Shown: positions 1-64,000 of the stretch, piece after piece
Position numbering within the stretch: the first letter of the stretch is position 1
How the letters are laid out: every line of letters starts with the position of its first letter
Origin: Thalia democratica
Lineage: Eukaryota
Assembly: GCA_965202585.1 (NCBI GenBank)
Contig: OZ241832.1
Coordinates: 58,156,001 to 58,220,000 of the forward strand
Reading direction: 5' to 3'
Length of the DNA stretch: 64,000 nucleotides
Translations under genes and position numbers: made by a program
The notes under the pieces: model-generated
The model's input: the letters and a program-made list of their open reading frames with translations, nothing else
Databases searched by the model: none
Told to the model about the DNA's origin: nothing

Positions 1-1572
1 TGTTAGGATAAAAAAAACTAGTGAAATAACGGAATGTTACACAATATCTAATGTATAAAAAATTGTTTATAAAGGAGTAAAAAGCTCACATGATCTATTT
101 TATAAGAATTAAACAAATACTTATGTAAGGTTATAACTACCTTATGTTAGCTATATACCAACTGAAAATATTTATCATTTAAATTAATATTCTTCCTATT
201 TTTTGTATAGTCTTGTTTTTACTTATAACTGTTTCCATTAACTAGCCATATGTTCAGGTTTTTTTTTGTTAGTAGTAACAATATTCATTTTTAGCGACAC
301 ATTTTAAACATTATTTAATAAAAAATGATACGGTACTTTTAAACAAAAAATTTTTTATTACAAAACCTACTTTGAAAAACAAAATTTAAACTTTTTTTTT
401 TAATTTACTGGAAAAATTGTTTAAAATTTTTTATAAAATTGTTATAAAAAAAAACTTTACTGTAACGTCTAAAGTTTCTGAGACTAATAAGAGCTTTTAA
501 TAAAAAGTTACTTAATAAGTACTAAACAAGCATTCTTAAGATTTTATAAAGTAAACTAATTAAGAAACATTAACTATACTTCAAAGACTTCTGTGTTAAA
601 ATTGTTTACATCAATGTAAATGTTTGGTTTAATTTGATAAGCAGACAAGCCACATAATTTAAAAAAAAATAATTTTAAAGCAGCTTGAACTGTGTAAGTG
701 TTACTACTCGTTGCGATGCGTGTTTAATGAACACTTTGTTTAAAAACACAAGTTTTCGGTTTAGCTTTTTTAAACTTATACACTTATTATATAAATCCAT
801 TTAGCCTTTTTTTAAACAAATGATATTTGAATAGTTCAAAACAAGCAAAATAAACGTCTTTTTAAAACGATCACTAAAAGTTTATTATACTACAATTCGT
901 AATAAACAAAGCCTTTTTTTTTTTGTTTTGTTGTTATCATTTTTATTAAATTATAAAAAAAACTTCTTTTCAAACGAAACACTGTTGATAATAACAAGTT
1001 TTAATTACGTAACATACAACTACGGTTATTTGTATTCTATAAAACTGACTTTTTGAATTTTTTGTTGAAAAACCTTTACAAAATACAAGTTTTAAAAACT
1101 TAAAGTTTTTAAGAAAACTATTTCTCACAAACAATAAACTTATAAAACACAATAAAATCTAAATAGTTACAAAATAATGTGATTAAACTCTTTTCAATCA
1201 AATAAAGTTTACGCTAATACGTCATAATCAACTTGATAAGTGCGTTAAGTGTGTTTTAACGTGAATATTCGTAGTAAAAAATACTTGTCACTTTAATTTT
1301 CTCATTCAACGCTAATTATTATTTTATTTTTCAGATAACTAGCTTAAAAAAGTTCTTTTTTTTTTGAGATGATTACTTTTTTATGGTTAATAACTACATT
1401 TTGTTAGTTTTGTGTAACAAATAAACTAAAATTACTGCTTTTGCACATAAAAAATTATTGACAAAAAACTAACTTTAATAAAAGCAATAATAAGTAAAAG
1501 TTTATATAAGATAGTGAAATTATAGTTCTAAATTTAGTATTTAAAACAATTCAAAAAGTTTACCAGTTACAT

Positions 1573-1976
1573 GTAAATTCAAATTCGGACAACTTAAAGT
1601 TCGACAATTCAAACTGCTGAAAAAACATTTAAAAGACTATACCTCAAAAAGTAATATAAATTTGAAAAAAAATGCGTATGTAGATCTCGTTAATATCTAC
1701 GAGTCACTTTTCTTTTTGAAATATCTATAACATTTTTTAAGATATTTTAAAATTACTAAAAATAACTATGTTTTTTACTTTAATAAAACCATATCTCAAA
1801 AAATATTTAATATTTTGCAAAAAGAAAAAAATGGTCTTTAGATATTAATATGAAATACATACGCATGTTTTAAGTAAACAAATATACATTACATTTTTAT
1901 TTTTAGCCATTTCAATTTGTTATTAAGAATTCTAATTGTCGGAATTTGAATTGTCGGAATTTGAACCCAAGTTTAC
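1573..1976. mobile_element. Degenerate MITE/foldback-like element with subterminal 15-bp repeats
   Basis: Left TTCAAATTCGGACAAC..TTCGACAATTCAAA versus right tandem (AATTGTCGGAATTTG)x2 in inverted orientation. Confidence 0.5.
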
Positions 1977-4900
1977 CTTTAGAAAAATAAACCAACTTTT
2001 CTATTTGGTTTTGACTTTGTGTTAACTAAAGCTAAGGAGAGTTTTGATTGTTTTAAAACATAGTTAATAAATTATTTTACACAATGCATTGTGTACTTTG
2101 ATAATAAGTTGGTAATATACATTTATGTCAAATAATTAAAATAATTTATTTAAAACTTAGAAAAAATACAAAAGTTTTGCAATTTTTTATTGTTACGATG
2201 TTTGTTTTAAATAAACCAAAACTTTGAATAAAAAAGATGTAAAAGTCATAAAATCCTTAAATTTTCTTTTGATTTTTACTTTGGGCACCATCATTGTTCA
2301 AACTATTTGAGAACCCCAAAATAATAAAATTCAAAACTGTTTAATAAAATTAAAAAAAAGTACCTAACAAACAACATTTTTTCAAATGAAAACCAAACAT
2401 ACTGTATTGTGCTTTAAACTATGCTTAAACGCAATTCAAAAAATCGAACAAAAGTATAAGTTACTCTTGCCAAAAAAAAACACTTGTAAACCAAACAAAC
2501 TACTTGTTTTCAACATAACTGCCAACAAAGATGGTTAAAGTTAAACTAAAATACAAACCAGCATTAAAATGTTATCAGAGTTCATCGCAACAAAGAGACA
2601 ACGCTCCAGTGTTCAACAATCGTCTCGCGCAACGACTCTTAATTATTTCTTGCCTTTTTTTTCCAGCATATAATTTGTTTTGCATGTGCGCGGTCTACAA
2701 CATTTATTGATTTTTGAATTTTTGCAACACAGCATATATCGCAAAGCCAAAAGCGTTTTGCTGCGAATCACATGTTTCACTTTGTTGCTACACAGTAATT
2801 GCATTAACAGTGCTTAGTACTTGTTAAAGCACAGAAGGCTACAAGGAAACACTACACGGTAAACCTTGTTTTGGTTTCGTTTTAAAATGTTTGTGTTGCC
2901 TCAAACGACTTGAAAAAAAACTAGCTGAAATCAGAACTAAAGTTGTTTATTTTGTAGCTATCATATACAACTTTGTAAAAGTACTTTTTACTAGTACTAG
3001 TTGGACAAAAAGTAAATTAACATCTAAATTAAGACTATAGTTCTTTACACTTTTTTTTTTTAACTTTTCGCAGGTGCTTATTTAAAAAAAGTTAAAAAAA
3101 GAATAGCATTTTACTGTAGCTTATCGTAAATTCACATATTTATGCATGTTGTGTATGGGTGCATTAACGAAACCAGATATTTGTTAGTACACAGAAGTTA
3201 TGGAAAACACAACATGTTAAAACCTGTTTTTTTGTTTTAAAAATTTCTGTAACATCTAAAAACTTTCTACATACTTTCAAAGTTTTCGATTTTACCAAAA
3301 TATTTTGTAATAATTTTTGTATAAATTTTCATTTAAGTACTAGTGACTTATTGAAGTTTTTTTTACTGATTAATGTAATTTGCAAACTTAACATGTTGTT
3401 GTAGTTTGTTCAAAAGTGTTTCAGATTATGTTCTTGCATTATGAGAGGATTATTAAAAAGAAAAAGTTGTAAAACATATAAATAGTAAAAACTTGTTTTG
3501 TTTTTTAAAACTATATGAACTCACAAAGTTTTTCAGAAAAGTTTTTTTAGCTTGTTTTTCTATTTTTGCAGCTTAATAGGGAAAACTACGTTACTTATTA
3601 TTTACGTAAAACTCATTTAGCAGAATGATATTTAAAGAATAAAAGTATAAACTTTCATTAATGCGTTTAAATTTTTTTATGAAACTGGAATTTTATGTGG
3701 TTATTTGTTGACTATGTAACAGCAATATAAATTAGTTAAAACGTCAGAAAGATGTAGATTGCATCAAAAGGTTCCAAAAAATTTCTGTTGATGATAATAA
3801 ATTTCTTGAAGCAATTTTGAGTATAACCATATGTCTCAACTTGAGTCTACAAAAAAATATACAGCTCAACCGAGAGCATGTAATAAATTACAATTCAAAA
3901 ATTTTCCGTAAAAAAAAAACAATAAATTAATTTAAATTAATAAGAGAGTGTGAAGGTAACAAATTTAATTACGGCATGAATAAATTTGATGTAAAAATAA
4001 ATTAATTTACCTGTAAAACGAAAAAAATAATGTCATCATATCAACTAAAAGTAACTTTGACGACTCTATTTGCCTATAAAGTGTAATGTTTATTCTATTT
4101 TGCTAAAAAGAATTAAATTTTTGGCAGGAAACGCTTCCCTTATTTTTTTATATTAAGCTATAATTTATTTTGCATCTTGATAATAAAAATACAAACAAGT
4201 TTACTTATTGATTATGTATCAAAAAAGCTGCCTTCAACTTAAAAGTGCTTCATTGAACTATTTGCGTTTAAGATTGATAAGTTAAAAAATAAATACTGAA
4301 ACTATCTTATATATATTCGCTAGATAAGTACGTGTATAATTAAGTATGATACAATCTTAAGAGTACTATCTTTAGTTCTTTACAGGTATTAAATCTAGCT
4401 TTTTAATCTAACTTCTGCATATGTTTTAGAACTTTTGATTTAGTTTAAAGTGAAAATTGAATTAAAATTAAAAACAAAATAAAAGCTATAAATTATTTTT
4501 AAAAGTAAAGATTTAGTATGATTTTGTTTTGGGTTACAAATTAAGCATAATAAACTATCTTTAATAGCTATATGCTTGTTTTATAACGATTTGCTTTTAA
4601 AACTTATTCTAAACAAACTTCAAATGAAGCTGTGGAAGCTGTTGAAGGTAAAAGCATTAAATATTTATGGACAGTTAAAGGCAAAGTTTTAATAATGAAC
4701 TTGAGATTTTCTTCAAACTGTTAAATAACAAGATTAACTTTCATAGACTTTTAAATGCTGTTCATTTTTGGCTATTATACATTTAAACGTCTGTTTTAAA
4801 CTAAGATATAGCTTATTTATTTTCTTTCGATTACTTTTAGATAGTTCAAACAAGTTTTGCAAACTTGTTATTTTTCACAAACTTACTGTGTTATGTATAA

Positions 4901-7900
4901 ATGTAAAGAATATTAAAACTTTATATAAACTGTAACTCTAGACTTCAATCTTAGTAAAAGTCAATAAAAGTCTTGCATAACAATTTATTCTTATAATGCT
5001 GTAATATTTTCTTCAACTTTACGTAAAAACCTTTTATAAATGAGGTCAAATGAAGAGCTTATATCGATAGATGTTTATATTTTGCACTTTTATGTTCTTA
5101 AATCTGCTTAAAACAATAATTTTTAATGGACAGTTAAAATAAAAATTTAAAAGACTTAAAATAACTTTCTTTTTAATACTAGTTTTAAGCTTACCTTTGT
5201 TCGTAAAAAAAGCATCTAAAATACATTTGTTTTTTGTTTATACGCTGAATCATTCCTTACTGTTTGTAAGTCTTTGTTTTATCCGTTTGACTTCTCTTTT
5301 AGTTTAATAATAAGCTTTTCCTAAGCGTTAAATTGGCTTTCTCAAAACTGTTAAGCTCCGTCATTTGTTGTATTGATTCATACTTGTGTTTTAGTAATTT
5401 TTTGTTTTATTTAATTTAGTTTATATTTTCGATAAAAATGTTTCAAGTAAATTGTTATGTAAAATGTTTTTTGATAAATGTTAGATTTAAAGAAACAAAC
5501 TAATTTAAGTTATTTTTAAAATGTACCAATTCCTAAAACTAGCCTAAAATATTTTACTTTTATAAAACTAAAGCTCATAAAATAAGTTTAACTACTAAGA
5601 TAAGTTTTGTACATCAAGCAATCAAACTTATAAATGTTCTTATCACTATTATACACTTACTCAAAATTGCTTTATACCTTTTGTACATATATATTGATAG
5701 AGCTATTACAAATAACATAAACAAATTTATTAATAATCATTTTAGCACAGAAACACAGCTTCGGCTATTTAAATTAATTTGCTTTATTTTTGTCTTTTCA
5801 ATTAAATAGACTATCACAAAACAAACCATTCAAAACATTGCTTCACTCGTATAAAGAACAACTGGTTTCTACTAAACATAATATCTCTAAAGAAAATTTT
5901 TTGACACAAACTAACAAAAACATTTTTATTTATGACACTCATAGAATTATTATAAAAATACTTCAAAAGAAGATAAATAATGAATAAATATAAAAATATC
6001 AGTGAAAAGCGAGTAAGAAGTTACTATTATTGGTAATTTCTAAGTAAAACAAAAGCAATAAATTAATTAGATTCAAATAAGGGCACTTGGGGATAACATA
6101 ATATATTTTTATATAAATAAATAGTTTTTATTTAACCTTCTGTTCGCTATACAACAAAAAGTATATATTTATTATTCTATCGGTTTAGTGTATGTTATAT
6201 ATTACAGCTCTGCATTTATATTGTAAATTTATTTATCTAAACAAGTTAAGTTTTGCTTATATTCTTTCATCTAATAATTAATTTATTTTGATAATATTAA
6301 AACACATGTATATTCGTTATTGGTTATTATTATTTTTTATTAATTCAGCTTAAATAAACATCCTACCACAAAACTAACTCAATACATGTTTGCTTCCATC
6401 AAACAAATGTTCTGAAATGACTTCATGTCACGCAGGAACAAATTGATCACAACAGCGTAAAAGTTTTCCGATCATTGATTTTTCGTGACCACCCTGCTCT
6501 GTTACATCACATTCAAAACTTTATGACGTCACACTAAAATATTAAACGCGCGAAAACAAACTTGTTTATTTTTTATAAAAGCTCTTAATGGGGTGACATT
6601 CTCGATACAAGTGGGGATTATTTGGGTTTATTAACTAATAAATGAAAATTCTACTTTCATAACTTATTTTAAAGAATGTATTTACTCGACTTTTTTTGAT
6701 AAAATTATGGCTTGTTTTACTTATAGTGTACCAAATGTTTATACTCACACAAATTTCAACCTAATTGAATAAAACTAAATAGAAATTACACTTAAATAAC
6801 ATTTATGGGGTCATAAATCATATGATTACGAAAATAACTGAAATAGATTATTTATTTTAGCTTAATTAATGGTTCTTTTTTTTTGTTTGAATACAATATT
6901 TTCTGCGGGTAGTATTTGTTTAGCTAATGGTAAAAAGCCTTTGATTATTTTTAGCATAAACAGTAAAAAATTGTAAAAGATGATTATATTAATCTAATAG
7001 TGTTTAAAAAAGAAGATAAACAATCTAACAATTAAAGAAAATATTTTATTTCTCAAATCTTATTTAATATAATCTTGAAAAAGCTTGTTTTTCAGAAAAT
7101 TTAATTAAAAAAACAGTTTTATCTCTAACTAATCTAATATAAATTAATAGAAATTATTGCTTCAACTAATTTGAACAATTATTTTTTCTTAATTTTGATA
7201 AAATCTAGATTAACTATAGTAATAACTTAAATTCGCTTTAAACGAACAAAAAAAAGATTTATTGCTTAATCTTAATATAATGTAAACTTTCACTGTTTTA
7301 AACTTTTAAGCACTAAAACAAAATAAAATTCACTTTTATATGTTTTTAACCGAACAAAACTTTTAGGTGTCACTCTAAAAACAGCCTCAAAAAGTAATAT
7401 TTCATAATGTTTGATTTTTTGGAAGCAACAATATGTCTGTAGGTTAGCTTCGGATTGATAAAAAATGTTTGATATTTATTTTCGATTTAAGCAAAAAGAA
7501 TTTGTATAACTTTTGCAGCTATGTTTGAAGAAGTTAAAAGATTTAAACTTAATATCTTAAACTTATTTTCTGAAGCTCCATTAACTTACACTAATTAATA
7601 TAACTAAATCTGTTTTCTAGTAATTAGAAAAAAAATATATTAAACTGATTTTTTGGTAGTCTAAGAAACGATTAAGGTCATACAAACAATTTTGTTATGA
7701 GATTTTTTTTTCAAATAGTTTTTAAAATTTAAAATGTACGAGTGTTTTCGTTATTAAAAGTTTTAACCGTTTAAAAATCTAGAACACAGTTGCGCATTGT
7801 TTAGTAAAAAGATTTTTATTGTTGAAACTAGTAAGTACTATACATCATTAAATTTAGATATTAGTGGCACCTTTTATTAGTGTAAGTTTTTGTTTATAAT

Positions 7901-9620
7901 ACTTACTATATTAAAAACTGATTATAACTTTAAAAGTTATTTTGTAGTCGAATCAAAGGTAATTATAAACTTGGTTTAGAAAAGAAATTAAAGCGTTATA
8001 CGCCCTAGCTATGCCATAAAAACTTGGCTTAATTACGACATAAGATAAATGACGTTTAAGGTTTTTACATTAATTAATTATTTTTTGGTTTACAAACTAA
8101 AAAAAGTTTAATACTTTATAAACATATAATGAAGATTTAATATAATATTTACTACCAGGTTTTATCAAAATTATTATTTTTTTACAATCTACTTAAGCTC
8201 TTTACATTTCAGTAAACCGAGCCATTGTTTTTAGTTAAGGCAAATAACAATAAATCTAGTATGCAAAAATCATTAAAACTAGTAAAGATAGCTGAAATGT
8301 GTTTTATATAGCGCTACTTGTAAGACTTTATGAGTCAGCTTATCTTTGATAAAAAGAAATATTAATATACAATATGTTTGTAGCATTATAGTAAATTTGT
8401 TAAATGTTTAAAAACTATGACTAAAAATCAAAGTTAAAGCTGTTTAATGAATTGCGTTAAATGTTTACAATTTACAACATTAAATTTAAAATTTTGAACT
8501 TTGTCAAGCACTTTTACGTTTGACTATTAAACACTAGTCAGTTTGTTTGTAAAATGTAGTAGAACTATACATAATCTACAAGTTATTCATTAAAATTATA
8601 TTTAAAGTTATATTATATTATTAAAGTTATATAATTTAATCAATTATAAACCTGAACAACATACAGATTTTAAGTTTAACAATTTATTTTTTTGCTACAT
8701 AAAAAATTAAATTATATAATATGTTTGCGTAAACGTAATAGTTAAATTTTAAAACAGTTCTACTTTACACAAATTACGATGAACGTGAATAATAATAAAA
8801 TAAAAGAATTTAGTTATTTTAGTTGTAAATAACATATTACTTTTTTATCACAAGTTTTTACTAATTACCTCATTTCGCCAACTTTTCAGCTTAAACAAAT
8901 ATAAACGAGTATTTTTTTAGAAACAAAAATTTTTTCAAGCTACTAGTTTTGCTGTTATCACTTTATTTTAAACTAGTTTGTACAATTTAAGTTAACTTGT
9001 AATTTTAAACTATAAATTGAAGTTGTTGAATCTTATTTTAGAAAGTTTTAACCTAATACTAAACATTAAATTAGGCATATAAACTTTTTTACTTATTCTA
9101 TAAAACTTTGCCTGAAAACATTCGTTGGTTATAGATTCATTTATAATTGAGAGAACTTTTTGTACTTTATGATGTCACAAACAGCTTTTCTTTGAAACTG
9201 GTATTACCTTAAGTTGGTTGATAAAAAGCTACAAAAATGATATCACCCAGTTTATTATTTTGCATTCATAACTGACTGATAAATGCTACAAATGGTTCTA
9301 TGAAATAAACTTGACTACTTAAAAACCAAAAAAAAATTTTATTTTGTTTTGCATGATAGCAAATGTATAGTAACGTTTTGTGTCTTTCAAAACTACTTGT
9401 ATAACTTATAATAAAACTAACGCTTTTATTCGAAGTTTTCAAAGTTTTCGTCAACACTTTGATATAAGTTAAAAAAAGTATTTTGATAATGCAATTATGT
9501 TATTTACACATATGTATTTAAACTTTGTTAGTAAGTACTATTTAACTTGTAAAATATTTTTGATACATTCATTACATACAGTGTTGTCAAGCTAAACTTT
9601 ACTAAAGATAATCAAATGTC

Positions 9621-9774
9621 ATGGAAAAGTGCCTTAAATCATTTCATTTAGCAATTTTAGTTTTGTTAAGCATTTCCGTTATTATCATTTCGTTGTGGTC
9701 CTCTAAAAACTTTGAAGAAAATGATATAATTAAAATGACTAAAAGTAAAACATCTAAAGAAAACTTTAAAAGAG
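9621..9774 (+). CDS. Sushi gene exon 1: hydrophobic signal peptide/signal-anchor followed by a basic linker ending in KR
   Basis: ATG at 9621, hydrophobic stretch FHLAILVLLSISVIIISLW, canonical AG|GTAAGT donor in phase 1 matching the CCP exons. Confidence 0.75.
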
Positions 9775-12700
9775 GTAAGTATTTTAACTTTGTTATTATT
9801 TAGAATCTTTATTTTTAAAGTTATCATCGGTCTAAAGAAATAATAATTATGCTAGGATATGTACAAAAATGTTCAATCATACCACTTCAACTACCAAACC
9901 ACAAGCTTTCAGTAGACTCAGACACAGTTTTCTTCTTTTTAAAACTCGTCAGTCAGTTGCAACCAAAAAACCTGCTTAGGCTTAGTAGACTTTTGTCATT
10001 GTTTTCTTTGATGCTGTCTTGCCGAGTAGACAATGTATTAAATATTGCACGGCTTACGTCACTGGTCATACCAACAAAGGGTAGCTTCGTCGTAAAACAT
10101 TATAAACAGTAATAATTGTAATTTGACTTGACGGTTGCGACTGACTGACGAGTTTTGATGAGAACAAAACCGGGTCTGAGTCTACCGAAGGCTTGTGGTT
10201 GATGATCTTATCTGGTGTGATCAAATCTTATGTAAACTTGACCTGTCAACAATCTGTCATCATATTTAGTCATCAAACACCTTTGTTAACTTGAGCTTGA
10301 ATTATGGCATCAGAAAGTCATACTCAGACTCAGTAGACTTTCACCGGTATTTTTTTGAAGATAATAATTAAAATACCTTTTAGTTTATGATAAACTATTT
10401 AAATAAAACTTTTGTATCAAACTAAATTTTGTGGTTATTATTTAGCTTAAAAATACTAACTATTCACACAAATTTCTGTAGAATGTTCAAAACTGAATGG
10501 AAATATCAAAAATGGAAGAGAGCTGATGATCAACATGAGAGAAGTTGCGTACAAATGCGAACCTGGATATTTTCTGTCGACCAAAACTTATCATGTTATT
10601 TGTAATAACGATGGGACGTGGAATTCTAGTGATGTTAACCCAAAATGCATAAAAAGTAAATTCTCAAAAATATTTTAAGCTTTTAAGTTCAATTTTATTT
10701 ACCGAAGTTGAATAAGCCGGATCCGGATCAAAGTAACATTAAAAGACGTTATATTGTTTTGTATAAACGCTTTTATAACAAAAACTACGCTAAACTTGTA
10801 ATCAGATTTACCAGTAAAACAAAATTGAAAAAAAAATATCTTTTTTAATTTTTTATACTCTTTTAAAGCTGAAACCAAAATAGTGTTGGTGTAAACAGAT
10901 GTGTTTATTTTAACCTCTTATTGAATGAAAATAAGAGGTGGCTTTCAACATCTATAAACTGCGGCCATACCATGAGTGAAAAGGGTTCGTAAACTCGTCT
11001 CGAAAACGAAGTTGTTCAACAGTTTTATGCACACTCTTACTTATTGTAAAACTTACGATATGTCTTTGAAATATTTAAAACTTTTGAACTACAATCTTTG
11101 CTCAACCAGTTTTTTTAATGCTTTTTTGACTGGTTTGATGTACTATATTATACCTTTTTTATCTTGTAGATAAACAGTCTAATACCATTTTTTGTGAATT
11201 TAATCATCGAGGTCAAATTCTCATTGTTTCTTTAGTTATTTCCTTCAAATTTTATTTTAGTTTCTTTTAACCTTTTATTTGATTGTTTTAAATATTAACT
11301 CAATTCCACCAAGCAAGAGCCTCTGGCCCGAAACGTATTCTATAGCTACAAAGAGCAACTTGGAAAAAATAACAAAATTATATAAAATTAGTTTAATTTA
11401 AAAATGATAAAAATTCAATTTTTTGTACACAAAATTGTATTTATATGTTTTTTTAATACAGTTGTGGTTAAAAGATAACATTTTTTTGTAGTATTTTAAA
11501 AAGTTACACAACTAATCGATGTTCATTGTTTGGTATGCCAGGCTCTATTAGAGGTAATAAGCAAAAAACAAAAAGTTTTATATAAAAAGCCATAGTTTTG
11601 AAAACTTAAACTATCCGAACTATATTTTAAGGATCCGTAGAACACTACTTTTAAAACTACAAAAAGTAAACTTTTAAAAGTTTTTATTTTATTTTTTTAT
11701 GCCCTCATTACCAGGCTGTGGAACGTTTCCCACGATAAAGAGGGCTGAGAAGCAGCTTATTAAAGACGCCAGCGTGAACTCGACCCACCGAACCGAAGTC
11801 AGCGTGAAGTACGTCTGCCAACGCGGGTACCATTACACATTGGACAGCCCGCTTGTTAACTGCACGGAAGAAGGATTCGACGGAGGTTTCGGTGAATGCG
11901 TGAAAGGTGGATGGTTTTTATATTTTTAAAAGTAATTTTTAACAGCTTGCATACTGAACAAAAATGCTTTCTATATTTTTCAAAACAAAAGCCTGCTAAT
12001 ATTTTGTTACAATGTTTTTTGAGTGAACAGTTCTATTTTTTAAAGAGTGACACGTTCAACGGCTAAACATTAAGCCAGCTAAAGTAAATATATAAAATGT
12101 AGAGCTTAAATGCCAAACAATTTTTTTGATCATTTTTTAGAGATGATCTGGTAAAAGTATCTTAAATATATAAATAAACCCTATAGATATAAAATAAGTT
12201 GTTATTTTTAAGTATAGCTTTAAACTGTTGAAGCCGAATATTAGTGTGTAATATACTGCTTATTTGTATATACTTATATAAACAAGTCAGACAATCTGCA
12301 ATAGTAAATTTTAATAAATACGTAATGTATACTAGCTGTAATTAAGTACTAAACCTAAATTTGTTTCAAGATTGCCCAGTTGCTCCACTGGATCTCACGA
12401 ACGGAACGGTTGCTGACGTAACAGCGCACACTAGGTGGAACCAGACGGCCGTGTACCGGTGCCTTCCGGGTCTATCACTCGTCCCCAATGAACACAACCG
12501 TAAGCATTGTCACGGCGATGGGAAGTGGGAAGGAAGATTAGGAAAATGTTTTCCTGGTAAGATAAAATAAATATACTTTCTCTTTAAGACAAACAAAAAA
12601 TTAAATGCAAACGTTGTTTGCATGCAAATAGTATAACTAGTATAAACAAAAAACTAAGCGTACTGTTTGAAAAAATGTATTATAATCAAAAGTACTCTAG

Positions 12701-15700
12701 CTGTTAGCAAATTTGATAATGTTTATAAATAATATTAATTTCAACAAAAATGATAACTAAAGTTAAAAAAAAAAAATTTGTACCTAAAAATAACAATCAG
12801 GAAAACATTAATATTTATCTTATTACTGTAAACAATCGAAGCAACTAGACTAGTAGTTTTATGTATAAGATAAATACTTCAATATTCTAAACAGTTTCTC
12901 TTTAAGGCAGCACTTATATTATTAATTACAATACTTATATTTTCATCAAATAGTTTTTCACAGATTGCAAAGTTCCTTCAATGTCCCATGCCGAGGCAAA
13001 ACTAGAAAATGGATATGTTGCCTCAAATTCTGTCACTAAAGGCACCAAAGTGAACTTTTTATGCATATCTGACTACAGCCCTAAAACAGCTCAACAGGTA
13101 GTCTGTGGTATTGATGGTGTGTTAAATGTGTCTAATGTCAGCTGCTACAAAGGTACATTTTTTATTTTAAATTTTAATCAATAATGTAGTTTAAAAAGTT
13201 TATATAAGTAAGTAGAATATTCATTAATTTTAAAGTGTGTTATGATTGTTAGACCTTCGTTAAGAATTATCGTGTTATTGATTTCATGTGATATCTTTTT
13301 AAAGATTGTACCGTTCCTTCAGTAGCTAATGCTGTAGCAAAACTAGAAAAAGAATCTGTTGCCTCAAATTCTGTCACTAAAGGCACCAAAGTTAATAACT
13401 TATGCAAACCTGACTACAGCCCTAAAACAGCTCAACAGGTTGTCTGTGGTATAGATGGTGTGTTAAATGTGTCTAATGTCAGCTGCTACAAAGGTACACT
13501 TTTTATTTTACTTCAAGTTATATATATAGTTTAATGGGTGAATAAAGTTAAGTAGATCATTTATTTATCTTAATGTTTGCTATGATTCTTAAATCATTGT
13601 TCAAAATATTTTGTCTCATTATTTTCGTGTGATAACTTTCACAGATTGTACCGTTCCTACAATATCCCATGCCGAAAAAAAATTAGAAAATGGATCTGTT
13701 CCCTCAAATTTTGTCACTAAAGGTACCAAAGTGAATTACTTATGCAAATCTGACTACAGCCCTAAAACAGCTCAACAGGTTGTCTGTGGTATAGATGGTG
13801 TGTTAAACGTCTCTGATGTCAGCTGCTACAAAGGTACATTTTTTATTTTGTTTTAGATTGTATATGTAGTTTAATGGGTTAATAAAATTAAGCAGATCAT
13901 ATATTCGTCTTAAATGTATGCTATGATTCTTAAATCCTTGTTCAAAATATTTCGTCTTATTATTTTCATGTGATAATTTTTACAGACTGTACCGTTCCTC
14001 CAGTGTCCTATGCCGAAGCAAAACTAGAAAATGGATCTGTTGCCTCTAATTTTGTCACTAAAGGCACCAAAGTGAATTACTTATGCGAATCTGACTACAG
14101 CCCTAAAATAGCTCAACAGGTTGTCTGTGGTATAGATGGTGTGTTAAACGTCTCTGATGTCAGCTGTTCCAAAGGTACATTTTTTATTTTGTTTTAGATT
14201 GTATATGTAGTTTAATGGGTTAATAAAATTAAGTAGATCATATATTCATCTTAAATGTATGCTATGATTCTTAAATCCTTGTTCAAAATATTTCGTCTTA
14301 TTATTTTCATGTGATAATTTTTACAGACTGTTCCGTTCCTCCAGTGTCCTATGCCGAAGCAAAACTAGAAAATGGATCTGTTGCCTCTAATTTTGTCACT
14401 AAAGGCACCAAAGTGAATTACTTATGCGAATCTGACTACAGCCCTAAAACAGCTCAACAGGTTGTCTGTGGTATAGATGGTGTGTTAAACGTCTCTGATG
14501 TCAGCTGTTCCAAAGGTACATTTTTTATTTTGTTTTAGATTGTATATGTAGTTTAATGGGTTAATAAAATTAAGTAGATCATATATTCATCTTAAATGGA
14601 TGCTATGATTCTTAAATCCTGTTCAAAATATTTCGTCTTATTATTTTCATGTGATAATTTTTACAGACTGTACCGTTCCTCCAGTGTCCTATGCCGAAGC
14701 AAAACTAGAAAATGGATCTGTTGCCTCTAATTTTGTCACTAAAGGCACCAAAGTGAATTACTTATGCGAATCTGACTACAGCCCTAAAACAGCTCAACAG
14801 GTTGTCTGTGGTATAGATGGTGTGTTAAACGTCTCTGATGTCAGCTGTTCCAAAGGTTCATTTTTTATTTTGTTTTAGATTGTATATGTAGTTTAATGGG
14901 TTAATAAAATTAAGCAGATCATATATTCATCTTAAATGTATGCTATGATTCTTAAATCCTTGTTCAAAATATTTCGTCTTATTATTTTCATGTGATAATT
15001 TTTACAGACTGTACCGTTCCTCCAGTGTCCTATGCCGAAGCAAAACTGGAAAATGGATCTGTTGCCTCTAATTTTGTCACTAAAGGCACCAAAGTGAATT
15101 ACTTATGCGAATCTGACTACAGCCCTAAAACAGCTCAACAGGTTGTCTGTGGTATAGATGGTGTGTTAAACGTCTCTGATGTCAGCTGTTCCAAAGGTTC
15201 ATTTTTTATTTTGTTTTAGATTGTATATGTAGTTTAATAAGTTAGTAAAATTAAGTAGATCATATATTCATCTTAAATGTATGCTATGATTCTTAAATCC
15301 TTGTTCAAAATATTTCGTCTTATTATTTTCATGTGATAATTTTTCAGACTGTACCGTTCCTCCAGTGTCCTATGCCGAAGCAAAACTAGAAAATGGATCT
15401 GTTGCCTCTAATTTTGTCACTAAAGGCACCAAAGTGAATTACTTATGCGAATCTGACTACAGCCCTAAAACAGCTCAACAGGTTGTCTGTGGTATAGATG
15501 GTGTGTTAAACGTCTCTGATGTCAGCTGTTCCAAAGGTTCATTTTTTATTTTATTTTAGATTGTATATGTAGTTTAATGGATTAATAAAATTAAGCAGAT
15601 AATATATTCATCTTAAATGTATGCTATGATTCTTAAATCCTTGTTCAAAATATTTCGTCTTATTATTTTCATTTGATAATTTTTCAGACTGTACCGTTCC

Positions 15701-18700
15701 TCCAGTGTCCTATGCCGAAGCAAAACTAGAAAATGGATCTGTTGCCTCTAATTTTGTCACTAAAGGCACCAAAGTGAATTACTTATGCGAATCTGACTAC
15801 AGCCCTAAAACAGCTCAACAGGTTGTCTGTGGTATAGATGGTGTGTTAAACGTCTCTGATGTCAGCTGTTCCAAAGGTTCATTTTTTATTTTGTTTCGAT
15901 TGTATATGTAGTTTAATGGGTTAATAAAATTAAGTAGATCATATATTCATCTTAAATGTATGCTATGATTCTTAAATCCTTGTTCAAAATATTTCGTCTT
16001 ATTATTTTCATGTGATAATTTTTCAGACTGTACCGTTCCTCCAGTGTCCTATGCCGAAACAAAACTAGAAAATGGATCTGTTGCCTCTAATTTTGTCACT
16101 AAAGGCACCAAAGTGAATTACTTATGCGAATCTGACTACAGCCCTAAAACAGCTCAACAGGTTGTCTGTGGTATAGATGGTGTGTTAAACGTCTCTGATG
16201 TCAGCTGTTCCAAAGGTACATTTTTTATTTTGTTTTAGATTGTATATGTAGTTTAATGGGTTAATAAAATTAAGTAGATCATATATTCATCTTAAATGTA
16301 TGCTATGATTCTTAAATCCTTGTTCAAAATATTTCGTCTTATTATTTTCATGTGATAATTTTTCAGACTGTACCGTTCCTCCAGTGTCCTATGCCGAAGC
16401 AAAACTAGAAAATGGATCTGTTGCCTCTAATTTTGTCACTAAAGGCACCAAAGTGAATTACTTATGCGAATCTGACTACAGCCCTAAAACAGCTCAACAG
16501 GCTGTCTGTGGTATAGATGGTGTGTTAAACGTCTCTGATGTCAGCTGTTCCAAAGGTACATTTTTTATTTTGTTTTAGATTGTATATGTAGTTTAATGGG
16601 TTAATAAAATTAAGTAGATCATATATTCATCTTAAATGTATGCTATGATTATTAAATCCTTGTTCAAAATATTTCGTCTTATTATTTTCATGTGATAATT
16701 TTTCAGACTGTACCGTTCCTCCAGTGTCCTATGCCGAAGCAAAACTAGAAAATGGATCTGTTGCCTCAAATTTTGTCACTAAAGGCACCAAAGTGAATTA
16801 CTTATGCGAATCTGACTACAGCCCTAAAACAGCTCAACAGGTTGTCTGTGGTATAGATGGTGTGTTAAACGTCTCTGATGTCAGCTGCTACAAAGGTACA
16901 TTTTTTATTTTGTTTTAGATTGTATATGTAGTTTAATGGGTCAATAGAATTAAGTAGATCATATATTCATCTTAAATGTATGCTATGATTCTTAAATCCT
17001 TGTTCAAAATATTTCGTCTTTTTATTTTCATGTGATAATTTTTCAGACTGTACCGTTCCTCCAGTGTCCTATGCCGAAGCAAAACTGGAAAATGGATCTG
17101 TTGCCTCTAATTTTGTCACTAAAGGCACCAAAGTGAATTACTTATGCGAATCTGACTACAGCCCTAAAACAGCTCAACAGGTTGTCTGTGGTATAGATGG
17201 TGTGTTAAACGTCTCTGATGTCAGCTGTTCCAAAGGTTCATTTTTTATTTTGTTTTAGATTGTATATGTAGTTTAATAAGTTAGTAAAATTAAGTAGATC
17301 ATATATTCATCTTAAATGTATGCTATGATTCTTAAATCCTTGTTCAAAATATTTCGTCTTATTATTTTCATGTGATAATTTTTCAGACTGTACCGTTCCT
17401 CCAGTGTCCTATGCCGAAGCAAAACTAGAAAATGGATCTGTTGCCTCTAATTTTGTCACTAAAGGCACCAAAGTGAATTACTTATGCGAATCTGACTACA
17501 GCCCTAAAACAGCTCAACAGGTTGTCTGTGGTATAGATGGTGTGTTAAACGTCTCTGATGTCAGCTGTTCCAAAGGTTCATTTTTTATTTTATTTTAGAT
17601 TGTATATGTAGTTTAATGGGTTAATAAAATTAAGCAGAACATATATTCATTTTAAATGTATGCTATGATTCTTAAATCCTTGTTCAAAATATTTCGTCTT
17701 ATTATTTTCATTTGATAATTTTTCAGACTGTACCGTTCCTCCAGTGTCCTATGCCGAAGCAAAACTAGAAAATGGATCTGTTGCCTCAAATTTTGTCACT
17801 AAAGGCACCAAAGTGAACTTTTTATGCAATTCTAACTACAGCCCTAAAACAGCTCAACAGGTTGTCTGTGGTATAGATGGTGTGTTAAACGTCTCTGATG
17901 TCAGCTGCTACAAAGGTACGTTTTTTATTTTGTTTTAGATTGTATATGTAGTTTAATGGGTTAATAAAATTAAGTAGATCATATATTCGTCTTAAATGTA
18001 TACTATGATTCTTAAATCCTTGTTCAAAATATTTCGTCTTATTATTTTCATGTGATAATTTTTATAGACTGTACCGTTCCTCCAGTGTCCTATGCCGAAG
18101 CAAAACTAGAAAATGGATCTGTTGCCTCTAATTTTGTCACTAAAGGCACCAAAGTGAATTACTTATGTGAATCTGACTACAGCCCTAAAACAGCTCAACA
18201 GGTTGTCTGTGGTATAGATGGTTTGTTAAACGTCTCTGATGTCAGCTGTTCCAAAGGTTCATTTTTTATTTTGTTTTAGATTGTATATGTAGTTTAATAA
18301 GTTAGTAAAATTAAGTAGATCATATATTCATCTTAAATGTATGCTATGATTCCTAAATCCTTGTTCAAAATATTTCGTCTTATTACTTTCATGTGATAAT
18401 TTTTACAGACTGTACCGTTCCTCCAGTGTCCTATGCCGAAGCAAAACTAGAAAATGGATCTGTTGCCTCTAATTTTGTCACTAAAGGCACCAAAGTGAAT
18501 TACTTATGCGAATCTGACTACAGCCCTAAAACAGCTCAACAGGTTGTCTGTGGTATAGATGGTTTGTTAAACGTCTCTGATGTCAGCTGCTACAAAGGTA
18601 CATTTTTTATTTTGTTTTAGATTGTATATGTAGTTTAATGGGTTAATAAAATTAAGTAGATCATATATTCATCTTAAATGTATGCTATGATTCTTAAATC

Positions 18701-21700
18701 CTTGTTCAAAATATTTCGTCTTACAATTTTCATGTGATAATTTTTACAGACTGTACCGTTCCTCCAGTGTCCTATGCCGAAGCAAAACTAGAAAATGGAT
18801 CTGTTGCCTCAAATTTTGTCACTAAAAGCACCAAAGTGAATTACTTATGTGAATCTGACTACAGCCCTAAAACAGCTCAACAGGTTGTCTGTGGTATAGA
18901 TGGTTTGTTAAACGTCTCTGATGTCAGCTGTTCCAAAGGTTCATTTTTTATTTTGTTTTAGATTGTATATGTAGTTTAATGGGTTAGTAAAATTAAGTAG
19001 ATCATATATTCATCTTAAATGTATGCTATGATTCTTAAATCCTTGTACAAAATATTTTGTCTTATTATTTTCATGTGATAATTTTTCAGACTGTACCGTT
19101 CCTCCAGTGTCCTATGCCGAAGCAAAACTAGAAAATGGATCTGTTGCCTCTAATTTTGTCACTAAAGGCACCAAAGTGAATTACTTATGCGAATCTGACT
19201 ACAGCCCTAAAACAGCTCAACAGGTTGTCTGTGGTATAGATGGTGTGTTAAACGTCTCTGATGTCAGCTGTTCCAAAGGTTCATTTTTTATTTTATTTTA
19301 GATTGTATATGTAGTTTAATGGATTAATAAAATTAAGTAGATCATATATTCATCTTAAATGTATGCTATGATCCTTAAATCCTTGTTCAAAATATTTCGT
19401 CTTATTATTTTCATGTGATAATTTTTACAGACTGTACCGTTCCTCCAGTGTCCTATGCCGAAGCAAAACTAGAAAATGGATCTGTTGCCTCTAATTTTGT
19501 CACTAAAGGCACCAAAGTGAATTACTTATGCGAATCTGACTACAGCCCTAAAACAGCTCAACAGGTTGTCTGTGGTATAGATGGTGTGTTAAACGTCTCT
19601 GATGTCAGCTGTTCCAAAGGTTCATTTTTTATTTTGTTTTAGATTGTATATGTAGTTTAATGGGTTAATAAAGTTAAGTAGATCATATATTCATCTTAAA
19701 TGTATGCTATGATCCTTAAATCCTTGTTCAAAATATTTCGTCTTATTATTTTCATGTGATAATTTTTACAGACTGTACCGTTCCTCCAGTGTCCTATGCC
19801 GAAGCAAAACTAGAAAATGGATCTGTTGCCTCTAATTTTGTCACTAAAGGCACCAAAGTGAATTACTTATGCGAATCTGACTACAGCCCTAAAACAGCTC
19901 AACAGGTTGTCTGTGGTATAGATGGTGTGTTAAACGTCTCTGATGTCAGCTGCTACAAAGGTACATTTTTTATTTTGTTTTAGATTGTATATGTAGTTTA
20001 ATGGGTTAATAAAATTAAGTAGATCATATATTCATCTTAAATGTATGCTATGATTCTTAAATCCTTGTTCAAAATATTTCGTCTTATTATTTTCATGTGA
20101 TAATTTTTACAGACTGTACCGTTCCTCCAGTGTCCTATGCCGAAGCAAAACTAGAAAATGGATCTGTTGCCTCAAATTTTGTCACTAAAGGCACCAAAGT
20201 GAATTACTTATGCGAATCTGACTACAGCCCTAAAACAGCTCAACAGGTTGTCTGTGGTATAGATGGTGTGTTAAACGTCTCTGATGTCAGCTGTTCCAAA
20301 GGTTCATTTTTTATTTTGTTTTAGATTGTATATGTAGTTTAATAAGTTAGTAAAATTAAGTAGATCATATATTCATCTTAAATGTATGCTATGATTCTTA
20401 AATCCTTGTACAAAATATTTTGTCTTATTATTTTCATGTGATAATTTTTCAGACTGTACCGTTCCTCCAGTGTCCTATGCCGAAGCAAAACTAGAAAATG
20501 GATCTGTTGCCTCTAATTTTGTCACTAAAGGCACCAAAGTAAATTACTTATGCGAATCTGACTACAGCCCTAAAACAGCTCAACAGGTTGTCTGTGGTAT
20601 AGATGGTGTGTTAAACGTCTCTGATGTCAGCTGCTACAAAGGTACATTTTTTATTTTGTTTTAGATTGTATATGTAGTTTAATGGGTCAATAGAATTAAG
20701 TAGATCATATATTCATCTTAAATGTATGCTATGATTCTTAAATCCTTGTTCAAAATATTTCGTCTTTTTATTTTCATGTGATAATTTTTACAGACTGTAC
20801 CGTTCCTCCAGTGTCCTATGCCGAAGCAAAACTAGAAAATGGATCTGTTGCCTCTAATTTTGTCACTAAAGGCACCAAAGTGAATTACTTATGCGAATCT
20901 GACTACAGCCCTAAAACAGCTCAACAGGTTGTCTGTGGTATAGATGGTTTGTTAATCGTCTCTGATGTCAGCTGTTCCAAAGGTTCATTTTTTATTTTGT
21001 TTTAAGTTGTATATGTAGTTTAATGGGTTAATAAAATTAAGCAGATCATATATTCATCTTAAATGTATGCTATGATTCTTAAATCCTTGTTCAAAATATT
21101 TCGTCTTATTATTTTCATGTGATAATTTTTACAGACTGTACCGTTCCTCCAGTGTCCTATGCCGAAGCAAAACTAGAAAATGGATCTGTTGCCTCTAATT
21201 TTGTCACTAAAGGCACCAAAGTGAATTACTTATGCGAATCTGACTACAGCCCTAAAACAGCTCAACAGGTTGTCTGTGGTATAGATGGTTTGTTAATCGT
21301 CTCTGATGTCAGCTGTTCCAAAGGTTCATTTTTTATTTTGTTTTAAGTTGTATATGTAGTTTAATGGGTTAATAAAATTAAGCAGATCATATATTCATCT
21401 TAAATGTATGCTTTGATTCTTAAATCCTTGTTCAAAATATTTCGTCTTATTATTTTCATGTGATAATTTTTACAGACTGTACCGTTCCTCCAGTGTCCTA
21501 TGCCGAAGCAAAACTAGAAAATGGATCTGTTGCCTCTAATTTTGTCACTAAAGGCACCAAAGTGAATTACTTATGCGAATCTGACTACAGCCCTAAAACA
21601 GCTCAACAGGTTGTCTGTGGTATAGATGGTGTGTTAAACGTCTCTGATGTCAGCTGTTCCAAAGGTTCATTTTTTATTTTGTTTTAGATTGTATATGTAG

Positions 21701-24700
21701 TTTAATAAGTTAGTAAAATTAAGTAGATCATATATTCATCTTAAATGTATGCTATGATTCCTAAATCCTTGTTCAAAATATTTCGTCTTATTACTTTCAT
21801 GTGATAATTTTTACAGACTGTACCGTTCCTCCAGTGTCCTATGCCGAAGCAAAACTAGAAAATGGATCTGTTGCCTCAAATTTTGTCACTAAAGGCACCA
21901 AAGTGAATTACTTATGTGAATCTGACTACAGCCCTAAAACAGCTCAACAGGTTGTCTGTGGTATAGATGGTTTGTTAAACGTCTCTGATGTCAGCTGTTC
22001 CAAAGGTTCATTTTTTATTTTGTTTTAGATTGTATATGTAGTTTAATAAGTTAGTAAAATTAAGTAGATCATATATTCATCTTAAATGTATGCTATGATT
22101 CTTAAATCCTTGTACAAAATATTTTGTCTTTTTATTTTCATGTGATAATTTTTACAGACTGTACCGTTCCTCCAGTGTCCTATGCCGAAGCAAAACTAGA
22201 AAATGGATCTGTTGCCTCTAATTTTGTCACTAAAGGCACCAAAGTGAATTACTTATGCGAATCTGACTACAGCCCTAAAACAGCTCAACAGGTTGTCTGT
22301 GGTATAGATGGTGTGTTAAACGTCTCTGATGTCAGCTGTTCCAAAGGTTCATTTTTTATTTTGTTTTAGATTGTATATGTAGTTTAATGGGTTAATAAAA
22401 TTAAGCAGATCATATATTCATCTTAAATGTATGCTATGATTCTTAAATCCTTGTTCAAAATATTTCGTCTTATTATTTTCATGTGATAATTTTTACAGAC
22501 TGTACCGTTCCTCCAGTGTCCTATGCCGAAGCAAAACTAGAAAATGGATCTGTTGCCTCAAATTTTGTCACTAAAGGCACCAAAGTGAATTACTTATGCG
22601 AATCTGACTACAGCCCTAAAACAGCTCAACAGGTTGTCTGTGGTATAGATGGTGTGTTAAACGTCTCTGATTTCAGCTGCTACAAAGGTACATTTTTTAT
22701 TTTGTTTTAGATTGTATATGTAGTTTAATGGGTCAATAGAATTAAGTAGATCATATATTCATCTTAAATGTATGCTATGATTCTTAAATCCTTGTTCAAA
22801 ATATTTCGTCTTTTTATTTTCATGTGATAATTTTTACAGACTGTACCGTTCCTCCAGTGTCCTATGCCGAAGCAAAACTAGAAAATGGATCTGTTGCCTC
22901 TAATTTTGTCACTAAAGGCACCAAAGTGAATTACTTATGCGAATCTGACTACAGCCCTAAAACAGCTCAACAGGTTGTCTGTGGTATAGATGGTGTGTTA
23001 AACGTCTCTGATGTCAGCTGTTCCAAAGGTTCATTTTTTATTTTGTTTTAAGTTGTATATGTAGTTTAATGGGTTAATAAAATTAAGTAGATCATATATT
23101 CATCTTAAATGTATGCTTTGATTCTTAAATCCTTGTTCAAAATATTTCGTCTTATTATTTTCATGTGATAATTTTTACAGACTGTACCGTTCCTCCAGTG
23201 TCCTATGCCGAAGCAAAACTAGAAAATGGATCTGTTGCCTCTAATTTTGTCACTAAAGGCACCAAAGTGAATTACTTATGCGAATCTGACTACAGCCCTA
23301 AAACAGCTCAACAGGTTGTCTGTGGTATAGATGGTGTGTTAAACGTCTCTGATGTCAGCTGTTCCAAAGGTTCATTTTTTATTTTGTTTTAGATTGTATA
23401 TGTAGTTTAATGGGTTAGTAAAATTAAGTAGATCATATATTCGTCTTAAATGTATGCTATGATTCTTAAATCCTTGTTCAAAATATTTCGTCTTATTATT
23501 TTCATGTGATAATTTTTACAGACTGTACCGTTCCTCCAGTGTCCTATGCCGAAGCAAAACTAGAAAATGGATCTGTTGCCTCAAATTTTGTCACTAAAGG
23601 CACCAAAGTGAATTACTTATGCGAATCTGACTACAGCCCTAAAACAGCTCAACAGGTTGTCTGTGGTATAGATGGTGTGTTAAACGTCTCTGATGTCAGC
23701 TGTTCCAAAGGTTCATTTTTTATTTTGTTTTAGATTGTATTTGTAGTTTAATGGGTTAATAAAATTAAGTAGATCATATATTCGTCTTAAATGTATGCTA
23801 TGATTCTTAAATCCTTGTTCAAAATATTTCGTCTTATTATTTTCATGTGATAATTTTTACAGATTGCACCGTTCCTCCAGTGTCCTATGCCGAAGCAAAA
23901 CTAGAAAATGGATCTGTTGCCCCAAATTCTATCACTAAAGGCACCAAAGTGAATTACTTATGCAAATCTAATTACAGCCCTAAAACAGCTCAACAGGTTG
24001 TCTGTGGTATAGATGGTGCATTTAACATCTCTGAAGTCAATTGCTTCCCAGGTAGTATTTCAATTTGTTCATTTATGTGTTCTAAAAAATCTGATGAAAA
24101 TTTAATTTTTTTACTTAATTGTAAATATCTTTGTTTAATATTTTTGTTCTAAAAAAGATTGAAATATAGCATTTTGTAATCAAAGTTTGACTATTGGTTG
24201 TTTCTGTATAAGTTTTAATATTTTGATTAAGGTTATATAAGGGAATTTCAATATTTTGTTTACAAAAAGTTATATTTGTCTACATTCCAAAACTAAATAT
24301 ATTGTTTATTAAGTTCTTATAAATTTCTTTACTGTTTTTTGAAGTTTAGTCAATTAAGTTAAAGGTATTAGTTGCAAAAAATTAAAATCAAAATAAAACT
24401 TGTCATTGCGCATTGTCTCTGAATTTTGAAAAATTTACTATAATTCTGTATCATTTATCAATTTATATCAAATTACTTACAAACGATAATATAGATCAGG
24501 GTCTCTGAAGTGGGCAAATTTATTCCCTTTGGTACCATGAGCAGCAAGGGGGGGCACAAGGTCATAGTTTGAAACTTACAATAGATATTCTTGGGTTGAT
24601 GATGAAGAGCCAAAATAAAAGGTCCTAGGCAGATTTAGTGGTAGTATTTTTGAGAAAAAATTTTGGGGGAGGGGGGGATAATTTTAATTGGGGCTTTTTG

Positions 24701-27361
24701 AAAAAGTGTTTGTGAAACCTTGATATAGATGATTTTTTTTTTCATAGATTGCACCGTTCCTACTTTTAACAATTCCGAAGTTAGACGAGAAAATGAAAAT
24801 GATGCCATTACTGGAAATGTCACTCACGGTACCACAGTAAACTACTATTGTAACAGTGGCTACAGCCCTAAAGAAGTTCAATCGTTTAAATGTGGAGCTG
24901 TCATGCTTGGTTCAATTGACGTATCCGGCATCAATGAATGCAAAAAAGGTAAATTTTCATTAAAATTTTCTAGTTTTTAGGTTTTTTATATACTATCAAA
25001 ACGTGTGTAGATAGAAGAGTAATGTACTTTACAGTAAATATCTACAATCGTTACTGTTATTGTAAAAGGAACGTAAGAATAAGATGCAACTTTGACAGCA
25101 TTGTTATTTTTTTAAGTAGTCCTAAAATATCTTTTAATAAATAAGTCCATGTTTAATGCTTAGTCATTTTAATATACGTCCAGGAACATAATATCAACCA
25201 AAACATTATACTAATCGCTTCTTAACCTATCTGAAACATTAAATTACGTTGATGGGTTTAAAGTTAAAAATAACTTAAATGTTTTGGTAATTTAGATTGA
25301 AGAGTGGCAACCCTGAGTTTTAAAATTACAACTATTTGCTAACTTGTGTGTATTCTTTTACATATCACTTGAATTTGTTCATTCTCTTATACTTTTTTAA
25401 GCAAAATAACTTTCCACATTTTTTTTTAACAATCATCAAAAATTAAGACATTCCATGCCTGCCCATAGCCAACGCGAAAACCAACATAACGATGCAGTAT
25501 TCAGGGGAAGAGTTTGTGCAGGGAGACGAAATAACTTACGAGTGCGAACCAGGATTCCAATCGACTTCTGAAACCGATTCGCTCGAATGCACTTCAGGCG
25601 GATGGTCGGAAGACGTGAGATGTATTAAAAGTGAGTGTTTTAAAACAGATGATATTTTTAGTTACAGAACAGAGTAAATTGGAAGTGTGCGTTTTGAACA
25701 TTGAAAATTTTTACAGCGTGCCCCCCGCTCAAAGCGCCCGATGACAGTAAAGTGGTTCCGCTGCTCAATCGCAAACATCGGTCGGGCGTCCTGTTGCCAG
25801 GCGAAGTCGTCGAAGTCGAGTGCAACGAAGATTTCGTGTTCTTCGACAAGACAGGCGATTACGCGTACGAATGTTTGGACGACGGCACTTGGAACAACAC
25901 CGCAGAAGCAACTTGCATAAAACGTGAGACGTTAAAAATTTTATTGAGCTAACGTTATTTTGTTAGGTTGTTTTTTTTTGCAACCTCATGTGCGGTTTCT
26001 CGACAACAGGATGCTCCGCGCCGCCGGACGCAGACAAGTACGAGGTGGAGAGCGAATACAGCTTTGAGAGTGGCGAGTACTGGCTGAACAGCACCGTCAC
26101 GTACACGTCATGCAACTCCGAACACCACCGGTTGTACCCTGATGACGTCACGAAAGGCGCGAACGTGCTCACGTGCCAAAGGACCGGCGTCTGGCACCCC
26201 GAAACGGCCCCCAACTGCGGGTTGAGTGAGTTTTTTTGAACTAAACTGACTTTTCTGTTCTAAATAAAACTCTTGTCACCTCTGTTTTTGAGGGGCACCA
26301 GCTCAAGCCACTGTTCGATTTCGAAATAACTTTTATTTTTTATTTTTTTTTTGTTTTTAACAGCTTGCGACAACGACCCAGTGGAGTGCCACTTTATTGA
26401 AGAAGGACCACAAAGATATTTAAAAAAAGAGTGTGATGTTGGAGTAGGAAAAGTCGAAGGCAGTGTGGAAAAGTACGGGGATAGGTTGAATGTAAACGTT
26501 GGCGAAAATGGCAATTGGACTTTGCGGAAGAGGGATTTTTACTGCCAGAAGGGGTGGTATTACGAAAATCCGGAAATCAGGACGTACACCTGCAAGACCG
26601 GAAGTCCTTGGGCTCCCTACCCGCTGCCGAGGTGTCTGAAAGGTGGGTGGTTTTAAATTTAACGAAATAATTTTAAGCGCCGATGAAAGCGCTTTGTTAG
26701 CCGGATTTTTTGAATCTGGAAAACTAAGCTCATTCATTTACGGAACGGCTGTTTTGAAAAACAAAAGTAAAAGAGGAGAAATAGTAAAATTATTAAGGCA
26801 CCTGACGCGTTGTGCTTTTTGTGGTTGAAAACAGTTGGCTTGGTAGTGCGTTCGATCGGTTTTAAATTTTAAAGTGGTGTATTTATATAATAAAAAAATG
26901 TTTACTATTAGTTTGATTAAGGTCGATTTGAACTAGCATTTAAAAATATTATGTTAACTTAAACAATTAAAAAAGTAACAACCTTTCCTTCTACACTAAA
27001 AAAAAATAAAGTAAAGTAAAATTTAGCAGAAAAAATACTAACTTTAATTTACTAAATAATAAATATATTTCAAAAACGTATTAACAATAATTACAATAAA
27101 ATTATTATATGGAAATACCTAATTTGAATTTTTTTGAAATTTTCAGTTTGTGATAGTGATCTTCGTAGAATTGCAAACGTTGACGATTTCACTTTTTCAA
27201 ACCATGAAGAAGGCCGGAACTACAGAAACGGAAAGTACCTGTCCGGAACAACAGTCGATTACACTTGCCATGCGGGGTTCGAGCCAATAAATGGGGGTGT
27301 AGCTACTTGCACACCAAGCGGGCTTTGGAATCCGCCTATTAGTTGCAGTGTGCCGCGATGA
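9621..27361 (+). CDS. Giant multi-Sushi (CCP/SCR) domain protein, 43 exons, ~2747 aa, 42 CCP modules, N-terminal signal peptide or type II anchor
   Basis: Exons: 9621-9774 (MEKCLKSFHLAILVLLSISVIIISLW..., ends phase 1, GTAAGT), 10482-10655, 11715-11906, 12371-12556, 33 x 189-nt exons from 12964-13152 to 23863-24051, 24748-24948, 25448-25630, 25717-25923, 26010-26225, 26364-26642, 27147-27361 (TGA). Every internal exon is AG/GT-flanked, phase 1-1 and a multiple of 3. Each has the C-x-x-P...C...(G)Y/F...C...(W)...C CCP pattern (e.g. YKCEPGY...CNNDGTW...PKC; YTCHAGF...CTPSGLWNPPISC). Summed CDS is 8244 nt. Confidence 0.92.
9896..10201. mobile_element. MITE-like element with ~68-bp terminal inverted repeats in Sushi gene intron 1
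   Basis: 9896-9964 (AACCACAAGCTTTCAGTAGACTCAGAC...AAAACTCGTCAGTCAGTTGCAACC) is the reverse complement of 10133-10201 (GGTTGCGACTGACTGACGAGTTTT...GTCTGAGTCTACCGAAGGCTTGTGGTT) with few mismatches. No TSD was resolved. Confidence 0.75.
12964..24051 (+). repeat. Tandem array of 33 exon-intron units (period 339-341 bp), each encoding one 63-aa CCP module
   Basis: Direct: recurring unit TTT(A)CAG|ACTGTACCGTTCCTCC...AAAG|GT(A/T)CAT plus a 150-152-nt intron, also visible as the ladder of near-identical ORFs in the ORF track. Consensus peptide DCTVPPVSYAEAKLENGSVASNFVTKGTKVNYLCESDYSPKTAQQVVCGIDGVLNVSDVSC(S/Y)K. Confidence 0.98.
24497..24722 (+). mobile_element. hAT-type MITE (226 bp) in the intron just 3' of the Sushi array
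   Basis: 8-bp TSD ATATAGAT at 24489-24496 and 24723-24730. Imperfect TIRs CAGGGTCTC / CAAGGTTTC. Internal motif GAAACTTACA..AGATATTCT.G.GTTGATGATGAAGAGC is shared with copies at ~50950 and ~56860. Confidence 0.8.
24748..27361 (+). CDS. Sushi gene 3' unique region: six divergent CCP exons ending at stop codon; no C-terminal TM or GPI signal
   Basis: Exons 24748-24948 (diverged paralogue of the array module), 25448-25630, 25717-25923, 26010-26225, 26364-26642 (93 aa, 6 Cys), 27147-27361. Confidence 0.88.
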
Positions 27362-29124
27362 TAATGCACACTTTCCATTTTTGTTTCAACTTTTTCAAAT
27401 GCGTTCTATTTGTTTGTTCGTGTTTGAACAAGCAGTTTGTAGTTTACTCGCTTGTTGTTTTATTTTGTTTCTTCGATTAAAGTGTTATGATTTCTTGTTT
27501 TTAAGTTTTTTTTAATTAATTTCATATATGTTAATTTTTGTTTTACTGAAACATTTATGTGCCTTAACAAAATATAAATGAAATACCACGCGAAATTATT
27601 TTAAATAAAACAATATTATTTTGTTGATAAAGTAAATGAAAAAAAGTTGTAATGTTTTTTGTTTAAGATGTAAAAATCACTTTTACACAGCTGACTGTTA
27701 TTACACAGCAACAGGGACGTACTAGCTCAAAAAAGTTACGAATCTGCAAAAATTAAAACATATGAAATAACACGTCCTAGCGGGAACACAGGAATTTAAA
27801 CTAACTCTAATGTTATTGAATTTAATCTGAAAATATGCACTTATGTTAATACATCAAAAATGGAATGTTGAAGTACGAGTGATAACTGTATACAAGGCAT
27901 TTCATTTTGCTCCACACCCCCTATGACTCTTTATGTCACGCCACTTGTTTAAACCCAGTAAATATTCATTAAGAATAAGTATAAATTATCACAATTTAAC
28001 TCAAAAGCATTCATATTCTTTTCAAAATCAAAATTTAACGTAGTCAATAGTAACAACAAGTTATGCAAATTTTTATAACATAAAATTGTATGATTTTGAT
28101 TTTTGAAGCTACAGCTTCCATTAGAAGCCTTTTGACAAACTAAAGCTTTAATGCGCTAAATGATACAAAAGTTTGTATTAAATCTGTATTTAATTGGTTT
28201 AATTTTACGACACTAAAAATGCTGAAGAGTGTCATGCATAACTAAGCATAAATAAATACTAAAAGGTAAAGCTAAGAAAGCAGAGTCTTTTAAAGTTGAA
28301 ATAAAAGCAATAATTGTCACACATAAGAATACGTTTCTGTAGATATGCAGAAACGTACCAAGCTACGTCCCTGCACAGCAATATTTTATTTGCCAAAAAT
28401 TTAAAGCGTTTATAAGTTTGGTCACATTTACTGTGGACTGGCAATTGATTGAAATGTAACGAGATCGATTATCGATTATATTTAACTTTAATTCATTTAC
28501 GAAGTTAAACTCACTTCTTAACCACGTAGATTATAATTAGTTATACACAACACAAAATGTTTATTAAATAATAAATTCTGTTAGAGTCATTGATGTAAAT
28601 AATCTTTATTGAATCTAAAAAATAATGTACTAATAAGGTTTCAGCTTTAAGAGAAGTCGGAACGCTACCGTAAGTTGAACCAGACCCATGTTAGTATAAT
28701 CTAGTAAGCTTATACCCCGTTTGGTATAGAATAACCTCTACCGGAACAAAAAATTTAAACTGATGAAAATTTAAAACTGAACTAAGCATTACAACAAGTT
28801 TTGTTTACTAGTTCAAAACAATTGAATTAATTTTTCATTTTTTGTAAAGTGCTTATGCTAAATCAGTAAGTATTGCCTCAGAAAAAATAAATAAAAGTTT
28901 TAAACTAACCGACTAGTAGGGTTAAAGTGGTATTTGGTAACTAAAAAACAATTAGAAAATTAAAAAATTGAAAATGTTTTGAAAACTCATAAAATTTAAA
29001 CATTTAAAATGTTTTAACATCGCATTATTCAAACTTAGGTCATAAAATAACTACAGTTAAACCACTAAATATTTTTTTAACTACGTTGAAAACAGAGTAA
29101 CTGAATAAATTGACAAAAACAAAA

Positions 29125-29198
29125 TCCATCGGGAATCGAACCCAGGTCGGTCGCTCAGAAGACTGCTTTCATCAAAAACCCCTCCATTGAGCTCATTG
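29125..29198 (-). repeat. tRNA-derived SINE head or tRNA pseudogene
   Basis: Minus strand has an A-box-like AGCTCAATGG and a T-arm/B-box CTGGGTTCGATTCCCG at tRNA-like spacing. The acceptor and anticodon stems do not pair well. Confidence 0.55.
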
Positions 29199-30159
29199 AC
29201 GATATTGTTCATAAATAAATTGTTTATTTATTTTTAATCATTTTAGAGATCTATTTTCTCTTATATATACTTTTATTTATGTTAATAATTTTTTTTTGTG
29301 TAAGCAAGTTTAATGAATTTTTTTGTGCAAGCAAACGAAAATATTACTCGAAGTTATTAGATAATTTGATAAACAATAACTTGCTAATTTTAAAAGTTAA
29401 AGCTTTAATATTTATCAAGTTTGAAAACAAGTTTGTGTCATATTGTCATTTGTTTTAGGTTCATTCGAACTTAATTATCTTTAAGTATTAAACTCTATGT
29501 TTCTGAACAGAATACAATTGTTAGGGTTGCCAAAAGTTTTTTGAAAATTTTTAGGTGTTTTAAAGTACAACTTCTTTGTAAAGTTAAGTATAAAATTAAA
29601 ACTAAAGTAAAACACTGTGTAAACATGATAGAATATTTAAAAGGTACTATAAATATTTTTATGCTTCTTTGAATGTTTTTTTAAGATAAAAAAAACTATA
29701 AATAACTAAAAGTAGTTATTCCATATGATAAATTTTTCGTATATAATATTAGACTTCTAAGTATTTATATCTTAACTTAAAAACTTCATCACTTTATAGT
29801 TAGGTACTTTTCAAAATACAATATAAAATGAGACTTTAGAATAGACATTATTTGTTTTTCTATTAGTTTTATTTTAAGTGCGTAATAAGAACTATTTCTA
29901 ACACAATTTTATCTAAAGAGTGTGAATGTGTTGTATATAAACACTAAGAGAAATAGCCTACTTAAACTTGTTAATTTTATAGATACAAAAAAACTACCAT
30001 GCTTAAAAAAGTAAAAACAAAGGTTTTGTTTTAAACCCACTGTTATTGCTTGAAGTGCTTTCAAATGCTCCGCCAGCAAGCAAGTAGATTAATATCTCAA
30101 GCAATTAACAGAAACTATTAACTAAATGCTAACGAAGCATTTAAAGTACTTCAAGCAAT

Positions 30160-30620
30160 AATAATAATTTTTAAAAGAAAAGGTTGGTCCAAATGGTGAA
30201 CTATAAAACGACTGAATAGTACATACTTTACTTAGAAAGACATATGACCGATCCAGGATGCAAACTATCCCCTGCACAGATCCTTTTGGGACGAAATTCA
30301 AACGACTCATTACCTTACGTCAGAAAGAATGTTATGACTTACAATAACCCGCAGATCTCAAAAAATTTGCGTGACACATGAACCTCTTAGGTCTCGTTAT
30401 GTTAAGTCACTTGAATATTTAATTGAGCACACAAAGTCATTGCCAAGACTGAATTGCGGTGACCATGTCACGGTACAAAACCATGCAGGTCCTTTTCCTA
30501 ACTATTGGTAGAAAATTGAAGTAGTTGTGAATTTATAAAACTTTTATCAATATGTTGTTAAGGTTGATGAATCAATTCGCTTAACTTTTCTAAATCTTAG
30601 CTTCTAAGAAAATAAAACCC
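30160..30620 (+). pseudogene. Decayed LTR-retrotransposon (Gypsy-like) pol 3' fragment, integrase C-terminal region
   Basis: Frame-broken translation: GPNGEL..; DPGCKLSPAQILLGRNSNDSLPY; EHTKSLPRLNCGDHVTVQNHAGPFPNYW*K; YVVKVDESIRLTFLN. This matches the recalled SPAQxLFGR / L.PL..GD.V.VQN...P.KW / Y.VKVDGS.RLT.RNR pattern of invertebrate Ty3/Gypsy integrase tails. Multiple stops and frameshifts. Confidence 0.72.
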
Positions 30621-31597
30621 TCTTTAATGCAGTTTTGTTGTTTCTTATTTAAGGAAAGCACTGCAAAAGTTTGTCTTTCCTGGTAACAATGGAAAAAATA
30701 TTTCCAGGAAAGTGATGATGTTCCGTGTTCACTAAACGCAATAATTAACATGGAAATATATGTAGCAAGATTTGCAACGCGAAACCTGCTACCTTCTTCT
30801 CAACTGAGGACTCAAATTTTATGGGTGCACGTCAATCCTCTCATAAGCAAATATTTTAGGTATTGTCTCATTCGGGTACTTATAGTGAAGTTGGGTTTTC
30901 TGAATGAGATTTTGTTGGCAATAGAGTGTCACCAGAGAATGAGCTGCGTCTTTCTGATCGTGTAAGAACCCAGAGAAGGATTTACGATGCCATAATTTGC
31001 ACCCATAAACGTGATTAAATTGTTTTACTCCACTATTATTTTTTATCGATTAGACTATTTAAGCTAATTTTCATGTTTAGTTACTAAGATCACCAAGCTA
31101 AATGTAAGTGTTGTTTAAATTTTTTTATATAGTATTTTAAATGTGTATTTCTTTTTAAAGTAAATTGTGTTTAAAATTTGCAAAGCCAATAATTAACTAA
31201 GTTGATTGTAAAATTTCAGTATTTTTACTAAGCTTTTTTTTGTTGACTTTTAGAACTAAAAACTGTATTTAAGTTTACAACTTATATTTAAATAGTTTTA
31301 TTAATAAAATAATAAAAAGAAAAATAAAAGGTATAACTTTATTTTCTAGGTAAAAGTATTGTTTTATATCATTTGTAGGTAAAACCTAGGGACATGTAAA
31401 TTGTATAAGTTTTTACCTAGCTTAATTGTATATTTATGTTTATAGCTAAACTCATCATAATTATTTTAATTTAAGATTTGACCATTCTTACAGTTTATTC
31501 GTTAAAAAAACTTACTTTAGAAAGATATTTATTTAAATATTTTACTTTTAAAAATAAAACAACAAAATTTAACTTAACTGATTTCTTTTCTCTACAG

Positions 31598-34211
31598 CAG
31601 GGGCGTAGCGTGGGGAGGGACGCTGGCGCATGCGTTCCACCTAAAAAAAAAGAAGTAAAAAAAATGCAATATCTTTATTCTTTTATTGTTTATTTTTTCT
31701 GCTTAATTTGCTTTTTTTTAACTATGTTTTTTAGTATTTGAAAAGTGAAAGGAAATTTCGAATAACAATTAGTGACAAGTTAGGGAAATTACCCAGTATT
31801 TTGATTCGGTGCGTAATTGCAAATGCGCACCGATGTTGATGAAAAACTCCATAAGGAAACATTTTATAATTTCATAAACTTCATAAGAATTTAGACTCAA
31901 ACAGTACGCAACTAGTTAGTGCACCGCAGTAGTATAACCTTATGACAGATTTTTTTACTAGGACAAATGCTAACATATTGTTAACAAGCCATGAAGCTAA
32001 ACCTGTTTTATAGTGATAATGATTCAAGAATAAACAAATTGTAGTAAAAATAGCAATAAACAACTGCTAATAAATAAAAATAAATTGATAATAAGAATAA
32101 AAAATAGTAACAACATAGTTTAAAAGAAATAACAAACAACAGAAAAAAATAAAATAATAAATTAAAAAAAATAATAAACAAACAGTTCATACTGTGATTA
32201 CAGTTTTAATCTTACTATACAAAAAGTATTGTTTAAATTATTTAAACTTAAAATTTTTATTAAAAGTAGTTTCTTTTTTTATTAAGATAAGACACAAATC
32301 AAACTTTGTTATTCTATCAGCCATAAAGTTTAAAAATTAAACAATTTTTGTAGCAATTTATTTTAAAATTTCTGTAGTCACATCATGAAATAATTTATAG
32401 CAACTTGTAAAAAAAAATTTTTACAACCAATTTTTAGTCTAAAAGACATAACAGATTAATTTTGAATTTAAATTTATTTAGTTTTAAATCAAGTTTTAAA
32501 TGGTTACTAAAAAAAATTCTTTCTACCAACTGTTTGTAGTATTTAAAAAATGCTATTCCCTAAAGATCTTAGAAAAACTGATTTTAAGATAATGAAAAGT
32601 TATATTTCTTGTGATTTTTTAAAAGCATTTAAAAAGTTGACCTTAAAAAATTTATCTTTTAAACATTTTGTTTTGTATCAAAAACATTTAGTAAAATCTT
32701 TCCACACACTCAGGATAACTCAGGATTTTATGAAGTTTTGGAAAACTTTAGTATGTCAAAGTGAAAATCAGGATAACTCAGAATGTTTTAAGTATTTTTA
32801 AGCTCAGGCTGACTAAGGATAGATTTGTTTCTTTTTAACTCAGGGTAGATTTAGTGGTTTTAAAAGCTTTGTTAAATTGCCTAGTTTCTAGAAGTTTGAA
32901 AACAATAAAAAGTTTCTTTAAAAGAATTAAATATGCTTATGATGACACATGGCATAAAAAACTAACTCAGGACAGTTATTTTGACTCAAAGAGTGGCAAG
33001 GCAATCCTGACATCTTCAAAACTAATTGTTTTTTGTTTTTTTTGTATAATATGTTTTATTATACTAAAAAAAAGTAAACACTTGTTTTTATTAATTTTTA
33101 GTATATTGTTTAAAAAAATATGCAAACAGATATTGTATGGAATGTTGCAAGTCTAAAAATATGTCAGATAGTAAAATTATCTGAAGTTCAAATGCTTGAA
33201 TTGAAAAATAGCAGACCAACATCAGATATTGCTATTACTCAAGACTGCAGTTCAAGTGGTATGAAATTTTTAATTTTAATTTTGTTTATATTATAAATTT
33301 TCTTCATTTGTTAAGATTTATTTTTACAGTTTTATATTGTAATATAGGTAAAAATGTAGAAGTTAAAAAAAAACTAGAGCTTTAGATTTCTTCTACAAAA
33401 AATAAAAAAAAATAAAACTTTCAATTTTAATACTGAAGATTTAACATTTTTATATTTAAGATTAAAGTATGAGCTATTTTGAGTTTAATACAATTCTTTT
33501 TCGCTGATATAAAATAGATATTGAACATTATTTAGAAATTGCACAGAGAAAAATGTTTTGAGGTATTAATTGTTATACTTAGTTGACTATTTATTTGTAG
33601 TTTAAGGCAATAGGGGGGAGGGTGGGGGTCAAGCCATGTTTTTTAGAAATTGATCTTATTTTATAGATTTGTTTTAAAGCTTCAAGATGCTTTTGTTGTT
33701 TTAAAAAATTCTAACTATTTTTTGAGATATGACCAGTCAAAGTCGGGCCGCATAATAGGTTCCCTATGGGAAGGGAAAACTAAAACAGAAAAAAAAGGCT
33801 AGTTTGTTTAAAATCTATCTCCTAATACATTTTTCAAGCAATCTTCTTCAAACTTAAACAGTTTAATTTTTATACAATAAAAAAAAAACATTACTTGTGA
33901 ATTAAAAAATTTGTAGTAAAATTTTTTTTTTTTTGAAAAAATAAAGACTATTTTTTTTTTTTTATTAAACTTTTATTTATTTTAATTATCTAAATTCATA
34001 AGTAAATTTTTTTCTTGTAATGTAAGGAAAATTTTCTAAAACTTGAAGAAGATTACTTGGAAAATTAAGCAGGAGATAGATTTTTAGTAGTTTTTTAAAT
34101 TTCCGAGAAAATTGACCCCGAAAAATTTGCGGCCTAAAAGTTTTAATTTAGGGGATTTTTTTAAGAAAAAATTTGCGCACCCCCTGACAAAAATACCACG
34201 CTACGCCACTG
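31598..34211. mobile_element. Non-autonomous hAT-superfamily DNA transposon (2614 bp)
   Basis: Left end CAGGGGCGTAGCGTGG; right end reverse-complements to CAGTGGCGTAGCGTGG. Perfect 8-bp TSD CTCTACAG at 31590-31597 and 34212-34219. An 8-bp TSD with CAG-starting TIRs is diagnostic of hAT. Internal short repeats AGGATAACTCAG at ~32710-32975. No intact transposase ORF. Confidence 0.93.
33119..33258 (+). pseudogene. Possible remnant of the hAT transposase N-terminal exon
   Basis: Reads MQTDIVWNVASLKICQIVKLSEVQMLELKNSRPTSDIAITQDCSSSG then a GTATGA donor. It resembles, from memory, the N-terminus of ZMYM1/Tip100-like transposases. No catalytic region follows. Confidence 0.35.
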
Positions 34212-36395
34212 CTCTACAGTATTTTTTTAACACTATAACAACTTAAATTTTTTGTTTTATGTATTCTTGAAACACTGAATTCGAAGTAAAACTAATTAAT
34301 GCTTAACATTGTTTATTATAATTCTTGTGTCCAGAGTGTACATAACGTATTAGTTAAAATTTCAGAAAAATGTTTAATACTGCTGAACAAAGCTGTCTCT
34401 TATTAAGAACTCTGACATATTAAAATTACGGTCATTTTTTTTTTAGTTTAACAGTTAGACAACAAAATAACGACTTTGTATGATTATGCACTATGCTAGT
34501 TTTACATCATTGTTAGGCTTCCAACTGAAACGCTGCTTACGCTTAAGCACAAAATTTTAAGTCAACCTAGTTTGTACTTTATAATATTCTGAGTCGGTTT
34601 TGTTGAAGTTTTTGAGCTTGATTCATTTCAAAAAACATTTAAAGGTTTGTACTTTAGTTTAGCCGAAACAATAACTAGTTGGGAAAAAATATAATTACAT
34701 TATGAAACTTAACTACACAAGTCTGTTGAAAATAATTAATATTAAAGAAAAATTCTACTTTTGAATAAAAGTCTGTAAACCTAAAAATCGAAGATCGTGC
34801 AAAATTGGAATTTTTCTGAAAAATTTATTTAGGCTATGAAAAAAAAGAATTTAGAAAAAAAAAAGTTAATTACAAGTTTAAACTTAGTTTAATAAGTATG
34901 TTAAAAAAGAAAATAAATAAATATTATTTTTGAAGAAAAATTTGTAAAATTAAGAATATAGAAGAAAAACTCAAAATTTTTAAAGGGTCCCCACTACAAA
35001 AGTCAAACCCCAATTCGATGGAGCTTATTGTGAAAAGCAAAGAAACAGAACGTTCTTTGAATTAAAAAAAGTTCCAAGATAGCATTAAAAAGTTTGAAAA
35101 TAATTGGTTTTTAAGTTTGGTTAAAAAAAAATTTACAAAAAAAGCCAGCCAAGCCAAGTTTACTTGATTGCTGCTTGTAAGTTGTTTTTATAAATTTGTT
35201 TCTTGGTTTTATAACAGTTTTTTTTAGTGTTTTGTCTCTTTTATAAGTCGTTTTGTTAAGCTAGTTTTTTTTGATTGTTGAGTTTTAAATTCTATTGTAA
35301 ATTTGTTTTAGAATATTTAAACTACTTTTTTATTTAGTTTGCAATTAAATATTTTTTTTATTTATTTATATTAAACCCTTCAGTGTATATGATAGTAACT
35401 TAAACTAAAATGTACTCGACAGATTTGTTAACGCTATCAAGTTTAAATAATTAGGTTTTTTGTGACCAAAAGTTTAGATGCAAAAATAGTAGTTTAAAGT
35501 ATCAAAATAATTAACATATGTACGTTTAAAAAACAAAAAAACTTTTAAGTATATAAAACAAAACCGCTGTATGTGATGATTAATTATTAATGTTTAAACC
35601 CAAAAAGGTTTCTTAAAGTACTGAAGAATTTCTTTTAACAAATCTTTAAAAACCGATGGTTTTAAAATCTTAGATCAAATAACATTCTACTGCTAAACTG
35701 CGCTGTTATTTAAATAACAACATGTAAAAGTTTTCATTTCCAAATATAAAAACAAGTAAAACCTGAGTTACAATAAAAATTTCTATAAAGTATGCTTACA
35801 GCGAATTTTTATTTGTTAATATTTTAACAGTTTGATGTTTCTAATTAGTTTTATCCGCTGAACGTCGCCGTTGTTTCAAACATTCGACATGCTCAATAAT
35901 TCATAGGAAAGAAAATAAGGGAGCAGCTAAAAAAGAACTATTTTCAAAGTCAGATTCTAATCTTAAGCAGAAAAATTAGTTGAAATATTTTTTTTTCAAG
36001 AGTAAAAAGTTTAGTTAAGTTATAAAGTATATCTAGACTACAACTTAACCAAGCTGAAATAAAAAAATGCCTATTGTTTTTTTTATTACTAGCTAGCTTT
36101 AGTTTTTTTGTTTCAGATGAGTAAAGCTAAATAAAATAAATTTCTAGACAAAGGTAACTTTCAATATTTTCAAATATAGGGTTTTGAAAATAAATAAAAA
36201 ATATTAAATTTGAGATTGTTAACTAAATACTTTTTGCATCATCAACGGACTAAATATTTTTTTATTTAGTAAAAGAAACCTTTATGATTTCTTCAACTTG
36301 TATTAAATGAAAAATATTATTCAGGTTTCAATGTACTTTAAGTTAATGACTGACACCAAATTTATTTATAAATAATATTTTATTTAAACGACAAT

Positions 36396-39300
36396 ATGGC
36401 TTATGAACATCGGTACCCTGTGGTTCTTGTGTGCAGTGGAACTTTTAACCCGGTTACTACTGCTCATATTAAAATGTTTGGTTAGTTTAAAATAAAAATA
36501 TTGTGCTATGTTTTATTAAGTTGTTGGTTTAATTTTAATTGTTAACAAAACTATAAAAGTTTGCTAACGTATACTGTGACTGTTGCTCATATCAAAATGT
36601 TTGGTTAGTTTAAACGAAAAGACTGTAATAATTTTTACTAACTACTAGTTTATTTGCACTAATATTATTACTGCTCATAACAAAATGTTTGGTTCGTTTT
36701 AATAAAGTATATATCATGTACATGTTCAAGTTAAAAGTTTATACTTTGAACACAATTTTCTCCAAAGAGCTACAATTTATTTGAGCTAAATTAATAATTC
36801 AGTGTTTTTTAAGCTTGGAAGATTATTAAGTTTCAACATTGGTTTGAATTAAACTTTTTTTTCAGATGTTTGTTTTAAAGCTAGAAAGTAATACTTTGAT
36901 ACCATAGAAGTTTAGTTTTATTAAAAGTGAAAAAAGTAAAGTTAAAAGTCTTTATGTTTATTGATAGGACAAAAAATTAACTTAACACTGTAAGTTAACT
37001 AGCTTCAGATATGATTCAAAAATCAAAAATAAAAAATATCTTGATAATTAACTGAGTATAAAATTCAAAAATTTTTCATTTAAAATAAAACTTTAGAAGT
37101 ATATAACATTATAAACCAACTGGCTTTATTGAAATATTTGTTTAAAATGTAATTTTGAACTTTGTTTATAATGTATTAAAATTTCCTTCATTAAAATATT
37201 TGTATTAATTTTAAAAGCACAAATACATTGTAAAATTTTCTACAACCAATTTAACTATAAAGAGAAGAACTTATATCAACAAGTTTAAAAAGTACAATTT
37301 ATTTAAAATTTTTGCTTAATTTAAAGCTACACTTAGTTTAATGTGTTTCGAGCTTCCGAATTGGCAAAATGGAAAAAATCGATTATAAGTTTCCTTTGTT
37401 ATTTTAAATTATTTTGTTTTACATTGCAGGCGGATTGTTCTAAAACAAAAGCTTGAACAGAGATTCTTATCTGCCGAAAGTTAAAGATTTTGTTAAACTT
37501 ATCGTCTTTAATCAATTCAATCTCAAAGTACTAGTTTTAGTGTTAAACTTTGAAAAGTATTTAGCTTAAAAAGCTTCAATATAAAAATATACTTACTGTT
37601 TAAAACTTTATGTATATAAGTTTACTAAACAGTTTATTGTTTCTTTCGTTTTAAAGATAAAAAACATAAACTATTGAAATACAGCTAGTTTTGAATATGA
37701 CCAAAAAACTGCAACCATCGAAAAAACTTTAAACTTTACTTAATTTCATACATCAAAGTAGTTAAGAAAATCTCTTCTGTCTCACTTTGAGCAAAACTAT
37801 CGATTTTTAATTAATCTAGGGCAAAACCAATTTTTTTATATAATTTAGTATTGCAGATATTTAGCGAAAGCTAAACTACTTAGCTCATTTAGGTTTTCAC
37901 TTAATTTAGATATTTTGTTAATTCAATTATACTTGTTTGTGTACAAAAGAGCATGCATTTAATAAAAAAACTCAAAACGTTATATTAACTAAGAAGTGGT
38001 CTGTCCTTTGATAAATAAAATGAACTACTCTTCTACCTTTTTAGTTTCATTTAATTGTTTCACAGTTTACTTATACTTGCGATAACAAAAACACATAATT
38101 TTTGTACCAAAACCAAAAACAAATTATAAAAAACCAATTGAAACTCAAACGACTAATTTATCATTTCAGTTTAAAAAATACTAATAAAGAATGCTATACT
38201 TTTATTTCAGTTAAAAGTAATAGTTTTTTTGTTTTTAATTTTCTACACCTAAATAATTTTTAAAAACTGGTTTTATAAATCAAGATTAACACTTACTTAA
38301 ACATTAAAATAATTTAACACAGTGTTTGATAATTAAAATAAACATGTTGATTAAGTATGTAATAAAATAAAATTAAGATTAGCATTTAAAAACTTTTGTA
38401 CCTTTTTAACTTTTTAAACGTCAAGTTAATTTTCTTATTGTAAAAATCTATAAACATTTCAACGCAACTTAATCTATTTTAAGGAACAGTATATACATTT
38501 AGCGTTTAACATTTATTATAAATAATTGTATTTTATATTTACAGAATTACCACGAAATACGTTTTTTTTCTATTTTAAGATATATTTTATAAACATATAA
38601 GAATATCTTATAAAGACTTAAAATATATATTAATGAATGTTTGTTCACTTGAAGGAACTAAAAAGCGTATACATAAACATTTTATTTAAAAAATAATAAA
38701 AACTCTTCTTTTCACAGAAATAGCACGAAGTTTCTTGGAGAGGTCGGGGCGTCACATCGTCATCAGCGGCGTCATTTCTCCCACTGTGACGTCACAATCG
38801 TCGCGTGACGGCGATGACGTCACCGCTTGCGAGTCGCACCGAGTGACGATGTGCAGGGTGGCAGTCCAGCAACATCACTGGTTGACGTCAGTTTGATTAA
38901 ATAAGTTTGTAACAAGAAACGTGCAACGTTGAAAAATGAGAATGTATATTATTTTGTATTGTTACATAGTTTTGTAGTGTTTTTCAAGAAAACTTGCGTA
39001 ACAATGGTTCGTTGTTTAATAACTTGTTTCAATGGTCGAAAAATGTTCAAAATTATGACAGCTTCACAATCACATTTACGTCGTTGGAGTATATTTATAA
39101 ACACTTTATAAATAAATAAGAAATTAAAAGATATTAAAGGTATAAATAAATTATAACTTAAGATATAAATACCGTTAAACGTTGAAAAGTAGCAAATTAT
39201 GTTTATGATTTTGTTATTACTTTCTAAACTGTTACATATCTCACATTTGTACTGTTTTTCAAGAAAACTTGTACAACCTATTTTCAATGATAAATAAGTC

Positions 39301-42300
39301 TAACGGCATCACCATCACCTTTACGTCATTGGACTTTATTTTAAACACTTTATATATTATCCTAAGATATAAATACCGCTTTGTATATTTTTAATAGTAC
39401 TCTAACGTAAGTTTAAGTCATAAACTCAAAATTAAAATGTTAAAGACACTAATCTTTAAACTACCGAAGTCTTAAGTTTAAAGTCTTTTAAAAAGTTTGA
39501 ATTAAAAATAGTTATGAAAACTCTAAACTCCAAAGTATTCCTTTTTAAATATTTTAAAACTGTTGTGTGAACGATTAAAGATGGAATCTTTAAAGCACAG
39601 TTGTTTTAAAAGTTTTTTTTTACATTTTCCATTACCGACAGTTGTGATAGAGTACAATTAAGTGTACGTAAAACTAAAAGTTCAAAGCAATTTATCTTGT
39701 CAATTTGTTGGTGCCTATAAAACAATTGTCGAATTAAGAATTTTATAAAACTAATATAAACTAAATTGATTTAATTTTATACGTAAACTTACTCTTTGTT
39801 TTATTAAGCAATCAGTATGACAACAAAAAAGTCTAGTATTTAAAATTTTTTGTTAATTTTTGTAGTATTTTTTTTTTTATTTAAGTTACTATATATTAAA
39901 CAAAATTTAAGTAGTAACAGAGATTATGTTAATATTTGAATAAAAATTGAATTTTACTTAAAGCTCGCTTGTTAGAATTAACATTGCCAATTTAAGTCAT
40001 ATTCATAAATACAAGATCGATTTAAAACGCCACTAACTCATGAGAAAGATCTAAACAAAAGCAGCTCACACTACTGAGTGGAAGGGTGATATCCAAAGAG
40101 CTATTAAATTATTCAAAAGTCAAATAAATTTCCTAGTCTACTTCGTCTTACTCTAAACATTTTCAAGGCGAAAAGAGTTTTGCGATTTCCAAGTTTATTA
40201 ATCGCAAATGTTTTTACGGAATTTTCCGAAATTTTATTAACTCGTTTGTTTTGTGTAGCAATAAAATAAAAACATGTGTTATTTTCAATCGATTTTGTGT
40301 TGTTTTAATTTTTTATTCATAATTAAGTTATATAACTTTCTTAGTCTGTGTTATTTTTTTATTTACAACTAATTAATTATTGTTTTTTGAACCAAAAAAA
40401 TATTACCTTTAATTTAAATATGATAATCTGTTTTCGCAAGTTTATGTCTTAAGTCAGAAAATAAAGAGCTAGTATAATTAAAAACTAAACAAAAAACTTT
40501 TAAAGCTATTATTTTTGGTTACTGTAACCACAAAGCAAAAATTATAAGGCTTTTTTGACCTTGTATTTGTTGTATGCTTTGCTTTAAAATATTTTAATAT
40601 TTAAAGCTACTTTTGGCTACTGTGGCTATCGACCAAGCTACTCAAAATTTTTAAGCTACTTTTTGGGCAAAATATTCAAATTTAACTTTAAACTCTAAGT
40701 TTTATATTTTATTTTTGTAACTTGATTTGATAAACTGCATTTTTAAAACTTTTAAATAAATTTACTTTTATGTTGTTACCAAAAGTCCTTAAGCTATTTT
40801 CTATATCAATTTTTTTAACTAACCTTTACCGATAACTTTAAGTTTTATAATATTGTTGCAATTTGGTTTAAAAATTCAATATTTTGAAAGCTCATCTTAA
40901 AAAAATCAAACAATCGCTTTTAATTTGTTTATTTACAGAGTCAAAACATGTCAAAGTATTCAGTTTAGTTTAAAAACTATATTTTTAATATTTTTTTTTA
41001 ATAACTGAAACTTTAAGATATTGTTTGAAATATATAACTATATATACTTAATTAAAATAACTGCAGTTTTTTAATTTAATCTATTAATTATACAATTTTA
41101 TGTACATTTGTTTAAATAGTTGACACATGGCAAACTTCACAGCTTAATTCTTTAACATTGTTTTTACAGTTTTACTTTAAAATATTATATAGCTTATTTT
41201 CTAAAACATATAAAAATATATTTACTTTCAGAGTCGATACGTGGCAAAGTTCGCAGTTGGAAGAAACTAAACCAACGAAACTATTGAGGAGAATTTCTAA
41301 TAAGTTGCGGGTTTGAATATACATTACTAATACTAATTTCTTAAAAACAGCTAATAAATTTTAAAACATATATAATGTGTATACAACCTGATATTTTTAT
41401 TTTTGTATTTAGCAGCAATAAAAAAAGGATTTTTCCTTACATATTAAGTTGGATATTTTTTTTTTTCATACAGCACTTAGTTCGTTTTCTGTAAAAATAC
41501 TTTCAATCAAAAATTTGCAACTTTTTGCCGATTGTTGGTTTTAGTATCGATTTAAACCAAATAGTTATACAATTCTAAGTGCAAGTTAAATGTTAGTTAG
41601 TTACAAAGTTAAGCTGCGGGTTTTAATTTTTAAACTCGTCTTTTATATTTTAAAGTGAAAAACTTCTTGACTTTGATTTTTTTTTCAATCCTTAATATCG
41701 TTATTTATTTGAAGATTTTCAAGTATAATTAGTTTGAATTCAATTTGTTCGATTAAAAATCATAAAACTTCAAAATTATAAAACTAACAACTTGCCTTAC
41801 CCTAGACGGTTTTTAAAGTTCTTAACATAGTACAGAATATTTGGAGAGTTTATCTGAATAAAATTTTCCACTAAGCTACATAACCTCAACTATACACACA
41901 AGCAACATAAATATATTTAATATAAGAAAACACAAGAACCTTTAAAAATATTTTTTTTCTTTTTTTAATCTTTTTTTTTAACTGTTCAGGTTTAAAATAA
42001 CAACTTTTTTTTAATAAAAAACCACCACAGTTTTTATGACTTTTATATTTTTAATAACTTTTTTTGTTTACGAAACAGTTTTAGTTTGTTTTCGCATTTG
42101 TAATAATACAACCTTAAAAACATACTTCAGGGACTTTATGAACGATCCAGTTTTTGGTTAATATAAAAGGAATTTTGTATTACTTTATATTTATATTGTA
42201 GAGTGAATACGGGTTCCCGTCGCCTTTCCAGAACACGCACCATTTCAACGACCAGCTAAATGGTTCAAGGTGAAATATTTTGATAAAACTGGTTTGGTAA

Positions 42301-45300
42301 TAACTAGAAATTTTAAATCAAATACTCGAAAAGTTTCAAGATTAATTTTTAAGCACAGTTTGGTAAAATAAAGAACTTAATTGTTAAAAACAATTAATAA
42401 ACTTATACATCTTTTGTTAAAAAGAAAAACAGATTAAAAACAGTTAGATAATCTGTTTTTTTTGTTCTAAATTAAACTTATTATACAGTTGTTTATATTT
42501 ACCGTCAGTTTTCCGTTAATTCCTTGATAATTACGTTTGTCAACCACAGGTTTGTAAAAAACATTAGACAAAATATTTAGCTTTAAACACTTATTTGTTG
42601 CAAATCAAGCTGGGTAAAAAATATTTTAATTAAGATCCATCATCAGTTATTAATTTATATTTTGTTAATTTGTTTTAATTTTGTTTATAATCAGGTTCGG
42701 CTCGAGCCACGCGGTCAGGCTGCAACCGGACGGCTCGTTCCGCAACCACGTGATGACGTCACAGAGGCGGGAGATCGATCACGCGTATGACGTCAGGAAC
42801 TGCAACGTGGTCGCGCCGTCCAGCAACTACACCAAGCACCCCAGGAACAACAACAACGACAACAACGGTAAAATTATTAATCTTCTATGTTGTTTTTTTT
42901 TAATTTTAGTCAAATTTAGTAAAAATAAAATGGACCTCAATTGGTATAATTGTGCTTCTAATTACGTTCAAATAAAATGGAACTTTTCAATTAGTTTGAA
43001 ATTGAATTTTTTATTTATTATAAGCAGAATTATAAAACTAAAACAAATTTAAAAGTAAAATACACCATACTAAGTTCATAAACCTACTATGGTGTTTATT
43101 TTTAATTTCAAGGCAAGTTTAGTAAAAATTATGTTGACCTCAACAATGGTTTTTTTTCAATTAGCTTGAAATTTATCTTTTTTTTTATTATAAGCAGAAT
43201 TATAAAGTTGTAACAAAATCAACGATGTAAAATTTAAACGCGTAATAACAAAGTATAACATTAATAGGTATGTGAAATTAATTGAGGATTGTGCTAGAGA
43301 AAGTAAAATTAAAAAATTATAAGTTTTTTGATGTTTTTTATAGTTTTACAAAAGATATTAGTGTTGTTTCATTAAAAAGGCTCAAAAAAATTTAAATTCT
43401 TTAAAATTGTACAGTTTTTTTTGATAAGAACAAAATTGGTGAAGAAGTTTATCATTAGTCTATCAAATAGCAGTTTTACTAATGAATTATTTTATTAAGT
43501 TAAAAAAATAAATAAATTTAACAAATTCTATTTATTCAATGCAAACTAAGTGCAATAGGTAAAACAAACTAATAACTACTAAGTTAAAATTCAGACTATC
43601 TTAAGAAGACAGAATAATAACTAATTACTATTTTAGAAAGATACAAATACGTTTTTATTCTTTACTAAACTTTAGATTTTACTTCAACACAAAACTTATC
43701 CTTTTCAAAAAAAAATATAATGTAAGGTAGAAAACTAAAAATAAAATTTCTTGTAAGAAATACATGATAAAAAACATTACACCAATAACAAAAACACTAA
43801 AAAACTAAATAAATTATACTACTCATAGAAAGACTATAAACAAATAGCAAACTTCTGATATTATTTTAATTCTTTATTACAGTTTTTCTTTTATGATGAC
43901 AAATATGATGACGAAACTGATCAATAAAGTTTACTAAAACACAGTAGCTTATTTATGTCTGATTAATTTTGTATTTGGAAGTTAGTATACCTCTAACAGT
44001 CCTATAAAAAATATTATTATTATGTGAAAAGTAAAATAAAAACATATGTTATTATACTTTTTTCTTACCAAACATTAAGTTTATATAAGAAAGCTACCCT
44101 AAGCCACGGTAAAACTAAATTATTACGCTTATTTATTATTTATTTATGAAAAATTTTTTCAGTTACACAACACTTTTTATGCTTAGTTTTCCAAACATTT
44201 TTACAGGTTTTTAAAACATTTTTGTTTATTAATACAAAAGTTTATCTAAATTATTTTTGTTTTTTTTATTACAGTTTTTCATTAACTTAATAGCTATTAA
44301 CTTGGTAAGTTTCATTGTTTGATGTATTACTTATGAATGGTAATTTTTGGAAAATATAATCTAGTGTAGAAACAATTTTAATATATTTTTTGCCAACGTA
44401 AAAATATCAAAAAAAGTTTGCTATGTGCTTAATAGTTATATTTATATTTAAATTAAAATATTAAAATTCGTTATTACTTTTTTAATTATCGGTTGTGATT
44501 TTTTTTTAAACCATAACGCGTACTTTTTAATAAAAAGATTTACGAATTTCACATTTAAAACAGCTTAATATTTATTTTAAACATTAAATATTATGATTTT
44601 TGAAACATAAATAAAGATTAAATTTAAAACTCTCTAGAAAAGTGAACAGAACTCAATTAAATTGGTTTGTGCTGAAAATTATTTTAAAAAGCTAACGTTT
44701 GAGTTTTTTATATAATTTACTGATGAATTACATATCCGTACCCTTAATTTAGTAAATTTCCGGTATATATATAATTTTTACGTAATTTGATTTGTAGTAC
44801 TAATTTTTCAAATCTTAAAAGTCAGCTTAGTTTACGCTGTACATAAGTAAATCAAGTCAATTAACTTATCAGCGACTCGACTAAACTTTTTAAAAGCGAA
44901 CTTATGTACTACAAGATCAAAAAATAATGAACTTCACACGGCCAACAACAGATGGCCGAAATGCATATTGGTTACGAGATCAAAATTAAAAAACTTTTTT
45001 TTTCAATAAGAAAAAATCTACAATAAAAAGTGTATAAGAGCGTAGGTAGATGTTTGTTAACAACGATTTAGAAGCCATTCTAAATTTATTTTCCAATAAA
45101 AACCATCTTAAATAAAGTTTCCTACCTAAGTTTTTTTTGACCTAAGTCTTTAAAACTATACGCACAACGATTTGGCCGTAAGAAACATTTTTCCTGTAGA
45201 TTTACATAAATTTCAACTATGGCAGCTTTAAAGAAGCTTATCGTTTTATCAATAATCATATTTGTCGATACCTACACAAGTTTTAAATTTGAAAAGTTTG

Positions 45301-46168
45301 AGTTAAAATCTTGAAATATAAATATTGTTATAAAAGTTTGAAATATCTCACAGATACTTTAGGGCCAAAACAAAGAAAATAACGTCTAGTGGTCGGCTTT
45401 AGATTTCAAAAGTTCTTTTTTGATTATATCCTCTATTTTTAAAGCTAGTTTTGCTTTATAACTGAAAAAAATGACCAACTAATAAAAATTAAAATGTACA
45501 GAGTTTCAAAAAATAGCTAAAAACAGAACTGTGCAACTTATACTTGCATTTTTTATGACTGCTGACAAAACACTTTTAGAACACCATGATTTTTTTTAAT
45601 TTAATATTATCAGGTGATGTAATGGACATATTGGGGCTGCACTTCCAAAGAGTGTGCTGTGGACAACCACCAGCTTTTAACTACCAGGTATCTTTATTTT
45701 ATAGTTGAAAGCTTGTACGCTTTAGAAGTAGTGAAAATGTTTATCAAAGCGTTTATTAAGTCAAGTTTTGGTTACTTTGCATTATATAAAGTAAATCCTA
45801 CAATGTCAACAAGATTATTTTTGTCAAAGTGCAAACTTTAAAATCTGTTTAAGTAAAGTATATTTTTGAAATAAGGTTTTGAAGGTTAACTGTTTTAATA
45901 AAAACAAATCGACAACTTAATGCTTGAAGCGCCATATTACTTTGTTAGTACAAACATTTAATCTTAAGAAAATTCATTCACTTTTATAGTTTTAGCGCTA
46001 GTCGGAAAAGTTACTTTGAGGACTTTAAGTTATCTAAACGTGAAGAAATAAAACTTTTTTTTTAATCAATAACAGAACATCATTTCGTGTTTAAAAAAAA
46101 TGTTCGTTCCTGCAAATAACTTTCAAAATTACAAATAGTCTAGAATTAGACAATCAAATTAATCGAAT

Positions 46169-46221
<53 letters not shown>

Positions 46222-49200
46222 TACGTTTAAAATATTTCAGAACGACAACTTGGCGTTTGGTGCTGCATACGACCTTCGAAGGACCAAGGTGAGTGTAATA
46301 CCAAGTACAAGTATACAAGTACAAGTACGAACAATATATATTTATACAAGTTGATGATACAAGTACATATAAACAATATTTATTTATACAAGGTGATGAT
46401 ACAAGTAGATACAAACAATATATACATATTCAATTTTATAACCAATTATTGGTATAAACAAAAGTACACATAATATTTATTCAAGGTGATGCTCTTGTGT
46501 GGGGCGGACGATCTGGAGAAATTTGGAGATGAGGATCAGTGGACAGATCAAGAGGTCAGTGTGACGTAATAGTGCATGTTATTGTCACGTGATAAAATAA
46601 TTATTAGTGATGCAAAAGTGACAATGGTTTTAAGTTTTAGATACATCTTATAATCAAAATTTTAGTAACGTCTTAGTAAAATTTGTCTTATTTAGACTTC
46701 TTTTTTTTTTGACTATGTAGGTAGTGCCAAGATTACTTTGTTTCTTTTTTGAATAAAACTAAACTTTATATACTGTTACCAGAATTAAATTGCTTAGAGT
46801 TTTTAAATCGTAGAATAAAAACTCTCAATTTGAAACTTTTCAATTAATGTATATTGTTACCGTACTAATAGTTTTAAAAGTTAGTTTTAGTTGTTGTTTT
46901 TATATCATTGTTTTGTTTTATTCCTTACTTTCAAAGTGTGATTGTATGCTAATAATATCATTACATAAACGAAACTAGAACTTAAACTTGTTGTAAAAGT
47001 TTCTTACCAAAAATACAACTAAGCTCATAAAGGTAATCAATAAAGTATTACAGACCTAATGAGTAACAAGATAAAAGCAAAAAAATAACAACGTTTGTTA
47101 CATGCAGAGTTCATGAAAAGTATTCGATTTAGTTTTTTGTTAATTTAAATTACAGCTTTTAGGAGTAATGTTGACTTGAAATTTTAAGCCCAACCACAAA
47201 TCGTTATTAGGACAAATACTTTTCTAATTTTTTTCAAGTTCACTTAATTTAGGTAATTAGCTATATGAAAATTGTTATAGTTAACATATAAAATTAAGCA
47301 GTTAATCCAACAAAATATGTTAAAAGAACTTTTTACTAGCCTTTATTAAATAGTTTAAACTTTTCACCTACTTTAACCAAGTAAAATAAAAACATTCAAG
47401 GAAAACTTGTATGCTTAAAGCATAGTAAAAAAATACTTAATAAATAGAAAATAGCTAATTCGTGTCGTAAGCTAAAGTTTCAAAGACAATCGATATCTGT
47501 TTGAAACATGAAACATCTGGAATGTTTTTCAAAGACTAAAGACAACTTAGTTGTAGTAAAAATTAAAGTTTAAGTCGATTACAAAAAGCCTGAAAAAATA
47601 AATATATAATAAATGTCATTGTCTTGTATTTTAGTTGTAAAAAATATGATGTTTATGTTTAACAATAGTTTTAGCTAGCTACATGTATTAAAAGAGATCT
47701 TTAAAAAATACTAAACTTTTGAAGGTGCTTTTTAAACTAGTTATTTAAAAATAACTTCATTAAAGTTCTCAATCTAATAATCAATATTATTTTTACTTCC
47801 AGCTATACATAAGCAAAAAGTATCCTTTGGTTTCAGATTAGAAAAATATCAAAATACTTTTCAAACTTTATTATTTACTGAAATATTAGGTTTTTCAGAA
47901 CATGATTTTTAGTATACATTTTTATTGTTATCAATAAGCAGTATAATCTTTACAATCGTTAAAAACTAATCTTAGTGACATTAAAGTTGCATTTTGTACT
48001 CAACATAAAAAACTATCAAAAAAATATTGGAATGTTTTGGTTTGTGTGCTTCGAACGAGCTACAACAAATAGTAGTACCTATGTTTGAAACAACTAAACA
48101 TTAGTACTTGTATTTAAAAACCTTTTAGTGCTCATAGTTGGTTAACATATTTTTTTTTACTTCAAAAAAAGAAAATTCTGGATTGCTGAGCATCCAGGTG
48201 TAAAAGATCAAACTTAATTGTTTTGATATCTGACAAATTATTAACACTCCAAACAAAAATAGTTTAAACAAATATTTCTTCAGATCAGGGAAATACCGGA
48301 TTGTTTTGGGCATCCAGATGTAAAAAAATCAAACTTGATTGTTTTGATATCTGACAAAATTGTTAACACCGCAAACAAAAATATTTTAAATGCATATTTC
48401 TTCAGATCAGGGAAATACTGGAGTGTTTCGGGCTGGTGTGAAATACTGGAATGTTTAACATCAAAATTTAAAAAATCAAATTAATAGTTTTGTTGTCTGA
48501 CAAAATTAAAACTTCAAAAAAAAAAGAATAAAGAATATTTCCAATTCTTCAGATCAGGGAAATACTGGAGTGTTTCGGGCTGGTGTGCATCCCGCGCAAC
48601 ATCCAGAGGGACTCGGAAGAGGTCTCGGGAATAAGGAGGGCGTTCGACCGGCTTCAGGGAATCCTGAGCGAGCAACCGGGAACCGTGATACTGGTGAACG
48701 ACAACAGGAAGTCTGAAATATCGAAGATAAGCTCCAAAAAGTGCAGGTTTTTAATTTTTTTCTACTTTTTTTAAAAGTTCACGAGCAGATCTAAATATGA
48801 AATATAAAAAAAATTCAACAAAGCAGTTTAAGTTGTTCTGTACCACATGACGTATATGACGTCATCACGCTTCGGCTTTGACTGGTACAGAAAGGTTTTT
48901 TTTTTTCAATGTTATTGTATACTGTTTTATAAAACTAATAAGTCTAAAAAGCAACAACAAATGTAAGACAATGTAAATTAGTTATATATTTAGTTGGAAA
49001 AAATTTGAGTATAATATTATAAATAAAATTTCGTGGTCTGCAAAGATTGATAATGTGTTACCTGTCTCAGGTTTGTTTTAGGACAATAAATTGTTTTTGA
49101 AATTATATTACAATGGTAAATACTATTTTAGTGCAATAGTGATTAATTTAAACTAAAGATAAAGCCTTAAAGTGCCTTTTAAATTTAATAACCAAATCTT

Positions 49201-51843
49201 AAATACAAGTTTCAGATAGTTAAATTTAAAGGATCTCTCTTTAAACTCTAATTTGAAAACTAATTCTCATTTTTTAAATATTACATAACTACGTTTTTTT
49301 AATCAGCTAAAAGCAAGATATACATGTAAGATAATTAACGTTTAATTATAAAAACCAACCAGAAAATTGGCAGAGCTAACTATGTATGTTATATAACGCT
49401 TGTACTTTGATTTCTATTAAGGTCTTATGAAACAGATACAAGACTTTCACAAAATAGCAACTCTCTTTGATAAGTAGTAATATTGCTTGATAACTTGTAC
49501 ATATTTATTTTTACAACTTGTTTAAACCATCATGTGCTTAGTAAAGCAGTTTAACTTTTATAATTTCAACAGATCTGTTGCTGTTTAACTTTGTTCTTAA
49601 AAATATTAGCTTAAATTAAAACTAAGATAAAGTTTTTGCAAAGAAACGTAACAGCTAATTGTATTTTTTTTTCATGATTTGTTTTCTGTTAAAGCTTTAA
49701 ACTATCTTTTACAAGAGCTACCATTATCTAACATATGTTCATAACATTTTATTTATTTAACTTACAAGTTTTTAAGGCGGAAAACTAAAATGAACTAATT
49801 AAACTATATACAAAATTAACAAACAGTAATTATTTAGTTTTTTTTAATGAAAGATTTTAAGCATTAATTTTTAAAATTAAATTAACTTTGCTACATTGCT
49901 TGGAGCTACCAAGGTTGTCATAGTAATTATCTAGCATAAGTTATCATTGAGTTCGACTGAGTCTGTGCGGCAAATGAAAAAAGTTTATTATCGATTTAAC
50001 TTAACAATTTAACTTTGTATAAGTATATCTGCTAGACTGTAACTTTTGTTTCAAAAGTTTCATCAAAATTCTGTTTTTTTTTTTTGTTCATCTTAATATT
50101 TATATAGTGTACTTTTTTATGGCAGGTATGAATTTTTATTAAAAATTTTAAATGCAAAAGTAGTGTGTATGTATTAACTCATTTTCAGAATTTTAAATTT
50201 GAGTGATTGTAAATATGTTTATACTACTACCTTAATAGACAGTAAAATCTGTTTATTTGTATGGTATACGAAGAAGCTTTACCTCTATATTTGTTTGAAT
50301 AGTAAAAAAAATAAAAATATACAAAACTAGTTAAACTTATTCTAATATTTTTTAGTTTTTATTTTATATTTTAGTATACTAATAAAAAGCTTGTCTTAAA
50401 ATTTATAATTAAAATATTTTAAAGTAATACAATTAAGTTAAGTAAACTACTAAAATATTCGAAACTTTAATATTTAAGCTTTAAAATGTTGTTGTTTGAA
50501 AAAAAAATCATTTTAGCTATGTATGTATATAAAAATAAATTTAGTGTTTTATATTAACAGACAATCTTTCTAGTTAAAAGATTAAGTTTCTCTTTAAAAT
50601 CTTTTTTGATAATTACTTTCAAGTTTGTTTATACGAGAATATTTCTTATATCTACAGAGAAGCATTTTATGAAGAAGATTACACCACTGCTTCCGAAATG
50701 TTGGACACTCAAGTATTCGCCTACATAAACAAGTTTCAGCTATACAGGTAAAATAAACATACACTTATAAAATCTTTTTATCCGTTTTAAAAGGTATAAA
50801 GCATAGAACTTTTATTTGTACAACAAACTACATAATTATCTTGTTTGGTTTTTGTCATTTCTCATAGAATAAAAATTTACACACTTAACAGTTTACATAT
50901 ACATAGTTCTATCTTACTAAAATTTATTTATCATTTATTTTTCTACATAACGGTTTCCAAATGTGGACCAAGTGGGGCCCTTGGAGGCCATTAGAGAAGT
51001 TTAGGGGGCCATGAGCAGTAAAGAGGTCACAGGGGGGCTATGAGGTCATAATTTGAAACTTACACTAGATATTCTGGAGTTGCTGATGAAGAGCAAAAAC
51101 AGGTCTTAGGCGTTTTGAATGGTAGTTTTAAAACTTATACTAGATATTATGAAAAATTTTCAGGAAATTTAGGGGACCATAAGCTGTAAAAGGGGAGCCA
51201 CAAGGCCATAACTTGAAACTTACACCAGATGTTCTGGAGTTGATGATGAAGAGCAAAAACAGGTCTTAGGCGTTTTTAATGGTAGTTTTAAAACTTATAC
51301 TAGATATTATGAAAAATTTTCAGGAAATTTAGGGGACCATAAGCTGTAAAAGGGGGGCCACAAGGCCATAACTTGAAACTTACACCAGATGTTCTGGAGT
51401 TGATGATGATAGGCAAAATAAAAAAGGTCTTAAGCGTTTTTAATAATAGTCTGTTTTAGAAATTATGTCGGAAGAGGCCATCATTTTTTCAATTTTTTAG
51501 ATTATACAGATTAGCTCAGGGCTTTAAAAATCAATTCATTCACCGCCAACTTAGCATAATTTCTATAAACGCCTCCTTAAATATATATCGCCCTTTTGCT
51601 AAATAACTACCCTTGTAATTTATCACCTCTTTACTGTTTGTACTTTTTGTTAGCAAAAACTACCTTTTTTACTATATGCCGATGTTTGAAAACTCTTATA
51701 TAGGGTATATTTAAAGTCATCGTAAAATCTAAATGAGCTTACATGTTTTTCAAAGGTACCCGGACAGTACAACCGATAATCCAGTCGGTACATCGAACAA
51801 CGATGTCGGTAAATCGAATAAGATGCAGACGAGCCAAACGTAA
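36396..51843 (+). CDS. NMNAT2: Nicotinamide/nicotinate mononucleotide adenylyltransferase, NMNAT2-like, 11 exons, ~378 aa
   Basis: Exons 36396-36480 (VVLVCSGTFNPVTTAHIKMF), 38718-38886 (EIARSFLERSGRHIVISGVISP...HRVTMCRVAVQQHHWL), 41232-41310 (VDTW...), 42202-42269, 42695-42867, 45614-45687 (FQRVCCGQPP), 46241-46288, 46486-46554 (VMLLCGADDLEKF...W), 48553-48746 (FGLVCIPR...ISSKKCR), 50658-50747 (YINKFQLY), 51756-51843. Phases join in frame (1137 nt). Motifs match the recalled NMNAT GSFNP(I/V)TxxH, SP, HRxxMCxLAV, LLCGxD and SSTxxR signatures. The RxCCxxPP motif matches NMNAT2. Confidence 0.9.
38955..39380. repeat. Diverged intronic tandem duplication (~270-bp period)
   Basis: GTTACATA...TGTTTTTCAAGAAAACTTG, TCAC(A/C)TTTACGTC.TTGGA and TAAGATATAAATACCG each occur twice in the same order. 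Confidence 0.7.
46171..46224. repeat. (TA)n microsatellite just upstream of the NMNAT exon 7 acceptor
   Basis: Direct: ~25 TA repeats ending ~16 nt before the acceptor at 46240. Confidence 0.95.
50949..51440 (+). mobile_element. Copy of the same MITE family with an internal 160-bp tandem amplification (~2.5 copies), in the last NMNAT intron
   Basis: GGTAGTTTTAAAACTTATAC at 51121 and 51281 (period 160). Three copies of GAAACTTACAC(T/C)AGAT.TTCTGGAGTTG. Left end similar to the TIR at 56962. Confidence 0.7.
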
Positions 51844-54800
51844 GAGCATATCAGAAGTGGGGACCTCGGCATAAGAAGGAACAGTTTTGCTTGAACATCA
51901 TTTTACAAATATTATTCTTATCAAAAACGTTTAACAAATCATGTTTTTTTTAAAGAAGTTAAACCTAAATTAGCATAACCTTGGTATAAAGATCTGGAAT
52001 TGTTCAAAAAGTTTTATTCAAAATTTTAAGTTTCGAGACACAGTTTTGCTAGTAATGTTTATACAAAAGTTTTCTATTAGAGTTTTTGTTTTAAATAAGT
52101 TAAGGTCCGACAAAATAAAACTTATAGTTTTTAATTTAAATAAAACCTTGGTATTTTAAAATTTTGCAAAAAAGTTTTAAATAGTTTCAATTGAATATTT
52201 TTTTATAAAAACGTTTAAGATGTTCATTTATTTTAAAAACATTAACGTCTAACTTTGTGAACGTTTTTCAGCATGTTAAAAGTTTTCAAGTAAGTTTTCG
52301 TTTAAACCAACACTATTAAGTTAGTCTTTTGTTTTTTAACAAACTCATGCACATATGAAATCAAGTTTTAATTATTTAAAACATCATAAGTAACTTTGAG
52401 AAGCCTTTTTTAAAGGCAGTCATTTCTTTATAACTTTGTAACTTTTACTTTCTAAGTTGTTTCAAGGTACTTTCTTAAACTAAACGAGTTTTTTGTTTAA
52501 TTTACACATGTAGATAAAATAAACTTAAAACAGTCTTTTTTTTTATTCAGTAAGTTTTTCAATAATAGACCAGTAAAGTGTTGAAAGTTGCTGACTTAAG
52601 CCTTTTTTTTTTTGAAACGAACACGTTTTGCTCCTCACCTTTTACTTTTTGCTGCATGTTTATATTTAATATTTAAATGTTTAATGTTTTAAGGTGCTTC
52701 ATAATTTACATGAGTATTTATGTTTGTCATGGTAAGCTAGCTTATATTTCATTAACTTTTATAGCTTGTGCTTAAAATTAAACATAATAAAATTAAAAAC
52801 AAGGTTTTCCAGCGGTTTTGAATTTTTTAATTTATCTTATGCACAAAAAAAACAGCACTAAAACTTATCTTTTGTTTTAACTTCCTAAAAACATCAAAAA
52901 AACACATTTTATTGAAACTCAAATTATCTTTTTAATATCAGTACTAGATGTTGCTTTATTTAGCTAACACAGTCTAAGAATGATGTTTTTTGTTTGCAAT
53001 GTATCGCGTTTAACTTTTTAAATCGAGTTTAAAATTTATTAAATCAAAAAACGTAAACTATTATATTTTATTTTCGATATCTATAATAATTATTTCCACC
53101 TTTGTTACGAATTTATACCGTAATGTGCTCCAACGGAAGTACGTATAATTTTGTTTGATAGAAAAATTATACAGTAGTTGTGATAAAATAAAAGGTTAGT
53201 TACTTCTGAAAATTTTTGTTAAGTAACAAAGGTTTAGAGAATCATTGAAAATAAAACTTTGTTTTTAAATCGTTTGTTAGTCGAACAAAATTGACCATGT
53301 TTTTTTAAGTTAACTAATTCAGTCTAAAGTCTTAACTGTAATTTTTTTAAACTATTTCTTAGCCAATATGTTTGAAATGCGCACTTAAGTGATGTCATGA
53401 AACATAAAAACAGAACGCAATAAAATTTGTACAAGACTGTAAATACCATATGGAGTAGGTTTGAGTTGATTTAATTGCAAGCATTGTTTTTCGTACAATT
53501 TGATAGGTCAACTGAAGTAAACAAAGATAGTTCCTTTTTTTAAACTTCATTAAAATAGTGTTTTCTGATAAAATTTAGCATGGTTTAAAACTAGCTAGAT
53601 AAATTAAGAAACTTCAGATACATAAATGTTTTATAGTGTTCTACTTACTACTAAAGCTAAAGTACATTTTGAAATGAACAATCAAGTTATAATTAAACTA
53701 AGATATTTTACAATTTACTTAGTTTACAGTATAATTTTATTTATTTAACAAAAAAACATCTTTAAAGTTGATAGTTAACTCATGACTAATCAACATATAA
53801 ACTAACTGAGGAGTAATGTCAGTGTCTATTACACTTAAAATTTTTACGAACTAACTTCACTAACAAGAGGTTTTAATTTCACAAAAGCTTAAATTATGCA
53901 ATGCATAATGATACTTTTTTAATTTAAGTAAATTTTTTTAAAACAAATGATACTTTTTCAAGCATGTAAGTTATGATTAAACATTTTTTCGTCCCCTAAT
54001 AATTTTAATGATAATTGTGACAGTGATTGTGTCTGGACAGATTTTCTAAGCTCATTCTAGTTATTTTATTAACTTTTTCAAGGATAGTTCCAAATATTTT
54101 TTTTTTAATTCTACAAAACAAAAATTTGTTTTATTACTGGTTTTTTTCATTAGCAAACTATTTATTTATGTAAAATTAGTGTTAACTTATTTTTAACCTC
54201 AAAAAACTTTTTTAAATTATTAAAGTTATCTCAATTTAATTTAAAGAATACATTATTGGCAAGCATTAATTCTCTAGTTAGTGCAACAAAGCTTGATTAT
54301 ATTATATTTATATTATAAAAGTTTTTAAACTTAGCATACTTCGAGCGACAACACGTGCCTGCCTAATGACTTGTTTTGTCATAATTTGTATAAAGTAGCA
54401 ATTTGTTTTGTTTTTAAGACATCATGTACCAATATAACAACCAAAGTATTTTCGTTTGTAAACTGCTATAGTACAACTATGTTTTGTATAATTATTTTAT
54501 ACTAATTAATAATGTTTGAAATATAACATGTGTACTTTCATAAAAATCTTTTAAATATTTTCTTACAAATTTGTCCTTTTTTTAAATAATTCCAGTATTG
54601 CAAACATTATTTATATAGTCAATGCAAAAAGATTGATTCTATTTTCTAATTTTTCATTTTACAGACTTGACATACCTTACCATGACGATGCCTGCCAACC
54701 TAATGACATATACTTACTTGTTTTTTTATAATTTATAAGAACTTTTTTTTCAAATTAAATCCAGAGGTTGTAACTGCTACTTTGTCTTACACCTTTTTTA

Positions 54801-55552
54801 ATAAGGTCTTATTAAATTACTACATAAAAAGATTTTTATTCTTTGGATAGTTTTTTTATAAACAAACTGCTTGGAAAACAAGTTCGCTGCAAGTCTGTTT
54901 CGATTTACAAATGCACCTCTAATAAGATTTCGAGGTGCCGGAGTTTGTTGGTACAAAAATTTTTGCAGGGTTGTCACAATGCAAAACAGTTAGAGTTTTT
55001 GTCACTGTAACTACTTTGACTTTAAATCATTAGGTTTTTTATTTATTAGTTTGTTTACAGAAAACATACAAAAGCTAGAACTGAAATAGTTTTGTTTACA
55101 ACTGTACTGTAATGAAGATAACTTAGTTTTAGCGGTATAGTCCCCGTTAATATGGCAACATTGCTTGTTTGAGGATTGTTGTAAAAGTATCGTAACTAAA
55201 CTTTGTTATTTAAAACTTTTATAAAACCCGAAAAAATGTCCCTGGTTTAGGTCACAGATACGTTTAATGAGTCCATAAATTCGAAAAACATTAGTCATAA
55301 TAACTTATTTTTTATCATTTCTGTAAATAAACTTAATCCATAAACACATTTTGATTTTAAATAAGAGCGGAGAAATTATAGAAAAAGTGTAAAATTATTT
55401 AAACTTTTATCTAATAATAAATTAACTCTTTTTGTACAACAAACAAACGGCACAACGATAAAATAGTTATTCCTTTATTGGAACGAACGAATAGAACAGC
55501 AGCAAAAGAACAGAATAAGAACTGCTGCATATGTAAACTGCACGGGAACTCA

Positions 55553-58500
55553 TCACTCCATCATTCTGTTGATCTGCTCGTTTACGAGGTTGTATTCATC
55601 CTGGTAATGGGTGATCCACCTCTTGTACTCCCTTTCGACTCCGCCGAGATTTTCCTCCGCGTCCTTCAGCTCGCTGTCGGAAAAAATATTATTTAAAAGC
55701 GGTTCGTTAAAAACAATGGTTCGTTCTGTTGGAGACCTTTAGTTGTAGTCGTTGTTTGTTTAGTAGTAAAAATATTTGTGTTTGTAAAAAAAAATTGTAA
55801 AAGGATCTTTACCAAACTTCGTTGTGATGTTTTGAGAAAAATATAACCTAAACTGTTTCATTGAAATCTGCGTTAAATTTTTTTTTATTTTTAGTTCAAA
55901 TCACAATAAGAATTAAAATATAAGTAAGCATTTATGTCTCACTTAACTATTAAGTTAGTTTTTTATAAAAACTTTAGAACGGCATGATTTAATAAAATAA
56001 CATTTTGTGCAGGTTAAAAATAACATGTCTTTAATATTGAAACAAGACGTTTCTCTTGTAAGTAAAATTTTCGGAGCATATTGATACCGTTCTACAAGAT
56101 TAAACTAGCTTTATTTTAACATTTATATCACTTTAAATCAATTATATTCTAAAAAGCTACTTTAAACTTGAACAAAAATAACACTTATTTCTTCATAACA
56201 AAAACCAACATGTTTCTCTCGTAAGTGAAATCTTGCCCCTGCTTGTTTTCTTCCTGGTCGTAGGAAAAGTTGATCTCGTTGATCGTTTTAGCCTTCACTC
56301 CTTGAACACTGTTTTATTTTATACTTATTATAATGAACACTTATTAAATATTTATAAAATATATTAAATAATAAATATATGTAAAATATAGAATACATTT
56401 ATAAAGTAAACTTCGCTCGTTACTTGTATGAATGTGATTTTAAAGTAGTCGCGTAATAAAATTTAATAAACTAATATTTTTTCATTGCTCTGAACGTGTT
56501 TATATACTTATTTATGAAACCTTTTTATATATATAAAACGTATGTTGAAATTGGATGCTGTCATATTACTAAATTAAAATATTAAATAATTTTATTGAAT
56601 TTTCTTTTCCTACTTTGGACCTGCTTTTGGTAAAAACAAAAAATTAAGCTACATGCATTAATTTTTTACAGTATTTTATTTTCAATGAAACGTACAAAAC
56701 ATATTAGCGAATAAAAATTATTAAAATAAAACAAAGATTAGTTTGCTTAACCATTTGTTAGCGTAGACAAAACTCGGGTTAAATAAGATCTTTATAGACC
56801 CGAACTTATTTTGAAAAGTTTCAAAATTACAATTAAAAACAACTAAGATTTTTTTACTCCTCATCTGCAACTCCAGAATATCTAGTGTAAGTTTCAAAAT
56901 ATGTACTCATGGGCCCCTTATACACCTTTGCAACACCATTAGGACCACTTTGGGAAACCCTGCTACAGACTCGACCACACAAAAATAAGTTAATTTATAA
57001 CTTGCCAAGCATACTGTATTTTGTAAACAAAAGTAATTTAAATGATTTCGTTCATTTTTATTAAAACTTACTCGGAACACTGTAATTAGTATAACTTTAA
57101 TATAAGTTAAACAAGATTGATTAATGTAATTTGTACAAGACTTACTGTGCCAAGCACCTCTCTGTATCAAGTATATCCTTCTTGATGCGTTCCCTGGACT
57201 CAGTCAGTTTCTGCAGTCTGTCCAGAGACACGTTTTGGGGCTGAAATTTGTTTTGTTTTACTTAAAGTTTTCACCAATTTTTAACACAAAAATAACTTTG
57301 TACTGTCACAGTAAATTTTTTATTAGCAGTACTTTTTTTTTAAATGTAATTTTTTGCAGCTCTAAAGTTTTTTGTCTCTGTCATTATTTTTTTAACTAAA
57401 AAATAACAGTTCTCTTCATTTCAAAAAAAACTTTTTTTTTTAATTTTAGCCTAAGTTTAACATAAAATACGTTTTAACATTTTTTTTTTCAACTAACCAC
57501 TGGAACTTGTTCTTTTTTCGCTTCGGCTGCTTCTTCTTCTTTTTTCCTAATTTTATTTTCAAAATAATAAACAAAATAAAATTTTAACATTCGTAACATA
57601 AAGCATCAAAATAAGTTAAAAAAATAATTTGCATTCATTGTATTTTAGTGTGTTTAAATTTCTATTACGACGTAAAAAATTTGAATGTAAATTAACTGCT
57701 GAATATAAAAATTTGAATGTAAATTAACTACTAAATATAAAAAATCTGAATGTGAATTAATTGCTGAATATAAAAATTTGAATGTAAATTAACTACTAAA
57801 TATAAAAATTTGAATGTAAATTAACTGCTGAATATAAAAACGAACTTTTCCAAGTAGAGGGCGTGTCCAACTTTCTGTATTTTCTTGACGGCTTGCTGGT
57901 AGTTACTTTGAGGAACGAACTCGAGTTGGGTGCATAACTGTTTGAATTTTTTAAACTAAATCAAATGAGCGAACAACTGTTGCATTGCGGAAAGCGTGAA
58001 AATTGTAAACAGGTTGAATATTTATTTTCATTACAAAACGATGCGTTTGAGTCTAGGTTTGGGGATGTCGTTAAAAGATAAGTTTAAACGGACAAGACTA
58101 ACGAAGCTAGACGCAAAAAATTACAAAAGAAAGATTTTATTTGCGTTGAAAAAAGAAGGGTTTTTGTTTTTTGTTATTAGATACTTTAGAAAGTAAATTT
58201 AAAACAAAGTAAAATGGGAATTTTATAACCAATTACAAAACGAACTAAACTATGACAAAAAATAACAATTGCAGGTATATTTTTAAATCAAAAAAAATTG
58301 TTTTTTATTTGAATGCTTTCACAAATTAATTAAAATCCAACAAAATTAAGATTGAAATACAAACAGCCACAAACCTCGTCGTAATAGTCCTGCAAGTCGG
58401 TGTTGTGAGTTGGCAACTCAACTCCGTTGACGACCTTGGGAGTTTCAGGCCATTGTAAAGCCGGTTGCCCCTTATAATTGTATGGCTCGGGCATCTTAAA

Positions 58501-61500
58501 TTGTTGTTTGATTTCAAGCTTTTTTATTTGCATAATATTATAAGACTGAGGCTTTATTAGTCTCGTTAACTTTTATGAACAAAGCTTTTTGGTGTTAGAC
58601 AGTAGTTAATGTTTTGTTTAAGCTTAGTTTTTTTAGCACAGCTTTTATATATCTAGCCGACTGTCTTTTTAAGACTTTATAATGCTTCAACGCGTACTTG
58701 AAAGTATTTTTGATATTGAAAATTATAATACTAAAATAAAACAATGAACTCATCTACTAACCTCCCAGGGTTCGTTAACGTCGCAAGACTCCTCGTCCCA
58801 TTTCGCGGAGGAAGCGCCCCAGTTGTGAGTTGGCAACTCAACTCCGTTGACGACCTTGGGAGTTTCAGGCCAGTGGAGAGCCGGTTGCCCCTTATAATTG
58901 TATGGCTCGGGCATCTTAAATTGTTGTTTGATTTCAAGCTTTTTTATTTGTATATTAATAAAAGATTGAGGCTTTATTAGTCTTGTTAATTTTTATGAAC
59001 AAAGCTTTTTGGTGTTAGACAGTAGTTAATTTTTGTTTAAGCCTAATTGTTTTAGCACAGCTTTTTATATCTAGCCGACTGTTCTTTTTTAGACTTTACA
59101 ATGCTTACAACGCATACTTGAAAGTACTGTCTCAAGTATTTTCTGAGTAGAAAAGAAAGTGTTTTTGCTACTTGTGTTTTTAGGTAAAAAGCACGTAGCT
59201 GCTAATAGGTTAAAACAGATTGTTTTCTATTAGACACCCGACGAAACAACAAACTACCAACCTTCCAGGACGGATTGTAAGGGGATAGGAATTAATTCCC
59301 TGACATACTCATTAATAAAAAGATACTTTATGTTTAAGTTAATGCTAACTGACGAGTACGAAAACAACAGAAAATATTTAATATTTGTTTTTCTGATATT
59401 CAAAACTATAATACTAAAATAAAACAATGAACTCAACTACTTACCTCCCAGGGTTCGTTAACGTCGAGAGACTCCTCGTCCCATTTCGCGGAGGAAGCGT
59501 CGCTGTCAACATCGTCGGAGTAGGACGTCTGTCCGAAGTGAACGCGCTTGGTCGGTTGCTTAGCAACAGGGTCGGCGAGTTCGCGGAGTGCGGAGGGCTC
59601 CTCTTTGCGAGCCTGATTGAATAAATAAAAGATTCAGGGTTAAGTATATGTGAGTTGTATTAAAATATGTTTTTATCTTTGTTTTCATCAAAATGAACTT
59701 TTTGTGTTATTTTAACTTTTAATTATTTTATTATGTGTTTTTCGGTTTAAGTTTAAGGTTTTACTGCCTAAGTCCATCGTATGTACAATAAACTTGCACT
59801 AACAAGCTTAAACCTTAAACATAAATTTTAAAACTAACATTTGAATTTAAAAAAAACATCAGTTTTAAATTTATAATTATGCTTTACTAACTATATTTCT
59901 TAATTTGACTATATAAAAAATAGCGAGTTTAAAAATAATATTACCTCCATGCTTTGTTGCAACTTCATTTTTTCAACTTTCTGCTTTTCCAACTCATTTT
60001 CAAGATAATTTTTCTGTTTAAAACATTATTTTTTAATTTTTTTCATTACACAAAGGTATTATAAGCATATAAGAATACAGCTTATATAATCTTTAAGTAA
60101 ATTTTAATAAGTTAAGGTGAACCAAAATAAAGTACCAAGACACAATTTAACATTTAAAGTTACTTGAAAAAAAATAAACTCACAAAATCAGACTTAAACA
60201 TGTAGTTGTACAAAGTCAATAAAGAAGTTTTAAAGCTTGTACTAAACTTAAAACTTAGTTACAAACTAGTTATTTACTAAACACTAATTAAATATGTTTC
60301 TTACCAATTCTACATTCTGATGAGCAAGTTGGGTTTTTTCTTCTTCGTACTTCATCTGTTGAAGTTTTGTCAGCTCGCTCAAATTGCTTATCTTATCATC
60401 TTTCACCTTGTTCTGTTACATGTTTGAAATCAAAAATCACGATTTTATTTAAAAAAAAATAACGAATGGCTTTTTAAATGGTTGAAAACGAGTTCACTGT
60501 CAAAGTGAGAAATGAAAACTAGGCGTCAAGATAAAGAGTTTCAAGTATGTTACACATAATATTATTTACACATAACATTTATTATTGATTCCTATGAAAG
60601 TTCAATAAACCGATCATTTTACAATTCTTAAACTATGTGTAAAAGTTACCTGTTGTTCCATCAAGTCAATTTTGTGCTGGAACTCAGATTTTTCCTGGTT
60701 GAATTTTTCCAACAACTGCTTGTTGGCGTTTTTCTCTTGGAAACTCTGAATAGTTATTAATTGTTTTTCTTGTTAGACTTTAGTTTTTAACAACTTCTTT
60801 TAAACTTATTGATACATTTTTGTAACGGATTCAATGGTGAAACAAGTCTTTTGAGAAATAGGTTTAAAAAGCTTCCCAAATAACGCTCTCTTTAAAATTT
60901 TCGAAAACATATTAGTTTTTTATAAACTATTTGGATTATTAGTCATAGCAGTTAATATAATAATGAGAACATTTACAATGAATTATCACAGTTTTATAAG
61001 CCCCAATCAAAATTTAGCACACAGTAAGATATGAAGCCTTAATTGATTAATTAGTTTATTTTTATTTACCTGTTTCTTATGGATCATGGCGGCCTGCAAC
61101 AACTTCTTATTCATTTCGTTTTGTTCCTTAAATTTTTCCTGATCCAATTTCTCCTTTTGTGAGATCATTTTCTTCAGATTTTCGTTTTCACTTTTTGTCT
61201 TGCTCAACAATGCAGCCTTGATGTTGTAGTCATCTTGATGTTCTTTCAACACCTTGTTCACTTGCTCTTTCTGTTATAATCATTAAAGCTTTGAGTAACT
61301 AGATAAGTGGTTGTGTCAAAATTTCCATGGCGTTTAAATAAACTTTGTTAGTAATAAAAAAAAATTTTGTATAAAAAATACTACAACATAGTACAACATG
61401 ATATATGTTAATGTAAATTTTTTTACAAAGATAATAGATAACCAATTTAAACCTACTCAATAAATAGTTTTAAGATTGAAAGATAAATGCTATCAAACAA

Positions 61501-63846
61501 AAACAAATAAAGTTTTTCTCAACAATACCTTCATTTACACTCTTTATCATTTCATATCCATATTTTTTTAATTAATTTGAGTCTCAATAAAAGCATGAAC
61601 AGTTTAAAAAGTGAACTAGAAAATTAGTTATCATTCTGTGTTATATAATCGACACTGCTTTAATATTAAGCTCCTTTTGATACTTCTAATTAATGTTTTA
61701 ATAGCAAAACTAAAGTTAGACTTTAAGATCAAACATTATTCAAGCCTCGTAAACAAATAGCACGGGTAAAAAAAAATCATCCAATTGTTTTTACCTTCAT
61801 TTCGAGCTCCTGCTGATGCTTCTGCTGCAACAAGCTCATCTTCTGCTTCAGCAGCAAATTCTCCTTCTCTCTCTCCTCCATTTTCTGCTGGTGGAGAGCG
61901 TTTTCCTGCCGGCTCGCCACGAGGTGCCTCTTCAGCTGGTGGTTGTTGAACCTCTCTCTGTGGATCTGCTCCTCCTGCGCAGCAATCACCTTCTCCACCT
62001 TCCCTTTGAACTCCTGAATGTTTCAGTTTTTTTTGCTTTTTAAACATCAAAAAAACGTTAAACTTATAATGCATGCCTCATGATGAGTATTTGAGTCATA
62101 CATATCAAAAAGACTATCTGTTTTGTTAGTATTAAGAGTTTTGAAACGTTTTTAAAAACTCAAATAGAATTTAAAGTATTGAATTGCAACTTATCTACTG
62201 AAAATGTCAAAAGCATTACCTAAAAACTCAGTGTTCTTAAATTGAATTTAAAAAATCATAGTTTTTTTTTACTTACAACAAGTTGCTTCTCCTTTTCTTG
62301 AGCTTCATCAGCTGAATCTTCCCTTTCCTCTACGGAGTCTTCCTCCTTTCTTTCCTTTTTATGCTTCTTTGACTTCTTCTTCTTCTTTTCCTTTCCTTTG
62401 TACTCCTGATTTTTTTTGTTTGGTTTTAAATGCTAACTTTTATTACTTAAAAACTGCAGGCTCTTTGTTTTAAAGCGTATAATCTTAAATTTAATAAAGC
62501 TTAAATATAAAGTTTTTTTTTTGTTATATAAAATAACAATTTGATAATTTTTTGAGACGTGTAGTGTATACTTAGGAGACAATGTATAGTTTAGTAACTT
62601 GTTTACATCTTGGAAACTTTAAGTTTACTTTAAGACCTTTTTAACACAAGAAAGATAGTTATAAGAAATAGATTTTACTATTAATACTGTGTTTACAGCA
62701 GTACGATTAGTTACCAATAAAAACAATATTAGTAAACTTTTTTACAAAATCAAAACATGACAGACACTGTGTCAGTCTTTTAAATCGGCTTTAACATCTT
62801 ATTGTTTTTATTAAAAATATAGTTTAAATTTTATTATCATTATAAAACTAACAACTAATTGCATTTCATTTTCTTCCGCTTTTTTCTTTTTGTGTTTCTT
62901 TGACTTCTTTCCTTTGTACTCCTGAGTTTGTTTTTTAATTGTATAAATAAAGTGTTAAATACATATATATATAATTAATAATAACAAAAGTTTATGTGAT
63001 ACTTTGCGCTTAATTGAACTTAAATGGCAGATATAGTCACGATGAACATAAACCTGGTATCAGTCGAAACCAAAAATGGTCAAGTACATTTGCACTAAAA
63101 CGTTCGTTTGTTGGTACAATCAAAAAACTAACAACAAGTTGCTTCTCGTTCTCTTCACCCTCTGAAGTGTACTCACTCTCCTCACTGTACTCCTCTTCCT
63201 CCAACTCAACGATCTTGGCTTCCTGCTCCTTTTGCATCAACGCCATCATCTTCTGCTTCTTCATCATCTTTGTCATCTGTTTTTGCATTCTGTTGTTCTT
63301 CTCTTTGACGAGTCTTATCTCGTTCAAAATTGCCTTGAACTCACTGGAATATTGTATATTTTCTTAACTAATTAATTAAAAAAACACAATATCTAAAAAA
63401 ACTATTTTTTGTTGAATGAAAATATTTAAGATTGCCTTGAACTTACTGTTTTGGCTGACTTAATGTTAGCAAAATGAAACAAAAAAAAACTTTTTTTGAC
63501 TGTTAGCACAAAACCATAGCCTTATTTTTTAAATGTTAATATCTAATTAGAAAAACTGCCAACAGTGCAAACAGTAAAATAAATAAAATACTAATATGCT
63601 GTTAACAAATTTAGAAAATTAAACTTAAACAAACCTTTCGAGGAACACCTTGATGTCTTCCCAGCAAACTCCGAACAGCTCTTCAATCTGGTCCTTCACC
63701 ACACCGGGGCTGTTGATCACGCCGTCAACGGGTGGCTGGGGAGCATTTCTCTTCTTCTTGTGCTTCTTCTGGCTTTCATCGGCTTTCATGCTGTCGTACA
63801 ACTCCATGGCGTTCGACACTCCGTCAATTACGTCATCAGCTTTGAC
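55553..63846 (-). CDS. 5'-truncated gene for a coiled-coil, Lys/Glu/Gln-rich protein (>=736 aa in window), family not recognised
   Basis: 16 in-phase exons in transcript order: 63635-63846, 63133-63343, 62853-62921, 62277-62405, 61795-62013, 61070-61270, 60650-60745, 60305-60412, 59945-60013, 59445-59612, 58762-58914, 58375-58494, 57846-57937, 57498-57546, 57146-57240, 56210-56308, plus terminal exon 55553-55673 (stop TGA). All are AG/GT-bounded with GC3-rich codons. Summed length 2211 nt is divisible by 3. The start lies beyond the right edge. Confidence 0.82.
56858..56962 (-). mobile_element. Truncated copy (left end) of the same MITE family
   Basis: Reverse complement starts CAGGGTTTCCCAAAGTGGTCC and contains TTTGAAACTTACACTAGATATTCTGGAGTTGCAGATGAGGAG. 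Confidence 0.7.
57675..57840. repeat. Minisatellite, 32-bp unit x5, abutting a donor site of the minus-strand gene
   Basis: AAAAATTTGAATGTAAATTAACT(G/A)CT(G/A)AATAT repeated five times with alternating variants. Confidence 0.9.
58404..59500 (-). repeat. Intragenic tandem duplication spanning an intron
   Basis: ~58404-58710 is repeated at ~58823-59130, and ~58725-58815 is repeated at ~59405-59500. Confidence 0.9.
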
Positions 63847-64000
63847 CTGGATGAATGGGAGGTTTAGTAAAATAGTGTTTAATTAAAATTATGTAAAATT
63901 GTGTCTACAACTACTAAGTTAACTAAGGAACGATTAATCAGAGTCATCTATTTGAATTGCATGAAGGTTTGCGTGAAAATTTAAAACTTTTTCTGCTGTT

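Follow-up and report, generated by a model that had tools for sequence, protein, structure and literature searches.

A 33-unit exon-intron tandem array of Sushi/CCP modules in a tunicate gene, most probably under concerted evolution

Introduction

The closest described systems to the locus presented here are coding repeats that include their introns. In LPA the intron-inclusive KIV-2 repeat makes up as much as 70% of the coding sequence (PMC11462820, PMC11201333), and in human CR1 the gain and loss of long homologous repeats (LHRs) produces length alleles (PMC5845983, PMC5612547). Among tunicates, vCRL1 of Ciona is a Sushi protein that is highly polymorphic between individuals and is described as a receptor on which formation of the blood system depends (PMC9265791). 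The fester and FcoR proteins of Botryllus are also extracellular Sushi proteins, which vary between haplotypes and undergo skipping of ectodomain exons (PMC12582321); they combine Ig domains and a single Sushi with one or three TM helices.

Here we describe an array found in a window of 64,000 nucleotides (the whole stretch of DNA that was analysed) from the tunicate Thalia democratica. It is much like LPA KIV-2: complete exon+intron units stand head to tail, are near-identical with their introns included, stay in frame at any number, encode secreted, small, disulfide-bonded modules and account for the larger part of the coding sequence, with 2,079 of 2,747 residues (76%) here and up to 70% in LPA. 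The two differ in domain family and phylum, and in the unit: LPA has two exons per kringle in 5.6 kb, the tunicate one exon per module in 341 bp. Copy number in LPA is known from populations, at 1-40 per allele, whereas here it is known as 33 and at least 29. CR1 also has an all-CCP extracellular chain with intron-containing internal repeats (30 CCPs, 42 in the tunicate protein). However, its repeat is a 7-CCP LHR while the tunicate period is a single CCP, and CR1, which binds C3b/C4b, is anchored by a TM segment that the tunicate protein lacks. The absence of a TM segment also separates it from vCRL1, and with 42 Sushi modules and no Ig domain it is equally unlike fester and FcoR. The accessible part of the vCRL1 description contains no homogenised exon-intron array (PMC9265791).

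No specific similarity between the unit and CR1 was detectable, the best matches in the protein library being at or below 39% identity, and vertebrate CR2, PAMR1 and SVEP1-like proteins resemble it only generically (26-32% identity). Short fragments aside, the library, Ciona included, holds no protein that is more than 39% identical to the unit.

Structure of the gene and the array

The gene model has 43 exons on the plus strand (9621-27361), all of them bounded by AG/GT. Joined, they span 8,244 nt and close with a single stop at the end. The features are as follows.

9621-9774, plus strand: exon 1, with the start codon, a hydrophobic signal peptide, a short charged linker and a phase-1 donor GAG|GTAAGT (ORF and splice scan); in frame, without gaps and 95.5% identical in the second haplotype
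10482-10655, plus strand: exon 2, a canonical CCP with Trp, phase 1-1, AG/GT, Pfam Sushi 26.5 bits; 96% identical to contig C1519 without gaps
11715-11906, plus strand: exon 3, a CCP with 4 Cys, phase 1-1, AG/GT, Pfam Sushi 18.9 bits (under the cut-off); without gaps in C1519
12371-12556, plus strand: exon 4, a canonical CCP, phase 1-1, AG/GT, Pfam Sushi 29.5 bits; the final unique module ahead of the array
12964-13833, plus strand: array units 1-3, the diverged 5' edge (exons 12964-13152, 13305-13493, 13645-13833), exons 88-92% identical to the core
13986-23710, plus strand: array core (units 4-32), made of 29 exon-intron units that are almost identical, with a 341-bp period, and that fall in one tight clade of the unit tree
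23863-24051, plus strand: array unit 33, the diverged 3' edge, 89% identical to core exons, Pfam Sushi 26.7 bits
24748-24948, plus strand: exon 38, a Trp-less CCP, Pfam Sushi 19.8 bits, with 44% amino-acid identity to the array unit
25448-26642, plus strand: exons 39-42, unique C-terminal CCPs (25448-25630, 25717-25923, 26010-26225, 26364-26642), AG/GT, phase 1-1
27147-27361, plus strand: exon 43, the last CCP, with the stop codon directly after it, Pfam Sushi 28.4 bits

The array itself, at 12964-24051, is the 33-unit structure proposed by the initial annotation. When the array is parsed at its splice sites, 33 units follow one another head to tail. Each consists of a 189-nt phase 1-1 exon and a 150-152-nt intron; the first exon lies at 12964-13152 and the last at 23863-24051, and AG precedes and GT follows the exon in 33/33 cases. 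TRF reports a single array at 12934-24039 with a period of 341, 32.6 copies and 96% matches. The window sequence contains no N. Joined together, the array exons form 6,237 nt with zero stops and 132 Cys, so that the four cysteines and open frame claimed for every exon hold throughout; each unit exon encodes 63 residues, with Cys at 2, 34, 48 and 61 in 33/33 units. The exon length is divisible by 3, which keeps the array in frame whatever its copy number.

In the core, pairwise identity is 98.5% for exons and 95.5% for introns, with variable sites at 20/189 and 35/152 positions respectively (Fisher P = 0.003). The claim that introns are as alike as exons is therefore nearly right: the introns are homogenised too, but not quite to the same degree. 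The same peptide is encoded by 14 of the 33 units. Among the 32 full units, 30 have distinct sequences. No higher-order period was found in the array by TRF or in the unit tree, and the identity of units is independent of their lag.

The predicted protein of 2,747 aa is acidic, with a signal peptide, 42 CCPs, 171 Cys (42x4+3) and 77 N-glycosylation sequons, and is probably heavily N-glycosylated. Each of the 42 module exons has phase 1-1 and starts one residue ahead of Cys1; the linkers between modules are 3 residues long. One module per phase 1-1 exon is the usual gene structure of CCP proteins. Three of exons 39-42 score 21-32 bits with Pfam Sushi; the fourth (26364-26642) has no Pfam match and is an atypical long module with 6 Cys. 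Pfam detected no domain other than Sushi in the model protein. A hydrophobic 19-mer scan found no TM segment, the sole hydrophobic stretch being the N-terminal one in exon 1, and there is no GPI-like or hydrophobic C-terminal tail. With its signal peptide and no TM segment this all-CCP protein is predicted to be secreted, which agrees, at the level of prediction, with the extracellular location first suggested. The unique modules were expected at the C-terminal end; they are indeed there, and unique CCPs are present on the N-terminal side as well.

Identity of the repeated module

The curated cut-off of Pfam PF00084 (Sushi) is 20.7 bits. Taken alone, a core unit falls 0.1 bit short of it at 20.6 bits (E 6e-4), units 1 and 33 reach 21.0 and 26.7 bits, and the flanking exons of the gene range from 18.9 to 32.4 bits. 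Summed over 33 units in a single protein, the score would lie far above that threshold. The array unit is missing the conserved Trp between Cys3 and Cys4: the DG-x-W-N of the family aligns with DGVLN, a change from Trp to Leu. The Trp is kept in exons 2, 4, 39-41 and 43. An AlphaFold2 model of the unit is all-beta (pLDDT 94.8, pTM 0.78), and nearly all of its top 50 Foldseek matches in the PDB are CCP modules (TM 0.6-0.72, probability about 1), with structures of CD55, CD46, beta2-GPI, C4BP and factor H among them. The Sushi nature proposed for each exon is thus borderline by Pfam for the core, and the fold model agrees with it. On the profile scores and the predicted fold, the array exon is a CCP/Sushi module without the usual Trp. 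Judged by its amino-acid identity, the module of exon 38 is related to it.

Relatives of the array unit are found in the same genome. A paralogue at C5:17,936,405-17,949,871 (minus strand) has a Trp-less Sushi exon-intron array at the homologous position, with 4.3 units of 296 bp and homologous C-terminal modules. E4-like exons flank this small array, and its amplified unit is the homologue of exon 38. Homologues of exons 39-42 are present in paralogues. Further afield, the Tara Oceans metatranscriptome proteins P0081, P0020 and P0083 have Trp-less Sushi repeats that are 92-95% identical in mature mRNA; they differ in that their period spans two modules, and P0083 has a C-type lectin domain at its end. 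Their identity to the array unit is 34-47%. The first suggestion, that an array of this type had not been described, is an overstatement: LPA KIV-2 and the CR1 LHRs are of a known kind, and the C5 paralogue has an array of four units.

A second array and concerted evolution

An unplaced contig, C1519, is collinear with the 5' flank of the window's array and carries a different unit variant, in at least 29 intact copies, before it ends inside its own array. These units are open, bounded by AG/GT and have the CCP cysteine positions in all 29, two of them with a fifth Cys. Within arrays, exon and intron identities are 98.5/95.5% in the window core and 95.4/90.2% in C1519, compared with 88.6/76.9% between the arrays. 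The unit tree has array-specific clades, with core units 4-32 forming one tight clade. Both results bear out the proposal of recent amplification or ongoing concerted evolution.

The edges of the array look different. Unit 1 of the window (W01) groups with C1519 units C11/C13/C01, and W02 with C10/C12/C15/C24. W01 and C01 are 91% identical in the exon and 90.8% in the intron, close to the divergence of the flanks (6-15%), where the 5' exons are without gaps between haplotypes and the introns carry indels. By their sequence, units 1-3 are old unit types common to the second haplotype. The dominance of a different unit lineage in that haplotype is direct evidence, in sequence terms, that array composition turns over fast. 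Unit counts are 33 in the window and at least 29 in C1519, where the array ends beyond the contig, and depth is too rough to compare the haplotypes.

Is C1519 an allele? Depth was taken from X1 and X2, two runs of sample S1, and from X3, a third run labelled as a different organism. Instead of an allele, C1519 could be a paralogue, or else the orthologous locus from minor contamination by a very close relative; the divergence would then lie between species and not between alleles. Contigs specific to C1519 reach only about 4-5x in X1 and X2, where each main haplotype is at about 40x; in X3 the C-type units are present in high copy, and the flank divergence is large. Yet even the two main haplotypes of S1 are 5-8% apart downstream of the array, which places such divergence within the range of the species. 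The depth excludes a fixed paralogue, as does the lack of a second copy of the 3' exons in the assembly, where they are single copy, with two versions in the reads. We regard a foreign origin of C1519 as rather unlikely, if to be taken seriously, and the case for concerted evolution stands whether the contig is an allele or a relative's locus.

Selection on exons and introns

Between the consensus units of the two arrays dN/dS is 0.34, and pN/pS within the core is 0.36; a check of dN/dS had been proposed, and values of about 0.35 mean purifying selection. The dS between consensus units (0.24) is near the intron divergence (0.23). None of the 62 exons of the two arrays has a frame-shifting indel. 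The introns have 10 distinct 1-nt indels and the exons a single in-frame 3-nt deletion (binomial P = 0.002), which extends to both arrays the earlier remark that 1-nt indels are confined to introns. Between arrays, conservation is 83-95% at the ends of the introns and 65-78% in the middle. Judged by these measures, purifying selection keeps the frame, the four cysteines, the splice sites and most residues, and intron interiors drift at about the synonymous rate.

The array is very probably a protein-coding exon-intron VNTR, a 341-bp minisatellite, in a 43-exon tunicate gene under concerted evolution. Exon-intron units are duplicated, lost and converted as wholes, with unequal crossing-over or gene conversion the most likely process. 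This turnover homogenises introns together with exons, leaves older unit types at the array edges and lets different unit lineages dominate different haplotypes. With all array exons at 189 nt and phase 1-1, the frame stays open however many units are spliced together. We infer that array length and composition are polymorphic in the population.

Splicing of the array

The donor is GTTCAT, with T at +3, in 19/33 window units, and GTACAT in all 29 units of C1519. With the non-consensus GTTCAT donors some array exons might be skipped. This raises the possibility of cassette use, in which the units present in the mature protein would be a variable subset and protein length would be set by splicing and not by the genome. 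All array exons are frame-symmetric, and fester-family genes in Botryllus skip extracellular exons (PMC12582321). Against this, the related Tara mRNAs retain consecutive near-identical Sushi repeats and purifying selection acts alike on all units, and we think cassette use unlikely.

Possible functions

As a coding VNTR, the array may form a long, fairly stiff segment, multivalent or a spacer, that separates the unique N- and C-terminal CCPs outside the cell. Could it also be a recognition determinant, in allorecognition, gamete self/non-self discrimination or pathogen binding, with its allele-specific composition a selected, diversifying trait? The array differences between haplotypes are extreme, of the 11 consensus amino-acid differences between arrays 9 lie within the first 37 codons of the module, and the family is multigenic, on C5, C6 and C2. 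Polymorphic tunicate Sushi receptors are on record in vCRL1 and in the fester family (PMC9265791, PMC12582321). However, dN/dS is below 1 in every comparison (0.17-0.62), units that are nearly identical within an array hold little information, and the protein has neither a TM nor a signalling part. We consider such a role improbable. A bolder version makes the array itself the hypervariable part, and the target of selection, in a molecule of recognition or individuality. Unit lineage and unit number would then determine binding specificity or reach in allorecognition, gamete interaction or pathogen capture, and selection would hold the length near 30 units as the sequence changes. This version is to be seen as speculative.

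Reality of the gene and of the array

A dead satellite, with a Sushi exon caught up in a tandem repeat that does not code, would fit some observations, and so would a gene that is now a pseudogene; the open frames would then be mere leftovers. A search for RNA runs gave none, the spliced junction of the array had no match in metagenome contigs, a library of 1.84 billion proteins contained no multi-unit protein of the array type, and 19 donors are non-consensus. Set against these are 62/62 open exons with AG/GT and 4 Cys each (the two five-Cys units of C1519 excepted), dN/dS of 0.34-0.36, intron-confined indels, conserved intron ends and a complete 43-exon model that closes in frame, and we judge this reading very unlikely.

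It had been asked whether reads would show far fewer units. The main unit unitig has a depth of 1,142 in X1 and 1,717 in X2, where single-haplotype contigs have 35-41 and 43-50. Short-read k-mer depth corresponds to about 30 (X1) and about 36 (X2) haploid unit equivalents, rough estimates from contig word depths (X2 bins range from 1,674 to 3,894), and the array is therefore not an assembly expansion. Tandem arrays are a classic source of mis-assembly, and the array depth bins differ 2.5-fold across two runs of one sample, but a short repeat expanded by the assembler from a few true units is exceedingly improbable given that depth, 30/32 distinct full units that artificial expansion would not give, at least 29 units on the independent contig C1519, C-type units that are multi-copy in X3 too, and typical HiFi reads that are longer than the 11-kb array.

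Conclusions

The locus is a compact and clean natural case of concerted evolution acting on whole exon-intron units within a gene. One long read can span the 11-kb array, the introns act as a neutral internal clock beside exons under purifying selection, and at least 3 haplotypes are visible, two of them with arrays from different unit lineages. One can therefore measure directly how fast unequal exchange proceeds, how strong the edge effect is and whether array length is under selection, in a close invertebrate relative of the vertebrates.

The results also flag a lineage-specific secreted multi-CCP family with an expandable, Trp-less Sushi region, of the sort that gene predictors and short-read assemblies usually get wrong. 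If length variation or a role in recognition proved true, this would be a new type of polymorphic extracellular molecule for tunicate immunobiology.

Structure of the array and its host gene

The window holds one tandem array of coding units. Tandem Repeats Finder places it at 12934-24039, with a period of 341, 32.6 copies, 96% matches and virtually no indels. When the array is parsed by splice sites it resolves into 33 exons of exactly 189 nt, each flanked by AG on the 5′ side and GT on the 3′ side, with 32 introns of 150-152 nt between them. All of the exons are phase 1-1, with the first two bases completing a codon and one extra base at the end. The coordinates and counts in the initial annotation were exact. 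It had also claimed that every exon keeps four cysteines and an open frame, which agrees with the joined exons: 6,237 nt without a stop, encoding 132 cysteines, four per unit. The window sequence contains no N.

Further phase 1-1 Sushi exons flank the array on both sides. We have joined these into a 43-exon gene model of 8,244 nt with a single stop at the end. The features of the model are:

9621-9774 (+), exon 1, with a start codon and a hydrophobic signal peptide
10482-10655 (+), exon 2
11715-11906 (+), exon 3
12371-12556 (+), exon 4
12964-13152 (+), first array exon, from the splice-site parse
23863-24051 (+), last array exon, from the splice-site parse
24748-24948 (+), exon 38
25448-25630 (+), exon 39
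25717-25923 (+), exon 40
26010-26225 (+), exon 41
26364-26642 (+), exon 42
27147-27361 (+), exon 43

The predicted protein has 2,747 amino acids (293 kDa before glycosylation, pI 4.95, 77 sequons), and the array makes up 76% of it. Outside the array there are three unique N-terminal and six unique C-terminal CCP modules. The 171 cysteines are accounted for by 42 modules of four, one in the signal peptide and two extra in an atypical module. The N-terminal segment is the only hydrophobic stretch, and the protein predicted from the 43-exon model has no transmembrane (TM) segment or GPI-like tail. We have rejected a TM or GPI anchor, or more 3′ exons, as the downstream sequence holds AT-rich ORFs only; a scan as far as 29.5 kb gave neither a convincing exon nor an ORF coding for a TM segment. 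A putative weak phase-1 GT donor lies at 27347/27348, right after the last cysteine and 14 nt before the stop; its use would allow an alternative C-terminus via a downstream exon.

Two introns of the gene host high-copy interspersed repeats. In three DNA runs the word depth reaches 27,000-36,000 at 24496-24632 (intron 37), with many loose ends at 24547-24615, and 800-900 at 26962-27098 (intron 42), compared with about 100 nearby. A suspected transposon remnant at 30220-30508 has no Pfam match.

The array in sequencing reads

The assembly comprises 802 Mb in 1,833 contigs, with the window at 58.16 Mb of contig C8. Its mitochondrial HSP70 gene shares 87% identity with the Clavelina and Phallusia genes, 85-86% with Ciona, 84% with Botryllus and Styela, and about 80% with arthropods; the host is a tunicate. 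A search for sequencing runs containing the locus gave DNA contig sets only and no RNA run. The initial annotation had named an assembly expansion, with far fewer units in the raw reads, as the outcome that would count against the array. Two DNA runs, X1 and X2, come from one sample (S1) and are genomic, with introns covered. Downstream of the array these reads form contigs of two versions, of which one matches the window exactly and the other differs by 5-8%; the word depth of each is about 35-41 in X1 and 43-50 in X2. These near-equal depths indicate that S1 is highly heterozygous. The depth over the array exon is 1,142 for the main unitig in X1 and 1,717 in total at the same site in X2. This corresponds to roughly 30 (X1) and 36 (X2) haploid equivalents, which are rough values as bins vary and some records were filtered. 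An array of just a handful of units is incompatible with even these rough figures, and by this estimate the reads do not contain far fewer units than the assembly.

A second version of the locus

An assembly-wide search with a 41-nt exon pattern returned 30 matches in the window array and one elsewhere, on C1519. This is a 17-kb unplaced contig, the reverse complement of which aligns with window 6665-12903 (89% identity). Beyond this window-like flank come some 860 extra bases, followed by an array of 341-bp units, of which there are at least 29, a minimum count because the contig ends within the array. Each of the 29 exons has an open frame, AG/GT boundaries and the four conserved cysteines, and two units have an extra fifth. 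A protein search of the whole assembly found units of at least 77% amino-acid identity in the window array and C1519 only, the next best Sushi exons reaching at most 47%. Exons 1-4 are gap-free and frame-preserving between the two versions (93-96% identity), and the introns between them contain indels (85-91%). The extra stretch of about 860 bases lies at 6260-7120 of the C1519 reverse complement, between exon 4 and the first unit, where the window has 12903-12934. Parts of it show raised depth in all runs, and it is probably a repeat insertion.

We have rejected the idea that C1519 is a fixed paralogue. It has a depth of about 4-5x, where at least 80x would be expected, and the assembly lacks a second 3′ half: no second copy of the 3′ exons is present in it at more than 75% identity, and the reads show two versions there. 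For example, a 1,205-nt contig identical to the C1519-specific insert has depths of 4.7 (X1) and 4.1 (X2). Contigs with C-type units have depths of 44-49 (X1) and 41-52 (X2), which equals roughly ten copies of about 4.5x each. C1519 thus represents a third, minor haplotype of S1. The sample contains at least three haplotypes of the locus, two main ones with a depth near 40x each, plus C1519 with about 4-5x. The minor haplotype could stem from a colony that is chimeric or pooled, from brooded embryos or from contamination by a very close relative.

C-type arrays are multi-copy outside this sample as well. Run X3 comes from the DNA of a different sample, labelled as another organism; there the contigs with C-type units have depths of 270-643, above those of the C1519-flank contigs (57-89) and of single-copy contigs elsewhere at the locus (32-56). 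An environmental contig (L025:1-563; ENA ERZ17084750, coverage 2) has the same exon-intron-exon layout and carries different unit variants again. Its 'first-unit-like' exon has a Cys-Lys-Val start and follows another array-like exon, not exon 4, hinting that further structural haplotypes exist.

Divergence and homogenisation of the units

The window and C1519 arrays differ in their dominant unit lineage. Their dominant peptides differ at 11 of 63 positions. Identity between the arrays is 88.6% for exons and 76.9% for introns, compared with 95.4% and 90.2% within C1519. In a joint tree window units 3-32 form one tight clade; unit 1 clusters with C1519 units 11, 13 and 1, and unit 2 with C1519 units 10, 12, 15 and 24. 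Exon and intron alike are 91% identical between window unit 1 and C1519 unit 1, close to the divergence of the flank; the two units are thus positional orthologues. This distribution shows the classic pattern of unequal exchange, and array composition is strikingly different between haplotypes. It points to an ancestral array of several unit types, different ones of which spread in different haplotypes, with old types persisting at the array edge. Donor sites also differ: array introns begin with GTACAT in 29 of 29 C1519 units and with GTTCAT (T at +3) in 19 of 33 window units, GTACAT accounting for 11 of 33 in the latter. The non-consensus donor, which goes with a Cys-Ser-Lys exon ending, has therefore spread through the window's array.

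Within the window, the core units (4-32) have pairwise identities of 98.5% for exons and 95.5% for introns, and the edge units (1-3 and 33) just 88-92% identity to the core. The proposal that introns are about as identical between units as exons held only in part. Core introns are about three times more diverged (35 of 152 sites variable versus 20 of 189 in exons; Fisher P = 0.003), yet are much too alike for old duplicates. Recent amplification or homogenisation fits these near-identical units, introns included. Of the 32 full units, 30 differ from one another in sequence, and an identical peptide is encoded by 14 of the 33. Single-nucleotide indels do occur only in introns, as first noticed: across both arrays there are 10 distinct ones in introns and none in exons (binomial P = 0.002), and one C1519 exon has an in-frame 3-nt deletion. 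Identity is independent of the lag between units in both arrays, which dismisses a higher-order repeat or a neighbour effect.

The synonymous divergence between the array consensus units (dS 0.238) matches the intron divergence between the arrays (0.23). Introns are therefore approximately neutral, and hitch-hiking accounts for their similarity: they are alike only through being copied along with the exons. A functional RNA as the cause was dismissed, as there is no Rfam match at E <= 1 within 12800-15200. Intron ends are better kept between arrays (83% over the first 20 nt and 88-95% over the last 40) than the middle (65-78%), as would be expected of working splice signals.

With a dN of 0.080 the consensus units give a ratio of 0.34. 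The first 37 codons contain nine of the 11 replacements and have a dN/dS of 0.44, and pN/pS within arrays is 0.36 for the window core and 0.62 for C1519. Positive selection has no support, as dN/dS is below one in all comparisons, the N-terminal half of the module included. The array exons are under purifying selection, next to approximately neutral introns.

The encoded module and its relatives

The sole clear Pfam match of the unit is Sushi (PF00084). The core unit scores 20.6 bits, 0.1 under the cut-off; units 1 and 33 score 21.0 and 26.7 bits. By alignment, leucine takes the place of the canonical tryptophan between Cys3 and Cys4. AlphaFold2, given a 28-sequence alignment, returns an all-beta model (pLDDT 94.8), and a Foldseek search of the PDB gave CCP modules at TM 0.6-0.72 for nearly all of the 50 best matches, including CD55, CD46, beta2-glycoprotein I, C4BP and factor H. 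Together, these matches and the model indicate that the unit encodes a Trp-less subtype of CCP module. There are two N-X-S/T sequons per unit, and three residues link Cys4 to the next Cys1.

One unit was compared by phmmer with 1.84 billion representative proteins; of the 76 matches, none is an annotated or assembled protein with this array. Only one match is close, at 84% identity: a single-exon fragment of 73 aa on an ENA metagenome contig. A further three short fragments, 65-100 aa long, have 42-51% identity, and the longer matches are all generic multi-Sushi proteins at 39% or less (e.g. PAMR1, SVEP1-like and CR2). Fragments of the locus are present in marine metagenomes; JGI metagenome contigs contain no exact match to the array's spliced exon-exon junction or to the most conserved exon 28-mer. 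Tara Oceans metatranscriptome proteins also have Trp-less Sushi modules, with repeats 92-95% identical in mature mRNA. In P0083, P0020 and P0081, from planktonic relatives, these are expressed two-module repeats. P0083 has a terminal C-type lectin domain (Pfam E 4.8e-11), which gives it the layout of a 'repeat stalk plus lectin head'; the window gene has no such head.

Paralogues at 66-75% DNA identity are found on contigs C5, C6 and C2. The C5 features are:

C5:17936405-17949871, paralogue with about 24 Sushi exons
L022:11-1276 (G000:C5:17940011-17941276), minus strand, small array of 296 bp x 4.3

The small array consists of four intact Trp-less exon-intron units of 296 bp, 95% alike, between two E4-like exons. 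The paralogue shares the architecture of the window gene, with its array at the homologous position and no TM segment at the end. The array therefore sits at an expandable position in a lineage-specific secreted multi-CCP family.

Comparison with known systems and interpretation

The array probably works like two known systems. The LPA KIV-2 VNTR has 5.6-kb two-exon units, 1-40 per allele, which take up as much as 70% of the coding sequence (PMC11462820, PMC11201333). CR1 has 30 CCPs in long homologous repeats of seven, with length alleles (PMC5845983, PMC5612547). The differences are in unit size (here 341 bp, one exon and one module), in the absence of a TM anchor and in phylum. The protein also lies outside the described tunicate Sushi receptors, vCRL1 (PMC9265791) and fester/FcoR, the latter having Ig domains, one Sushi and TM helices (PMC12582321). 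Coding exon-intron repeat arrays are thus a kind known before, to which this one adds. What stands of the original interpretation is an array that is real, coding and recently homogenised, with a composition that differs between haplotypes; its kind is already familiar from LPA and CR1.

The array is a coding exon-intron minisatellite: its frame is kept at any copy number, and homogenisation proceeds array by array. From established knowledge of tandem arrays, the drivers are most likely unequal exchange between sister chromatids or homologues together with gene conversion.

A CCP module is about 3.5-4 nm long. If extended, 33 modules with three-residue linkers would form a glycosylated rod of about 115-130 nm. 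This rod could act as a spacer that separates the unique N-terminal and C-terminal modules, or as a multivalent surface between them.
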